Assembly (NCBI GenBank): GCA_950097015.1 | Contig: CATNEN010000002.1 | Coordinates: 4,340,001-4,404,000, forward strand | Length of the DNA: 64,000 bases | Reading direction: 5' to 3' | Source: Macrostomum hystrix | Taxonomy: Eukaryota > Animalia > Platyhelminthes | Shown here: one piece after another, positions 1 through 64,000 of the stretch | Numbering within the stretch: position 1 is the first letter of the stretch | How the letters are laid out: each line of letters begins with the position of its first letter | The notes under the pieces: model-generated | The model's database searches: none | Told to the model about the DNA's origin: nothing | What the model saw: the letters and a program-made list of their open reading frames with translations, nothing else | Position numbers and translations under genes: made by a program

Positions 1-591
1 ACTATCAGCCAAAGCTTTCAGCATCATCGCCAGCTTCATCACAGTCAGCGGCAGCAGCAGCAGCAGCAGCAGCAGTCATCTCCTTTGCCTAGCAGAAGCA
101 GGGTTCATCACTCAGACATTGTTGCAGTCAGCAGCAGCAATAGAATTCTGACTGCCTACACTGTGACGAGCTCTACTAAGCGAAGGACTTCTAATCAGCA
201 TCGGTCAGATAGTCATGCAGCAGAATCATCTAACTACCTCAATCTTCACTGTTACATTTTCATTGTTTTAATTATCTTCACCACGTCTAGCCAAGTTGCA
301 TTTGTAAATCTTTTGATTTTTGTCGTCACTTAAATAAGTACTTTTACTAGTAGTAGATTTGCATGCACTACATTTTTTTGTTTAGAAATTAAGCATTAAA
401 CTTATCTATATACTCGTATATATGCGTAGTTTCTTGTTTTAATCATAAAAAAATTGTTTAAACTTATTTTCCACTTCCTACAGCAATGTGTCGCCTACAT
501 CAAGACAGCAGCAACAGCAACAGCAGCAGCAGCATTACCGGTCGCACAGTCCGTCTGGAAGATATCAGCAAGAGCATGATGCTTGATCATC
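1..591 (+). other. Possible 3' end of a Gln/His/Ser-rich gene entering from the left edge
   Basis: Frame open from 1 to 333 with a poly-Q tract. Pyrimidine-rich acceptor ttccacttcctacag at 483 is followed by a second CAG-rich stretch ending in TGA near 591. No recognisable domain and splice phase not resolved. Confidence 0.2.
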
Positions 592-707
592 ATCGACTGA
601 TTGTTTACCAAATATACTATTATTTCAACTTATTTTTGTTACTAATTTAGTAACGTACTGACTGACTATACAGCCTAGAAACTTCATAAATGAAAGTTAA
701 ATAAAAT

Positions 708-1245
708 GGGATCGATCGAAGTATCGATTAGTCTTAGTAACGATAGAAATATAGACTAGTCTTTGTATCGACCGAAATATGGACTGGTCTTTGTATCGAC
801 CGAAATATGGACTGGTCTTTGTTATCGATCGAAATATGGACTGGTCTTTGTATCGACCGAAATATGGACTGGTCTTTGTTATCGATCGAAATATGGACTG
901 GTCTTTGTTATCGATCGAAATATGGACTGGTCTTTGTTATCGATCGAAATATGGACTGGTCTTTGTTATCGATCGAAATATGGACTGGTCTTTGTATCGA
1001 TCGAAGTATCGATTAGTTTTTGTGTAGATCGAAATATGGACTGGTCTTTGTATCGATCAAAAATTGGACTGGTCTTTGTATCGATCGAAGTATCGATTAG
1101 TCTTTGTGTAGATCGAAATATAGACTGGTCTTTGTATCGATCGAAATATAGACTAGTCTTTGTGTAGATCGAAATATGGACTGGTCTTTGTATCGATCGA
1201 AATATGGACTTTGCATCGAAATATCGATCGAAATATCGATTAGTC
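708..1245. repeat. Minisatellite, 27-28 bp unit (atcgatcgaaatatggactggtctttgt)
   Basis: Direct tandem copies read from the sequence; explains ORFs 763-1286. Confidence 0.9.
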
Positions 1246-2096
1246 TTTGAAACAATTAAGATATCGAGTAGATTATATTGTATCAATCGATAAGTTGATT
1301 GATTACTTTTATTAATATAAGGATGTGCTAATTAATACTGTCTCATTTAAACCATTTTATTTCAACTTTATTTTCCGTCCTTCTAAACTATTACATCATT
1401 TAACACGTGCATCACAATTTAACTAAGATGTGAATCATTTATTTACAGTTTTCGGATATTTTGCTGTCAGATCATTCTAGCCCTATTTTGTTTTTCAATT
1501 TTTTTATTTACTAGCAATTTTTGTGTGTCCCTGTTTACTTTAATCTACATCATTCTTGTATTTTCGTCACAAATACCTAAATTTGCGTTACATCCTACTA
1601 ACCAAAACATTGTCAGTAGGCCTTTAAGCAAATCTCTTCCTCCTTTATTATTTCCGCAGACGGGTTCTGCTGTCTTATCCGAAACTAAGCGATTTAATTC
1701 CGTCCTTTGAACATTTTCTAGTAGCAACTTTTTCTTACAAATATAAATATGCAATTTATTTTATATTCTTGTTTCATTTTCCTCTTTAATATATTAAAAA
1801 GCTTTCTAAGCATTGTAGGAGAACATTTTTAATGTAAAAACATTTATTAAGGTGCGAAAGTAAAAATGTACTTTTAAGCTATTAGCTAGAAAACTGTCGC
1901 TGTGATTGGAGAACATTTTGTACTGTTCTGCGAGTGGCCTCTTTTAAAACATTTCCAAAATAAAATTTGTGCTTGCATGCACTGCATTGCTATTCGCTTA
2001 CCTGGCCTTCGACTTATTATTGGTATTGAATAAGTTTTTAATTTATTCACAAATCATTTTATTCAATTACTGTCTTTATCACAGATTACACACGTC

Positions 2097-2940
2097 AATC
2101 TCACATTCTACCTGATAATCTCACATCCTACCTGGTAATCTCACATTCTACCTGATAATCTCACATTCTACCTGATAATCTCACAATCTACCTGATAATC
2201 TCACATTCTACCTGAAAATCTCACATTCTACCTGATAATCTCACATTCTACCTGATAATCTCACATTCTACCTGATAATCTCACAATCTACCTCATAATC
2301 TCACATTCTACCTGATAATCTCACAATCTACCTGATAATCTCACATCCTACCTGATAATCTCACAATCTACCTGATAATATCACATTCTGCCTGATAATC
2401 TCACATTCTACCTGATAATCTCACATCCTACCTGATAATCCCACATTCAACCTAATATCTACCTGATAATCTCACATTCTACTTGTTAATCTCACATTCT
2501 ACCTGATAATCTCACAATCTACCTGATAATCTCACATCCTGCCTGATAATCTCACAATCTACCTGATAATATCACATTCTGCCTAATAATCTCACATTCT
2601 ACCTGATAATCTCACATCCTACCTGATAATCTCACATTTAACCTGATAATCTCACTTCCTACCTGATAATCTCACAATCTACCTCATAATCTCACATTCT
2701 ACCTGATAATCTCACAATCTACCTGATAATCTCACATCCTACCTGATAATCTCACAATCTACCTGATAATATCACATTCTGCCTGATAATCTCACATTCT
2801 ACCTGATAATCTCACGCACTACGTGATAACCTCACACTCTACCTGTTAATCTCACATTCTATCAGCAATTTTCTCACTCCACCTGTAATTATCACACTAC
2901 ACCTTCATTTATCACACTACACCTGGATTTATCACACTCC
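2097..2940. repeat. Minisatellite, 20 bp unit (aatctcacattctacctgat)
   Basis: About 40 tandem copies, degenerating at the right end. Confidence 0.95.
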
Positions 2941-2971
2941 ACATGTGACTAAATCTTGCCTCAGCTTCAGC

Positions 2972-3709
2972 ATGACCTCGGGCGCTGCGGCAGTATCCGA
3001 GTTGTTTCTATTCGCCGGAGCAGCTTTCAGTCGTCTAGCAGAGCAGACCACGCTGGCCCTTCAAACAGACGAGGACAACAGCGGCCGGTTGAAATGGACC
3101 AGCGCCGAGTTGCAGATGCTGCGTGACTGTGTCGCCAAATACGGCCACAGCGACCTGGCTCGAGTTGCTGAAACGCTGCGCACCAAATCTGTACACCAGA
3201 TCAAGGCTCAGATGCGCCGTTCCCAGCTGCTGCCCGCTCGTCGACCCGCCGTCGGCGTCAAGACGTCCGCCATCGGCTCACCCGATGCCTCGGCTTCGTT
3301 GAAGCCTCACAGTGAAGACAACAATGATGATGAGGAAGAAGAAGAAGAAGAAGAAGACGAGGATGTCGAGGATGAGCCGAAGTCACTAGTTGACGATGCC
3401 GACGGACCTTCGACGAGAAAGATGCCCAAACTGGAGGCTGCCAGCGATGATATCATTCAGCAGGATGTGCAGGATGCTGACGAGGCTAGCCGGACTCCGG
3501 TGCCGCCGCCGCCGCCTCTCGCCGGCTTGGACTCTGAGCTGGAGGACGACCTGGTCAAGAAGGAATCGGCGACATCCTCGGAGGCTGGCCTGGCCAACCA
3601 GGATGATGCCGCTGATGATGATGACAACGAGTTGCAGCAGCAGGAGTCGCTATTGGAGGAAGGAACTGACGCTGACGATGTGCCCGAAGATGTGGACGAA
3701 CTTATTTAA
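2972..3709 (+). CDS. BAP18: BAP18 / C17orf49-like SANT(Myb)-domain chromatin complex subunit with acidic C-terminal extension, 245 aa, single coding exon
   Basis: MTSGAAAVSELFLFAGAAFSRLAEQ...KWTSAELQMLRDCVAKYG...TKSVHQIKAQMRR aligns by eye with the human BAP18 N-terminus (MTSASTKVGEIFSAAGAAFTKLGEL...KWTETEIEMLRAAVKRFG...RTVAQIK). True ATG is at 2972; the track ORF starts at GTG 2945. Confidence 0.88.
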   Translation: MTSGAAAVSELFLFAGAAFSRLAEQTTLALQTDEDNSGRLKWTSAELQMLRDCVAKYGHSDLARVAETLRTKSVHQIKAQMRRSQLLPARRPAVGVKTSAIGSPDASASLKPHSEDNNDDEEEEEEEEDEDVEDEPKSLVDDADGPSTRKMPKLEAASDDIIQQDVQDADEASRTPVPPPPPLAGLDSELEDDLVKKESATSSEAGLANQDDAADDDDNELQQQESLLEEGTDADDVPEDVDELI

Positions 3710-4223
3710 AATTTCATTCGGCGCGCCGAGTCTTGGTTGCGAAAAAATGCTTGAGCAGTAAAAATACCACACCACACTATTTTCTCCCCTAAGGAAAGAC
3801 CAAAGGGGCTCACGATAGCTCCCAAACCAATTGACCGATTTTAAAATACTAGTTACCGTACTCTTAGTATAAAGATAGTTAAGCAGAATTAAAATAACGT
3901 TGAACCTCTGCTGAAACGAAGCAAATTAACGGATTAAAAAAGTAACGCTTTTTCGTATTTACCTAAAACCTGAAAAATTAACGATAGCTGTTGCAAAAAG
4001 TTTGTCTTGTAACTTTGTAATAATTTGTAAAACATTTTTAATTTGTATAACCAGTACTATTGCCGTAGTTTCGCATATTATGTCCTTCTTATGGATGCAA
4101 TGCATTTTTTAAATTAATCGCTAATTACTCAACGTTTTAGGCAGCATTTCGTATGTGGCTTTGTTTAAATAAACTTCAATGAACTAACACTTGTCTGCAA
4201 TAAATACATGATATATATGATAT

Positions 4224-5423
4224 ACAGTCGATTCTCGAGTTCCGTTAAGTTACTTCAGTCGATTCTCGAGTTCCGTTAAGTTACTCCAGTCGATTCTCGA
4301 GTTCCGTTAAGTTACTCCAGTCGATTCTCGAGTTCCGTTAAGTTACTTACTCCAGTCGATTCTCGAGTTCCGTTAAGTTACTCCAGTCGATTCTCGAGTT
4401 CCGTTAAGTTACTCCAGTCGATTCTCGAGTTCCGTTAAGTTACTCCAGTCGATTCTCGAGTTCCGTTAAGTTACTCCAGTCGATTCTCGAGTTCCGTTAA
4501 GTTACTTCAGTCGATTCTCGAGTTCCGTTAAGTTACTTCAGTCGATTCTTGAGTTCCGTTAAGTTACTTCAGTCGATTCTCGAGTTCTCTTAAGTTCCGT
4601 TAAGTTCCTTTAAGCATGCCTCACCCCTCTGGCTTTGAGTGGCAATATAGCCAGCTTGTCAACTTGGGCCATTGCGGTACCCAACTCACTTCCTGCTAGA
4701 AATGTGCACCTGAATACTTCAGTCGATTCTCGAGTTCCGTTAAGTTGCTCCAGTCGATTCTCGAGTTCCGTTAAGTTACTCCAGTCGATTCTCGAGTTCC
4801 GTTAAGTTACTCCAGTCGATTCTCGAGTTCCGTTAAGTTACTCCAGTCGATTCTCGAGTTCCGTTAAGTTACTCCAGTCGATTCTCGAGTTCCGTTAAGT
4901 TACTTACTCCAGTCGATTCTCGAGTTCCGTTAAGTTACTCCAGTCGATTCTCGAGTTCCGTTAAGTTACTCCAGTCGATTCTCGAGTTCCGTTAAGTTAC
5001 TCCAGTCGATTCTTGAGTTCCGTTAAGTTCCGTTAAGTTCCTTTAAGCATGCCTGACCCCTCTGGCTTTGAGTGGCAATATAGCCAGCTTGTCAACTTGG
5101 GCCATTGCGGTACCCAACTCACTTCCTGCTAGAAATGTGCACCTGAATACTTCAGTCGATTCTCGAGTTCCGTTAAGTTACTTCAGTCGATTCTCGAGTT
5201 CCGTTAAGTTACTCCAGTCGATTCTCGAGTTCCGTTAAGTTACTTCAGTCGATTCTCGAGTTCCGTTAAGTTGCTCCAGTCGATTCTCGAGTTCCGTTAA
5301 GTTACTTCAGTCGATTCTCGAGTTCGGTTAAGTTACTCCAGTCGATTCTCGAGTTCCGTTAAGTTACTTCAGTCGATTCTCGAGTTCCGTTAAGTTACTC
5401 CAGTCGATTCTCGAGTTCGGTTA
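4224..5423. repeat. Minisatellite, 31 bp unit (cagtcgattctcgagttccgttaagttactc), interrupted twice by a 101-bp insert
   Basis: Direct tandem copies; inserts at 4612-4712 and 5045-5145. Confidence 0.95.
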
Positions 5424-5999
5424 CTTGCCTATTTACTGCTATCGCCCGAAAATGGTACTGAGTATGGGAAAATGCTCAGAATAATTATTCTCCGGATCAG
5501 AATCGACACTTCAGTTGGCAGCCAGACAGATAAAGAAAAAAAATCTGTTTATCTCTAGGTCTGGAATAAATATTGCGAGCTACAAAGGTCAATAGTAGGC
5601 CAGATAAAATTGAGTACTATAAGACACTGGGGGATATGAGTGACACATGTGGTACTGAGTTGGACTCAAAAAAGCATGCCTGACCCCTCTGGCTTTGAGT
5701 GGCAATATAGCCAGCTTGTCAACTTGGGCCATTGCTGTACCCAACTCACTTCCTGCTAGAAATGTGCACCTGCTTGACTCTGGCCTATTTTATTTTACAA
5801 CAATATTAAGTCTTCAATAAGTGCCGTAAGAACACGCTAATTATGATCCCTAAGTTCCTTTAAAATTACTCACTTTAGTTTTTAATTATCGGTTCCTAAC
5901 TTTCCATCTAGTAATAATGTTCTGTTAAAATTACTCTTGATTCTCAAGTTCCGTTAAAAAATTGTTTTAAAAAAGAAATTCCGGTAAATTTCTCTGCTT

Positions 6000-6830
6000 A
6001 CTACTCAATTTCCGTTAAAATTACAGTCGTGATACTCAAGTTCCGTTAAAATTACTGTACTTATACTCAAGTTCCGTTAAAATTACTGTCCTGATACTCA
6101 AGTTCCGTTAAAATTACTGTCCTGATACTTAAGTTCCGTTAAAATTACTGTCCTGATACTCAAGTTCCGTTAAAATTACAGTCCTGATACTCAAGTTCCG
6201 TTAAAATTACTGTCCTGATACTCAAGTTCCGTTAAAATTACTGTCCTGATACTTAAGTTCCGTTAAAATTACTGACCTGATACTCAAGTTCCGTTAAAAT
6301 TACAGTCCTGATACTCAAGTTCCGTTAAAATTACAGTCCTGATACTCAAGTTCCGTTAAAATTACAGTCCTGATACTCAAGTTCCGTTAAAATTACTGTC
6401 CTGATACTCAAGTTCCGTTAAAATTACTGTCCTGATACTCAAGTTCCGTTAAAATTACTGTCCTGATACTTAAGTTCCGTTAAAATTACTGTCCTGATAC
6501 TTAAGTTCCGTTAAAATTACTGTCCTGATACTTAAGTTCCGTTAAAATTACTGTCCTGATACTTAAGTTCCGTTAAAATTACTGTCCTGATACTTAAGTT
6601 CCGTTAAAATTACTGTCCTGATACTCAAGTTCCGTTAAAATTACTGTCCTGATACTCAAGTTCCGTTAAAATTACAGTCCTGATAGTCCTGATACTCAAG
6701 TTCCGTTAAAATTACAGTCCTGATACTCAAGTTCCGTTAAAATTACAGTCCTGATACTCAAGTTCCGTTAAAATTACTCCTGAGATCCCCAAGTTCCGCT
6801 AAAGTTACTCCCTCTGGTACTCAAGCTCCG
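6000..6830. repeat. Minisatellite, 31 bp unit (ctgatactcaagttccgttaaaattactgtc), sister of the 4224-5423 unit
   Basis: Shares the core ctc(g/a)agttccgttaa with the upstream array. Confidence 0.95.
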
Positions 6831-7427
6831 TTAAAATGGCACTCTCATTTCGTTAAAATAATTTGTTTTAAAAAAGAAATTCCGCTAAATATCTCCCGTT
6901 GCTAGTCGAGTAAAACAGTCGCAGGCTTTGCTTTTAAACTGGTGCTGTTTGTTGTCTAGTCTGGTCCCAATGTCCCTAGGGACGACTTGCTGACTAGGAA
7001 ATCGGTGCGAGCTGACTTCGCGCGCTCTGTGAAGCTGTGAGTAAGTGAGAAGCGAGAGGGCAACGGCTCTCCCGTGTCGTAGGAAATCACGGATGGCCAC
7101 CATAGCAACTAACTATAGCAATCGCGTAGTTGAGCTGGCTGTGCTAATTGCTACTCAATTTTATCTCGACACGATCATTGCGGAGGCGTTCGGGGGGAAT
7201 GCGTGGACCAACTATACAAGCGATGCAGTTCTGAGAGAATTTGAGATGATATTTGAGTCGAAACATTGACAAGTAAAGAGAGACCCAATTAGGGTTTGGA
7301 TAAAAAATCCGTGCAATGTGACCCAGGAGGAAGAATGGCCGAGTTTGAAACTCATCTGATTCAATTCGAGTCTCCGAGCCAATATTGAGCAGTGCTTGGT
7401 GTGCGGCACAAACTGCATTTTCAGGCG

Positions 7428-7800
7428 ATTCAGAGACTCAGGGGACTGTCAGAGAGATTCAGGGGACTGTCAGAGAGATTCAGGGGACTGTCAGAGAGAT
7501 TCAGGGGACTGTCAGAGAGATTCAGGGGACTGTCAGACAGAGACTCAGGGGACTGTCAGAGAGATTCAGGGGACTGTCAGAGAGATTCAGGGGACTGTCA
7601 GAGAGATTCAGGGGACTGTCAGAGAGATTCAGGGGACTGTCAGAGAGATTCAGGGGACTGTCAGAGAGATTCAGGGGACTGTCAGAGAGATTCAGGGGAC
7701 TGTCAGAGAGATTCAGGGGACTGTCAGACAGAGACTCAGGGGACTGTCAGAGAGAGATTCAGGGGACTGTCAGAGAGATTCAGGGGACTGTCAGAAAGAG
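7428..7800. repeat. Minisatellite, 21 bp unit (gagagattcaggggactgtca)
   Basis: Direct tandem copies; explains ORFs 7385-7833. Confidence 0.95.
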
Positions 7801-8177
7801 ATTAGGGGAAAAAGCATTCTAGTCAAGCCCTAGTCACTGCTTCGCTTTTCAAATAGCCGCCTGTTACTTGCTCCAGTCTAGCTCAGGTTGAGTCGTTGGG
7901 GCGGCCCCCTTTCCCAGTCCGACGTGCTCGTGTGTGGAGGCGGTGTCCGCCCAGCCCCCCCATCAGGGCGAGCGCGAGGAGTCGAGATTAAAGACAACCG
8001 GAGAGTGAAAGACCACGCGGAGGCGGGCAGTGCCTGCCGGTAGGGCGGGTGTGTCTGGGCATTCATTATTCAGCAGCAGCAGCCAGAAAAGAGAAATATT
8101 TCTAGCGGAGGCTCATATTGCTTTGCTTTCATCTGCTTTAGCACCTCTTCTTTCACTTGGATATAGACTGTTGCATC

Positions 8178-8180
8178 TGC

Positions 8181-8211
<31 letters not shown>

Positions 8212-8252
8212 TCTGCTGCTGCTTCTGCTGCTGCTTCTGCTGCTGCTTCTGC

Positions 8253-8327
<75 letters not shown>

Positions 8328-8473
8328 CGCTGCTGCTTCTGCTGCTGCTGCCGCTGCTGCTTCTGCTGCTGCTGCCGCTGCTGCTTCTGCTGCTTCTGCT
8401 GCTGCTTCTGTTGCTGCTGCCGCTACTGCTTCTGCTGCTGCTGCTGCTGCTTCTGTTGCTGCTGCTGCTGCTG
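8178..8473. repeat. (CTG)n triplet tract with CTT/CCG interruptions
   Basis: Read directly. Confidence 0.9.
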
Positions 8474-8744
8474 ATACTCGTATAGCCTCGTCGTAATCCA
8501 TAATTTCATAAATTTCACTATCCAAAGAATGACAAATCTGATCTAAAGGAATCGGAACGGCTAAAGATTTATTGACAGCAAAGCAACTCTTGCCTTCAGG
8601 GAGTCGCCGGGGTGTGTGAGGGATGAATCAGAGATTCGTCAATTATTTATAAGCAATCGAACATGGTGCTGGACACTGAGAGCTTGAACAGAGCTAACAC
8701 AATGGAAACATAATAACTTATCTAATTAAAGGATGAGATTCTTA

Positions 8745-9648
8745 GAGAGGGTGAGATTCTTAGAGAGGGTGAGATTCTTAGTGTAGGTGAGATTCTTAGA
8801 GTAGGTGAGATTCTTAGAGAGGGTGAGATTCTTAGAGAGGGTGAGATTCTTAGAGTAGGTGAGATTCTTAGAGAGGGTGAGATTCTTAGAGTAGGTGAGA
8901 TTCTTAAAGAGGGTGAGATTCTTAGAGTAGGTGAGATTCTTAGAGAGGTGAGATTCTTAGAGTAGGTGAGATTCTTAGAGAGGGTGAGATTCTTAGAGAG
9001 GGTGAGATTCTTAGAGAGGTGAGATTCTTAGAGAGGGTGAGATTCTTAGAGAGCTGAGATTCTTAGAGAGCTGAGATTCTTAGAGAGGGTGAGATTCTTA
9101 GAGAGGGTGAGATTCTTAGAAAGGGTGAGATTCTTAGAGTAGGTGAGATTCTTAGAGAGGTGAGATTCTTAGAGAGGGTGAGATTCTTAGAGAGGGTGAG
9201 ATTCTTAGAAAGGGTGAGATTCTTAGAGAGCTGAGATTCTTAGAGAGGTGAGATTCTTAGAGAGGGTGAGATTCTTAGAGAGGGTGAGATTCTTAGAAAG
9301 GGTGAGATTCTTAGAGTAGGTGAGATTCTTAGTGTAGGTGAGATTTTTAGAGTAGGTGAGCTTCTTAGATTAGGTGAGATTCTTTGAGAGGGTGAGATTC
9401 TTAGAGAGGGTGAGATTCTTAGAGAGGGTGAGATTCTTAGAGAGGGTGAGATTCTTAGAGAGCTAAGATTCTTAGAGAGGGTGAGATTCTTAGAGAGGGT
9501 TAGATTCTTAGTGTAGGTGAGATTCTTAGAGTAGGTGAGATTCTTAGAGAGGGTGAGATTCTTAGAGAGGGTGAGATTCTTAGAGTAGGTGAGATTCTTA
9601 GAGAGGGTGAGATTCTTAGAGAGGGTGAGATTCTTAGAGAGGGTGAGA
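8745..9648. repeat. Minisatellite, 18 bp unit (gtgagattcttagagagg / gtgagattcttagagtag)
   Basis: About 50 tandem copies. Confidence 0.95.
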
Positions 9649-10299
9649 CTTTGAATGCAAAATAGAGACAACAGACTTTAAAATTACTTTACTTCACAGA
9701 CATATCGAGTCAGTCAATATGTATTTCGTTGTGAGTATATTAACCTTACTAATTATGATAGTACAAAAAGCATATTGTGGTTTTTGTACACTGTTTCTGT
9801 ATTAACATCCAGATTTTTCAATTAAGGAATGGTTTTCTTCTTCGCCACGACAAGCTTATATTGAGTCGTGCTCGTTAGATTTACTGCCTTAAACGGGTTG
9901 CATCGCGTGCAGCGGCCCAATAGGCAGCTAAGAGAAAGAGGAAATGAATTTGAGAACCTCTAAGCAAAACTCATTTCTTGCCTAGGAGCAAAGAATATGA
10001 GTTTTTTGAACTCTTAATTACAGACTGGAGTGGACAGAATTCTGTCACATGCAAGCCTGCACATGAGCACATGAGCACATGAGCTATGAGCACATGAGCC
10101 TTGCTCTGTTGTACTGTTGCTATTATTTTTGTTGTCGTTCTGCAGTTGGTTCCATGTGGAACTCAGTGCACACGACAACTATTATTGAAGACTGTGATGG
10201 ACATGTCATACACGTCTAGCTATACCACTACTGCTACTTATACTGCTACTACAACGACAACAACTACTACTACTACTAATACTACTGCTACTACTACTA

Positions 10300-10652
10300 A
10301 TAATAATAATATTTATAATAATAATTTCAGCAGGGCTGCTGGCCATGGCACATCATTTAGTGACACCAGACCCGCAGCCAGCGAGGAGGCAATTCTGCCC
10401 ATTCCGTTGACTCCTGAGCACACACGCACACAGATACCGTACACAGGCACACGCTAACACAGGCGTGTACATCTATCCTGACTTTCTCATCGTCTGGCAG
10501 TGTACACTCTCACAGCGCCTTGGAGGTTGGCCCCCAAATAGCGTAAATTGCACGCCAAGCCACCAACCAAAAAAATGTGGCCTCGCCGCGGAATCGAACT
10601 TAGGGACCTTGGTGCAAGAGGCAAACCCGGTAACCCGCTCTACCGCTCACCC
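10300..10652 (-). mobile_element. tRNA-derived SINE, family 1, near full length
   Basis: Minus strand: head with B-box-like aagttcgattcc, shared body (ccaacctccaagg...tgagaaagtcagg...ctcaggagtc...gcctcctcgctggctgcgggtc) and (ATT)n tail; inserted in an ACT microsatellite. Confidence 0.85.
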
Positions 10653-11189
10653 AACTACTAATACTACTACTACTGCTATACTACTACTGCTATACTACTA
10701 CTCAACTGCATAATGAATATTTTCCAGGTACTGTCCGCAAAGAACGCGCGATTTTATTGACGCAATCGAGTTCCTCTGGCCTATCACTGTACCTTTACGC
10801 AAATAACACGCCATTAATTGCGGAAATTAAATTGCTTCTATTAGCCTTAATTGTCTTGCGTAAACAATAGTTAGCTGAGGCGTCATAAAGATAAGTTTGT
10901 AATGTGAGTGCCGCCTTTGAAATTGCTGGAAAAGTTTTTCACGCCAAGCAACGGTGCTACTCACACAGTGGGAGCATTCAAGATATTCGGCTTCCTAGTC
11001 AAGTTACTCTACCCACTGCTGTGCCAGCAAACACTGCCTCACAGGCAGATAAGAACCTATCGAATTCAGATATTGCTTTTCGACCAGGGCTACCAACACT
11101 GAGCATTCGCCAAAAATATACTGTTGGTCTTAGCTAAATGGTTGCCAATTGTTAGGAAGAATATTTTACCGTAGCAGCACCTCTCCGCA

Positions 11190-14100
11190 ATGGCAGCTTC
11201 CAATAGAGCTGCTTATTCGCTGCTCATTGCGCTGCTTCTGCGGTTGCTTAGCAACGCGGAATGCTTGCCCGCGGCTACGGACGCCGCCCCGCAACTGACT
11301 GACCGGGTGGGCATTGTGGGAGCCGGCCCAGCCGGGCTGCACATGGCCTACCTGCTCCGCAGCCTCGGATACAATAATCTGCTGCTCATTGAGTCATCCG
11401 GACGAGTCGGCGGACGATCCGTCACCTGGAAGGTGTCAGAGAATGACGCCGAATCGTTGCCGCATGAGTTGGGCACCTGCTATGTGAGCAGCGACTATGA
11501 GGACCTGAGGCGCATGGCTAGGGGAATCGGCTACCCGCTCGAAGAGGTGACGCTGCCGCCAGCGGTGATTCGAAAGTCGGCCTCCTCCACAGCTGGTCAG
11601 GTGCGAGAGCTACTCATTAACAATCGGATTAACAGCTAGGGATTAGCAGCTAGGGATTGGGAGTAGGATTAGCAGATTGGGATAAACAGCCAGGGATTAA
11701 CAGGTTTAAATAACAAACAGGGGGGCGCTTGGCAGAGCGGCCTCACCAAGGTCACTGAACTTGATTCCGCGGCGAGGCCACATTCATTTGGGGCGCAGCC
11801 GCGGAGAGAAGGCTTGGGGGCTTGGCGTACAATTCACGTCTTTGAGGGCCAACCTCCAAGGCGCTGTGAGAGTGTACACTGCCTGACGATGAGAAAGTCA
11901 GGATAGATGTACACGCCTGTGTTAGCGTGTGCCTGTGTACGGTATCTGTGTGCGTGTGTGCTCAGGAGTCAGCGGAATGGGCAGAATTGCCTCCTCGCTG
12001 GCTGCGGGTCTAGTGTCAGTGCCTGCAGCCCTCCTGCATTGTTCTCTCCGTGAGTTTGACCTCTAGCTTCTCCAAATGTATTTATTAGTTTAGGCAAGTA
12101 AATTTATTGTTTTTCATTTATCAAATTCGGCAGAGAGTTTGAGACCAGACGACTCAGGATAACAATGAAAACAATTTCAGAGGCGACTCAATTCTAAAAT
12201 TTAATTAAAGAAATTGAATTTAATGTAATGGGCAGAACCTGGTTTATGAGGAAGGTGACGAGATCGCTTTAGATAATTAATTTGTGACGCAAATGATGTA
12301 GACTAATTACTTGTGTGAGGAAGCCTTTACTTTCAACTCAGGGATTCGATGAAAATGTGTTTAAGAAACGTAAGGCTCTCTGTCCCTTCCTGTCTTGAAA
12401 ATTGTCTTGCGACTGCCTGCTCGCTAGGCAAAGGGAATGCGGTCGATGGACAAATCCTTTGTAGGCTTCAAACAATTTTAGTTAAAACTAGTGCGAAGCC
12501 GCACGAGTTCAAAGTTTTTGAAACTCGTGGCTTTTTTATTTTTATGAGTTTTTTAAGAGGACATGACCACAGGGAGCTTTTAGTACACTGGATAGCGCTT
12601 CGGACTTTTTGATGAGAGGTCATGAGTTCGAATCCCAATGTATTGGTAATCTATTTATATATTTTAGCATAAAACTTAAGCATGACAGTCGTTTTTCGGT
12701 TGCCCCGCTGTAAAATGGGTACCAGGATTAACACAGCAAACACAGCAGCGAATTTGAGTTTTCCATTAACACTTTTGACTCATCTGCCCCAGATGGACCT
12801 GATGGATTTCGTTCTACATCGCGTGCGTCACATCGATCCGGCTCTGTCGCCTGACTCGCCAACCGAGGTCGTGGCCAAGCGCATCCAAGACGTCGCCGGG
12901 CGCTACCTGCTACTCAGGTCCAAGGTGTTCCCGCCAGGCCAGCCCGACTACCTGGAATTCCCGCTGGCACAGCCCTCACCTGAGCTCATGTCTCACCTGA
13001 ACTGCAGCCTGCTGACCTACCTGGAGACTAACGAACTGCTGGCCTTGGAGCCCTATTTCCTCCTGGGCATGACCGCCATGGGCTACGGCAGTCCCAGTGA
13101 CACCTCCGCCATTTACGGCATGATGTGGATGACGCAGAAGTATCTGAACGACCTGCTGGTGTCTCGTCAGCAGTCCAAGCTGGGCATGCTGCGGAATGGC
13201 TTTCAGGTCCCATTTGAAGCATCACTGACTCTGTTCTGGTCATTGTTCTTGTGGAATGTCTCTCAGGTTCCATTTGAAGCATCACCGACTCTGTTCTGGT
13301 CATTGTTCTTGTGGAATGTCTCTCAGGTTCCATTTGAAGCATCACGACTCTGTTCTGGTCATTGTTCTTGTGGAATGTCTCTCAGGTTCCATTTGAAGGA
13401 AGCATCACGACTCTGTTCTGGTCATTGTTCTTGTGGAATGTCTCTCAGGTTCCATTTGAAGCATCACCGACTCTGTTCTGGTCATTTTTCTTGTGGAATA
13501 TCTCTCAGGTTCCATTTGAAGCATCACCGACTCTGTTCTGGTCATTTTTCTTGTGGAATGTCTCTCAGGTTCCATTTGAAGCATCACCGACTCTGTTCTG
13601 GTCATTGTTCTTGTGGAATGTCTCTCAGGTTCCATTTGAAGCATCACCGACTCTGTTCTGATGATTGTTCTTGTGGAATGTCTCTCAGGTTCCATTTGAA
13701 GCATCACCGACTCTGTTCTGGTCATTGTTCTTGTGGAATGTCTCTCAGGTTCCATTTGAAGCATCACCGACTCTGTTCCGATGATTGTTCTTGTGGAATG
13801 TCTCTCAGGTTACATTTGAAGCATCACCGACTCTGTTCTGGTCATTGTTCTTGTGGAATGTCTCTCAGGTTCCATTTGAAGCATCACCGACTCTTTTCTG
13901 GTCATTGTTCTTGTGGAATGTCTCTCAGGTTCCATTTGAAGCATCACCGACTCTGTTCTGGTCATTGTTCTTGTGGAATGTCTCTCAGGTTCCATTTGAA
14001 GCATCACCGACTCTGTTCTGGTCATTTTTCTTGTGGAATGTCTCTCAGGTTCCATTTGAAGCATCACCGACTCTGTTCTGGTCATTGTTCTTGTGGAATG

Positions 14101-14606
14101 TCTCTCAGGTTCCATTTGAAGCATAACCGACTCTGTTCTGGTCATTTTTCTCTCTACCAGACTTGTCTAGGAGACTTCCAAATGAAATATTTTCAGGCCT
14201 TTTGGGAAGCGGCTGCAGATCACCTGAAGCTGTCTGGTGGAGTCGATTTCCGCATGAACAGTCGCGTTGTCGGCGTCAACCGTGGTGGCGGTGACAGCCG
14301 AACTGTCACCATACGACTCGCCGATGGTCGAAAGGAGCAGGTGGACTGGCTGATCTGGACCCCTAGCACGCAGTTCATTGTTGAGGGCGATCTATTCGAA
14401 GATTTGACCGCTGAAGAGGCCGAAGTGTTTTCCGGTCTCAAGTCGAGGTCGTTTCGCACGAAGCTGGTGCAATTTACTGGACAACCCATGCTTGCTGCCG
14501 ACCCAGTGGCCTACTACCTGGATCAGTTAGATACCGACAGGTAGCTGAGCAACTTGCAGTGAGCTGTTGTACTCAGGAAGCAATAATATTCAGTGGAGGG
14601 TGCGGG

Positions 14607-14646
<40 letters not shown>

Positions 14647-15563
14647 TGCAGGAGGGCTGCGGGCAATGGCACATCATTTGGTGACACTAGACCCGCAGCC
14701 AGCGAGGAGGCAATTCTGCCCATTTCGCTGACTCCTGAGCACACACGCACACAGATACCGTACGCAGGCATACGCTCACACAGGTGTGTACATCTGCCCT
14801 GACTTTCTCATCGTCAGGCAGTGTACATTTCACTGTGCCTTGGAGGTTGGCCCTCAAGGGCGTAAATTGCACGACAAGCCCCCAAGCCTTCTCTCCGCGG
14901 CTGCAATCCAAAAAAATGTGGCCTCGCCGTGGAATCGAACTTAGGGACCTTGGTGCAAGAGGCAAGCGCGATAACCGCTCTGCCACCGACCCCCCAGGGT
15001 GCGGGGAAATGACACATTAATTCGGTGACTGTGAACCCGCATCCAGCGAAGAGGCCATTCTGCCCAGACTCCTGAGCACGCACGCACACGTGTGTTAGAT
15101 TCTCTAAAATTATTAGATTCCGAATGAAACTTCCCATTGTCGTTACAGGCCTAATTTGAACAAGCTTCTGGCAGTTCGCAACACAGAACTGACTCTAAAC
15201 CCGCCCGGCTCAACCGTTGAATCTGACAGCTCAAAGCAGAAAACTTCCACCATTGTTGCCTACTACTTGTCCGGATATGACAAGGACTCGGACAAAGACC
15301 TGCGCTTAGCCAGTGAACCAGATCCCATAGACGAAGGAATTACCCTGACCAACATCACATTTTCCTATATGCCGCGTTATTCCATCGCTGACATGGCTAA
15401 GGGCATGCTGTGGCGGCTGCTGCGCAATGTCCAGGGCGTCAGGCGCACCTGGTTTGCTGGCCACTCCGTGTGCTTTGACTCTGTAAAGAGTGTGATGAAA
15501 TACAACAAGATGCTGCTGCTGGTGGCCAACCCGTCCTTGGAGAACAGACTCAAAGAAATCTGA
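11190..15563 (+). CDS. Secreted FAD-dependent oxidoreductase (flavin amine-oxidase family), 4 exons: 11190-11600, 12793-13206, 14197-14540, 15149-15563; 527 aa
   Basis: Hydrophobic signal-like N-terminus; Rossmann motif VGIVGAGPAGLHMA; E..GRVGG and HELGTCY motifs; C-terminal QGVRRTWFAGHSVCFDSV. All introns GT-AG, phases 0,0,2 consistent, total 1584 nt. Confidence 0.8.
11720..12040 (+). mobile_element. SINE family 1 copy in oxidase intron 1
   Basis: A-box-like tggcagagcgg, degenerate B-box, full shared body. Confidence 0.85.
12572..12735 (+). mobile_element. tRNA-derived SINE, family 2 (CORE-like), degenerate
   Basis: tRNA-like head ending gagttcgaatcc, then ttagcataaaacttaa...ccccgctgtaaaatgggtacc, resembling the CORE-SINE central domain. 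Confidence 0.55.
13207..14150 (+). repeat. 60-bp tandem array (16 units, each GT...AG) filling oxidase intron 2
   Basis: Unit gttccatttgaagcatcaccgactctgttctggtcattgttcttgtggaatgtctctcag. Starts at 13207, 13267, 13327, 13386, 13449, then every 60 bp to 14109. Confidence 0.95.
14610..14995 (-). mobile_element. SINE family 1, full length with (ATT)n tail and 13-bp TSD
   Basis: Head ggggggtcggtggcagagcgg...aagttcgattcc. TSD agggtgcggggaa at 14597-14609 and 14996-15008. Confidence 0.92.
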
Positions 15564-15700
15564 GATTCTGCAGGACGCCCAACTCTTAGAAGGGTTGACT
15601 AATCCAGAAAAAACTGACTCTCGGTTTTCATTCAAATACCGACTTCGAGGGTCGCTGATAAAAATTGTGAAACTTTTTTGAAGTTTTTTTGCCACTTGGT

Positions 15701-16125
15701 CAGTCATTCAGTCATTCAGTCAGTCAGTCAGTCAGTCAGTCAGTCAGTCAGTCAGTCAGTCAGTCAGTCAGTCAGTCAGTCAGTCAGTCAGTCAGTCAGT
15801 CAGTCAGTCAGTCAGTCAGTCAGTCAGTCAGTCAGTCAGTCAGTCAGTCAGTCAGAGATATCAAGGTATCAAGGTAGATATCTAGGGAGTCAGTGGGATA
15901 TCTAGGGAGTCAGTGGGATACCTAGAGAGTAAGTGGGATATCTAGGGAGTGAGTGGGATACCTAGAGAGTCAATGGGATATCTAGAGATTCAGTGGGATA
16001 TCTAGGGAGTCAGTGGGATATCTAGGGAGTCAGTGGGATATCTAGAGAGTCAGTGGGATATCTAGGGAGTCAGTGGGAAATCTAAGGAGTCAGTGGGATA
16101 TCTAAGGAGTCAGTGGGATATATTG
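15701..16125. repeat. (CAGT)n microsatellite followed by a 20-bp unit (agtcagtgggatatctaggg)
   Basis: Read directly. Confidence 0.9.
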
Positions 16126-16442
16126 GGAGTCAAGGGCGAAGCAATGGCCTCCTTATTGAGCACACAGAAAACATTTCCAACAGAGAATTTGACCCCGGCA
16201 AAACCGTTAATTATTGCGTGACTGCCGTTTTCAGCCAGCCACCAAAGCCAGGTCGCACGCAAGTCGCATCGCTCTTATCAGTCTTATATCCCTGCTGCAC
16301 CAAATTCACTGAAAATAGCCAGCACTGCTTTGATGTGCTGAGTGAGGCATTTCAACTGGCTAGGGAGAAATGATATATTCATGACAATCCCATTGCAGAG
16401 TGTGACCGTTTCAGTAATTCCCCATTTCCGTGACTTCTGCGA

Positions 16443-17415
16443 CGGAGAGATCAGACAGGGAGAGATGAGGGTGACATGAGACAGGGGGAGACTAGACAGA
16501 GAGAGATGAGACAAGAAGAGTTGAGATTCGGGAGCGATGGGACGTGGGAGAGATGAGGCATGCGAGAGATGAAATACGGGAGAGATGAGGGTGAGATGAG
16601 ACAGGGAGAGATGAGACAGGGAGAGATGAGACACGGGAGAGATGAGGGAGAGATGAGACACGGGAGAGATGAGACATGGAGAGATGAGACATGGAGAGAT
16701 GAGACTGGGAGAGATGAGACAGGGAGAGATGAGACAGGGAGGCATGAGAAAGGGAGAGTTGAGACGGGGAGGGATGAGACACGGGAGGGATGAGACACGG
16801 GAGAGATGAGACAGGGAGAGATGAGACACGGGAGAGATGAGACATGGAGAGATGAGACAGGGAGAGATGAGACATGGAGAGATGAGACATGGAGAGATGA
16901 GACATGGAGAGATGAGACAGGGAGAGATGAGACAGGGAGAGATGAGACATGGAGAGATGAGACATGGAGAGATGAGACTGGGAGAGATGAGACAGGGAGA
17001 GATGAGACAGGGAGGCATGAGAAAGGGAGAGTTGAGACGGGGAGGGATGAGACACGGTAGAGATGAGACACAGGAGAGATGAGACACGGGAGAGATGAGA
17101 CACAGGAGAGCTGAGACACAGGAGAAATGAGACACAGTGAGAGCTGAGACACAGGAGAGATGAGACACAGGAGAGATGAGACACGGGAGAGTTGAGACAC
17201 AGGAGAGCTGAGACACGGGAGAGATGAGACACGGGAGAGATGAGACACAGGAGAGATGAGACACAGGAAAGATGAGACACGGGAGAGATAAGACAGGGAG
17301 AGATGAGACAGGGAGAGATGAGACAGGGAGAGATGAGACACGGGAGAGATGAGACAGGGAGAGATGAGACAGGGAGAGATGAGACAGGGAGACATGAAAC
17401 AGGGAGAGATGAGGC
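16443..17415. repeat. Purine-rich minisatellite (gagagatgagac-based, 15-17 bp); same family as 51705-52415
   Basis: Read directly; explains the SHLS/CLISP ORFs. Confidence 0.9.
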
Positions 17416-18061
17416 AGAGGCTGTGCCTACATAGATTTTTCACGAATCTAAAAACAATCACCTGGCATATTTTTCTAAACAATTTTTCCCAATTCCTTTT
17501 TTAAGAGCAAACACGGGCAGCCCAGGTGGTGACGAAATCGCCTAAAATCAAAGATTAGCCAGGTAAGGGTAGCAGCGGCTCTAGCCTGTCTAATCCCTAA
17601 CCTCCCACGGTCGGGTGTCAAAAAGAATTTCCTCCCCACCCGCATGCCGTCACAGGTCTTTATAACGGAGGCGCAAAATGGCTTCGCTTCGAGCAGCTCG
17701 CGATGGAATGGAATTTGAGTGCTTTCCCAAGGCCTGTAGTAAAAATGGACCAATTGTTTGGCTTCTGATAGTTTATAAGCCTTTTCCCAGAGTCCATTTC
17801 TTGACAGGCACTGCCGCCTCAAGCCGTGTTAATTTTCCACCTGTCCTGTCGAACTGGCTTGCTCTAATCTAGGCAGATTTTTTCCCGAAAAAAATCTAGC
17901 TAATATAATGATTGTATTTTTTGTCGGATTTTAATAAATTTTAGCGCCTTCTGCGTTGACAACTCCCCACCTTCCTTTGCATTCGTTCCTTTCCGCCTTC
18001 TTTAGGACCTTTTCCCCCTGACCAGTCAGGTTTCTTTTTTATCACCCCATCATCTGCTTTC

Positions 18062-20435
18062 CTAACCCTTCATTCTTCCCTAGCCCTTCATTCTTCCCGA
18101 ACCCTTCATTCTTCCCCAACCCTTCATTCTTCCCTAGCCCTTCATTCTTCCCTAGCCCATCATTCTTCCCCTACCCTTCATTCTTCCCCTACCTTCATTC
18201 TTCCCCTACCCTTCATTCTTCCCCAACCCTTCATTCTTTCTCAAACCTTCATTCTTCCCCAACCCTTCATTCTTCCCCTACCCTTCATTCTTCCTTAAAC
18301 CTTCATTCTTCCCCTACCCTTCATTCTTCTCCAACCCTTCATTCTTCCCCTACCCTTCACTTTTCCCCTACCCTTCATTCTTCCCCAACCCTTCATTCTT
18401 CCCCTACCCTTCATTCTTCCCCTACCCTTTATTCTTCCCCTACCCTTCATTATTCCTCCAACCTTCATTCTTCCCCAAACCTTCATTCTTCCCCTACCCT
18501 TCATTCTTCCCCCTACCCTTTATTCTTCCCCAACCCTTATTCTTCCCCAACCCTTCATTCTTCCCCTACCCTTCATTCTTCCCCTACCCTTCATTCTTCC
18601 CCAACCCTTCATTCTTCCCCTACCCTTCATTCTTCACCCACCCTTCATTCTTCCCCAACCCTTCATTCTTCCCCAACCCTTCATTCTTCACCAACCTTTC
18701 ATTCTTCACCAACCCTTCATTCTTCCCCAAACCTTCATTCTTCCCCTACCCTTCATTCTTCCTCAAACCTTCATTCTTACCCTACCCTTCATTCTTCCTC
18801 AAACCTTCATTCTTCCTCAAACCTTCATTCTTCCCCAACCCTTCATTCTTCCCCAACCCTTCATTCTTCCCCAACCCTTCATTCTTCCCCTACCCTTCAT
18901 TCTTCCCCAACCCTTCATTCTTCCTCAAACCTTCATTCTTCCCCTACCCTTCATTCTTCACCAACCTTTCATTCTTCCCCTACCCTTCATTCTTCCCCTA
19001 CCCTTCATTCTTCCCCTACCCTTCATTCTTCACCCACCCTTCATTCTTCCCCAACCCTTCATTCTTCCCCAACCCTTCATTCTTCACCAACCTTTCATTC
19101 TTCACCAACCCTTCATTCTTCCCCAAACCTTCATTCTTCCCCTACCCTTCATTCTTCCCCTACCCTTCATTCTTCACCCACCCTTCATTCTTCCCTAACC
19201 CTTCATTCTTCCCCAACCCTTCATTCTTCACCAACCTTTCATTCTTCCCCTACCCTTCATTCTTCCCCAACCCTTCATTCTTCACCAACCTTTCATTCTT
19301 CACCAACCCTTCATTCTTCCCCAAACCTTCATTCTTCCCCTACCCTTCATTCTTCCTCAAACCTTCATTCTTCCCCTACCGTTCATTCTTTCCCAACCCT
19401 TCATTCTTCCCCAACCCTTCATTCTTCCCCTACCCTTCATTCTTCACCAACCTTTCATTCTTCCCCTACCCTTCATTCTTCCCCTACCCTTCATTCTTCC
19501 CCTACCCTTCATTCTTCCTCAAGCCTTCATTCTTCCCTAACCCTTTATTCTTCCCCAACCCTTCATTCTTCCCCTACCCTTCATTCTTCCCCTACCCTTC
19601 ATTCTTCCCCTACCCTTCATTCTTCCCCAACCCTTCATTCTTCACCAACCTTTCATTCTTCACCAACCCTTCATTCTTCCCCAACCCTTCATTCTTCACC
19701 AACCTTTCATTCTTCACCAACCCTTCATTCTTCCCCAAACCTTCATTCTTCCCCTACCCTTCATTCTTCCCCTACCCTTTATTCTTCACCCACCCTTCAT
19801 TCTTCCCCAACCTTTCATTCTTCACCAACCCTTCATTCTTCCCCAAACCTTCATTCTTCCCCTACCCTTCATTCTTCCTCAAACCTTCATTCTTCCCCTA
19901 CCGTTCATTCTTTCCCAACCCTTCATTCTTCCCCAACCCTTCATTCTTCCCCTTCCCTTCATTCTTCACCAACCTTTCATTCTTCCCCTACCCTTCATTC
20001 TTCCCCTACCCTTCATTCTTCCCCTACCCTTTATTCTTCCTCAAGCCTTCATTCTTCCCTAACCCTTCATTCTTCCCCAACCCTTCATTCTTCCCCTACC
20101 CTTCATTCTTCACCAACCTTTCATTCTTCCCCTACCCTTCATTCTTCCCCTACCCTTCATTCTTCCTCAAGCCTTCATTCTTCCCTAACCCTTTATTCTT
20201 CCCCAACCCTTCATTCTTCCCCTACCCTTTATTCTTCCCCTACCCTTCATTCTTCCCCTACCCTTCATTCTTCCCCAACCCTTCATTCTTCACCAACCTT
20301 TCATTCTTCAACAACCCTTCATTCTTCCCCAACCCTTCATTCTTCACCAACCTTTCATTCTTCACCAACCCTTCATTCTTCCCCAAACCTTCATTCTTCC
20401 CCTACCCTTCATTCTTCCTCCAACCTTCATTCTTA
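18062..20435. repeat. Pyrimidine-rich minisatellite, 18 bp unit (cttcattcttcccctacc), about 2.4 kb
   Basis: Read directly; higher-order variant pattern visible. Confidence 0.95.
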
Positions 20436-20929
20436 CCCACAATTCATTATTGCCCTCCTTTCTTCCACTTCACCATACCTGTGTATTTAAGGCATTGTGG
20501 ACCAGGATAAGTTAAGTAAGCCCTAACGCCATGAGCACCTCCATCCATAGATCTTATATTCCCAAAGTGAATCCCACAATTGGGCAGCCATGTTGGCTAA
20601 TTGCACGCATCAATTTGGGCGTGAGGCCCCAGATTTTTTCCTGCACAACCTGTCACGTCGGGTGTCAGGACCCCCACCTGCAGGTTAATTAAGCAGCTCA
20701 ACTCGAACGAACTGCGAAAATATTCTGAGCGATGGATTAGGAGGATTAGCAGACACGGCCTGGCACTGATTTATAATTAGATTTAGAGTGAGCTAGAAAA
20801 TTTTATCAACTCGGATGTGCGAACAAAGGCTAATGGAATAGATTTACAAATACTAGCCATGGGTAGATACTGGTGAACCTCCTCCTTTCGAAACTCCCAT
20901 TTTTTATCTGTAATTTCCGTATTTGAATT

Positions 20930-21345
20930 CTTTCTTACCCTCCCATCTTTCTTACCCTCCCATCTTTCCTACCCTCCCATCTTTCTTACCCTCCTATCTT
21001 TCTTACCCTCCCATCTTTCTTTGCCTCCTATCTTTCTTACCCTCCCATCTTTCTTACCCTCTCATCTTTCTTACCCTCCCATCTTTCCTACCCTCCCATC
21101 TTTCTTACCCTTCCATCTTTCTTACCCTCCCATCTTTCTTACCCTCCCATCTTTCTTACCCTCCCATTTTTCTTTCCCTCCCATCTTTCTTACCCTCCCA
21201 TCTTTCTTTCCATCTTATCTTTCCTACCCTCCCATCTTTCTTTCCAACTTATCTTTCCTACCCTCCCATCTTTCTTACCCTCTCATCTTTCTTACCCTCC
21301 AATCTTTCTTACCCTCCCATCTTTCTTACCCTCCTATCTTTTCTC
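20930..21345. repeat. Minisatellite, 17 bp unit (tttcttaccctcccatc)
   Basis: Read directly. Confidence 0.92.
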
Positions 21346-22574
21346 TCTCTCTCTGCCCTTTATTACTGCTCATCCTTCAACAATGCCCTGACAGCAGTCA
21401 GATTTCTCTCGAGTGCTTCTCAAACGTATCTCGCTTGGCTGGGCTTGAGTTGAGCTGAGCTGAGCGGAGACAGAAAACATCCCTGCACCTCCCTATCGCA
21501 GATAATCCCAATTCCGCTCCCAACCCCTCCCCATCGGAAAATCCGAGCATCGCATCATGTGGCCTAGTCTTATCCTGTTCGGCAAATCCCAAACAGACTA
21601 TTGGCTGATTCCCTACCCCGTTTCTCTGACTCTTTCGTGAGCGAGAAAATCCCATTGTGCGGCCTCCTCGTGTCAGCGACCAATCGCAGACATCCTATTC
21701 GATTTCTAAGTCTCTCCGTCTGTCTCTCTCTCCGTGGCAGTCAGTTGGTTGCTTGTTTTTTCATTACGAGCTGAGGAGAAAAGACTCGCTTGATCCGATC
21801 CTTGTCTATACTAATTTCGATCCAGTTGCTACTCGATGGTGGGATCGGGGTTGGGGTTGGTTGTTACAGGACTCGATCGCCAATCAATGCCAAGAGATTC
21901 CATAGGTGGGAGGCTGTCGCTGAGGGTGGGAGGGATTTTGGCGATAGAAGGAGAGCAGGATGACGGGACGGGCTGCGGGTCGAAAGGGGAGTGAGGCACT
22001 GAGGGGTGGCTATAGATTCTCAATAGATTAAATAAGAAGGCACAGTGAAAGCGCTGTCACATGGAGTGGGGTAGGCAGTAAACAGTCAATCTGTGTATAT
22101 TGAAAAATTCCTTATTTGAAATCAATTTTCGTTGAAGAACCCAGCTTGGTTCAAAGGTAAGTTGAAAAATTCAATAAAAATACTGCTTTGCCAATGCCTA
22201 TTGCCAATGCTGTATTAAAGCTGTCAATCATCTAAAAAAGTATTATTTTTTATCTCTTATGAGCTAAAAAATGCTTTTAACAGATTTCTGAGAGGATGTG
22301 AGCAAATAAGCTGCCACTTTACTGGCACAGATTAACTATTCATAAAAGCTTTTAACCACGAACGATGGGAGGTATAGGTGCGAAAAAAATCCAACTTTTT
22401 TTGTTGCCATGGAAACCGTAGAAGCGAAAAAATTTTCCCGCTAACTCAATTCGTTGCAAAGATCTCAAACTGTATTAGGGGTTTCCCAGTTAACTTTTTC
22501 TATTTGAACTGTCTTTATTTGCTGTGAAAGCCAACCTCTTGATTATCGGCTGGCTTGTATCGCTTCTCCTCCCC

Positions 22575-23535
22575 CTCTCCTCTCTCCCTCTGCCTCTCCC
22601 TCTACCTCTTCCTCTCCCTCTGCCTCTCCCTCTACCTCTTCCTCTCCCTCTGCCTCTACCTCTCCCTCTCCCTCTTCCTCTCCCTCTGCCTCTACCTCTT
22701 CCTCTCCCTCTCCCTCTACCTCTCCCTCTAACTCTCCATCTCCCTCTACCTCTCCCTCTACCTCTCCCTCTAGCTCTCCCTCTCCCTCTCCCTCTCCCTC
22801 TGCCTCTACCTCTTCCTCTCCCTCTCCCTCTACCTCTCCCTCTAACTCTCCATCTCCCTCTACCTCTCCCTCTACCTCTCCCTCTAGCTCTACCTCTACC
22901 TCTCCCTCTCCCTCTACCTCTCCCTCTCCCTCTCCCTCTCCCTCTACCTCTCCCTCTCCCTCTACCCCTCGCTCTACCCCTCCCTCTCCCTCTCCCTCTC
23001 CCTCTCCCTCTCCCTCTCCCTCTACCCCTCGCTCTACCCCTCCCTCTCCCTCTCCCTCTACCTCTCCCTCTCCCTCTACCTCTACCTCTCCCTCTCCCTC
23101 TCCCTCTCCCTCTCCCTCTCCCTCTCCCTCTCCCTCTCCCTCTCCCTCTCCCTCTCCCTCTACCTCTACCTCTCCCTCTCCCTCTACCTCTCCCTCTTCC
23201 TCTACCCCTCGCTCTACCTCTACCTCTCCCTCTCCCTCTACCTGTCCTTCTCCCTCTACCTCTCGCTCTCGCTCTCCCTCTCCCTCTCCCTCTACCTCTC
23301 CCTCTACCTCTCCCTCTACCTCTATCTCTCCCTCTACCTCTCCCTCTCCCTCTACCTCTCCCTCTCCCTCTACCTCTCCCTCTTCCTCTACCCCTCGCTC
23401 TACCTCTACCTCTCCCTCTCCCTCTACCTGTCCTTCTTCCTCTACCTCTCGCTCTCCCTCTCCCTCTCCCTCTCCCTCTCCCTCTCCCTCTCACTTTCCC
23501 TCTCTTTCTATTTCTCCCTCTACCTCTCCGTCTAC
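22575..23535. repeat. (CCCTCT)n hexamer tract
   Basis: Read directly; source of the poly-RG and poly-LP ORFs. Confidence 0.95.
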
Positions 23536-24186
23536 CTCTCCCTCAATATCTTCCTCTGACTCTCTTTATCTCTCCATCTCGCTCCGCCTCAACCCCACAG
23601 TCTTCCTGTTCATCCATCCCAGTCTTTCTACAGTCTCCCCTGTCGCCTGTCATTTTACCGAGCCACACATTTTCCCATCCCTAGACGAATTCTATTCTTG
23701 AATAGCCTTCCTATGTATTTTATCCCATCACAACAGGCATATTCCATCCCGCTCGTGCATTTCATTTCCATTCCCAGCTCAAAGCGGTCTCGTTCTCGGG
23801 AGCATGAAAAAGTCTTTAAGGATTTGCTCCAATGGTCCACGAACCTCGCAGCTGCCGTACCCGCCTTTCATAGAAATACAGCAGCGAGAGAAAACGACTG
23901 CCCTGCATTCTTTTTTTTCTGTCCTAGGCACACGCTATATTTAGCGAAATCCCACTAGCAACGTAAAGCCAGTTCAATTTCTAGTGGGAAATATGGGCAG
24001 TCCAGAGACGTCCCCCAAGAAGCATAAAATGATATATACGAGAAATGCTCGTAGAAATGCTCAATCTCCAACTAGCCTGAGATGGATATAAACTGCAATG
24101 CTGGATTAAGTTAGCTAGTCAATTTGGTGCTCTAAACATGCCTAAAGGGTAATCAAGTTAGACCGATAACAATGTATATCTAGCTC

Positions 24187-24715
24187 ATCAAATCCCATCT
24201 CATCTGATCAAATCCCATCTCTTCTGATCAAATCCCATCTCTTCTGATAAAATCCCATCTCATCTGATCAAATCCCATCTCTTCTAATAAAATCCCATCT
24301 CATCTGATCAAATACCATATCTTCTGATCAAATCCCATCTCTTCTAATAAAATCCCATCTCATCTGATCAAATCCCATCTCTTCTAATAAAATCCCATCT
24401 CATCTGATCAAATACCATCTCTTCTGATCAAATCCCATCTCTTCTGATAAGATCCCATCTCATCTGATCAAATCCCATCTCTTCTGATCCCATTCCCATC
24501 TTCCGTGATCCCATTCCCATCTCCTCTGATCCCATTCTCATCTTCCGTGATCCCATTCCCATCTCCTCTGATCCCATTCCCATCTCCCCTGATCCCATTC
24601 CCATCTCCTCTGATCCCATTCCCATCTCCCCTGATCCTATTCCCATCTCCTCTGATCCCATTCCCATCTCCTCTGATCCCATTCCCATCTTCCGTGATCC
24701 CATTCCCATCTCCTT
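24187..24715. repeat. Minisatellite grading from a 20 bp unit (gatcaaatcccatctcttct) to a 21 bp unit (gatcccattcccatctcctct)
   Basis: Read directly. Confidence 0.9.
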
Positions 24716-24737
24716 TGATGAGAAGAAGCTGAGTTTG

Positions 24738-24850
24738 TTGGCCAGTGGTTAGAGCTTTGGACTTCTGACCGAGTGGTCGGGAGTTCGAGTCTCAGCCTAG
24801 ATGAGACAATTTTTATCTTTGGACTATTCCCAGTCCATCGACTGAAAAGT
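24738..24850 (+). mobile_element. SINE family 2 fragment (tRNA-like head plus cccagtccatcgactgaa motif)
   Basis: A-box tggccagtgg and B-box gttcgagtc; 3' motif shared with copies at 37610 and 44710. Confidence 0.5.
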
Positions 24851-25225
24851 TTCTCAGTGGCTGTAAATCTGGCCCAATGGGGCTGAGTAATTTTTATCAA
24901 CCTGTCTTGCATTTGGGACTAGATATGTCAGGCAGCAGCTGTCCTATCTCCGACCCAACTGAATTAATCAATCTTTCTGTAGTATGTATTCGCCTGGCGA
25001 CCATTTTTGGCCAGGCCAGACTACGCAGGAGAGGCGAAAAGCACAATTTCCTGCTCGCACAGTCCATGCAATTCACAGAGAATGATGATAAGGGCTGGTT
25101 CCTTTCGGTCCAGAAGGGAAATAAGATTAGTGAGCAGAAGGGGATGGCACAGCGAATGATCGAAGGTCGAAAATCTGACGGCCAGTTGGGGGTTAGGCAA
25201 TTTTAACTTGCCCCTACCAGGTAGC

Positions 25226-25568
25226 CAGGGGTCGGTGGCAGAGCGCTTTACGCGTTCGCCTCTCGCACCAAGGTCCTGAGCTCGATTCCGCTGCGAGGCC
25301 ACATTAATTTGGGGCGCAGCCGCGGAGAGAAGGCTTGGGAATTTACGCCCCTTGAGGGTCAACCTCCAAGGCACTGTAAACGCGTACACTGCCTGACGAT
25401 GAAAAAGTCAGGGCAGATGTACACACCTGTGTGAGCGCATGCCTGCGTACAGTATCTGCGTGTGTGCTCAGGAATTGGCAAAATTGCCTTCTACGAGCTG
25501 GCTGCGGGTCCAGAGTCACCAAATGATGTGCCATGGCCTGCAGCCCTCCTGTAATTATTATTATTATT
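25226..25568 (+). mobile_element. SINE family 1, full length, directly upstream of the GPCR start codon
   Basis: Head ggggtcggtggcagagcg...gagctcgattcc, full body and (ATT)n tail. Flanked by AGGTAGC (25219-25225) and AGGTGGC (25569-25575). Confidence 0.9.
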
Positions 25569-25576
25569 AGGTGGCA

Positions 25577-26886
25577 ATGAACCGCAATTCGACCATGGTC
25601 CCGCATCCGCTGTGGATGAAGTCGCTGTGCATTGTGTTTTACTCCATCATCTGCCTACTGGGCACTGTCGGCAATGTCCTGGTGGTATTTGTGGTGCTGC
25701 GAAAGCGCAGCATGCAGACAATCACAAATATCCTAATCACCAACTTGGCGATCTCCGATGTCATCATGAGCACTGTTAACGTTCCTCTGACTCCCACGGT
25801 GATGTTCATGCAGACCTGGACGCTGCCTAGCGCCGTGTGCAAGCTCATGCCGATGACCATGGGCGTGTCCGTGTACGTCTCCACCCTCACCTCCACCGCC
25901 ATCGCTGTCGAGCGCTACTGCATGATCGTCCACCCGTTCGTGCCGCGCATGAAGACGGGGCTCTGCCTCCTCATCGTGCTGATCATCTGGCTGGTGGCTG
26001 TGCTTATCAGCCTGCCCATCGCCGTGTTCCAGAAAGTCAAGTCCTCCGAGGAGGCAGCCACCGAGAGCTGTGTAGAGGACTGGAAGCCGGAGTACCGGCC
26101 CGTCTTCACGGTGATCAGCTTCGCTCTGCAGTTCATTCTCCCGTGCACGGCCATCACGGCCTGCTACTCCAAGGTGAGCATCAGCCTCAATAATCGATAC
26201 AAGAAGAGTCTGGCCAAGAAGTCGCGCAGCAAGGAGGAGCTCGACATTCGCCGCAAGCGCCGCACAAACCGGATGCTCATCGCAATGGTGATCATCTTCG
26301 TGATCTGCTGGATCCCGCTCAACCTGCTCTGGATTTTCAACGATATGGGCGTCATCAGCGAGGAAGTGTTCCGCAATCTGTTCTTCATCTGCCACCTGCT
26401 GGCGATGAGCTCCGTGATGTACAACCCGTTCCTCTACGGCTGGATGAATGCCAACTTCCAGAACGAGTTCCGCAACATCCTGCCCTGCCTGTTCCCGAAG
26501 CGGCAGGCCAACGCTGCTCGCAGCGACTCGCGACTGAACACCTCCTACCGCTACTCCACCATCGACAAGAGCCGGCAGCGTCAGAACGGTGGCACCCTGG
26601 GACCCGAGGACGGCATCCAGAACGACGAAGAGGAAGTCAAGGATGAGGATCGTCATGAGCTAGACGCCATAGTTGTGGCTGATGACGCCCAAGAGCAGGC
26701 GACCGCCTGCGTCCACGAAGCTGATGATGGAACTGCGGAACTGGCCGTCAGGTAAGGGCACCGGACCTGAGTATATAGAGTACAGAGGGAGCGCAGTTGA
26801 CTCACAATGTTTGCCGCCTTTTCAGGTACGAGAAGGGCGGGCCAGGAAATGAAGATAGAGTGATCGCAGTTCAGGTGTCTTCTTAA
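25577..26886 (+). CDS. Rhodopsin-family neuropeptide GPCR (NPY/NPF/sNPF/PrRP receptor-like). Main exon 25577-26751 plus probable short last exon 26826-26886; unspliced form stops at 26755
   Basis: Seven hydrophobic helices, N-terminal sequon NST, GN in TM1, NLAISD in TM2, ERY, CWIPL in TM6, and HLLAMSSVMYNPFLYGWMNANFQNEF in TM7 typical of this receptor group. Donor AG|gtaagg and acceptor ttttcag| in matching phase 2. Confidence 0.9.
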
Positions 26887-28589
26887 GCATCTTGATGCTC
26901 ATGGCAATCCATTGTAGCATTGTACTGACAACTCGGACGAACTTCAAGAAGTCAATTTGTCGTCAGATTAAAAATTTTGCAATCTGAGAGACTTCTTTCA
27001 TTCCTCAATGAAAAATGTTTAATAAAAATCAACTATCAGTACAATAGCAGCCGTGTAATATGTGTGTCCATTCTGTTCAAAGTAAAACTAATTCTTTAAA
27101 AATCTACATGCCACTGAACTGGTTTGTCCTGCGCAATTACTCTGTTCAGTTGGACTAAATTTGAACATCTATTCGCTTTATTTTTAATTCGCTTTTTTTC
27201 GGTAAATTTTGCACAGAACTCGACTATGAATCCACAATATGAAATGCTACACTTTGCTAAATTTAAAATTCAAGCTCGTTGGTGATTGAAAAAACGCACT
27301 TTGAGATTGTTATCGAATCTGGTTGAGTCAAGATGAAGAATAATTAATAGTTAAATTCAATCGCTTTACATCACATTTTCTGTCTTTATCACGATTAATC
27401 GCCGCCTGAGTTATATGTTTGAGAATAGCCTCATTATATCTTTGATCTCTTGGTTTTAAAGTACATTTCACACTAGACCTGCTTCTCGCTTGTACATTAA
27501 GCTACTAGCGTATTAATCAAAGTAAAGTTTTTGTGTAGAAAATAATTTTAAATAAAATATTGTCATTGTGTGTTGTCAAAACGAGAATATTGATTATTTT
27601 CTGAGCCCCCCAGAAACGCTATTCTTAAGTTTCATAAGCGTCATAATAACAATACAACTATTATTTTTATAAATATATATATTTTTTATTGAGACATCAT
27701 GTAATGTTGCTAAAAAACCACTTCATGCAATCATCGGTGGTTTTCTCAGCTAAGACATTTAAAATGTGGAAACGCTAGCCATGCTACTTGCATCGTTGTA
27801 CCGAGTGTTATCAGGCGCGAATATTAGGCATGCGATGTTGTTCACAGCTTATTGGCTAGAACAGCACTAAAAAAAATTATTTTTAAGTGCGAAGCCAGAA
27901 ATATGTTACAAGCAAGTAAGAAATTATGTACGAAAAATATACAATCGCCTACTCCTCGATTTAGTGAAAACATAATGTACTTTGTGTGTTTGTTTGTCTC
28001 TCTCGTTACTAGAAGTCTACAACTTTAATAATCAGGAAAATTTCCTGCAGTTTTCGTGAAAGGTAACGATTAGTTTTCGAGTTTAGATGCAGTTAGTGAC
28101 ACTGAAGTGCTGTGACTTCCTCAATGCGAGAATGTCTTCTGACCTCAAGAAAAATAAAGGAATTAACAGAAATTTTGTTTTCCGTAGGCAAGTAGTATAA
28201 CAAGCGAAAAATGTGGTTTGCTCTCTGTTGCAAACCCAAAATCATCATGTCAAATATTTAAGTCAAACATCATAGAGAAAAAAATTGTCCTAGATAATTT
28301 CTAATCTGATTCCTTCAAACTTAACGTAGAAGCTAGGAGAGAAGGATTATACATAAAAACGAACCCGTCGTAAAATCTACGCACTATGTAACACTAGACC
28401 GGAATATCAACTACCGGTATGAAAATCAACTACTGGATTCGTACATTGCAGCTAATTTAGCTAGAAAAATGTTTTCTACCCCAGAACGCTTTTATGAGAA
28501 TCAATAGAGGAACCTCTTCTGAGTGTACAGTTCTGGGCATGTACTAATCATGGGCTTTACTAATCATAGAAAACTGCGAACAACGTTCC

Positions 28590-29808
28590 ACGAAAACTGA
28601 ATCTGAAGAACCATTCAGCAAAAATATCTCTAAAAAAATGTTGCGAGCCGGATTCACCTCAACGAATGCTAGATCTCAGTCAGCAATGGCCTCAGTGGTT
28701 GAAGACGCTCTGAGGTTTCTGGTCAAGACTGACAATCTGCACGTGTACGGCAGCTACTCAGACGGATGGGGCAGCTCGCAGACTCAACTCGATGGAAGCG
28801 TGGAAGAAAGCAGCGACATTGACGTCACGATTGTTTCTCTCTCTGTTCAGAGAAGTATTCCACCTCAGTGGAGACTTAACGAGCAAACCACAACAGTGCG
28901 ACAACGACCACCTGCTAGCACTATACTCGGATGTTCATGCCTACGTACGAGCTAACAATCTGCAGGTTAAGTATTATAATACAAACGATTTGGTTCCGAG
29001 GTTTTGTAATCTTCCGGAATTGGCCGCTGGCAGTATATTAAATTTTATACATTGCTTTTTTTCATTCAAGTAAACTACTTTACAGCCTCAGCACCAAACA
29101 TCCAGCTTGGAGACCCGAACCTGAGCATCTTCAGCGCCTTCGACATCATCGTCCCCTCTCCTGCTGCCGATACCCGCCCATCGAACTGCTGCAGACGGGC
29201 TACAAAAAACCGGTCCCGCCTCACGCCTCACACATTCAGCAGCACATCCTGCAGATCCTGAACGACGAGGTCAACGGTGAGACTCCAAGGTGCCACGTAG
29301 TCGTGGTTTCGCCTCCGAACGTCGATCAATGAAGCCGCATGCGAGTGAGCGCGACTCTAGACGCCCATGCGGCAGTGGTGAAGCGTTTCTCCGGCACTTC
29401 ACCTGACGAGCATCTCGACGCTCTGTTGGCTCTGATTTCTCGAGTTCCCGACCGCGATTAAGTCAACAGAGAGTGGCCGAGAGCGCTGGCTCATTTCAGG
29501 GTCGGCAAGTCGCTGGACGAAGCAGTCGAGCCGTTCGAGTACTCCCGTTCGCGTGCCCTCCGCTTGGACCGGAGTTGAGCTTCGAAGAGGCCAATTAGGC
29601 AGCCGCGCTGTCGATGCTGGTAGATCTGAAGCCAATGCGAATGGAAGCTCAGGGCGGCGAGATTGTCGACTGCTCTTTTATGCAACAGTTTGGGATTGCC
29701 GTTGATTTCCAAGAGTTGCTTCGGTGTTCGCCAGTTCTTTCCATAATACTAAAGGATGGCGTGAGTTGCGATATTCAATGTATCCGATACATAAATGCAT
29801 TAGTGTGA
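28590..29808 (+). pseudogene. Pseudogenised cGAS-like/Mab-21 nucleotidyltransferase, inverted paralog of 31026-32858
   Basis: Retains VYGSYSDGWGSS...SSDIDVT and an intron at the same place. Frameshifts near 28850, 29150 and 29230; in-frame stops (CAA TGA near 29330, GAT TAA near 29458); about 510 nt missing between MRVS and LDAH. Confidence 0.88.
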
Positions 29809-30247
29809 AAGTGGTTCCAGTTTTTAAGCTTTGGGAACTACAAGTATTTTTATTGCTGAACGAGATACGAGATATACTTTAAGTAGTAATCCAGACATTT
29901 TCATGCTAAAAACTATTTAGAGTTAAACTGTTTGTTAATTCGACCTCACTGAAGCCGAGCTCGCTGTTCTCCCTCGTAGGCAGAGATTCTTATAATAGCC
30001 CTTAAGGTTTGCATCTTTTCAATATCAAAGAGATGCACGAATTAGATTAAGAGATTGGAAGCATGCATGCACAGAAAAGCATTCTTTTAGAGCAGTTTTG
30101 GAGCTGTCATAAAATGTCCGTCATTATCACCGGATAAAGACTCCCGCAAAGTTGCAAAGCAGTTCGATCATTTTGTAGAATTGGTAATTGTTCGCAATGT
30201 CTTTGCATTTGTTGAAAACGAGTAGGGCTTGCTTATTAAAAATCTGG

Positions 30248-30328
30248 GTACGGTATATGTGAGCGTGTGTGCTCAGGAGTCAAAGAAAAAATGTGCAGAA
30301 TTGCCTCCTCGCTGGCTGCGGGTCTAGT
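30248..30328 (+). mobile_element. SINE family 1, 3' fragment
   Basis: gtgtgtgctcaggagtc...gcagaattgcctcctcgctggctgcgggtctag. Confidence 0.7.
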
Positions 30329-31025
30329 TAGCGCAACCAACTTAGTGCGCCTGTGCTGCAACCACAGAAATGTGGAAACCTTGGGTCCCCAGAGTTCACA
30401 GCTTCTAGTTTAACAAATAGTATACTTTAAGTCATGCTAATTTCCAACCATTATTATGGAAAATTTTATTATCGAATTCTAAGTTCACACCACAAAAAAA
30501 GTGAAGCTAGAACACACGATTGTTGGTTTTTATGACCGTTCGTTAGAAAACAACAAATATGCGCACAACTAAAGGGTATCATTTGATGGCAATATAAGCA
30601 AACACAGTTAAGAATCAACACAATCCGTACACAGAGGTCTACGCAGCGGTGTTTAAAGTCTGGGTACAAAAATGTTTCATTTTCGATACAACTGCGGCAG
30701 TATTTATGTTAGCTTACGTGGATCCAATTTTGATTATTATTTTCGAAACATGATAAAAATAATTAAATGGAGTTTGAGTCACGATTCAAGATAATTAATT
30801 TTCATCTATTGGATCCTCGTGATAGGACATGGTCGAAGAGGCCTCACTCGAAAGGAAAATTTCGTAGCTCTCAAGCACATTGCGAAGATGATCAGAGAGA
30901 TTCTCTGCACCCTCAGCTGACAAGTTGGTTCTCTGCAATGAACAAAATAAGGGGCTCGCAAAGGGTTCTCTATCGTAAGACTCGATATTTATGACTGTCT
31001 TTAAGGATTAAATATACAAGCTTAA

Positions 31026-32858
31026 TTAAATTTCATTGCTTAAAACTTTATGCCCACTTGCCCTGTCCAAGAATATCAGACGAAGCGCGGGTGAGCTGCC
31101 GAGCAGTTTGCCGAACTCAAGACTGATGCGCAGCACATCTCCGTTAGTAACGGCGGCAACTAGCGACGCTACAATCCCAAACTGTTCATTAAGAGCGCAG
31201 CCGACAATCTTGCCGTCCTGAGCTTCCATTCGCATTGGCTTCAGATCTACCAGCATCGACAGCGCGGCTGCCTTGGCCTCTTCGAAGCTCATCTCCGGTC
31301 CAAGCGGAGGGCACGCGATGCCTCTGCTGATGGAGTACTCGAACGGCTCGACTGCTTCGTCCAGCGACTTGCCGACCCTGAAATGGGCCAGCGCTCTCAG
31401 CCACTCTCTGCTGACCTTGGCGCAGTCGGGAACTTGAGAAATCGGAACCAACAGTTCGTCGAGATGCTCGTCAGCTGAAGTGCCGGAGAAACGCTTCATC
31501 ACTTCCGCATGGGCGTCTAGCACTGTGTGGAAGGCACGCATGACCTGCTTCTCATCGTGACTGGACTCGTGCATCTCGACCAGTAGGAGAAGACCGAAGA
31601 TGGTGTGAAACTGCACCGAGGTGACCGCGACCTCTGAGAGCGAGTCCATGAAGACTGTCAGCTCATTGTTCAGGTTCTGAATGACATCATTGACTTGTTG
31701 AATTATCTCTGACTTCGGTTTGTGATTCTTCTTGAAGTACACAGCCGCATCGCGAAGAAAGAAGTGCTTCATGCACACGTCTTCTAAGTCTGAGCTCTCC
31801 ATCATTTCGACAAACATTTGTAGCGACTTGCGAACGAGAGCCAACAAGTTCTCCGGCTTCCAGTCGTCTTCAGGCGTCTCATCAAGCATGTAGAACAGCA
31901 GGTTCTTAGCTATGAACGTTTTCGGACCGGCGACTCGCTTGCTGATGACCTTCTTGATGAGGAACTTCATGATGATGAAAAACTGGCCTTGGATTGTGTT
32001 GAGATTTCTCAACAGAGCTCTCTCCAGCAGAGAAGTGCTCACTCGCATGCGGCTTCCCTGATCGACGTTCGGAGGCGACGCCGCGACTACGTGGCACCTC
32101 GGAGTCTCACCGTTGACCTCGTCGTTGAGGATCTGCAAGATGTGCTGCTGAATGTGAGAGAAGTGACCATTGCGGTTCTTGTAGCCCGTCTGCAGCAGCT
32201 CGATGGGCGGGTATCGGCAGCAGGAGAGGGCGACGATGATGTCGAAGGCGCTGAAGACGCTCACGTTTACGTCGCTCAACGGAATGTTCGGTGCCTTAGC
32301 TGTTGCGTAATATAACATAAGGGTTTATTAAACGTATGCCGACGGTTAAAAATACGTTTTTAAGCTACGTGCGACTTAGCTACGCCTAGATGTCGCATTG
32401 CCTCTCTTGTTTGGGTGGGGGGGCTAGACCTAAAATTACCAATATCAAGGTAAGCTTGAGGTTTGCTCACCCTGGCTAGATAAACAAGCGTGGCCATCCT
32501 TGTACGTCGTAAGCTGGTGCTCGACCTGACAGTTCCGCTGTTCTGTCAATTCGTTAGTTAGATGAAACCGCTTCTTCTGAGCTGGAAGCGAAATAAATGT
32601 GACGTCAATGTCGCTGCTCTCTTCCACGCTTCCATCCAGTTGGCTCAGCGAGCTGCCCCATCCGTCCGAGTAGCTGCCGAACACGTGCAGATTGTCAGTT
32701 TTGACCAGAACCCGAAAGCCCTCTTCAAACACGTCGGCCATCCCTGCTTGAATCCGCGCATTTTCTGTAGTGAATCCAACTCGCAGCATCTTCTGAGACA
32801 GTCGAGCGCTGAATAACTTCTCGGCCCCGCAAGCTGCATTACTGGGGCTGCTATTCAT
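31026..32858 (-). CDS. cGAS-like receptor (cGLR) / Mab-21 family nucleotidyltransferase, 2 exons: 32858-32471 and 32299-31026; 553 aa
   Basis: NTase motif FGSYSDG...SDIDV and third acid in FDIIVAL. Mab-21 C-lobe motifs CHVV, RVSTSLLERALL, KTFIAKNLLFYMLDE..W...NL, CMKHFFL. Phase-1 intron G|gtgagc ... caacag|CT; uninterrupted frame. Confidence 0.85.
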
Positions 32859-33262
32859 CAGAGCTGCTCTACCACCTCAGTGCGGGTGCTTATGGTTTGT
32901 TCGCTAGCTAATGTACCGAATTTTTCGCTAAGAAACCTTCTAGTAGGAGTGTTCGTTTTTGTCTAGTCATCAGTCGTTAAATAGGGGCGACTATGTGACG
33001 CAGCCAAGTTTTCTCATAACTTTATGTGAGCATTAGGTGGGGTACGTTCTGCTTTAGATAGCGATGCTTTGGTTCAAAAATAGTGCTAGCGTTTCAACGC
33101 AGCTACCGTCGACTTCTGAAAAGGTCTCTCTCAGTGTGACTATGGCCCTATTTTCGTTTAATAGCGATTAATCATAAATTCAGCCCACAATGAGATAAAG
33201 AGAAACAAGGCCAGTTGAAATACGTAGGTATACCCTGCCTTCTTTCTTGATGCAACCTGTCC

Positions 33263-33301
33263 GACTCCTGAGCACACACGCACACGGATACCGTAGACAG
33301 G
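33263..33301 (-). mobile_element. SINE family 1 internal fragment
   Basis: gactcctgagcacacacgcacacggataccgta matches the family body. Confidence 0.55.
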
Positions 33302-34239
33302 TGCATGAACATAGCACACCTAAGGTACACCTAAGGTCTTAAGGTGGTCGGTGTTGTGTGACGAATAAGTTTTAGTCCATTCTGAGTACAATACCGAAGG
33401 AATGATTCTGGCATTATAAGTGTTACTTTAAAGCCAAATTTACAACCGAGTTAGACAAAGAAGAGAGGCGAGTTTTTTCTATTCAATCTTTAAGCCCTAA
33501 GCACTTACTGAAAGCAAAGCTTTAGTAGTTCATTTATATTTTTTGCGTTCAACTTGCAATTATTAGCAAAAATAAATACATAAACTACTCACAAGGCGTT
33601 AGAGTAGTATGCTCAGTATAGGGGGCTAATATTATATTTGTTAAAAAAATAATAAGAAACTGAATTTCGCAATGATTTGGGCTTAAACAAGAACTAGCTA
33701 AGCGAAGTCTGGTGGCACTATAGACGAATTGTGTACAATCAAAGGGCGGGTATTGTAAACGCATTCAGGATTTGAAGTTCAAATATGACTCTTGCTCGGT
33801 TAATTCCTTGCGAATATTGGATTTCAAATGAAATCGACACTCGCGATCCTCTGATCCACAATGTCGGAATCAAAGTCCCTCGTTTGAAGATAAAGATCTG
33901 AAATCCGAAGGCAAGCTAAATACATGAGATGATAATCCGTAAACTAATGATAAGTCCATAAAAAGGAACAATTCTTTCGACAAGGGATAAATCCTCAAAC
34001 AATGTGACGTTTGTAGTTACAAAACGCTGTCCCGATAAAAATATAATTTTATTACGGTTCAAGACATTAAACACATAAAAAAGAGAAGTTTATATAAAAG
34101 AAAGTAGCACAATTGCAATCGCGAAATTATTAACTGGTAATGAGCTAATATCTTTTAAAACGAGTTCGAAAAATACACAACTGATACAGAGTGGCGGCGC
34201 TGGGAACAGCAGCAAAAACAGCAGTGAAAGTAGAGACAT

Positions 34240-34314
34240 CATCATCATCAGCAGCATCAGCAACAACAACAACAGCATCAGCAGCAGCAGCAGCAACTGT
34301 GGCAGTAGAGACAG

Positions 34315-34346
<32 letters not shown>

Positions 34347-34356
34347 GTAGAGACAG

Positions 34357-34388
<32 letters not shown>

Positions 34389-34398
34389 GTAGAGACAG

Positions 34399-34430
<32 letters not shown>

Positions 34431-34704
34431 GTAGAGACAGCAGCAGCAGCAGCAGCAGCAGAAGCAGCTGTGGCAGTAGAGACAGCAGCAGCAGCTGTGG
34501 CAGTAGAGACAGCAGCAGCAGCTGTGGCAGTAGAGACAGCAGCAGCAGCTGTGGTAGTAGACAGCAGCAGCAGCAGCAGCAGCAGAAGCAGCTGTGGCAG
34601 TAGAGACAGCAGCAGCAGCTGTGGTAGTAGAGACAGCAGCAGCAGCAGCAGCAGCAGAAGCAGCTGTGGCAGTAGAGACAGCAGCAGCAGCTGTGGTAGT
34701 AGAG

Positions 34705-34737
<33 letters not shown>

Positions 34738-35049
34738 GCTGTGGCAGTAGAGACAGCAGCAGCAGCATCTGTGGCAGTAGAGACAGCAGCAGCAGCTGTG
34801 GCAGTAGAGACAGCAGAAGCAGCTGTGGCAGTAGAGACAGCAGCAGCAGCATCTGTGGCAGTAGAGACAGCAGCAGCAGCTGTGGCAGTAGAGACAGCAG
34901 AAGCAGCTGTGGCAGTAGAGACAGCAGCAGCAGCATCTGTGGCAGTAGAGACAGCAGCAGCAGCTGTGGTAGTAGAGACAGCAGCAGCAGCAGCAGCAGC
35001 AGAAGCAGCTGTGGCAGTAGAGACAGCAGCAGCAGCTGTGGTAGTAGAG

Positions 35050-35088
<39 letters not shown>

Positions 35089-35275
35089 GCTGTGGCAGTA
35101 GAGACAGCAGCAGCAGCATCTGTGGCAGTAGAGACAGCAGCAGCAGCTGTGGCAGTAGAGACAGCAGAAGCAGCTGTGGCAGTAGAGACAGCAGCAGCAG
35201 CATCTGTGGCAGTAGAGACAGCAGCAGAAGCAGCTGTGGCAGTAGAGACAGGAACAGCAGCAGCACCATCAAAAA
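34240..35275. repeat. Compound CAG-rich repeat (cagcagcagctgtggcagtagaga variants)
   Basis: Read directly; source of ORFs 34090-35382. Confidence 0.92.
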
Positions 35276-35875
35276 CAGCAGCCGTAACGACAGCATCAAT
35301 TGAAGCAGCGTTTCCGGCAGCGAGGCAGGTGAAGCAACAACAGCAGCAGCAGTGGCAACAAAACATCAGAAGTGCAAATTGAGTGAGTCTGGGGGGCTAG
35401 CTATACAGAATCAATCAAATCTGACGCTTTATAGAATTCGTGAGCAATGCGGGGTTGAGCAAAATTGATCAACAACTGCGCACCGTTAGTTACCAGGAAG
35501 CCATTGGCAGCATTGACTACATGAGACTGAATGGTGAGAAATATTGAGACATGTTGGGACTGGGAAGAACACTAGTAGGTGAGACTGTCAAGCGGGCTTA
35601 GACAGTGTCAATGATGAAGCTATAAGGCATGCTTCATCTTAAGGCAAGCTTTAAGATTCATAAAACTGAGAAAAACAAACGGAAGAAAACAATTAGCAGT
35701 TCCGGTGATGGACGGATAGCTGGGCGATGAGCAATTCATTGGACAAAGTCTAGACGCAGCTGGTGAGACTATACGGAAGACGAAACATGCAGAAAACTCA
35801 GGTGAGATGTGGGGAAAATAGTGACAGGCCAGAGAGATTTTTTTAAAGAGAGCTCAACTGCAGGAAATACTTATT

Positions 35876-36140
35876 GCGTTTGCCTATTGCACCAAGGTCC
35901 CTGAGCTCAAGGTCTCGCGGTGCGGCAACAAGCGGCTTGTCGTGCAACTCACTCCTTTGAGTGCCAACCTTCAAGGCACAGTGAGAGTGCACACTGCCTG
36001 ACGATGTGAAAGTCAGGGTGGATGTACACACCTGTGTGAGCATGTGCTCAGGAGTCAGCGAAATGGGCAGAATTGCCTCCTCGCTGGCTGCTGGTCTAGT
36101 GTCGCTAAATGATGTGCCATTGACTGCAGACTAATTTTTA
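35876..36140 (+). mobile_element. SINE family 1, diverged copy
   Basis: gcaccaaggtccctgagctc...cactgcctgacgatgtgaaagtcagg...gcctcctcgctggctgctggtctag. Confidence 0.8.
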
Positions 36141-36279
36141 ACTTTATTATTAACAGGCCAAGCAAGTGTATTGCAGAAGAAACAGAAGATACTAAACATG
36201 CTGAGATAACAGACGTGCTATGAGAGAATGAAAATGCGAGACACACCAGGTGAGATATGGGAGCCGGAGCCGGTGAGCA

Positions 36280-36555
36280 TTAGTCTGTCACAGTACCCAG
36301 CTTGGTAGAGAGAAACTCGGTGGCGCTAATCAGCTTCTTGAGGCTTTGGCTGCGGTTCTCGGCCTGCAGCTTGCGCAGATCGTCCAGATGCCGGGCGCAG
36401 AAGTCATGCAGGCTGGCCAGCTCGGAGGTCAGGCTGATGTTCTGGCAGTCCGGGCTGCTTGAAGAGGCCGGTGGCGCAGCCGAAGCGGCCGAGGAGGCGT
36501 CGCTGTTGCCGACGCTGGTGGAACGCGGTGAGACAGGTGGCCCGGGCGCTGCGGT
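36280..36555 (-). CDS. RASA1: RASA1 last exon (C-terminal helices, stop TAA)
   Basis: LTSELASLHDFCARHLDDLRKL...LKKLISATEFL resembles human LSRDLAALHEICVAHSDELRTL...LKKLLAITELL. Confidence 0.85.
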   Translation of the reverse strand, partial: TAAPGPPVSPRSTSVGNSDASSAASAAPPASSSSPDCQNISLTSELASLHDFCARHLDDLRKLQAENRSQSLKKLISATEFLSTKLGTVTD

Positions 36556-39500
36556 CTGGCAACGACAAATGAGTTATGAAAAATGACAAAACTGCTTAAT
36601 AGAATTAAATTAAACCCTATGTGGGGATAAGATCCTTAATCTTCGGATAAGAACCCCAACCTAGGGATTCTCATCCTGGGATTAGATCCCTAATCTGGGG
36701 ATAAGATCCTCAATCTGGGGATAAGATCCTCAACCTAGGGATTAGATCCTCAACCTGGGATAAGATCCTTAATCTGAGGGACAAGATGTTTAATCCGGGG
36801 ATAAGATCCACGATGTGAGGATAAGTGTTGTGTGCTAATTAAGCGATGCTTGTTAAGCATAGTAGGTGCTTTATTAATGGTTAGGTGGTGCAGCAAGTTT
36901 GTGTGACAAGTTCGACCCCTGGCAACGCTGGAGCTCCAGCGCTGTTATTCCACTTTGGTGGACATTTTGAGAGCTGCACATTCAACCTAAAGTGAGCTGC
37001 CTGAGTTCTTATAAGAGCACGAGTAAGTGACATTTCTACTTGACAATGCCACACACAGTCATCTGGAGTATGCCGTGCAAACTGCTATGAAAATGTTGTC
37101 GCCGTTAATATTTCGTAAACACCAACAACAATCCCCTTGTTGTACCGTTAATTCTTACTACGTTTTGAGCTCAAATAAATGCACTCTAAGTTTGCGTGCT
37201 GATAACGGTCATTGACGCACGCATTTTAGGCCGTTGATGCACGCTGTCTATGGTAAAATCTAGCATTGACGTGGCACGCTGAGACTGCCTATTGTTTGAT
37301 AATGTTACTTAGAGCTTAAGAACGAGGTTTTATAATTTCGTCAAGAGTATTTGGGGCATAGACAAAATCCTAATAAACAGCAGTGAAAGATTGAGGGCAA
37401 CAACCAATAAATAAGAATAATTTGAGTTGGGCTCATATCGCAACAATAAGATCATTAATCAGGGGATAGATACTAAAATTCTGTGGATAACCTAACGGAA
37501 ACATTGTGTCTTTGAGCACGACACCCATAGCTACAGCTCAGCCAGCTTTAAGGATGGGTAAAATGATCAGCTGGGTCACGAATTCGGGTGGGTGTCGCGG
37601 CCTACTACCCAGTCCATGGACTGAAAATCTGTACGCACCAGGCAGGCATTAAGCTTCAGGAACAAATCGGAATTGTCGCACACAAACGGCTTGACTCGTT
37701 CCATGCAGGCCTCGCGAAAGCTGCGCGACTGATTGGCGAACAGCTGCAGGGCCTTGGCGGCCAGCTGCAGCGAGCGCATGACCTGCGGACTGGCGTCCTG
37801 GTGCAGCTGCGGACCGAACACCAGCCGGAATTTCGTCGTCAAAGCCGGGCAGAACAGGCGCAGAAAGAAGAAGGCGGAGAGCACCCTGGCTGTGGCCTGG
37901 GGAAACCGCCGGGTGGTCTCCAACTGACAGGCAGAGCTCACGCGAAGCAGCACGGAGGGACAGCCGCAAGACTGGCAGTGCTGCAGGGTTCGCCGCATGC
38001 AGGTCAGCAGCAGCTCGTTCAATCTGGCCGCGTTTTTAGCGGCCGCTGCCTCCGCCTCCTCCTGGTCGTTGAGCTCGCCGCTGGAGTGCAACAGCCGGTC
38101 GACCTTCAGCTCCAGGTTGGCGTTTGCTCGCACGATCTGAATGTTGGTTTTTGAAATTTGATAATTTATTATGAGATACCACAGATAGTACCTCACAGAG
38201 ATCCTCATATGAAATTTTCGATTTCCAACATTTTGATATCCCAAAACAGCCTTGACTTTTCGATAGCTCAAACAACTCTAAAGCTAATACTAATTTTTGA
38301 ATACCTAAAAATCAATGCATATACCATATAAAAATTATCTTAAAATTAACCGCTGACTTCTACCTGAATGCCTGATACACGACTACCGACTCGCTATCCC
38401 AAAATATCCCAAACTACCGACTCGACATCCCAAAATATCCCAAACTACCGACTCGATATCCCAAAATATCCCAAACTACCGACTCGACATCCCAAAATAT
38501 CCCAAACTACCGACTCGATATTCAAACATCCTAAAAACATACTCGATATCCTAAAAAGATCCCTAACTACCTATTCAAAATCCCAAAAGATTCCTACTTA
38601 CCTACTCGATATCCCAAACAATTTTTTCGATGTCCAAAACTACCGACTCAATATCCCAAAATATCCCAAACTACCGACTCAATATCCCAAAATATCACAA
38701 ACTACCAACTCAATATCCCAAAATATCCCAAACTACCGACTTAATATCCCAAAATATCACAAACTACCGACTTAATATCCCAAAATATCACAAACTACCG
38801 ACTCAATATCCCAAAATATCACAAACTACCGACTCAATATCCCAAAATATCACAAACTACCGACTCGATATCCCAAAATATCACAAACTACCGACTTAAT
38901 ATCCCAAAATATCACAAACTACCGACTCAATATCCCAAAATATCACAAACTACCGACTCGATATCCCAAAATATCACAAACTACCGACTTAATATCCCAA
39001 AATATCACAAACTACCGACTCAATATCCCAAAATATCACAAACTACCGACTCAATATCCCAAAATATCACAAACTACCGACTCGATATCCCAAAATATCA
39101 CAAACTACCGACTCAATATCCCAAAATATCACAAACTACCGACTCGATATCCCAAAATATCACAAACTACCGACTCAATATCCCAAAATATCACAAACTA
39201 CCGACTCAATATCCCAAAATATCACAAACTACCGACTCAATATCCCAAAATATCACAAACTACCGACTCAATATCCCAAAATATCACAAACTACCGACTC
39301 GATATCCTAAAATATCCCAAAATATCCCAAACTACCGACTCAATATCCCAAAATATCACAAACTACCGACTCGATATCCTAAAATATCACAAACTACCGA
39401 CTCAACATCCCAAAATATCACAAACTACCGACTCAACATCCCAAAATATCACAAACTACCGACTCAATATCCCAAAATATCACAAACTACCGACTCGATA

Positions 39501-42500
39501 TCCTAAAATATCACAAACTACCGACTCGATATCCTAAAATATCACAAACTACCGACTCAATATCCCAAAATATCACAAACTACCGACTCAACATCCCAAA
39601 ATATCACAAACTACCGACTCAATATCCCAAAATATCACAAACTACCGACTCGATATCCTAAAATATCACAAACTACCGACTCGATATCCTAAAATATCAC
39701 AAACTACCGACTCGATATCCTAAAATATCACAAACTACCGACTCGATATCCTAAAATATCCCAAAATATCCCAAACTACCGACTCAATATCCCAAAATAT
39801 CACAAACTACCGACTCAACATCCCAAAATATCACAAACTACCGACTCAATATCCCAAAATATCACAAACTACCGACTCGATATCCTAAAATATCACAAAC
39901 TACCGACTCGATATCCTAAAATATCACAAACTACCGACTCAATATCCCAAAATATCACAAACTACCGACTCAATATCCCAAAATATCACAAACTACCGAC
40001 TCAATATTCAAACATTCCTAAAAACATACTCGATATCCTAAAAAGATCCCTAACTACCTATTCAAAATCCCAAAAGATTCCTACTTACCTACTCGATATC
40101 CCAAAGATCTCTAACTAAAAAACATCCCCAAAATTCCTAACTTCTCGGTGTCACGATATCCTAAAAGATCGAATTTCCAATATCCCCATCCCGACAGATC
40201 CCACCGAGTACTCTCAATGAGCCAGACAGCTCACCTCGTGCACCATGTCCCCAAGACACTGTCGCACAAACTGCATCGGCTCCTCCGTAACTAGGTAGAC
40301 CTCCAGAGCAGCGGTGCCGATCGTGGTAGTGCGGAAGAGCACCCCCTCCGAGTCGTTGTTAACGGCTTGAATATCCCCTAGCAACAAGCTGGTGAGCAGT
40401 TCGGCGCCCCGATTGTGATAGGCGAACACCTTGTAGATGGCCCTAGCCAGGTAAGTGAGGTCCTCGGATTGGCAAACTCCTCCCAGGGTTCGCAGACAGT
40501 CGATAGAATCCTCGGCGGCGAGAACAATGTCCCTAATTGGTACGTATTCTTTGCTAGCCAGCAAGACTGCGTGGCCAACGCGGCGAACCGAGAAGCAGAG
40601 CTGGACCTTGTCGGAGCTCGCAGGCAGCTTGTAGTCGGCGGTGCGGCCCAGTTGAAGATCCGATACGGGGACGTCCAGCTTGACGACCTTGGTACTTTTG
40701 GCAGCCTTCACCAGGCTGAGGTGCAGGCTGATGGTGTGCACACATTCCGGGAAGAAGTCACTGCGAAATTAAGAAAAATGCGAAGGCGATAGTTGGTAAG
40801 TAGTAGTGTAAGGACATAGCAAGCATTTTTGTATTCGAAGCAAAATAAAATTAAAATAATCCATTTGTTACGATTATAGGAACCCTTACATACTCGTCTT
40901 GTATTACGTATTTTTTCCAAGATATAAATTTGAAAAAATTCCTGTTTCGTTAAATTAGTTTTCAAAAATGATAACTTTCATAATTTTAGTTTCTAAGAAA
41001 GCTACTTTTTTTATTATAAATTTCCAAGAATGCCAACTTGTAAGAATTGATCATTTATCGAGTTTTTTTTCTAAGGATGCTAACTTTAAAGTTTTTTCTT
41101 AATAAAGGATGGTGGCAGCGTGTAGCTTTGGAAAATACAATGTCCAAGAGTGGCTGTTACTTAAAACTATTATTTTTAATTGCGGCATCTTTTTACCTTT
41201 CAATAAAAAATTGTAATCTCTAAGAACTTTCTATTTTGAGAAAAATGTTATTCAGAATTCACAGCTTCATTGAAACTAGATTCCGAACATTTTTTTTAAA
41301 CAAAAACACTTTTTAAAAATTCTAAATTTCCAAGAAAACATGTTTCTTGGAAAAAAACTTTTTATTTCCAATAATGTCTGCTTAGATTAGATTCTATTTA
41401 ATGTTCCTAAACTCTAAGTGTGCAGCACCGGATCCACAGTGACTCACCTGACTCAGTCTCATAACAGTACAACAACCAGTCCAAGAACTGGGTCAAAGCC
41501 TGCAAGACTTGCCTGCCAGATTGTTAATAGGAAATCAAACCCGGATTCAGAAAGCGGAGAATTAAACATAATGCTCACAATACGCGATTGAACAACAACA
41601 TGAAGGAAACAGCAAAATGTACTTGATGACCCAACAACCGCCCACGCTGTTTAGTTTAGTTATGACACCGAATGTGGACACCAAGCAGATAAAGTATTTT
41701 GTGCAGATGGCTATAAAAGTATTTCACCTTCTGTACTTTTAATTTAGCATCTAATAATGGGGTCACATCTGCAGCTAACGGCACAGCCGCCGCTATTCCA
41801 CAGCGCTTCTAAAGACTAGGCTGCGTTCAGCTGCTCAGTCCATGGACTGGCGGGCGTCTTAGAATTCTGAGAATTTCAGGTAGTATTAGTATGAGAGTAA
41901 TAGGAGAAGGGATAGAAAATAGGAGCAAGGGTAGAAGAAAGGAGTAGGGGGTAGAAAAAGGAGCAGGGTAGAAAATAGGAGCAGGGGTAGAAATAAGGAG
42001 CAGGGGGTAGAAAATAGGAGCAGGGGTAGAAAATAGGTGCAGGGGTAGAAAAAAGGAGCAGGGGTAGAAAAAAGGAGTAGGGGGTAGAAAATAGCAGCAG
42101 GGGTAGAAAATAGGTGCAGGGGTAGAAAAAAGGAGTAGGGGGTAGAAAAAAGGAGCAGGGGTAGAAAAAAGGAGTAGGGAGTAGAAAATAGGAGCAGGGG
42201 TAGAAAATAGGTGCAGGGGTAGAAAAAAGGAGTAGGGGGTAGAAAATAGGAGCAGGGGTAGAAAAAAAGGAGCAGGGGTAGAAAATTGTATCAGGGGGTA
42301 GAAAAACAGTACTAACTAATATTCTGCTAAATTAATTAGTAGATCATAAAAATGATTAAAAAACTTATTGAGCATTGGATTAGAAGCTTAGTTTAAAAAA
42401 TGCTTTGATACTTCGAGACTAAAATATATTATCGCAAGCTGACATTAAATTGGCCCCGCTAAAAAATCTAGACGGAAAACAACTGGCTTCAAAGCCATTG

Positions 42501-45500
42501 ATGAATTCTGAGATAGTGGCACTCACAAGTGGAACGGCTCGTCCCAGTTGATCATGAGTTCGTCGTCCTGCTCGCGACGATTGGACCGAGTCTTGGCCAC
42601 CATGACGCCATTGAAGTGCACAGTGACAAATGCTGTCTTACAGCTCACGCTGAGATTGCGAATACCCTTCACCGTCACCTGGAGATTGAGCACGGATTTG
42701 AGCAGGGTATTGATAACGAAGTATTTTAGGTAATAAGATTCTCAGGATAATGGGGTTTTTCAGATGTGGATACTTTAAATGTCGAAATTCAGGTATGGAT
42801 ACTTCAGGATAGTAGGATACTTCAGGCGAGGATACTTCAGGCGTGAATACTTCAGGATAGTAGGATACTTCAGGCCAGGATACTTCAGGTGTGGATACTA
42901 CAGGCGTGGATTCTTCAGGTGTGAATACTTCAGGATAGTAGGATACTTCAGGCCAGGATACTTCAGGTGTGGATACTTCAGGCGTGGATTCTTCAGGTGC
43001 GGATTCTTCAGGTGTGGATACTTCAGGCGTGGATTCTTCAGGCGTGGATTCTTCAGGTGTGGATACTTCAGGCGCGGATTCTTCAGGCGCGGATTCTTCA
43101 GGTGCGGATTCTTCAGGCGTGGATTCTTCAGGTGTGGATACTTCAGGCGTGGATACATCAGGCGTGGATACTTCAGGCGTGGATACTTCAGGCGTGGATA
43201 CATCAGGCGTGGATACATCAGGCGTGGATACTTCAGGCGTGGATACATCAGGCGTGGATACTTCAGGCGTGGATACATCAGGCGTGGATACTTCAGGCGT
43301 GGATACTTCAGGCGTGGATACTTCAGGCGTGGATACTTCAGACGTGGATTCTTCATGTTAACTCAGCAAGCCCAACATGCCTTTGATTCGATATCAGTCT
43401 AAATAAATAATATAAACATGCAGATAAAAATCGCAGGCACAAACCTCCAGCGTGCTGATGTGCCTGACGCTGCCTCCCCGATGGCTGGTGTGGTTGCAGA
43501 CTTTGCTGCATTTGCAAACCGGCTTCAATGCCTGCTGCCATTCGGCCAGCACCTGGGCGGAGTCGGCGGACAGGACGTAAACATCGGGTGGCGTCGATGT
43601 TGCTGAGGCCTCGTTGAAGATGACGAGTTGAAGGCACTGCGGCTTGTCGTAGGCACCCTGGCAGACGGGGTACAGGTGAGCGAACTCCAGTGCAATGAGA
43701 CCCTTCGGCTTGCCCCGCCTTCCAGACTCGGTGACTGGCGACAGCAGCACCTCGTAATTATCTCCGTCGCGGCGATGCAGCGTGCATCGCTGGCGCTTCC
43801 AGACTCGCTGGCGAATCCGGCGCTTGGGAAAGATGCAGTGCAGCTCCGAGGTCAGCTGGCCATCGCGGCCCTGCATAGACGACAGCCGATTCTCAGCGTA
43901 GATGTCGTCTCTGGGCAGATTGTTGTCCGCGAGATTCCTACGCAGTAGCGGCACCTTCAGAATAATAATAATTGTAGGAGGGCTGCGGGCAATGGCACAT
44001 CATTTGGTGACACCAGACCCGCAGCCAGCGAAGAGGCAGTTCGGCTCCATTTCGCTGACTCCTGAGCACACACGCACACAGATACCGTACGCAGGCATAC
44101 GCTCACACAGGTTTAACATCGTCAGGCAGTGTACACTCTGACTGTGCCTTGGAGGTTGGCCCTCAAGTGTGTAAATTGCACGACAAGCCCCCAAGCCTTC
44201 TCTCCGCGGCTGCGCCCCAAATGAATGTGTCCTAGCCGCGGAATCGAGCTAACGGACATTGGTGCGACAGGCGAAGGCGTTAGACCGCTCTGCCACCGAC
44301 CACCCAAAGCACCTTCAAAGTTACGGCATTCTCCTTGTCGATGAAGGTCTGCGAGTAGCGCCTGATGATTTCATCGATGGTGGCAAACTCGCGGCCGGAC
44401 AGTACAAAATGCCGACCGCCGGAGCCTTTTTGAATTTCGAATTTCCTGATCGCGCCGGTGCAATTCACGCACAGCACAGAGATATTTGGATCTCTGGCGC
44501 TTGGCCTGAGCAGATAGGTGCCTGTGCTCCGTGTCTTCAGCTCCTTCACTTGATCCTCCCAGTGGCTGGGGTGGTAGAACTTGCACGTGCTCAGCTCGGG
44601 ATCAAAATTGGGCTGCGGGAGATATGAAAAGCGAAATAAAAGTTTAGTTATACACTTATAATAATAATACTAATACTATTACAGGCCTGTTAAACTGCGT
44701 ACGGCTGTTCAGTCCATGGACTGGGGGGACGCCACACCCACCCTCAATTACCCCAGCTGATGCTGGTACCCAGTTGACAGCTGGGTGAACTGAAGCAATG
44801 CAGAGTTACGCGTCTTGCTAAAAGAACACAAATCGTTCCAGTGGAGTCGAAAATCGAACCCATGACCTTCAAGCCGAGAGTGCGATAATCTAAACACAAG
44901 CTACAACCTCTAGAATACACACTAGAGTTCACCAAGCTGTGTAACAATCCAAATGAATTCAATGAGCAGCGTAACTGCAGCTCAGAAGCTCTCGCTGAAA
45001 AAAAACTCTCATTTTATCATTCGCATTCTACAGCAGCTTTTGAGTACGACACACTGGTGTAAAAATGCTCAAAATAGTCTCAAAACACTGCTCAACCGAG
45101 ACGCTTCAGTCCCGCATTTGGGGTGGGTGTTACGGGGATTTGTCAGGGCATCGAACTGGGGAACCCTGAGCGCCAGAATTGTCTCCATTTAGCCTGGGAA
45201 TTTGTCCAAAACTATTCTGCAGTCTCACATACTTCTAATTAGTCTCACATTCGGCTCTATTGGTTGGGGTGGATGACTAGCGGCTAAACCCATTCCGAAA
45301 GCATAGACACATGAAAATCCCATTCCTACAGAAGACACATGAAAATCCCATTCCTACAGCATAGACACATGAAAATCCCATTCCTACAGCATAGACACAT
45401 GAAAATCCCATTCCTACAGCAGACACATAAAAATCCCATTCCTAAAGCACAGACACATGAAAATCACATTCCTACAGCATAGACACATAAAAATCCCATT

Positions 45501-48500
45501 CCTACAGCATAGACACATGAAAATCACATTCCTACAGAAGACACATGAAAATCCCATTCCTACAGCATAGACACATGAAAATCCCATTCCTAAAGCACAG
45601 ACACATGAAAATCCCATTCCTACAGCATAGACACATAAAAATCCCATTCCTACAGCATAGACACATGAAAATCACATTCCTACAGAAGACACATGAAAAT
45701 CCCATTCCTACAGCATAGACACATGAAAATCACATTCCTACAGAAGACACATGAAAATCCCATTCCTACAGCATAGACACATGAAAATCACATTCCTACA
45801 GCATAGACACATGAAAATCACATTCCTACAGCATAGACACATGAAAATCACATTCCTACAGCATAGACACATGAAAATCACATTCCTACAGCATAGACAC
45901 ATGAAAATCCCATTCCTACAGCATAGACACATGAAAATCACATTCCTACAGCATAGACACATGAAAATCCCATTCCTACAGCAGACAGATGAAAATCCCA
46001 TTCCTTAATTAGAGACACATAAAAATCCCATTCCTACAGCATAGACACATGAAAATCCCATTCCTACAGCATAGACACATGAAAATCCCATTCCTGCAGC
46101 ATAGACACATGAAAATCCCATTCCTGCAGCATAGACACATGAAAATCCCATTCCTTAATTAGAGACACATAAAAATCCCATTCCTACAGCAGACACATGA
46201 AAATCACATTCCTACAGCAGACACATGAAAATCCCATTCCTACAGCATAGACACATGAAAATCCCATTCCTACAGCAGACAGATGAAAATCCCATTCCTA
46301 CAGCAGACAGATGAAAATCCCATTCCTACAGCAGACACATGAAAATCCCATTCCTACAGCATAGACACATGAAAATCCCATTCCTACAGCATAGACACAT
46401 GAAAATCACATTCCTACAGCATAGACACATGAAAATCACATTCCTACAGCATAGACACATGAAAATCCCATTCCTACAGCATAGACACATGAAAATCCCA
46501 TTCCTACAGCATAGACACATGAAAATCCCATTCCTACAGCATAGACACATGAAAATCCCATTCCTACAGCAGACAGATGAAAATCCCATTCCTACAGCAG
46601 ACACATGAAAATCCCATTCCTACAGCATAGACACATGAAAATCACATTCCTAAAGCATAGACACATGAAAATCACATTCCTAAAGCATAGACACATGAAA
46701 ATCCCATTCCTACAGCATAGACACATGAAAATCCCATTCCTACAGCAGACAGATGAAAATCCCATTCCTTAATTAGAGACACATAAAAATCCTATTTCTA
46801 CAGCAGACACATAAAAATCCCATTCCTAAAGCACAGACACATTAAAAACTCATTAATAAAGGAAATATAAACAATAAGAAATAGAAACATTTTAACAAAT
46901 TCTTAATAAAATAAAAATGAAAGATTAAATAGCCAGTAAGATAAGCAAGCGATACCTGATGTCTGCAATTCTGTGAGCAGCATGCTCCTAACAAGCTTGC
47001 CAAACTCCAGTTAGTACGATGCATTTTTGACGCCAGCAAATGTTGCTTTGCAGATCTCAAATCACTCAAATCACTTTATTCTTTGTTGAGACTCTTTGCA
47101 GTCGCCCTATAAACTGTTGCTTCCAGGCGAAATAAATAACAAACAGGTTCACTCATCCATCCGCATTCCGCAACAACCCCCCCCACAGGCGAGCTACTCA
47201 ATGCGCGGACAGCCCACAAGCAGCGAATGGCGGTTTTTTGAGCAGTTCTTCAAAAGTCAGCGGCGAGTGAGCACAAACCGATGCTGCGCGCCTATACGCT
47301 GGGGTAGGCTGGGATTAGGAAGAAAACTGAGCCGGGCTGACTTATTTGGGCATATTTTTACTCCTACTGGTAGAATTTCCCGCCCCAAGTCACTTTTGAG
47401 CATAGGTAGGTTGTTTAAGAATATTTCTAAACAACTCGAGCCTAAATCAGTACGGTAGCAATAATCCAAATAATTGTTTCAGTTCCGATCCACGCGCTTC
47501 CGTCCTGCTTCAAACTGCAGTCTTTGTTTCCGCAATTTAGCAATAGTAACTACCGATAAAATCGCACATCCTAAAGATCGAAATTCACGAGATAATCCCA
47601 ATTAACCGTAATCTGAAAATGTCGAATTCTAGAGAAACGTGACCTGGAAACAAGTAATTTTTAGTTTAGGTAATTATTGATCCTTTTTCAATATAATAGA
47701 TAATCCTACAGATCCCTTTTTACAAGAAAATAGATAATCCTACAGATCCCCTTTCCAAGAAAATAGTTAGAAAATAGATCCTTTTTCAATAAAATAGATA
47801 ATCCTACAGATCCCCTTTCCAAGAAAATAGATAATCCTACCGATACCATTACAAGAAAATAGATAATCCTACAGATCCCCTTTCCAAGAAAATAGTTAGA
47901 AAATAGATCCTTTTTAAATAAAATAGATAATCCTACAGATCCCTTTTCCAATAAAATAGATAATCCTACAGATCCCCTTTCCAAGAAAATAGATAATCCT
48001 ACAGATCTCCTTTCCAAGAAAACATGTAATCATACAGATCACCTTTCCAAGAAAAAAGATAATCCTACAGATCCCCCTTACAGGAAAATAGATAATCCTA
48101 CAGATCCCTTTCCAAGAAAATAGATAATCCTACAGATCCCTTTCCAAGAAAACAGATAATCCTACAAATCCCTTTCTAAGAAAATAGATAATCCTACAGA
48201 TCACCTTTCCAAGAAAATAGATAATCCTACAGATCCCTTTCCAAGAAAATAGATAATCCTACAGATCCTTTTTTAATAAAATAGATAATCCTACAGATCC
48301 TTTTTCAATAAAATAGATAATCCTACAGATCCTTTTTCAATAAAATAGATAATCCTACAGATCCCCTTTCCAAGAAAATAGATAATCCTACAGATCTCCT
48401 TTCCAAGAAAACATGTAATCATACAGATCACCTTTCCAAGAAAAAAGATAATCCTACAGATCCCCCTTACAGGAAAATAGATAATCCTACAGATCCCTTT

Positions 48501-51500
48501 CCAAGAAAATAGATAATCCTACAGATCCCTTTCCAAGAAAACAGATAATCCTACAAATCCCTTTCTAAGAAAATAGATAATCCTACAGATCACCTTTCCA
48601 AGAAAATAGATAATCCTACAGATCCCTTTCCAAGAAAATAGATAATCCTACAGATCCTTTTTTAATAAAATAGATAATCCTACAGATCCTTTTTCAATAA
48701 AATAGATAATCCTACAGATCCTTTTTCAATAAAATAGATAATCCTACAGATCCCCTTTCCAAGAAAATAGATAATCCTACAGATCTCCTTTCCAAGAAAA
48801 CATGTAATCATACAGATCACCTTTCCAAGAAAAAAGATAATCCTACAGATCCCCCTTACAGGAAAATAGATAATCCTACAGATCCCTTTCCAAGAAAATA
48901 GATAATCCTACAGATCCCTTTCCAAGAAAATAGATAATCCTACAAATCCCTTTCTAAGAAAATAGATAATCCTACAGATCACCTTTCCAAGAAAATAGAT
49001 AATCCTACAGATCCCTTTCCAAGAAAATAGATAATCCTACAGATCCTTTTCTAAGAAAATAGATAATCCTACAGATCCCTTTCCAAGAAAATAGATAATC
49101 CTACAGATCCTTTTCTAAGAAAATAGATAATCCTACAGATCCCTTTCTAAGAAAATAGATAATCCTACAGATCCCTTTCCAAGAAAATAGATAATCCTAC
49201 AGATCCCTTTCTAAGAAAATAGATAATCCTACAGATCCCTTTCCAAGAAAATAGATAATCCTACAGATCCCTTTCTAAGAAAATAGATAATCCTACAGAT
49301 CCCTTTCCAAGAAAATAGATAATCCTACAGATCCCTTTCTAAGAAAATAGATAATCCTACAAATCCCTTTCCAAGAAAATAGATTATCCTACAGATCCCT
49401 TTCTAAGAAAATAGATAATCCTACAGATCCCTTTCCAAAAAGCGAGATTCTAAAGATCATTTACAAGTAAACTCAAAGTTCTAAAAATCCTTTCCAAGGC
49501 AGATACAAATCTCAAATCTTTAAAAAACTCTTCTGAAGGATCCCTTTCTTAGAAATCCTACTTGTCAGAATTCGACCTTTGAACAGTCTCAGGAGAATTC
49601 ATTTTTTGTTTAAGGAACGAGTGAATTTTTTACAATCTAAATTACTACTCAGCAAGTAGTACCGGTGTTGCTTTTACAGGAATCAAATAAAAAAAAAAGT
49701 TTTTTTAAACAAAAGATTTGATTATGTCTGGAATTCTTAAACTAATGACATAAATGGTTTTAGGGGATATAGAATAGTTAAATATATTTTTTGCCTTGCT
49801 ATTTGACTGTAATAAGAAAATGTGAACAGTGAACAAGTGAAGCTACAGCATGACCTTTGTTTATTTGGCCTGTGAAAATATGGAACCGCTAATTCTAGGA
49901 TATGTACAATGCAAGAATTGTCGATATTATCATTAAGTCACGTTTCCAGTTGCATTCTAATACGGTATAATAAATATAGGCCAAAGAAATTCCGTCCAAG
50001 TTCAACTTTTAAAGGCCTGCTGTGCCTACTAGCTCAGCTTGACAATCAATAACAAACAGAAATGCTGCACATTTAGTTCCCTGTCTTCACTGCCACTGTT
50101 TGGGCAGGGTGGGTAGGGTGGTTTGGGAAGAGACTATTAGTGAATTAAATGAGACACGAAATAAATAATACGAAAGAATTGAAAATGGAGATGAGAGAGG
50201 AGAGAAGAGCGAAAAATAGGGGAGGGAAGAGAAGAGAAGTGGAGCGGAAAGGAGATAAAGGCAAAAGAGAGAAGGGGAGAGGAGAGAAGGGGAGAGGAGA
50301 GAAAGTGAGAGGAGAGAAGGGGAGAGAAGAGAAGGGGGGAGGAGAGAAGGGGAGAGAAGAGAAGGGGGGAGGAGAGAAGGGGAGAGGAGAGATGGGTAGA
50401 GGAGAGAAGGGGAGAGGAGAGAAGGGGAGAGGAGAGAAGGGGAGAGGATAGAAGGGGAGAGGAGAGAAGGGGAGAGGAGAGAAGGGGAGAGGAGAGATGG
50501 GTAGAGGAGAGAAGGGGAGAGGAGAGAAAGTGAGAGGAGAGAAGGGGAGAGGAGAGAAGGGGAGAGGAGAGAAGGGGAGAGGAGAGAAAGTGAGAGGAGA
50601 GAAGGGGAGAGAAGAGAAGGGGAGAGGAGAGAAGGGGAGAGAAGAGATGGGGAGAGGAGAGAAGGGGAGAGGAGAGAAGGGGAGAGGAGAGAAGGGGAGA
50701 GGAGAGAAGGGGAGAGGAGAGAAGGGGAGAGGAGAGAAGGGGAGAGGAGAGAAGGGGAGAGAAGAGATGGGTAGAGGAGAGAAGGGGAGAGGAGAGAAGG
50801 GGAGAGGAGAGAAGAGGAGAGGAGAGAAGGGGAGAGGAGAGAAGGGGAGAGGAGAGAAGGGGAGAGGAGAGAAGGGGAGAGGAGAGAAGGGGAGAGGAGA
50901 GATGGGTAGAGGAGAGAAGGGGAGAGGAGAGAAGGGGAGAGGAGAGAAGGGGAGAGGAGAGAAGGGGAGAGGAGAGAAGGGGTGAGGAGGTAGCGGAGGA
51001 CAGAGCTACCTCAGTGCAGCCAGTAACCCATCTGTGTAATATCAAAGAAGACACAAATATCCCAAGGTCAAGGCAGTCAATCTAACAATGTAGGGCGCAG
51101 TTCAACGAAGTTAATTACCTAAAGACAGGATGCTACATAGGTGTGTACATCAAAATTCCAAAGAATAGAAGAAAATGAAGAAGCCCATTAACTTGTAGAA
51201 GCAATTCTATTTTTCCATGCAACCAAATTGGCTAGTGACAAGTGTTTACATAGATAAGAATCTTGAAAGGCATTTGTGAGCGTTGAACACTTGAAATTCT
51301 AGCAGTTCTGCCCCTATTCAAGTATCGAAAATCTGATAATAACTCACCACAATTCTAGAACGCTTTCCGCTTTACAATTTAAGTATTTGATTTGGCAAAA
51401 TTTGGCATAATTAAATCGATGTTAAAGTGCATTCTATCTAGGATCATGCAGTTTGTTAGTCATCCGTTTTTTATAAATTTGCATTTTTATGACGCAAATT

Positions 51501-54500
51501 TCAATTCATTAACCTAAAATATCACTAAGCTGTGTCGCAAACGGTTTCGCTACATATCGGTGAAGGTTTGTCAGTTTGTTTGAATCCTATGCATAATATA
51601 GCGATGCCTTTTAAACGACTCGGCAATATTATCGAATTCCGAGATTAGAGGGCGAATCCAATAGACGACAGTGGGTCGGATTGGAGTCCAGATACTGGAA
51701 CGATGAGACAGGGGACAGACGAGACGGGGGAGAGATAAGACGGGAGAGATAAGACAGGGGAGAGATGAGACACTGGAGAGATAAGACACGAGAGAGATGA
51801 GACAAGGGAGAAATTAGACACAGGAGAGATGCAACGGGGGAGAGATTAAACAGGGGAGAGATGAGACAAGGGAGAGATGAGACACGGGAGATATGAGACA
51901 CGGGAGAGATGAGACAGGGGAGAGATGAGACACGGGAGAGATGAGACAGGGGATAGATGCGAGGGGAGAGATAAGGCGGGAGAGATTAGACAGGAGAGAT
52001 GAGATACGAGAGAGATGAGACACGGGAGAGGTGAGACAGCAGAGATTAGACGGGGAGAGATTAGATAGGAGAGAGATGAGACAAGAGAGCGATGAGACAC
52101 GGGAGAGATGAGACACGGGAGAGATGAGACGGAGAGATAAGACAGGGGAGAGATGAGACACGGGAGAGATGAGACAAGAGAGCGATGAGACAAGGGAGAG
52201 ATTAGACACAGAGAGATGAGACGGGGAGAAATGAGACACGGGAGAGATGAGACGGGAGAGATGAGACAGGGGAGAGATGAGACAGGGGAGAAATGAGACA
52301 GGGGAGAAATGAGACAGGGGAGAGATGAGACAGGGGAGAAATGAGACAGGGGAGAGATAAGACAGGGGAGAAATGAGACAGGGGAGAGATAAGACAGGGG
52401 AGAGATAAGGCGGGAGATTAGAAAGGGTTAGGTTGTCTTTACGAAAATAGGTGTCAATAGTGCAGTAAATCAGTTGAACAGAACTTACCAAGAAGAGCAT
52501 GAAATAGTTCAGAAAAAAATTCAGCTTTAAAAAATTAAAAACTTTGCCAGTTTTGTTCTCTAAGAAAGCCCGGGCCGTCCGACCCTGGATGACTTTTGCC
52601 GCTCAGGAATATAGAATCCCAGACTAGGCTCGGAGTCAAGAAATTGTTCCGCAAGTGGAAAACCTGTCAGCCAACCAGCGATGAGGCGGGATATAAAAAA
52701 TGCAACATCCCCACCTCCGCCAGCCTTTTACTAAATTGTAAAGTTACTTATTCAGCTTATGTTTGCAATATTAAAAAGATAAATGATTTCTAAGGCCAAG
52801 CCAACTTAATAAATAAGTAGCAGTCTAAAGCCTTTACCTCTCGCACCAAGGTCCCTGAGCTCGATTCCGCGGCGAGGCAACATTTATTTGAGGCGAAGGC
52901 CACGGAGAGAAGGCTTTTGGGCAACTTACGCCCTCGAGGGCCAACCTCCAAGGCTTACACTGTGTAAGCCTACACTGCCTGACAATGAGAAAGTCAGGTC
53001 AGGTGTACACACCTGTGTGAGCGTGTGTGCTCAGGAGTCAGCGAAATGGGCAGAATTGCTGCCATCCTCGCTGGCTGCGGGTCTAGCAGCCCTCCTGCAA
53101 TCATTATTAAGCTAGCCTATTAGAAGACAAAAAATATGTGGCGGCAAGGAAAAAAACTAAAATGTCGGCACCTGCTATAACAAAAATAGATTAATCAAAT
53201 AAGGTCAAACAGGTCACCACATTTGACCTACCCACTCCCTGATCAAGCATTGAAGTCAGAATAAATATTGACTTCGATAAGTTTGGGGCTAAAGCTAGTT
53301 TCTTTAATTAAGCCCAGCAGATCAAGAAGACCCAGACAGAAAGTATCATGCAAAGTATCATTCCACATTCTTTGTAGTTTTTTCCCCAGGCAATCAAAGA
53401 CAAGCCGACAAACAAAAAAGAGAACAGTTGTAACAAAAAACAGTCTCGAAACAATGAGTTGAAGGGAATGAGGGCTTGAAGCGACTGCAAGGCACACGAA
53501 CCTGATTTATTGCGTCTGACAAATGATTCAGACTTATGGTGTCTATGCATTTAGGTGCAAAAGCACTGCACTAAATAAAAAGCAAGTTGTCAACAATTTT
53601 AATTCATTCTCATGCTCATTTGTGCCACTGGCAATAGTGCGTGCATACCTAGTACAGACATAACTAATTCTAGATTTACTCTGTTAAAGCATTTACCTTC
53701 TGGGCAAAGAATATTCAAAGAATAAATTTCAGGGAAAACAGATTTCATGGAAAGTGGAATCTTCAGGGAAATGAGATTTCATGGAAAAGTGGAATCATCA
53801 GGGAAATGAGATTTCATAGACAGTGGAATCTTCAGGGAAATGAGATTTCATGGAAAGTGGAATCTTCAGGGAAATGAGATTTCATAGACAGTGGAATCTT
53901 CAGGGAAATGAGATTTCATAGACAGTGGAATCTTCAGGGAAATGAGATTTCATGGAAAGTGGAATCTTCAGGGAAATGAGATTTCATGGAAAGTGGAATC
54001 TTCAGGGAAATGAGATTTCATGGAAAGTGGAATCATCAGGGAAATGAGATTTCATAGACAGTGGAATCTTCAGGGAAATGAGATTTCATTGAAAGAGGAA
54101 TCTTCAGGGAAAAGAGATTCATAGACAGTGGAATCTTCAGGGAAATGAGATTTCGTGGAAAGAGGAATCTTCAGGGAAAAAAGATTCATAGACAGTGGAA
54201 TCTTCAGGGAAAAGAGATTCATAGACAGTGGAATCTTCAGGGAAAAGAGATTTCGTGGAAAGAGGAATCTTAAGGGAAAAGAGATTCATAGACAGAGGAA
54301 TCTTCAGGGAAAAAAGATTCATAGACAGTGGAATCTTCAGGGAAAAGAGATTCATAGACAGTGGAATCTTCAGGGAAATGAGATTTCGTGGAAAGTGGAA
54401 TCCTCAGGGAAATGAGATTTCGTGGAAAGTGGAATCTTCAGGGAAATGATATTTCCCCACCCCTGTTCCCTCGTCTCCCCATTCCTGTTCCCCCGTCTCC

Positions 54501-57054
54501 CCATTCCTCTTCCCGTCTCCCCATTCCTCTTCCCGTCTCCCTATCCCTATTAAAAAGTATTTTAAAAGCGTTAAAAATTATTTTTGTTTGTTAAAACTCA
54601 GCTTCTTTGGGACGCTAAAACTTTTGTTTGATATTTTAGTCAAGTAAAATATCATCGCAACTCACCAAGTCCTCGACAATGCCGCGGTAGACCCTGCCGC
54701 TCTGCGCACTATTAACGTGAGTCGCCCACATCCAGCCCTCTTGGTTAGTGTGCTCCACGTAGCAGACGTCACCGGCAACCAGCGACAGCTCGTCAGTGCC
54801 GGGCGATTTCGTGTAGCTCATCATGGCCATCACGCAGCGCTTGACGGGAAGCCGGTGCGTCGGCGGTATGGGGTGCTCCAACCTGGCATTCGGGTAGATT
54901 TCCACCTGCGACAGGAGAGTTGGGTGCGGCTTGAGGACTTCCCCGAATGGGCAGGCAAATGGGATAAGGGTATTTGGGACGAGGGTTGGGAAGACGGGAG
55001 TAGGGATGGGGAGACAGGGGAAGATGGATGGGGAGACAGGAAGATGGATGGGGAGACAGGGGAAGATGGATGGGGAGACAGGGTAGGAAAGATGGGGAGA
55101 CAGCGGAAGAGGGATAGGGAGACGGGAAGAGGAATGGGGAGACGGGGGAACAGGAATGGGGAGACGAGGGAAGAGGGGTGGGGAGGCGGGGGAACAGGAA
55201 TGGGGAGACGGGGAAACAGGAATGGGGAGACGAGGGAAGAGGGGTGGGGAGACGGGGGAAGAGGAGTGGGGAGACGGGGGAAGAGGAGTGGGGAGACGGG
55301 GGAAGAGGAGTGGGGGGACGGGGGAAGAGGAATGGGGAGACGGGGGAACAGGAATGGGGAGACGAGGGAAGAGGGGTGGGGAGACGGGGAAAGAGGAGTG
55401 GGGAGACGGGGGGAGAGGAGTGGGGAGACGGTGGAAGAGGAGTGGGGAGACGGGGGAAGAGGGGTGGGGAGACGGAGGAAGAGGTGTGGGGAGACGGGGG
55501 AAGAGGGGTGGGGAGACGGAGGAAGAGGTGTGGGGAGACAGGGGAAGAAAATGGGGAGACGGGGGAAGAGGGATGGAGGGAGGGGTAGGAACAGGGGCAA
55601 ACGGTTTAAGACTGGAGAATTAGTAAGTAGAGGAGCCTGATGACGAATATTTTAAGTCCTGACCTGTGTGTAATAGGTGACAAGTTCAGCCAGTGAATGA
55701 AACACCAGGCCTCCAATAATCCACAGGTCGTAGGATTGTCGAATCCTGTTAAAAACGTAAAGACAGTCAGAAAAAAATAAGTAGCCACCAAAAAATAATC
55801 GGTTATTAACTTACTGTGCCAATGTTTAGAACAAAAGATATTGGTGTCAAAAATAGATATCAATAAACTATTGAAAAGTCAACACTACACAAAAGCTAGA
55901 ATTAGTTATTCATTACCTGAAATGAACTTTCTGTGAAATTCCATCTTTTTTTGTATGCAAAGATATGCAGAACTGCTCATCTGGCTTCACTGACGATGGT
56001 CCAATGATTCTCTCTCGAACTAAATAATAGTTGTCTGGCTCATATTCATTTAGGATCTCGTCCGCTTTGATCTGGTCCATTTGGCCATGAAAGAAACTGT
56101 CAATGCAAGTAGATGATTTTACAGGTTTTATATTGACAGGTGGCAAGTGTGCTAAGATATAGGATTGTAAAAATTGAATTTTGTTTTGTAATTAAGAATA
56201 TACTGTATGAGATTCTCCACTCCCTTTAAAAATGTAAAAATTATATTTCTCCTATATTGAAGAATGCATTAAATGGAATATTGTTCTATCTTCAGAAATA
56301 TAAAATAGGAGTCATACATTCAGTTGAATTGACATTTGAGCTAATATATTATTGGTTTTGTAACACAATCACTTCAGTACAACTTTTAAAGAGAAATGAT
56401 TGTGTTTGAAACTACAACCAAAAAAGCATAAGTTTAGTTTAAATACTTTTAGCAACCAACATTATAATATCAGTTTTGGAAGGCAATAATTTCTATTCAA
56501 CTTTTAAAGAGAAATGATTGTGTTTGAAACTACAACCAAAAAATAATAAGTTTAGTTTAAATACTCTTAGCAACCAACATTATAATATCAGTTTTGGAAG
56601 GCAATAATTTCTATTCAACTTTTAAAGAGAAATGATTGTGACCTGAAACTAAAAACAAAAAATGTTTAAAATTAATTTCCTAAACTTTCACTAAACAATT
56701 GGCAATGACTTGCTCCAATTCTTAATATATTAAGTACTGCACTTTTTGTTGACAATAATTCGCATGTATCTATGTATATATAGCATTAATATCATTATAA
56801 TATATATGATAATGATGTATGTGATCTACGTACATCATATGATGTATGATGTTTATATATATATATATAATGTTCAAAACCGTTTTTTTATATTATAATT
56901 TTTTGATAAGTAATAAGTCAAATAGACTGCATTTTTTACAATGAGAACAGTAGAAAAATGCTGCTGATTTAAAGGTTTATAAATAGGCTTACTCTTCAAA
57001 TTTAACAGAAATTCCATTCCCAGTGGTGTCCTCTTCTTGTTCGTCGTCAGCCAT
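36280..57054 (-). CDS. RASA1: p120 RasGAP (SH2-SH3-SH2-PH-C2-RasGAP), 10 exons: 57054-56993, 56096-55917, 55745-55664, 54905-54666, 44612-44313, 43954-43445, 42678-42527, 40760-40235, 38136-37639, 36555-36280; 941 aa
   Basis: All junctions GT-AG with consistent phases, total 2826 nt. Domain order and motifs match human RASA1: FFHG/YLVRE, YTKSPGTDELS..GWMW, YLLRPS, KPKGLI, FFFLRLFCPAL, C-terminal ELASLHDFC...LKKL. Exon 1 is the least certain. Confidence 0.9.
36622..36822. repeat. Minisatellite, about 20 bp unit (ggataagatcctcaatctgg)
   Basis: Read directly. Confidence 0.8.
37500..37630 (+). mobile_element. SINE family 2 (CORE-like), 3' part
   Basis: gtgtctttgagcacgacac...cagctggg...gggtgggtgtcg...cccagtccatggactgaa, collinear with the 44700-44905 copy. 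Confidence 0.55.
37639..38136 (-). CDS. RASA1: RASA1 exon 9, RasGAP catalytic core
   Basis: FFFLRLFCPAL signature and KALQLFAN. Confidence 0.92.
38385..40110. repeat. Minisatellite, 31 bp unit (atcccaaaatatcacaaactaccgactcaat), in RASA1 intron 8
   Basis: Read directly; core bracketed by a ~98-bp direct repeat. Confidence 0.95.
40235..40760 (-). CDS. RASA1: RASA1 exon 8, C2 C-terminus and start of the GAP domain
   Basis: LFRTTTIGTAALEVYL corresponds to the FRxxT arginine-finger region. Confidence 0.88.
41905..42305. repeat. Minisatellite, about 20 bp unit (gtagaaaataggagcagggg)
   Basis: Read directly. Confidence 0.88.
42527..42678 (-). CDS. RASA1: RASA1 exon 7, C2 domain
   Basis: VTVHFNGVMVAKTR...WDEPFHF; ctccag| acceptor and gtgagt donor. 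Confidence 0.85.
42765..43352. repeat. Minisatellite, 15 bp unit (ggatacttcaggcgt)
   Basis: Read directly. Confidence 0.92.
43445..43954 (-). CDS. RASA1: RASA1 exon 6, PH domain
   Basis: WKRQRC...KPKGLIALEFAHLYPV...KPQCLQLV...AEWQQAL. Confidence 0.88.
43960..44308 (-). mobile_element. SINE family 1, full length, constituting RASA1 intron 5
   Basis: Head gggtggtcggtggcagagcgg...gctcgattcc, body and (ATT)n tail. 9-bp TSD gcaccttca at 43951-43959 and 44309-44317. Confidence 0.93.
44313..44612 (-). CDS. RASA1: RASA1 exon 5, C-terminal SH2 domain
   Basis: KFYHP...GTYLLRPSARD...IRKFEI...HFVLSGREFATIDEIIRRY. Confidence 0.9.
44700..44905 (-). mobile_element. SINE family 2 (tRNA head plus CORE-like domain)
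   Basis: Minus strand: gggttcgatt B-box, gtgttcttttagcaagacgcgtaactctgcattgcttcagttcacccagctgtcaactgggtacc, and 3' cagtccatggactg. Confidence 0.7.
45293..46840. repeat. Minisatellite, 28-30 bp unit (cattcctacagcatagacacatgaaaatcc)
   Basis: Read directly. Confidence 0.95.
47697..49438. repeat. Minisatellite, about 32 bp unit (gataatcctacagatccctttccaagaaaata), with a higher-order block repeated three times
   Basis: The variant aaacatgtaatcatacagatcacc recurs at about 48020, 48410 and 48800. Confidence 0.93.
50270..50985. repeat. Polypurine minisatellite, 15 bp unit (ggagaggagagaagg)
   Basis: Read directly. Confidence 0.95.
51705..52415. repeat. Purine-rich gagagatgagac-type minisatellite (same family as 16443-17415)
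   Basis: Read directly. Confidence 0.9.
52830..53112 (+). mobile_element. SINE family 1 copy, 5'-eroded, antisense in RASA1 intron 4
   Basis: cctctcgcaccaaggtccctgagctcgattccgcggcgagg... through gcagccctcctgcaatcattatt. Confidence 0.85.
53730..54448. repeat. Minisatellite, 32-34 bp unit (cttcagggaaatgagatttcatagacagtggaat)
   Basis: Read directly. Confidence 0.93.
54666..54905 (-). CDS. RASA1: RASA1 exon 4, SH3 domain (phase 0-0, 240 nt)
   Basis: YTKSPGTDELSLVAGD...EGWMWAT...GRVYRGIVEDL versus human YTKVPDTDEISFLKGD...DGWMWVT...GLIVEDLVE. Confidence 0.92.
55005..55590. repeat. G/A-rich minisatellite (about 21-22 bp, ggggagacgggggaagaggagt) in RASA1 intron 3, with an inverted copy at 54455-54548
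   Basis: Read directly. Confidence 0.88.
55664..56096 (-). CDS. RASA1: RASA1 exons 2-3, N-terminal SH2 domain (56096-55917 and 55745-55664)
   Basis: FFHGQMDQIKADEIL...YLVRE...VHFR|IRQSYDLWIIGGLVFHSLAELVTYY. Confidence 0.85.
56380..56650. repeat. About 118-bp tandem duplication (2 copies plus a partial)
   Basis: caacttttaaagagaaatgattgtg recurs at about 56380, 56497 and 56617. Confidence 0.85.
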
Positions 57055-58589
57055 CAAAAGTTGTAGTACCACTATCTTAAAAAAGGCACTTAATAAACGC
57101 AACAAAAAGTTACGACATTTTTTAAAAGCAAAAGTTAATTAGCAAACTTTGCGCCTTGAAAAAAATAAAACTTGAATGAATTAAGAAAAGTACGATGCCC
57201 AATTCTTAGAAACTCTTCTGGCTAATAAATGTAACACTTATACATCATGTTTAACAAAGTACAGCAAAATAGTAATTTTTTAGTAAAAAAGTACTTATTT
57301 ACGATAGAATTATCGCAGAACATAAATAATGTTTTTCATCGCAAGTATCAAATCGCAGCTAATTTAACACCGGTACTGTAGAATGCCTTTTTCAAACCTG
57401 CTAATCTCGAGTTCAAAACTCAAATGCGTGTCGATTTTATTGTTCGATGCAAATTTGTATGTCTATTCTAATTTATACATCTTTATTGCATGCAGTACTT
57501 AATTATTTTATTATCTCAGCCTGTATTTACAAAACAATATGGCCGGTACTTTAGATACGCGAGTACTCCGTACAAACTCTTTTGACAGTGCATTTTGTCT
57601 CCGTCTATGTCCTTCTGACTGCACACACATAGATGGGATAATCGGCACGGTGCACAATTAATACGTTTAAGTTCAGATCATGTATGCGGTCACGTATCGA
57701 GCCGATGTCCGATATTTTACCGCGTACGGTAGTATTTTTGTCAGTTATCTTGTACGGGTCAACTAAGGTTTTTTTGGAGTTGCATAAGTGTAAGCCATGC
57801 AGATCTGTCGCAGTCATGGCATTGTGGGGGTGAACTCATCTGGATATCATCCCCAAGCATAAAGGCGCGGAGCCTGTGTGAGCCAATGCCCAATATTATT
57901 TTATTTTGTTTACATATGTAAGAGGATTAGAATATTAATAATATTAATATACCATTAATATTATTATAAATTATTAAGATGATTAGAACTAAATTCTAAT
58001 CCAAGAACAACAACAACTAATCGAACAACAAATAAGTTTTTATAATGGCGAGAAGAAAGCTCGAAGCATACAGTACACTACATATATAAAAACGACGGTT
58101 CCTGCATGAATTTAGTTAAATTTTCTACACTTTGAGGTGATTTAGCAAAATTCACTAACACAAGTAAACTGTAGGCCGGTTCTCGGTTTGCATGCATCCG
58201 AGTTGATAAACTGCTCCTGGCTTGATTCAATTATTTCTCTCAATTTCTCATTGTTAGTAACACAATTTCTCCAGCTTTTAACCGACAATGCAGCTCATTA
58301 TGAAGTCTACTGGCTCGATTGTGTGACATTCACTATAAGGATTGAATGAGGAAGAAATTCTATTGAAAATGCTGATATTACCTCCATATCTGCGAAATTG
58401 AAGTGGTAAATTAACCAGTTCAATAGAGATTGAACTCGCAATTGACGCCAGATAAAATTTCTTACAATTATAATTTCTCCAAATCAATATTAACTTCAGT
58501 TGCACGACCCAAATAAGATAGTCAAAGCGGGTCTGCCAAACAGGTGCTGTGTTTGTGTCTGTGGCTTGTGGGTATGCGGGTATAATGTG

Positions 58590-58955
58590 AGGGTGAATGG
58601 CATAACGGTTATCACGTCTCTCTCCCACCAAAGTCCGTGAGCTCTATTCCGCGGTGAGGCCACATAAAATTGGCAGCCGCGGAGAGAAGGCAATTGAAGG
58701 CTTGTCGTGCCATTTGCGCGTTGAGGGCCAACCTCTAAGGCACAGTGAAATGTACACTGCCTGACGATGAAAAATTCAGGGCAGATGTACAAACTTGTGT
58801 GAGCGTGTGCCAGCTGCGTGCGGTATCTGTGTGCGTGTGTGCTCAGGAGTCTGTGAAATGGGCAGAATTGCCTCATCGCTGGCTGCGGGTCTAGTGTCAC
58901 CAAGTGATGTGCCTGCATCCCTCCTGCAATTATCATTACTATTATTATTATTATG
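58590..58955 (+). mobile_element. SINE family 1, diverged full-length copy with ATT tail
   Basis: Collinear with the other copies over about 350 bp. Confidence 0.85.
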
Positions 58956-60398
58956 TGGCTATTAACGGTTACTATATCGATGAAAAATCCTAATTCATTT
59001 CACATTTACTCTATTTTGAGAAACCTTTCTTTTATTGAATGCAACAAAGCATGTACTAACTTTACATTTTCTTAAATCCGAAACCCTAAAGAATTAATGA
59101 GCTAGTACGAAATCATCACAAAGACCCAAAGAACAGTTATTCGAAGCATCATCAATATGAAATCGTGGCTAAATCAAACAAATCGACACAGTCGATAATT
59201 TATTATTTCATTCGCAGTTTATTTTAACATAGATATTAGAGCAATAAAATTAAATTACTCAAAATTTATTCTGTCGATTTATGATCAATGAACACAAAAA
59301 GATAGACGGCATTCGTTTAAAAAAACGACTATAAAATGAGTTGCCGCTTAAAAGCTGCGAAAATCCATATAGGTTGGGGTTTTAATACTTTAAATTGAAA
59401 CGTTAATATAACTTTTTGCGGTTCTGCTTTAAATTTAGGAATTTAAAGCTGCGGTTAATTTAGGAATTTGAAATCCACGTCCTTCCAACTGACATTGTTT
59501 ATTGACTGTGGCATTTTTGTGAACTTCTGGTCGCGCACGCTCAAGAGTGCAGACTTGATACTGTCATAAGAATGAAATTTATGAACGCTTAACGAGTATA
59601 TCATTGTGATTTAGTCTAGCCAACAAGATCTACCATAGACAACAAATAGTCGGAGTGCAAAAATGCTCCTGTCTATGGCAGACCCCTACTGTGGGCTAGT
59701 GAATATGACAATGTGATTGAAGCAGGGCTTGCGCTTTCAAAAAACGCCGTTGTTGCGAAGTTGTTGCATTTGCAAGCCGTGCTTTTGCCTATGACGGACT
59801 CGTTAGCGTTCAGGAATCCTTAGTGCCCCAGATTTCAGTTCATTTCAAGTAATCTCTCGAACAGAAGACCCTCTCTCAATTTTGTCACGATTAACTACAG
59901 TTTTTTTCTGTGTTCTTAATAGAGTCGTCTTTGGTTCCCATAAATTGAGACATTTTTTGCCACAGACATCCTTCCGATAAAAAAGCTACTTTCATTCAAT
60001 ATCGAACGCAAATTAAGCTATACTTTTAGCAACAAAGTTCATACTGGCGCTAGTTGCATTCCATAAGAGTCGCCTCATAACCATGCTGCTACTGCTAAAG
60101 GCTTGGCAAAGAAGCTTTGAACCGTAGGGCAGGAGCAGGTTATGATGAAAGCACACGCTGAGAGAGCAGATAGGTCTACTAGAGGTATGGAGCTGGCTTG
60201 TGTTTCGGCCAGGCAATCACTATGCCTCATTAGATACATTAAGTCGAGGCTCCAAAAGAAGCCCGACCAGATGCACTTTTTCACTTCATTTCTGAAAAGG
60301 GTTCGATGGTTCTGCTATGGTTCAAGAGCAGTCAGATTCCTACCAGTTGCTTGTATTACTTAAACGCGTAGTTTATAAGTAGTAGTAATCAGAGCATA

Positions 60399-61830
60399 TC
60401 AGAGCAAGACGGCTTTGGTTGGAAGTTTCTTTTGCTTCTCGGCTCGGGTCAACAAGTTATTGTGCGTCAGCTCAATGTTGATCCGTCTTCCACTAGTAGC
60501 TCCTTGTTGTTGCTGTTGCTGCTGCACAGATCCGGCTGCGTCAGCCAGTTGCTGCTGAAGCTCCTCCTCAACTGCGGCTCTCGACTTGCCTTCGATGGCA
60601 GCCAGGCGTCGCACGAGAACCTCCCGATCGTGGAGCAACTGCGCCACCCGCTCACGCATGCCCCGCATGTCCCGCTGAAACTGGTCGCTGCGTCGGCGAA
60701 TTTCGTCGTCAACATCTTCTAGCTGGGAGCTGATGCAGTCGTCCACGTCAGTCTGGACGGCGATGTTATTCAGCAGCATCCGGTTGGAGTAGGTCAAACC
60801 GCTCAGGCCGCTCATGACACTCTCTGGTTCTGCATTGGCGGCGATGTAGGAAGACCCAGCGGCGGCAGCAGCAGTTGTTGTTGCGAATGTTGAAATCGCA
60901 TCGCCAGAAAGCAGAAGGCTGTCACGGTTGCTGGAGTACTTTTGCAGTCTGCATCAGAATGCGCGCGAAATTGATCGGAAAATATTCAGAACTGTGAACG
61001 ATATAATAATAGTTTAAACAAAGGGAATTTATCAACGAAGGCTAAAGTGGTGGGACAGGACATTGACGGATGGGGCTGGGTAGACTGTGAGAATGATAGA
61101 TTATGATTGTCACTCACGCTGAGCCGACTGACTGGAAGGAATGAAAGAGTCAATTTGAAGGATATGTACAAATAAATAAATTATATCGTTTTTAGTCATT
61201 AGTGATTCAATAAAAAGGGAGAGACAAAAACGAATCTCTAAATGCAGTTGTATCTAGGCCACGCCCCCATCCTACAGAATGGACTCCAGCAAGTACCTGA
61301 GGGCCACTGGCAGGTGAGTCTGCTTGCTGATCCGTTCGGCTTCCATTTTGCGATACAGAACCAGGTGCCTGTAGACTCGCTACAATGGGTGTTGAAGGTA
61401 GGATTTAAATACGAGCTGTGTTGAGCAGCTAATTCTGATTAAAGAGTTGTTTAGGCTTCATCAACATTTGCGCTTGCCCGTCGAATCAGGGAGCAAATAA
61501 ATCCGTCATTCGTTTGGCAGCTATCGTGGCGTAGGCAGTGGGGCCCGTGGTGTTTCTACTGCCATTCAGTTCAGCAGGTAGGATACCGTTTCTCAGTTCA
61601 AAACACGATCCCCTCGCACAGATTCGAATTAGATTCGTCACCAACTGTAAAAGTCTCACCTGGCTGATCGGCAGACAGCATCCGGGAGGCAGGGGCGAGC
61701 GCCTGATAAGCGGAAAGGCCAGGTAATAGAAGACCTGCTCGCAGCACATTGTCACCAGGCCCAGTAGAACACCGCAGCAGAATAGCAGCAATGGACCGGC
61801 GAAGTTGGTCGGCGTTAAGCGAATCTTTTT
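60399..61830 (-). CDS. Ionotropic glutamate receptor, NMDA-type (GluN3-like), last three exons: 61830-61660 (M4), 61379-61297, 60948-60399; 5' part not found in the window
   Basis: RLTPTNFAGPLLLFCCGVLLGLVTMCCEQVFYYLAFPLIR is an M4 segment; ISQ|RVYR resembles GluN3 HTSQRLHR; coiled-coil-like C-tail. Splice phases 0 and 2 consistent. Confidence 0.72.
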
Positions 61831-61939
61831 CTGCGCGATTGACGAAACGGAGATTTTTGGCCAATCAAGGTGCATATTTTATCAGATTTGGTCAATACAA
61901 AAAACTAATATAATGATACCGACGTTCTGTTAGGAATCG

Positions 61940-63005
61940 AGCAGGACAGGGGACAGTGTAGAAGGAAAGACAGGGCGCCACATAATAGGAACGACAAAGG
62001 AAATTTTCATGCAAGTATAGGACAGGACGGAAGAAAGGGCAGTAAATAGGAAAGGACAGGACAAGACAGAGTACAGGATAGGACAGGACATAGGATAGGA
62101 TAGAGGACAAGAACGGGAAAAGGACAGGATAGGACAGGATAAGGACAGGATAGGACAGGACAGAGGACAGGATAGGACAGGACAGAGGACAGGATAGGAC
62201 AGGATAGGACAGAATAGGACAAGAAAGAGGACAGGATAGGACAGGACAGAGGACAGGATAGGGCAGGACAGAGTACAGGATAGGACAGGACAGAGGACAG
62301 GATAGGACAGGAAAGAGGACAGGATAGGACAGGACAAAGACAGGACAGAGGACAGGATAGGACAGGACACAGACAGGACAGAGGACAGGATAGGACAGGA
62401 TAGGACAGGATAGGACAGGAAAGAGGACAGGATAGGACAGGCCAGAGGACTGGACAGAGGACAGGATAGGATTGGATAGGACAGGACACAGGACAGGATA
62501 GGACAGGATAGAACAGGATAAGGACAGGATAAGGACAGGATAGGACAGGATAGGACAGAATAGGACAAGAAAGAGGACAGGATAGGACAGGACAGAGGAC
62601 AGGATAGGGCAGGACAGAGGACAGGATAGGACAGGACAGAGGACAGGATAGGACAGGAAAGAGGACAGGATAGGACAGGACACAGACAGGACAGAGGACA
62701 GGATAGGACAGGACACAGGACAGGACAGAGGACAGGATAGGACAGGACACAGACAGGACAGAGGACAGGATAGGACAGGATAGGACAGGATAGGACATTA
62801 CAGAGGACAGGATAGGATTGGATAGGACAGGACACAGGACAGGATAGGACAGGATAGAACAGGATAAGGACAGGATAAGGACAGGATAGGACAGGATAGG
62901 ACAGGACACAGGACAGGATAGGACAGGATAGAACAGGATAAGGACATGATAAGGACTGGATAGGACAGGATAGGACAGGATAGGACAGGACAGAGGACAA
63001 ACAGA
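61940..63005. repeat. (GGACA)-based compound repeat
   Basis: Read directly; source of the SCPILS ORFs. Confidence 0.92.
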
Positions 63006-63658
63006 GCACAGGACGGGGCAGATGATAATGCGTGGTTAGTTAAACCTATGCCAGAAATGCAACTGCCAGGGAAAGCCGTGGCCTCCTGCAGCCTGCATCC
63101 AGGGGGAATCCTATGCTAACACTTGACGCAGAAGGGAGAAATGAGAAGGAGAGATGGATAGAAATAAATTTGCATAGCAATGAAATGGTCCCTAGGAAAT
63201 AGCTTAGAAATTGTGCTAAAGAGAGTTTTTTTAGGACTCGAGATTGATATTCGCAGTAATTGCAGTTGGGGAGGGAGGGAGTTTTGCATCCGAATTAAAG
63301 GAATGAAATGTGCTCAGCTGGGCTCGCACTGGGGTCCCAAGCCTCACAATCTGGGACGGAGGTGAATTGACACTTTCCCGGGACTCAATGCGAAAGAAGC
63401 ACTTTTATTAAAAATCTGTTTTTGCTGCTCCTCTGAAAGGTATCCTGCCTGTCTACAGTGCTCAGTTAAGATGCATTAAATTCATTATCTTGCTCTTTGA
63501 TTCTGCGTCACAGACTGCACTCAGGGCTGCAGCTGAATTATAAAATGCGATGGATTTAAACGAGGTTAGATCTGCTCCATACAATGCGGAATTCCATTCG
63601 ATAAGACAAAATGGATATTTATTTGTACGCGGTCTTATCATTTAAAAAATGGGTTGCT

Positions 63659-64000
63659 GCATGTTAGACAATCTATGCTACATGTTAGACAATCTATGCA
63701 ACCTGTTAGACAATCTATGCTACATGTTAGACAATCTATGCAACCTGTTAGACAATCTATGCTACATGTTAGACAATCTATGCAACCTGTTAGACAATCT
63801 ATGCTACATGTTAGACAATCTATGCAACCTGTTAGACAATCTATGCTACATGTTAGACAATCTATGCAACCTGTTAGACAATCTATGCAACCTGTTAGAC
63901 AATCTATGCAACCTGTTACACAATCTATGCAACCTGTTAGACAATCTATGCAACCTGTTAGACAATCTATGCAACCTGTTAGACAATATATGTAACTGTT
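63659..64000. repeat. Minisatellite, 21 bp unit (tgttagacaatctatgcaacc), running off the window
   Basis: Read directly. Confidence 0.93.

Follow-up and report, generated by a model that had tools for sequence, protein, structure and literature searches.

The RasGAP gene and its interrupted exon

The window, by which we mean the whole 64,000-nt stretch of Macrostomum hystrix DNA analysed here, holds a RasGAP (RASA1-like) gene on its minus strand (36283..57054), delineated by tblastn and Pfam as SH2, SH3, SH2, PH, C2-like and RasGAP exons. The tblastn query was P0001, a 945-aa protein from Macrostomum lignano that is named Ras GTPase-activating protein in its source and carries the domains SH2, SH3, SH2, PH, and RasGAP; every exon was recovered in order, from 57054 to 36283. 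Pfam searches of the exon translations found SH2, SH3, PH, and RasGAP domains, several of them below the gathering score when single exons were scored. The first SH2 exon and the C2 exon gave no Pfam match, yet both align to P0001, and the gene follows the SH2-SH3-SH2-PH-C2-RasGAP domain order of p120 RasGAP/RASA1-like proteins. Searching the PH exon against 1.8 billion representatives returned four matches, with one orthologue, P0001. The gene is single copy, as neither a second (empty) allele nor a paralogue was found in the assembly.

Two neighbouring exons of this gene are separated by an intron that consists almost entirely of a SINE. The upstream exon (44313..44612, minus strand, 300 nt, phase 0 at both ends) encodes the second SH2 domain (Pfam SH2, E 5.8e-9), matches P0001 residues 188-288, and follows the acceptor ...tctcccgcag|CCC. 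The downstream exon (43445..43954, minus strand, 510 nt), which encodes a linker and the PH domain (Pfam PH, E 4.3e-5), is 73% identical to P0001 residues 290-459 and ends ...CTGGAG|gtttgt. Between them lies a GT-AG intron of 358 nt in phase 0 (43955..44312, minus strand). A 9-nt direct repeat, TGAAGGTGC, occurs at both ends of this interval on the minus strand, at 44317-44309 and at 43959-43951. Read in the direction of the gene, the 358 nt comprise 4 nt of the 5' repeat copy, TTT, the SINE of 345 nt (44305-43961, in gene-sense orientation), a single C, and 5 nt of the 3' copy, so that just four stray bases belong neither to the SINE nor to the repeat.

Both splice sites fall within the repeat, a target-site duplication (TSD). 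The 5' TSD copy, TGAAG|GTGC (44309..44317, minus strand), gives the donor AAG|gtgc, and its exonic half, TGAAG, forms the final 5 nt of the upstream exon; the 3' copy, also TGAAG|GTGC (43951..43959, minus strand), gives the acceptor ...ttctgaag|G. The upstream exon thus ends ...GCC GTA ACT TTG AAG at 44313 and continues into gtgc ttt gggtggtcggtggcagagcgg; on the far side, the intron closes with ...attattattatt c tgaag at 43955, and the reading frame picks up again with GTG CCG CTA CTG. Given in full, the 3' side of the SINE reads ...caattattattatt, then c, then the tgaag that ends at 43955. Without splicing, the frame would run through ...AVTLKVLWVVGGRAV (...KVLWVVGGRAV) to a stop, within an open reading frame at 44280..44549. 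The probability of a 9-nt direct repeat at one fixed pair of positions is 4^-9, or ~4e-6, and it rises to ~4e-4 when ~100 combinations of offsets are allowed. The borders, the repeat, and the read-through stop are all as the first-pass annotation had described them, and its further statement that no space is left for an older intron agrees with a repeat that reaches into both exons, as TGAAG in the upstream one and as GTGC in the downstream one.

Some features of this intron depart from what is usual in the gene or in the SINE family. Most donors of the RasGAP gene are stronger than gtgctt, although ctg|gtgcgt also occurs there, and the acceptor reads AAG instead of YAG. At 9 nt, the TSD is shorter than the 11-16 nt usual for the SINE family, and TTT separates it from the head of the element.

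A dispersed SINE family and its exonic copies

When the 358-nt interval was compared with the assembly (220,453,370 bases in 42 contigs), it gave 3919 first-look candidates; the 40 that were scored are 84-90% identical and extend from about query positions 5-17 to about 352. The exact 17-nt head motif occurs in 1025 copies in the genome, and ~8 copies of the SINE lie within the 64-kb window. Aligning 22 copies together with flanking sequence revealed a common head, GGGGGGTCGGTGGCAGAGCGGT..., a common 3' end, ...CCCTCCTGCAATTATTATT, and a variable (ATT)n tail. The copies share their start and end points, and each has its own TSD of 11-14 nt (up to 16 nt in copies elsewhere), whose 5'-flank sequence is repeated immediately after the (ATT)n tail. 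The copy at the RasGAP locus bears an (ATT)4 tail (43972-43961), which forms a U-rich tract ahead of the acceptor. The family is therefore a SINE in the usual sense, being short (345 nt), dispersed in many copies, and provided with a simple-repeat tail followed by a variable TSD. The common head, the box-like motifs, the common 3' end with its tail, and the copy-specific TSD together mark a retroposon that inserts by target-primed reverse transcription, which is presumably how the present copy arrived as well; the 11-16-nt TSDs that other copies carry right after the (ATT)n tail are what such insertion would produce.

The family may be derived from a tRNA, as suggested by motifs recognised by inspection. 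These are a box A-like TGGCAGAGCGG at 44295-44285 and a box B-like GCTCGATTCCG at 44249-44239 in the RasGAP-locus copy; in the family as a whole, the box B-like motif is G(T/C)TCGATTCC, ~46 nt from the box A-like motif. ARAGORN detected no tRNA in the window or in 24 other copies of the SINE, and Rfam gave no tRNA or other RNA family at E<=1 across 43800-44500.

We compared the RasGAP-locus copy with a majority consensus built from its 22 nearest relatives and found that 21 of 332 positions differ (6.3%), in addition to three indels. The median divergence from the consensus in the sample is 6.2%, and the closest relative of this copy, the best among the scored copies, is 90% identical. By these values the insertion is about as old as is typical of the family, and the first-pass annotation's description of a recent insertion does not hold. 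An ordinary age argues for fixation and against a segregating empty allele, and we infer that the SINE intron is fixed in the species.

The RasGAP gene is probably not the only coding sequence that this family has interrupted. Copies flanked by AGGT or ACCT were excised in silico at the duplicated AG|GT, and an open reading frame was sought through the joint. The motif lies within 9 nt upstream of the head in 31 of the 1025 copies for AGGT and in 24 of the 1025 for ACCT, where ~40 are expected by chance; these counts are at or below chance, and a preference for AGGT targets was thus rejected. The idea that copies flanked in this way are mostly introns was rejected as well, with long, Pfam-supported reading frames through the joint at 2 of 54 loci, namely the RasGAP locus and L070. 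Borderline cases among the 54 are L049, L051/L052, L053, L054, L073, and L082.

At the RasGAP locus, where the copy is in sense orientation, the reading frame covers 119 codons upstream and 185 codons downstream of the joint (SH2 and PH). L070 (G000:C3, ~15.38 Mb) is in antisense orientation and has a perfect 16-nt TSD, CTCGCCAG|GTACTGTT, a predicted intron of 368 nt, and a frame of 77 and 338 codons with a WS_DGAT_cat match (E 2e-6). A further copy, L064 (positions 3089-3476; G000:C2, ~4.8376 Mb), lies 433 kb beyond the window; its anatomy was confirmed from its sequence, with antisense orientation, AG|GTAT at the duplicated site, a predicted intron of 388 nt, and a frame of 351 and 147 codons matching Mab-21_C (E 1.5e-6). 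The same SINE family thus appears to have split at least two other coding exons, one WS/DGAT-like (L070) and one Mab-21-like (L064). Together with the RasGAP locus, these make up the three anatomically clean SINE introns that were tested. In the antisense copies, the complement of the G-rich head would provide the pyrimidine tract ahead of the acceptor; in the sense copy, the (ATT)n tail would do so.

Exact removal from transcripts and absence of the intron in M. lignano

A search of sequencing runs identified X1, in which the region is nearly complete (share 0.91), and seven runs, X2-X8, that contain 0.69-0.70 of its words. Logan contigs of runs X2, X6, X7, and X9 were aligned to 43360-45280, a region that includes 83 nt and 667 nt of flanking intron. 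One contig each from X2, X6, and X7 (1798, 1230, and 1106 nt) aligns to 43443-43950 and 44309-44613 with 358 nt skipped and 0 mismatches; these three runs come from two studies and match the assembly at 100% identity across 813 nt. The position of the joint can slide over 9 nt, and the sole canonical cut, at +4, gives GT..AG in the direction of the gene (CT..AC on the plus strand). X9 contributed a single 187-nt exon piece in which the junction is not covered.

The contigs depart from the genome at 43443 and 44613, the neighbouring donor CTGGAG|gtttgt and acceptor ctcccgcag|CCC, and these points agree with the predicted borders to within 1-2 bases that coincide with the next exon. Beyond them, the contigs continue for hundreds of bases elsewhere, without the adjoining introns. 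Since they leave the genome at both adjoining exon borders, they are spliced cDNA. We therefore found that the 358 nt are removed exactly from the mRNA as a spliceosomal GT-AG intron. The first-pass annotation had proposed a transcript check across 44313/43954, and contigs of the three runs contain the exact join, ...AVTLK VPLL.... Its concern that the gene might be a non-expressed pseudo-allele is answered by the same cDNA contigs and by the single copy in the assembly.

A 31-mer assembly graph cannot jump a 9-nt repeat, and the three runs, from two studies, agree on the joint. The evidence consists of assembled contigs, in which a minority retained-intron isoform would go unseen, and read depth over the SINE derives from other copies that are 90-95% alike. 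X6 and X7 carry a guessed "DNA?" label, and the contigs of both runs behave as cDNA here. The share of 0.69-0.70 in X2-X8 was also considered as the mark of an empty DNA allele or of ~1% divergence; both were rejected, given the spliced form in the contigs of X2, X6, and X7.

In M. lignano, the intron is absent. At the orthologous locus (L033, NIVC01001511.1), residues 189-459 are encoded in one continuous exon from 31460 to ~32273, and the DNA is uninterrupted across the insertion site, ...AAGTTGCGCGAGCCGCTGCTC..., reading straight through it as ...GTGAAGTTGCGCGAGCCGCTGCTCAGACGG.... The remaining exon borders of the RasGAP gene are all common to M. lignano and the window. Because the same 270 residues lie in one M. 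lignano exon and the two genes agree at all other borders, we conclude that the intron was gained in the lineage of the window, where an ancestral exon of 810 nt is now split into 300 and 510 nt; the outgroup sample behind this comparison is one genome, M. lignano. The intron-less site in a congener that the first-pass annotation had suggested looking for is therefore present. Protein searches with M. lignano residues 190-460 and with the WS/DGAT-like exon of L070 gave no Macrostomum homologues beyond P0001.

Taken together, these results make it very probable that the SINE inserted into a coding exon, that its TSD supplies both splice sites, and that the element is removed exactly as an intron. 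The anatomy and the cDNA contigs bear out the central proposal of the first-pass annotation, an intron made of a SINE and the TSD that provides its splice sites. Under this model, a non-autonomous retroposon of ~345 nt would have inserted in sense orientation into the 810-nt RasGAP coding exon, in the lineage of the window and after its split from M. lignano. Nine nucleotides of the target, TGAAGGTGC, would have been duplicated, a target that holds the proto-splice site AAG|GTG, with the upstream copy becoming the donor AAG|gtgc and the downstream copy the acceptor ...attattattattctgaag|G. The U-rich tail of the SINE may act as the pyrimidine tract, and the spliceosome would cut at the two AG|GT points and excise the 358 nt that separate them. 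As one TSD copy would leave with the element, the mRNA would be restored base for base in phase 0. An insertion whose mRNA is restored to the pre-insertion sequence would be effectively neutral and could be fixed, giving what today looks like an ordinary constitutive intron.

The joined RNA form could also come from an empty, SINE-free allele, in which case the SINE allele of the assembly would be disrupted and perhaps deleterious or recessive. The contigs cannot separate a spliced SINE allele from an uninterrupted one, and no contig among the pieces listed bridges the exon-SINE border. However, a copy that is 6.3% diverged from its consensus, with a closest relative at 90%, is old and unlikely to be still segregating, and the assembly is without a second copy. 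The M. hystrix assembly was made from the inbred line SR1 (F ~0.998), and RNA-Seq was generated in the same study (PMC10468722); given a source that is likely this inbred line, and RNA that was made in the same project, the worms that supplied the RNA are unlikely to have carried an empty allele. Furthermore, the three RNA runs are identical to the assembly throughout their 813 nt, and two more exon-splitting copies with AG|GT in the TSD are what would be expected if splicing makes such insertions tolerated. We consider an empty allele a very unlikely source of the joined form.

Another possibility is that the SINE was captured as filler during the repair of a double-strand break at a short AGGT-containing repeat, which would still be an intron made by a SINE. 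A repeat of 9 nt, below the family's usual range, the extra TTT at the head, and the C after the tail would fit such an origin. In contrast, the copy is full length, from a normal head to the (ATT)n tail, with the repeat right after the tail, which is the ordinary layout of the family. Retroposon junctions commonly carry a few untemplated 5' bases. Break repair has been put forward as a route to introns flanked by short direct repeats (Li et al. 2009, as presented in PMC11092651), and we regard it as highly improbable at this locus.

Replacement, in which the SINE landed inside an older intron whose remainder was then deleted, or in which M. lignano lost its intron, gains some room from an outgroup comparison with one species but is extremely improbable, given that the direct repeat straddles both exon-intron borders, so that the target was continuous coding sequence at the time of insertion, that just 4 nt are neither SINE nor repeat, and that M. 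lignano shares all other borders.

Intron gain by SINE insertion compared with known systems

To our knowledge, the origin of new spliceosomal introns in animals is poorly documented, and the best-understood cases of intron gain are mostly DNA-transposon introners of protists and fungi. Our literature search found no report of intron gain in Macrostomum. In a conserved signalling gene of an animal, the RasGAP locus displays all the steps, with an identifiable retroposon, an intact TSD, an intron-less orthologue, and base-perfect removal. The SINE introns form a small natural series on what determines whether an insertion is "born spliced", including orientation, tail, TSD length, and proto-splice-site context, and they offer markers for dating gains across Macrostomum species.

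Introners, which Huff and colleagues reportedly described in 2016, are intron-generating transposons. In these systems, a transposable element inserts in an exon and is spliced at once through sites co-opted from its TSD (Gozashti et al. 2022, 2025; PMC9860276, PMC12130899), and ~5% of the classified introner families derive from non-LTR retrotransposons (PMC12130899). A large share of introner copies are introns, often in recent, near-identical bursts, and most introners are DNA transposons of protists or fungi. In contrast, the SINE family described here is an ordinary, genome-wide one for which AGGT is not enriched at targets. Exact-head copies that split coding exons number ~2 of 1025 (~0.2%), and both splice dinucleotides come from the target rather than the element. 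Because the specialisation of introners is absent, we do not class the family among them; it seems to work like an introner on occasion without being a member of that class.

Whether the family amounts to a low-rate retroposon "introner" in an animal, one through which conserved Macrostomum genes have acquired at least a dozen introns, is a tentative proposal that we hold to be about as plausible as not, leaning slightly towards doubt. Such activity would rest on TSDs of 9-16 nt and on a pyrimidine-rich tract that the element would provide in either orientation, with the (ATT)n tail in sense and the complement of the G-rich head in antisense. An exonic insertion with AG|GT in its TSD would be spliced out seamlessly and hence survive. 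If true, the family would provide a natural series of intron gains, each dated and transparent in its mechanism, in a metazoan that lends itself to laboratory work.

Other SINEs have also given rise to introns. In the rice catalase gene CatA, a SINE insertion created an intron (Iwamoto et al. 1998, as described in PMC2394776). That case is similar to the RasGAP locus in that a SINE in coding sequence became a spliceosomal intron, as a gain at a single locus recognised against intron-less homologues. It differs in that rice is a plant, while the host here is a flatworm. At the RasGAP locus, both splice sites come from the TSD and exact removal is seen in transcript contigs. In human 3' UTR exons, four cases of Alu intronization are known, which are alternative and of the retention type (Sela et al. 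2007, PMC2394776). These are alike in that an exonic SINE insertion yields a new intron, whereas their splice sites lie inside the Alu or arose by later mutation; at the RasGAP locus, conserved coding sequence is interrupted, the frame is restored, and both sites come from the TSD. The first-pass annotation had called clean retroposon cases rare. Such cases are rarely documented, but the claim is somewhat overstated in view of rice CatA and the Alu introns (PMC2394776), the introners of non-LTR origin (PMC12130899), and at least two more exon-splitting copies of the present family.

Short direct repeats with AGGT flank recently gained introns of Daphnia (Li et al. 2009, as presented in PMC11092651). 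In Daphnia and at the RasGAP locus alike, a short direct repeat with AG|GT bounds the intron and splicing restores the original sequence. However, the Daphnia introns, whose sequences are unknown or unique, have been ascribed to break repair, whereas the insert here can be identified as a SINE that exists in many copies and has a retroposon tail. Compared with all of these systems, the RasGAP locus reveals no new mechanism, as the mechanism is already known. The novelty lies in a well-documented case from an animal, within a conserved gene, with both splice sites from the TSD and a SINE family that appears to have acted repeatedly.

SINE copies within two further coding exons

A candidate for a second SINE-made intron in M. 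hystrix, judged from sequence, is a copy of the main SINE family that lies antisense within a WS/DGAT-like exon (Pfam WS_DGAT_cat) at L070:1503-1870 (contig C3 of assembly G000, about 15,384,890-15,385,260). Its target duplication, CTCGCCAG|GTACTGTT, where the bar marks the splice cut, is perfect over 16 nt, and once the SINE is excised at AG|GT, the through-ORF comprises 77 + 338 codons. A diverged copy of the main SINE, also antisense, was found inside a Mab-21/cGLR-like exon 433 kb past the window (L064:3089-3476; G000, contig C2, about 4,837,588-4,837,975). Here the duplication is AG|GTAT, the through-ORF amounts to 351 + 147 codons upon excision of the SINE, and the complementary strand of the SINE head provides the acceptor with its pyrimidine tract (caattcaccccctag|G).

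Splicing and sequence of the RasGAP insertion

Two public sequencing runs, X6 and X7, are labelled 'DNA?', and the organism code of X6 differs. Contigs from both runs are spliced at the RasGAP SINE locus and are 100% identical to the assembly; therefore, both runs act like same-species RNA. At window 43975 (minus strand), the main SINE copy carries A, as compared to G in the family consensus (cctGcaatt to cctAcaatt). The new acceptor lies 20 nt downstream of this base, a spacing typical of branch points, and it is pure speculation that the G to A substitution was a post-insertion change that improved splicing.

Repeats in and around the RasGAP gene

The intron immediately upstream of the SH2 exon contains a different SINE-like element on the minus strand (window 44660-44960), which carries a box B-like GGTTCGATTTTCGA; its (ATT)n tail stops about 45 nt short of the acceptor. 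The summed contig depth over both this element and the main SINE is very high (thousands) in RNA-like runs, indicating that SINE-bearing RNAs are abundant. Seven more copies or fragments of the main SINE family, with identities of 76-86%, are present within the 64-kb window, five of them on the plus strand (11744-12018, 25230-25565, 35934-36129, 52819-53084, and 58620-58938) and two on the minus strand (10315-10654 and 14635-14996).

Long tandem arrays occupy RasGAP introns and the adjoining DNA at window 42788-43355 (15-nt unit, x37), 45289-46854 (30/206-nt units over 1.5 kb), 41899-42305 (19-nt unit, x21), and about 17977-20300 (18-nt unit, about 130 copies), the last of which has an extreme GC skew.

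In M. lignano, an intron of the RasGAP orthologue harbors a segment (L033:23753-23925, in the genomic locus from NIVC01001511.1) that matches the SINE over its central 150 nt at 70% identity. An older, related SINE core may be common to the genus.
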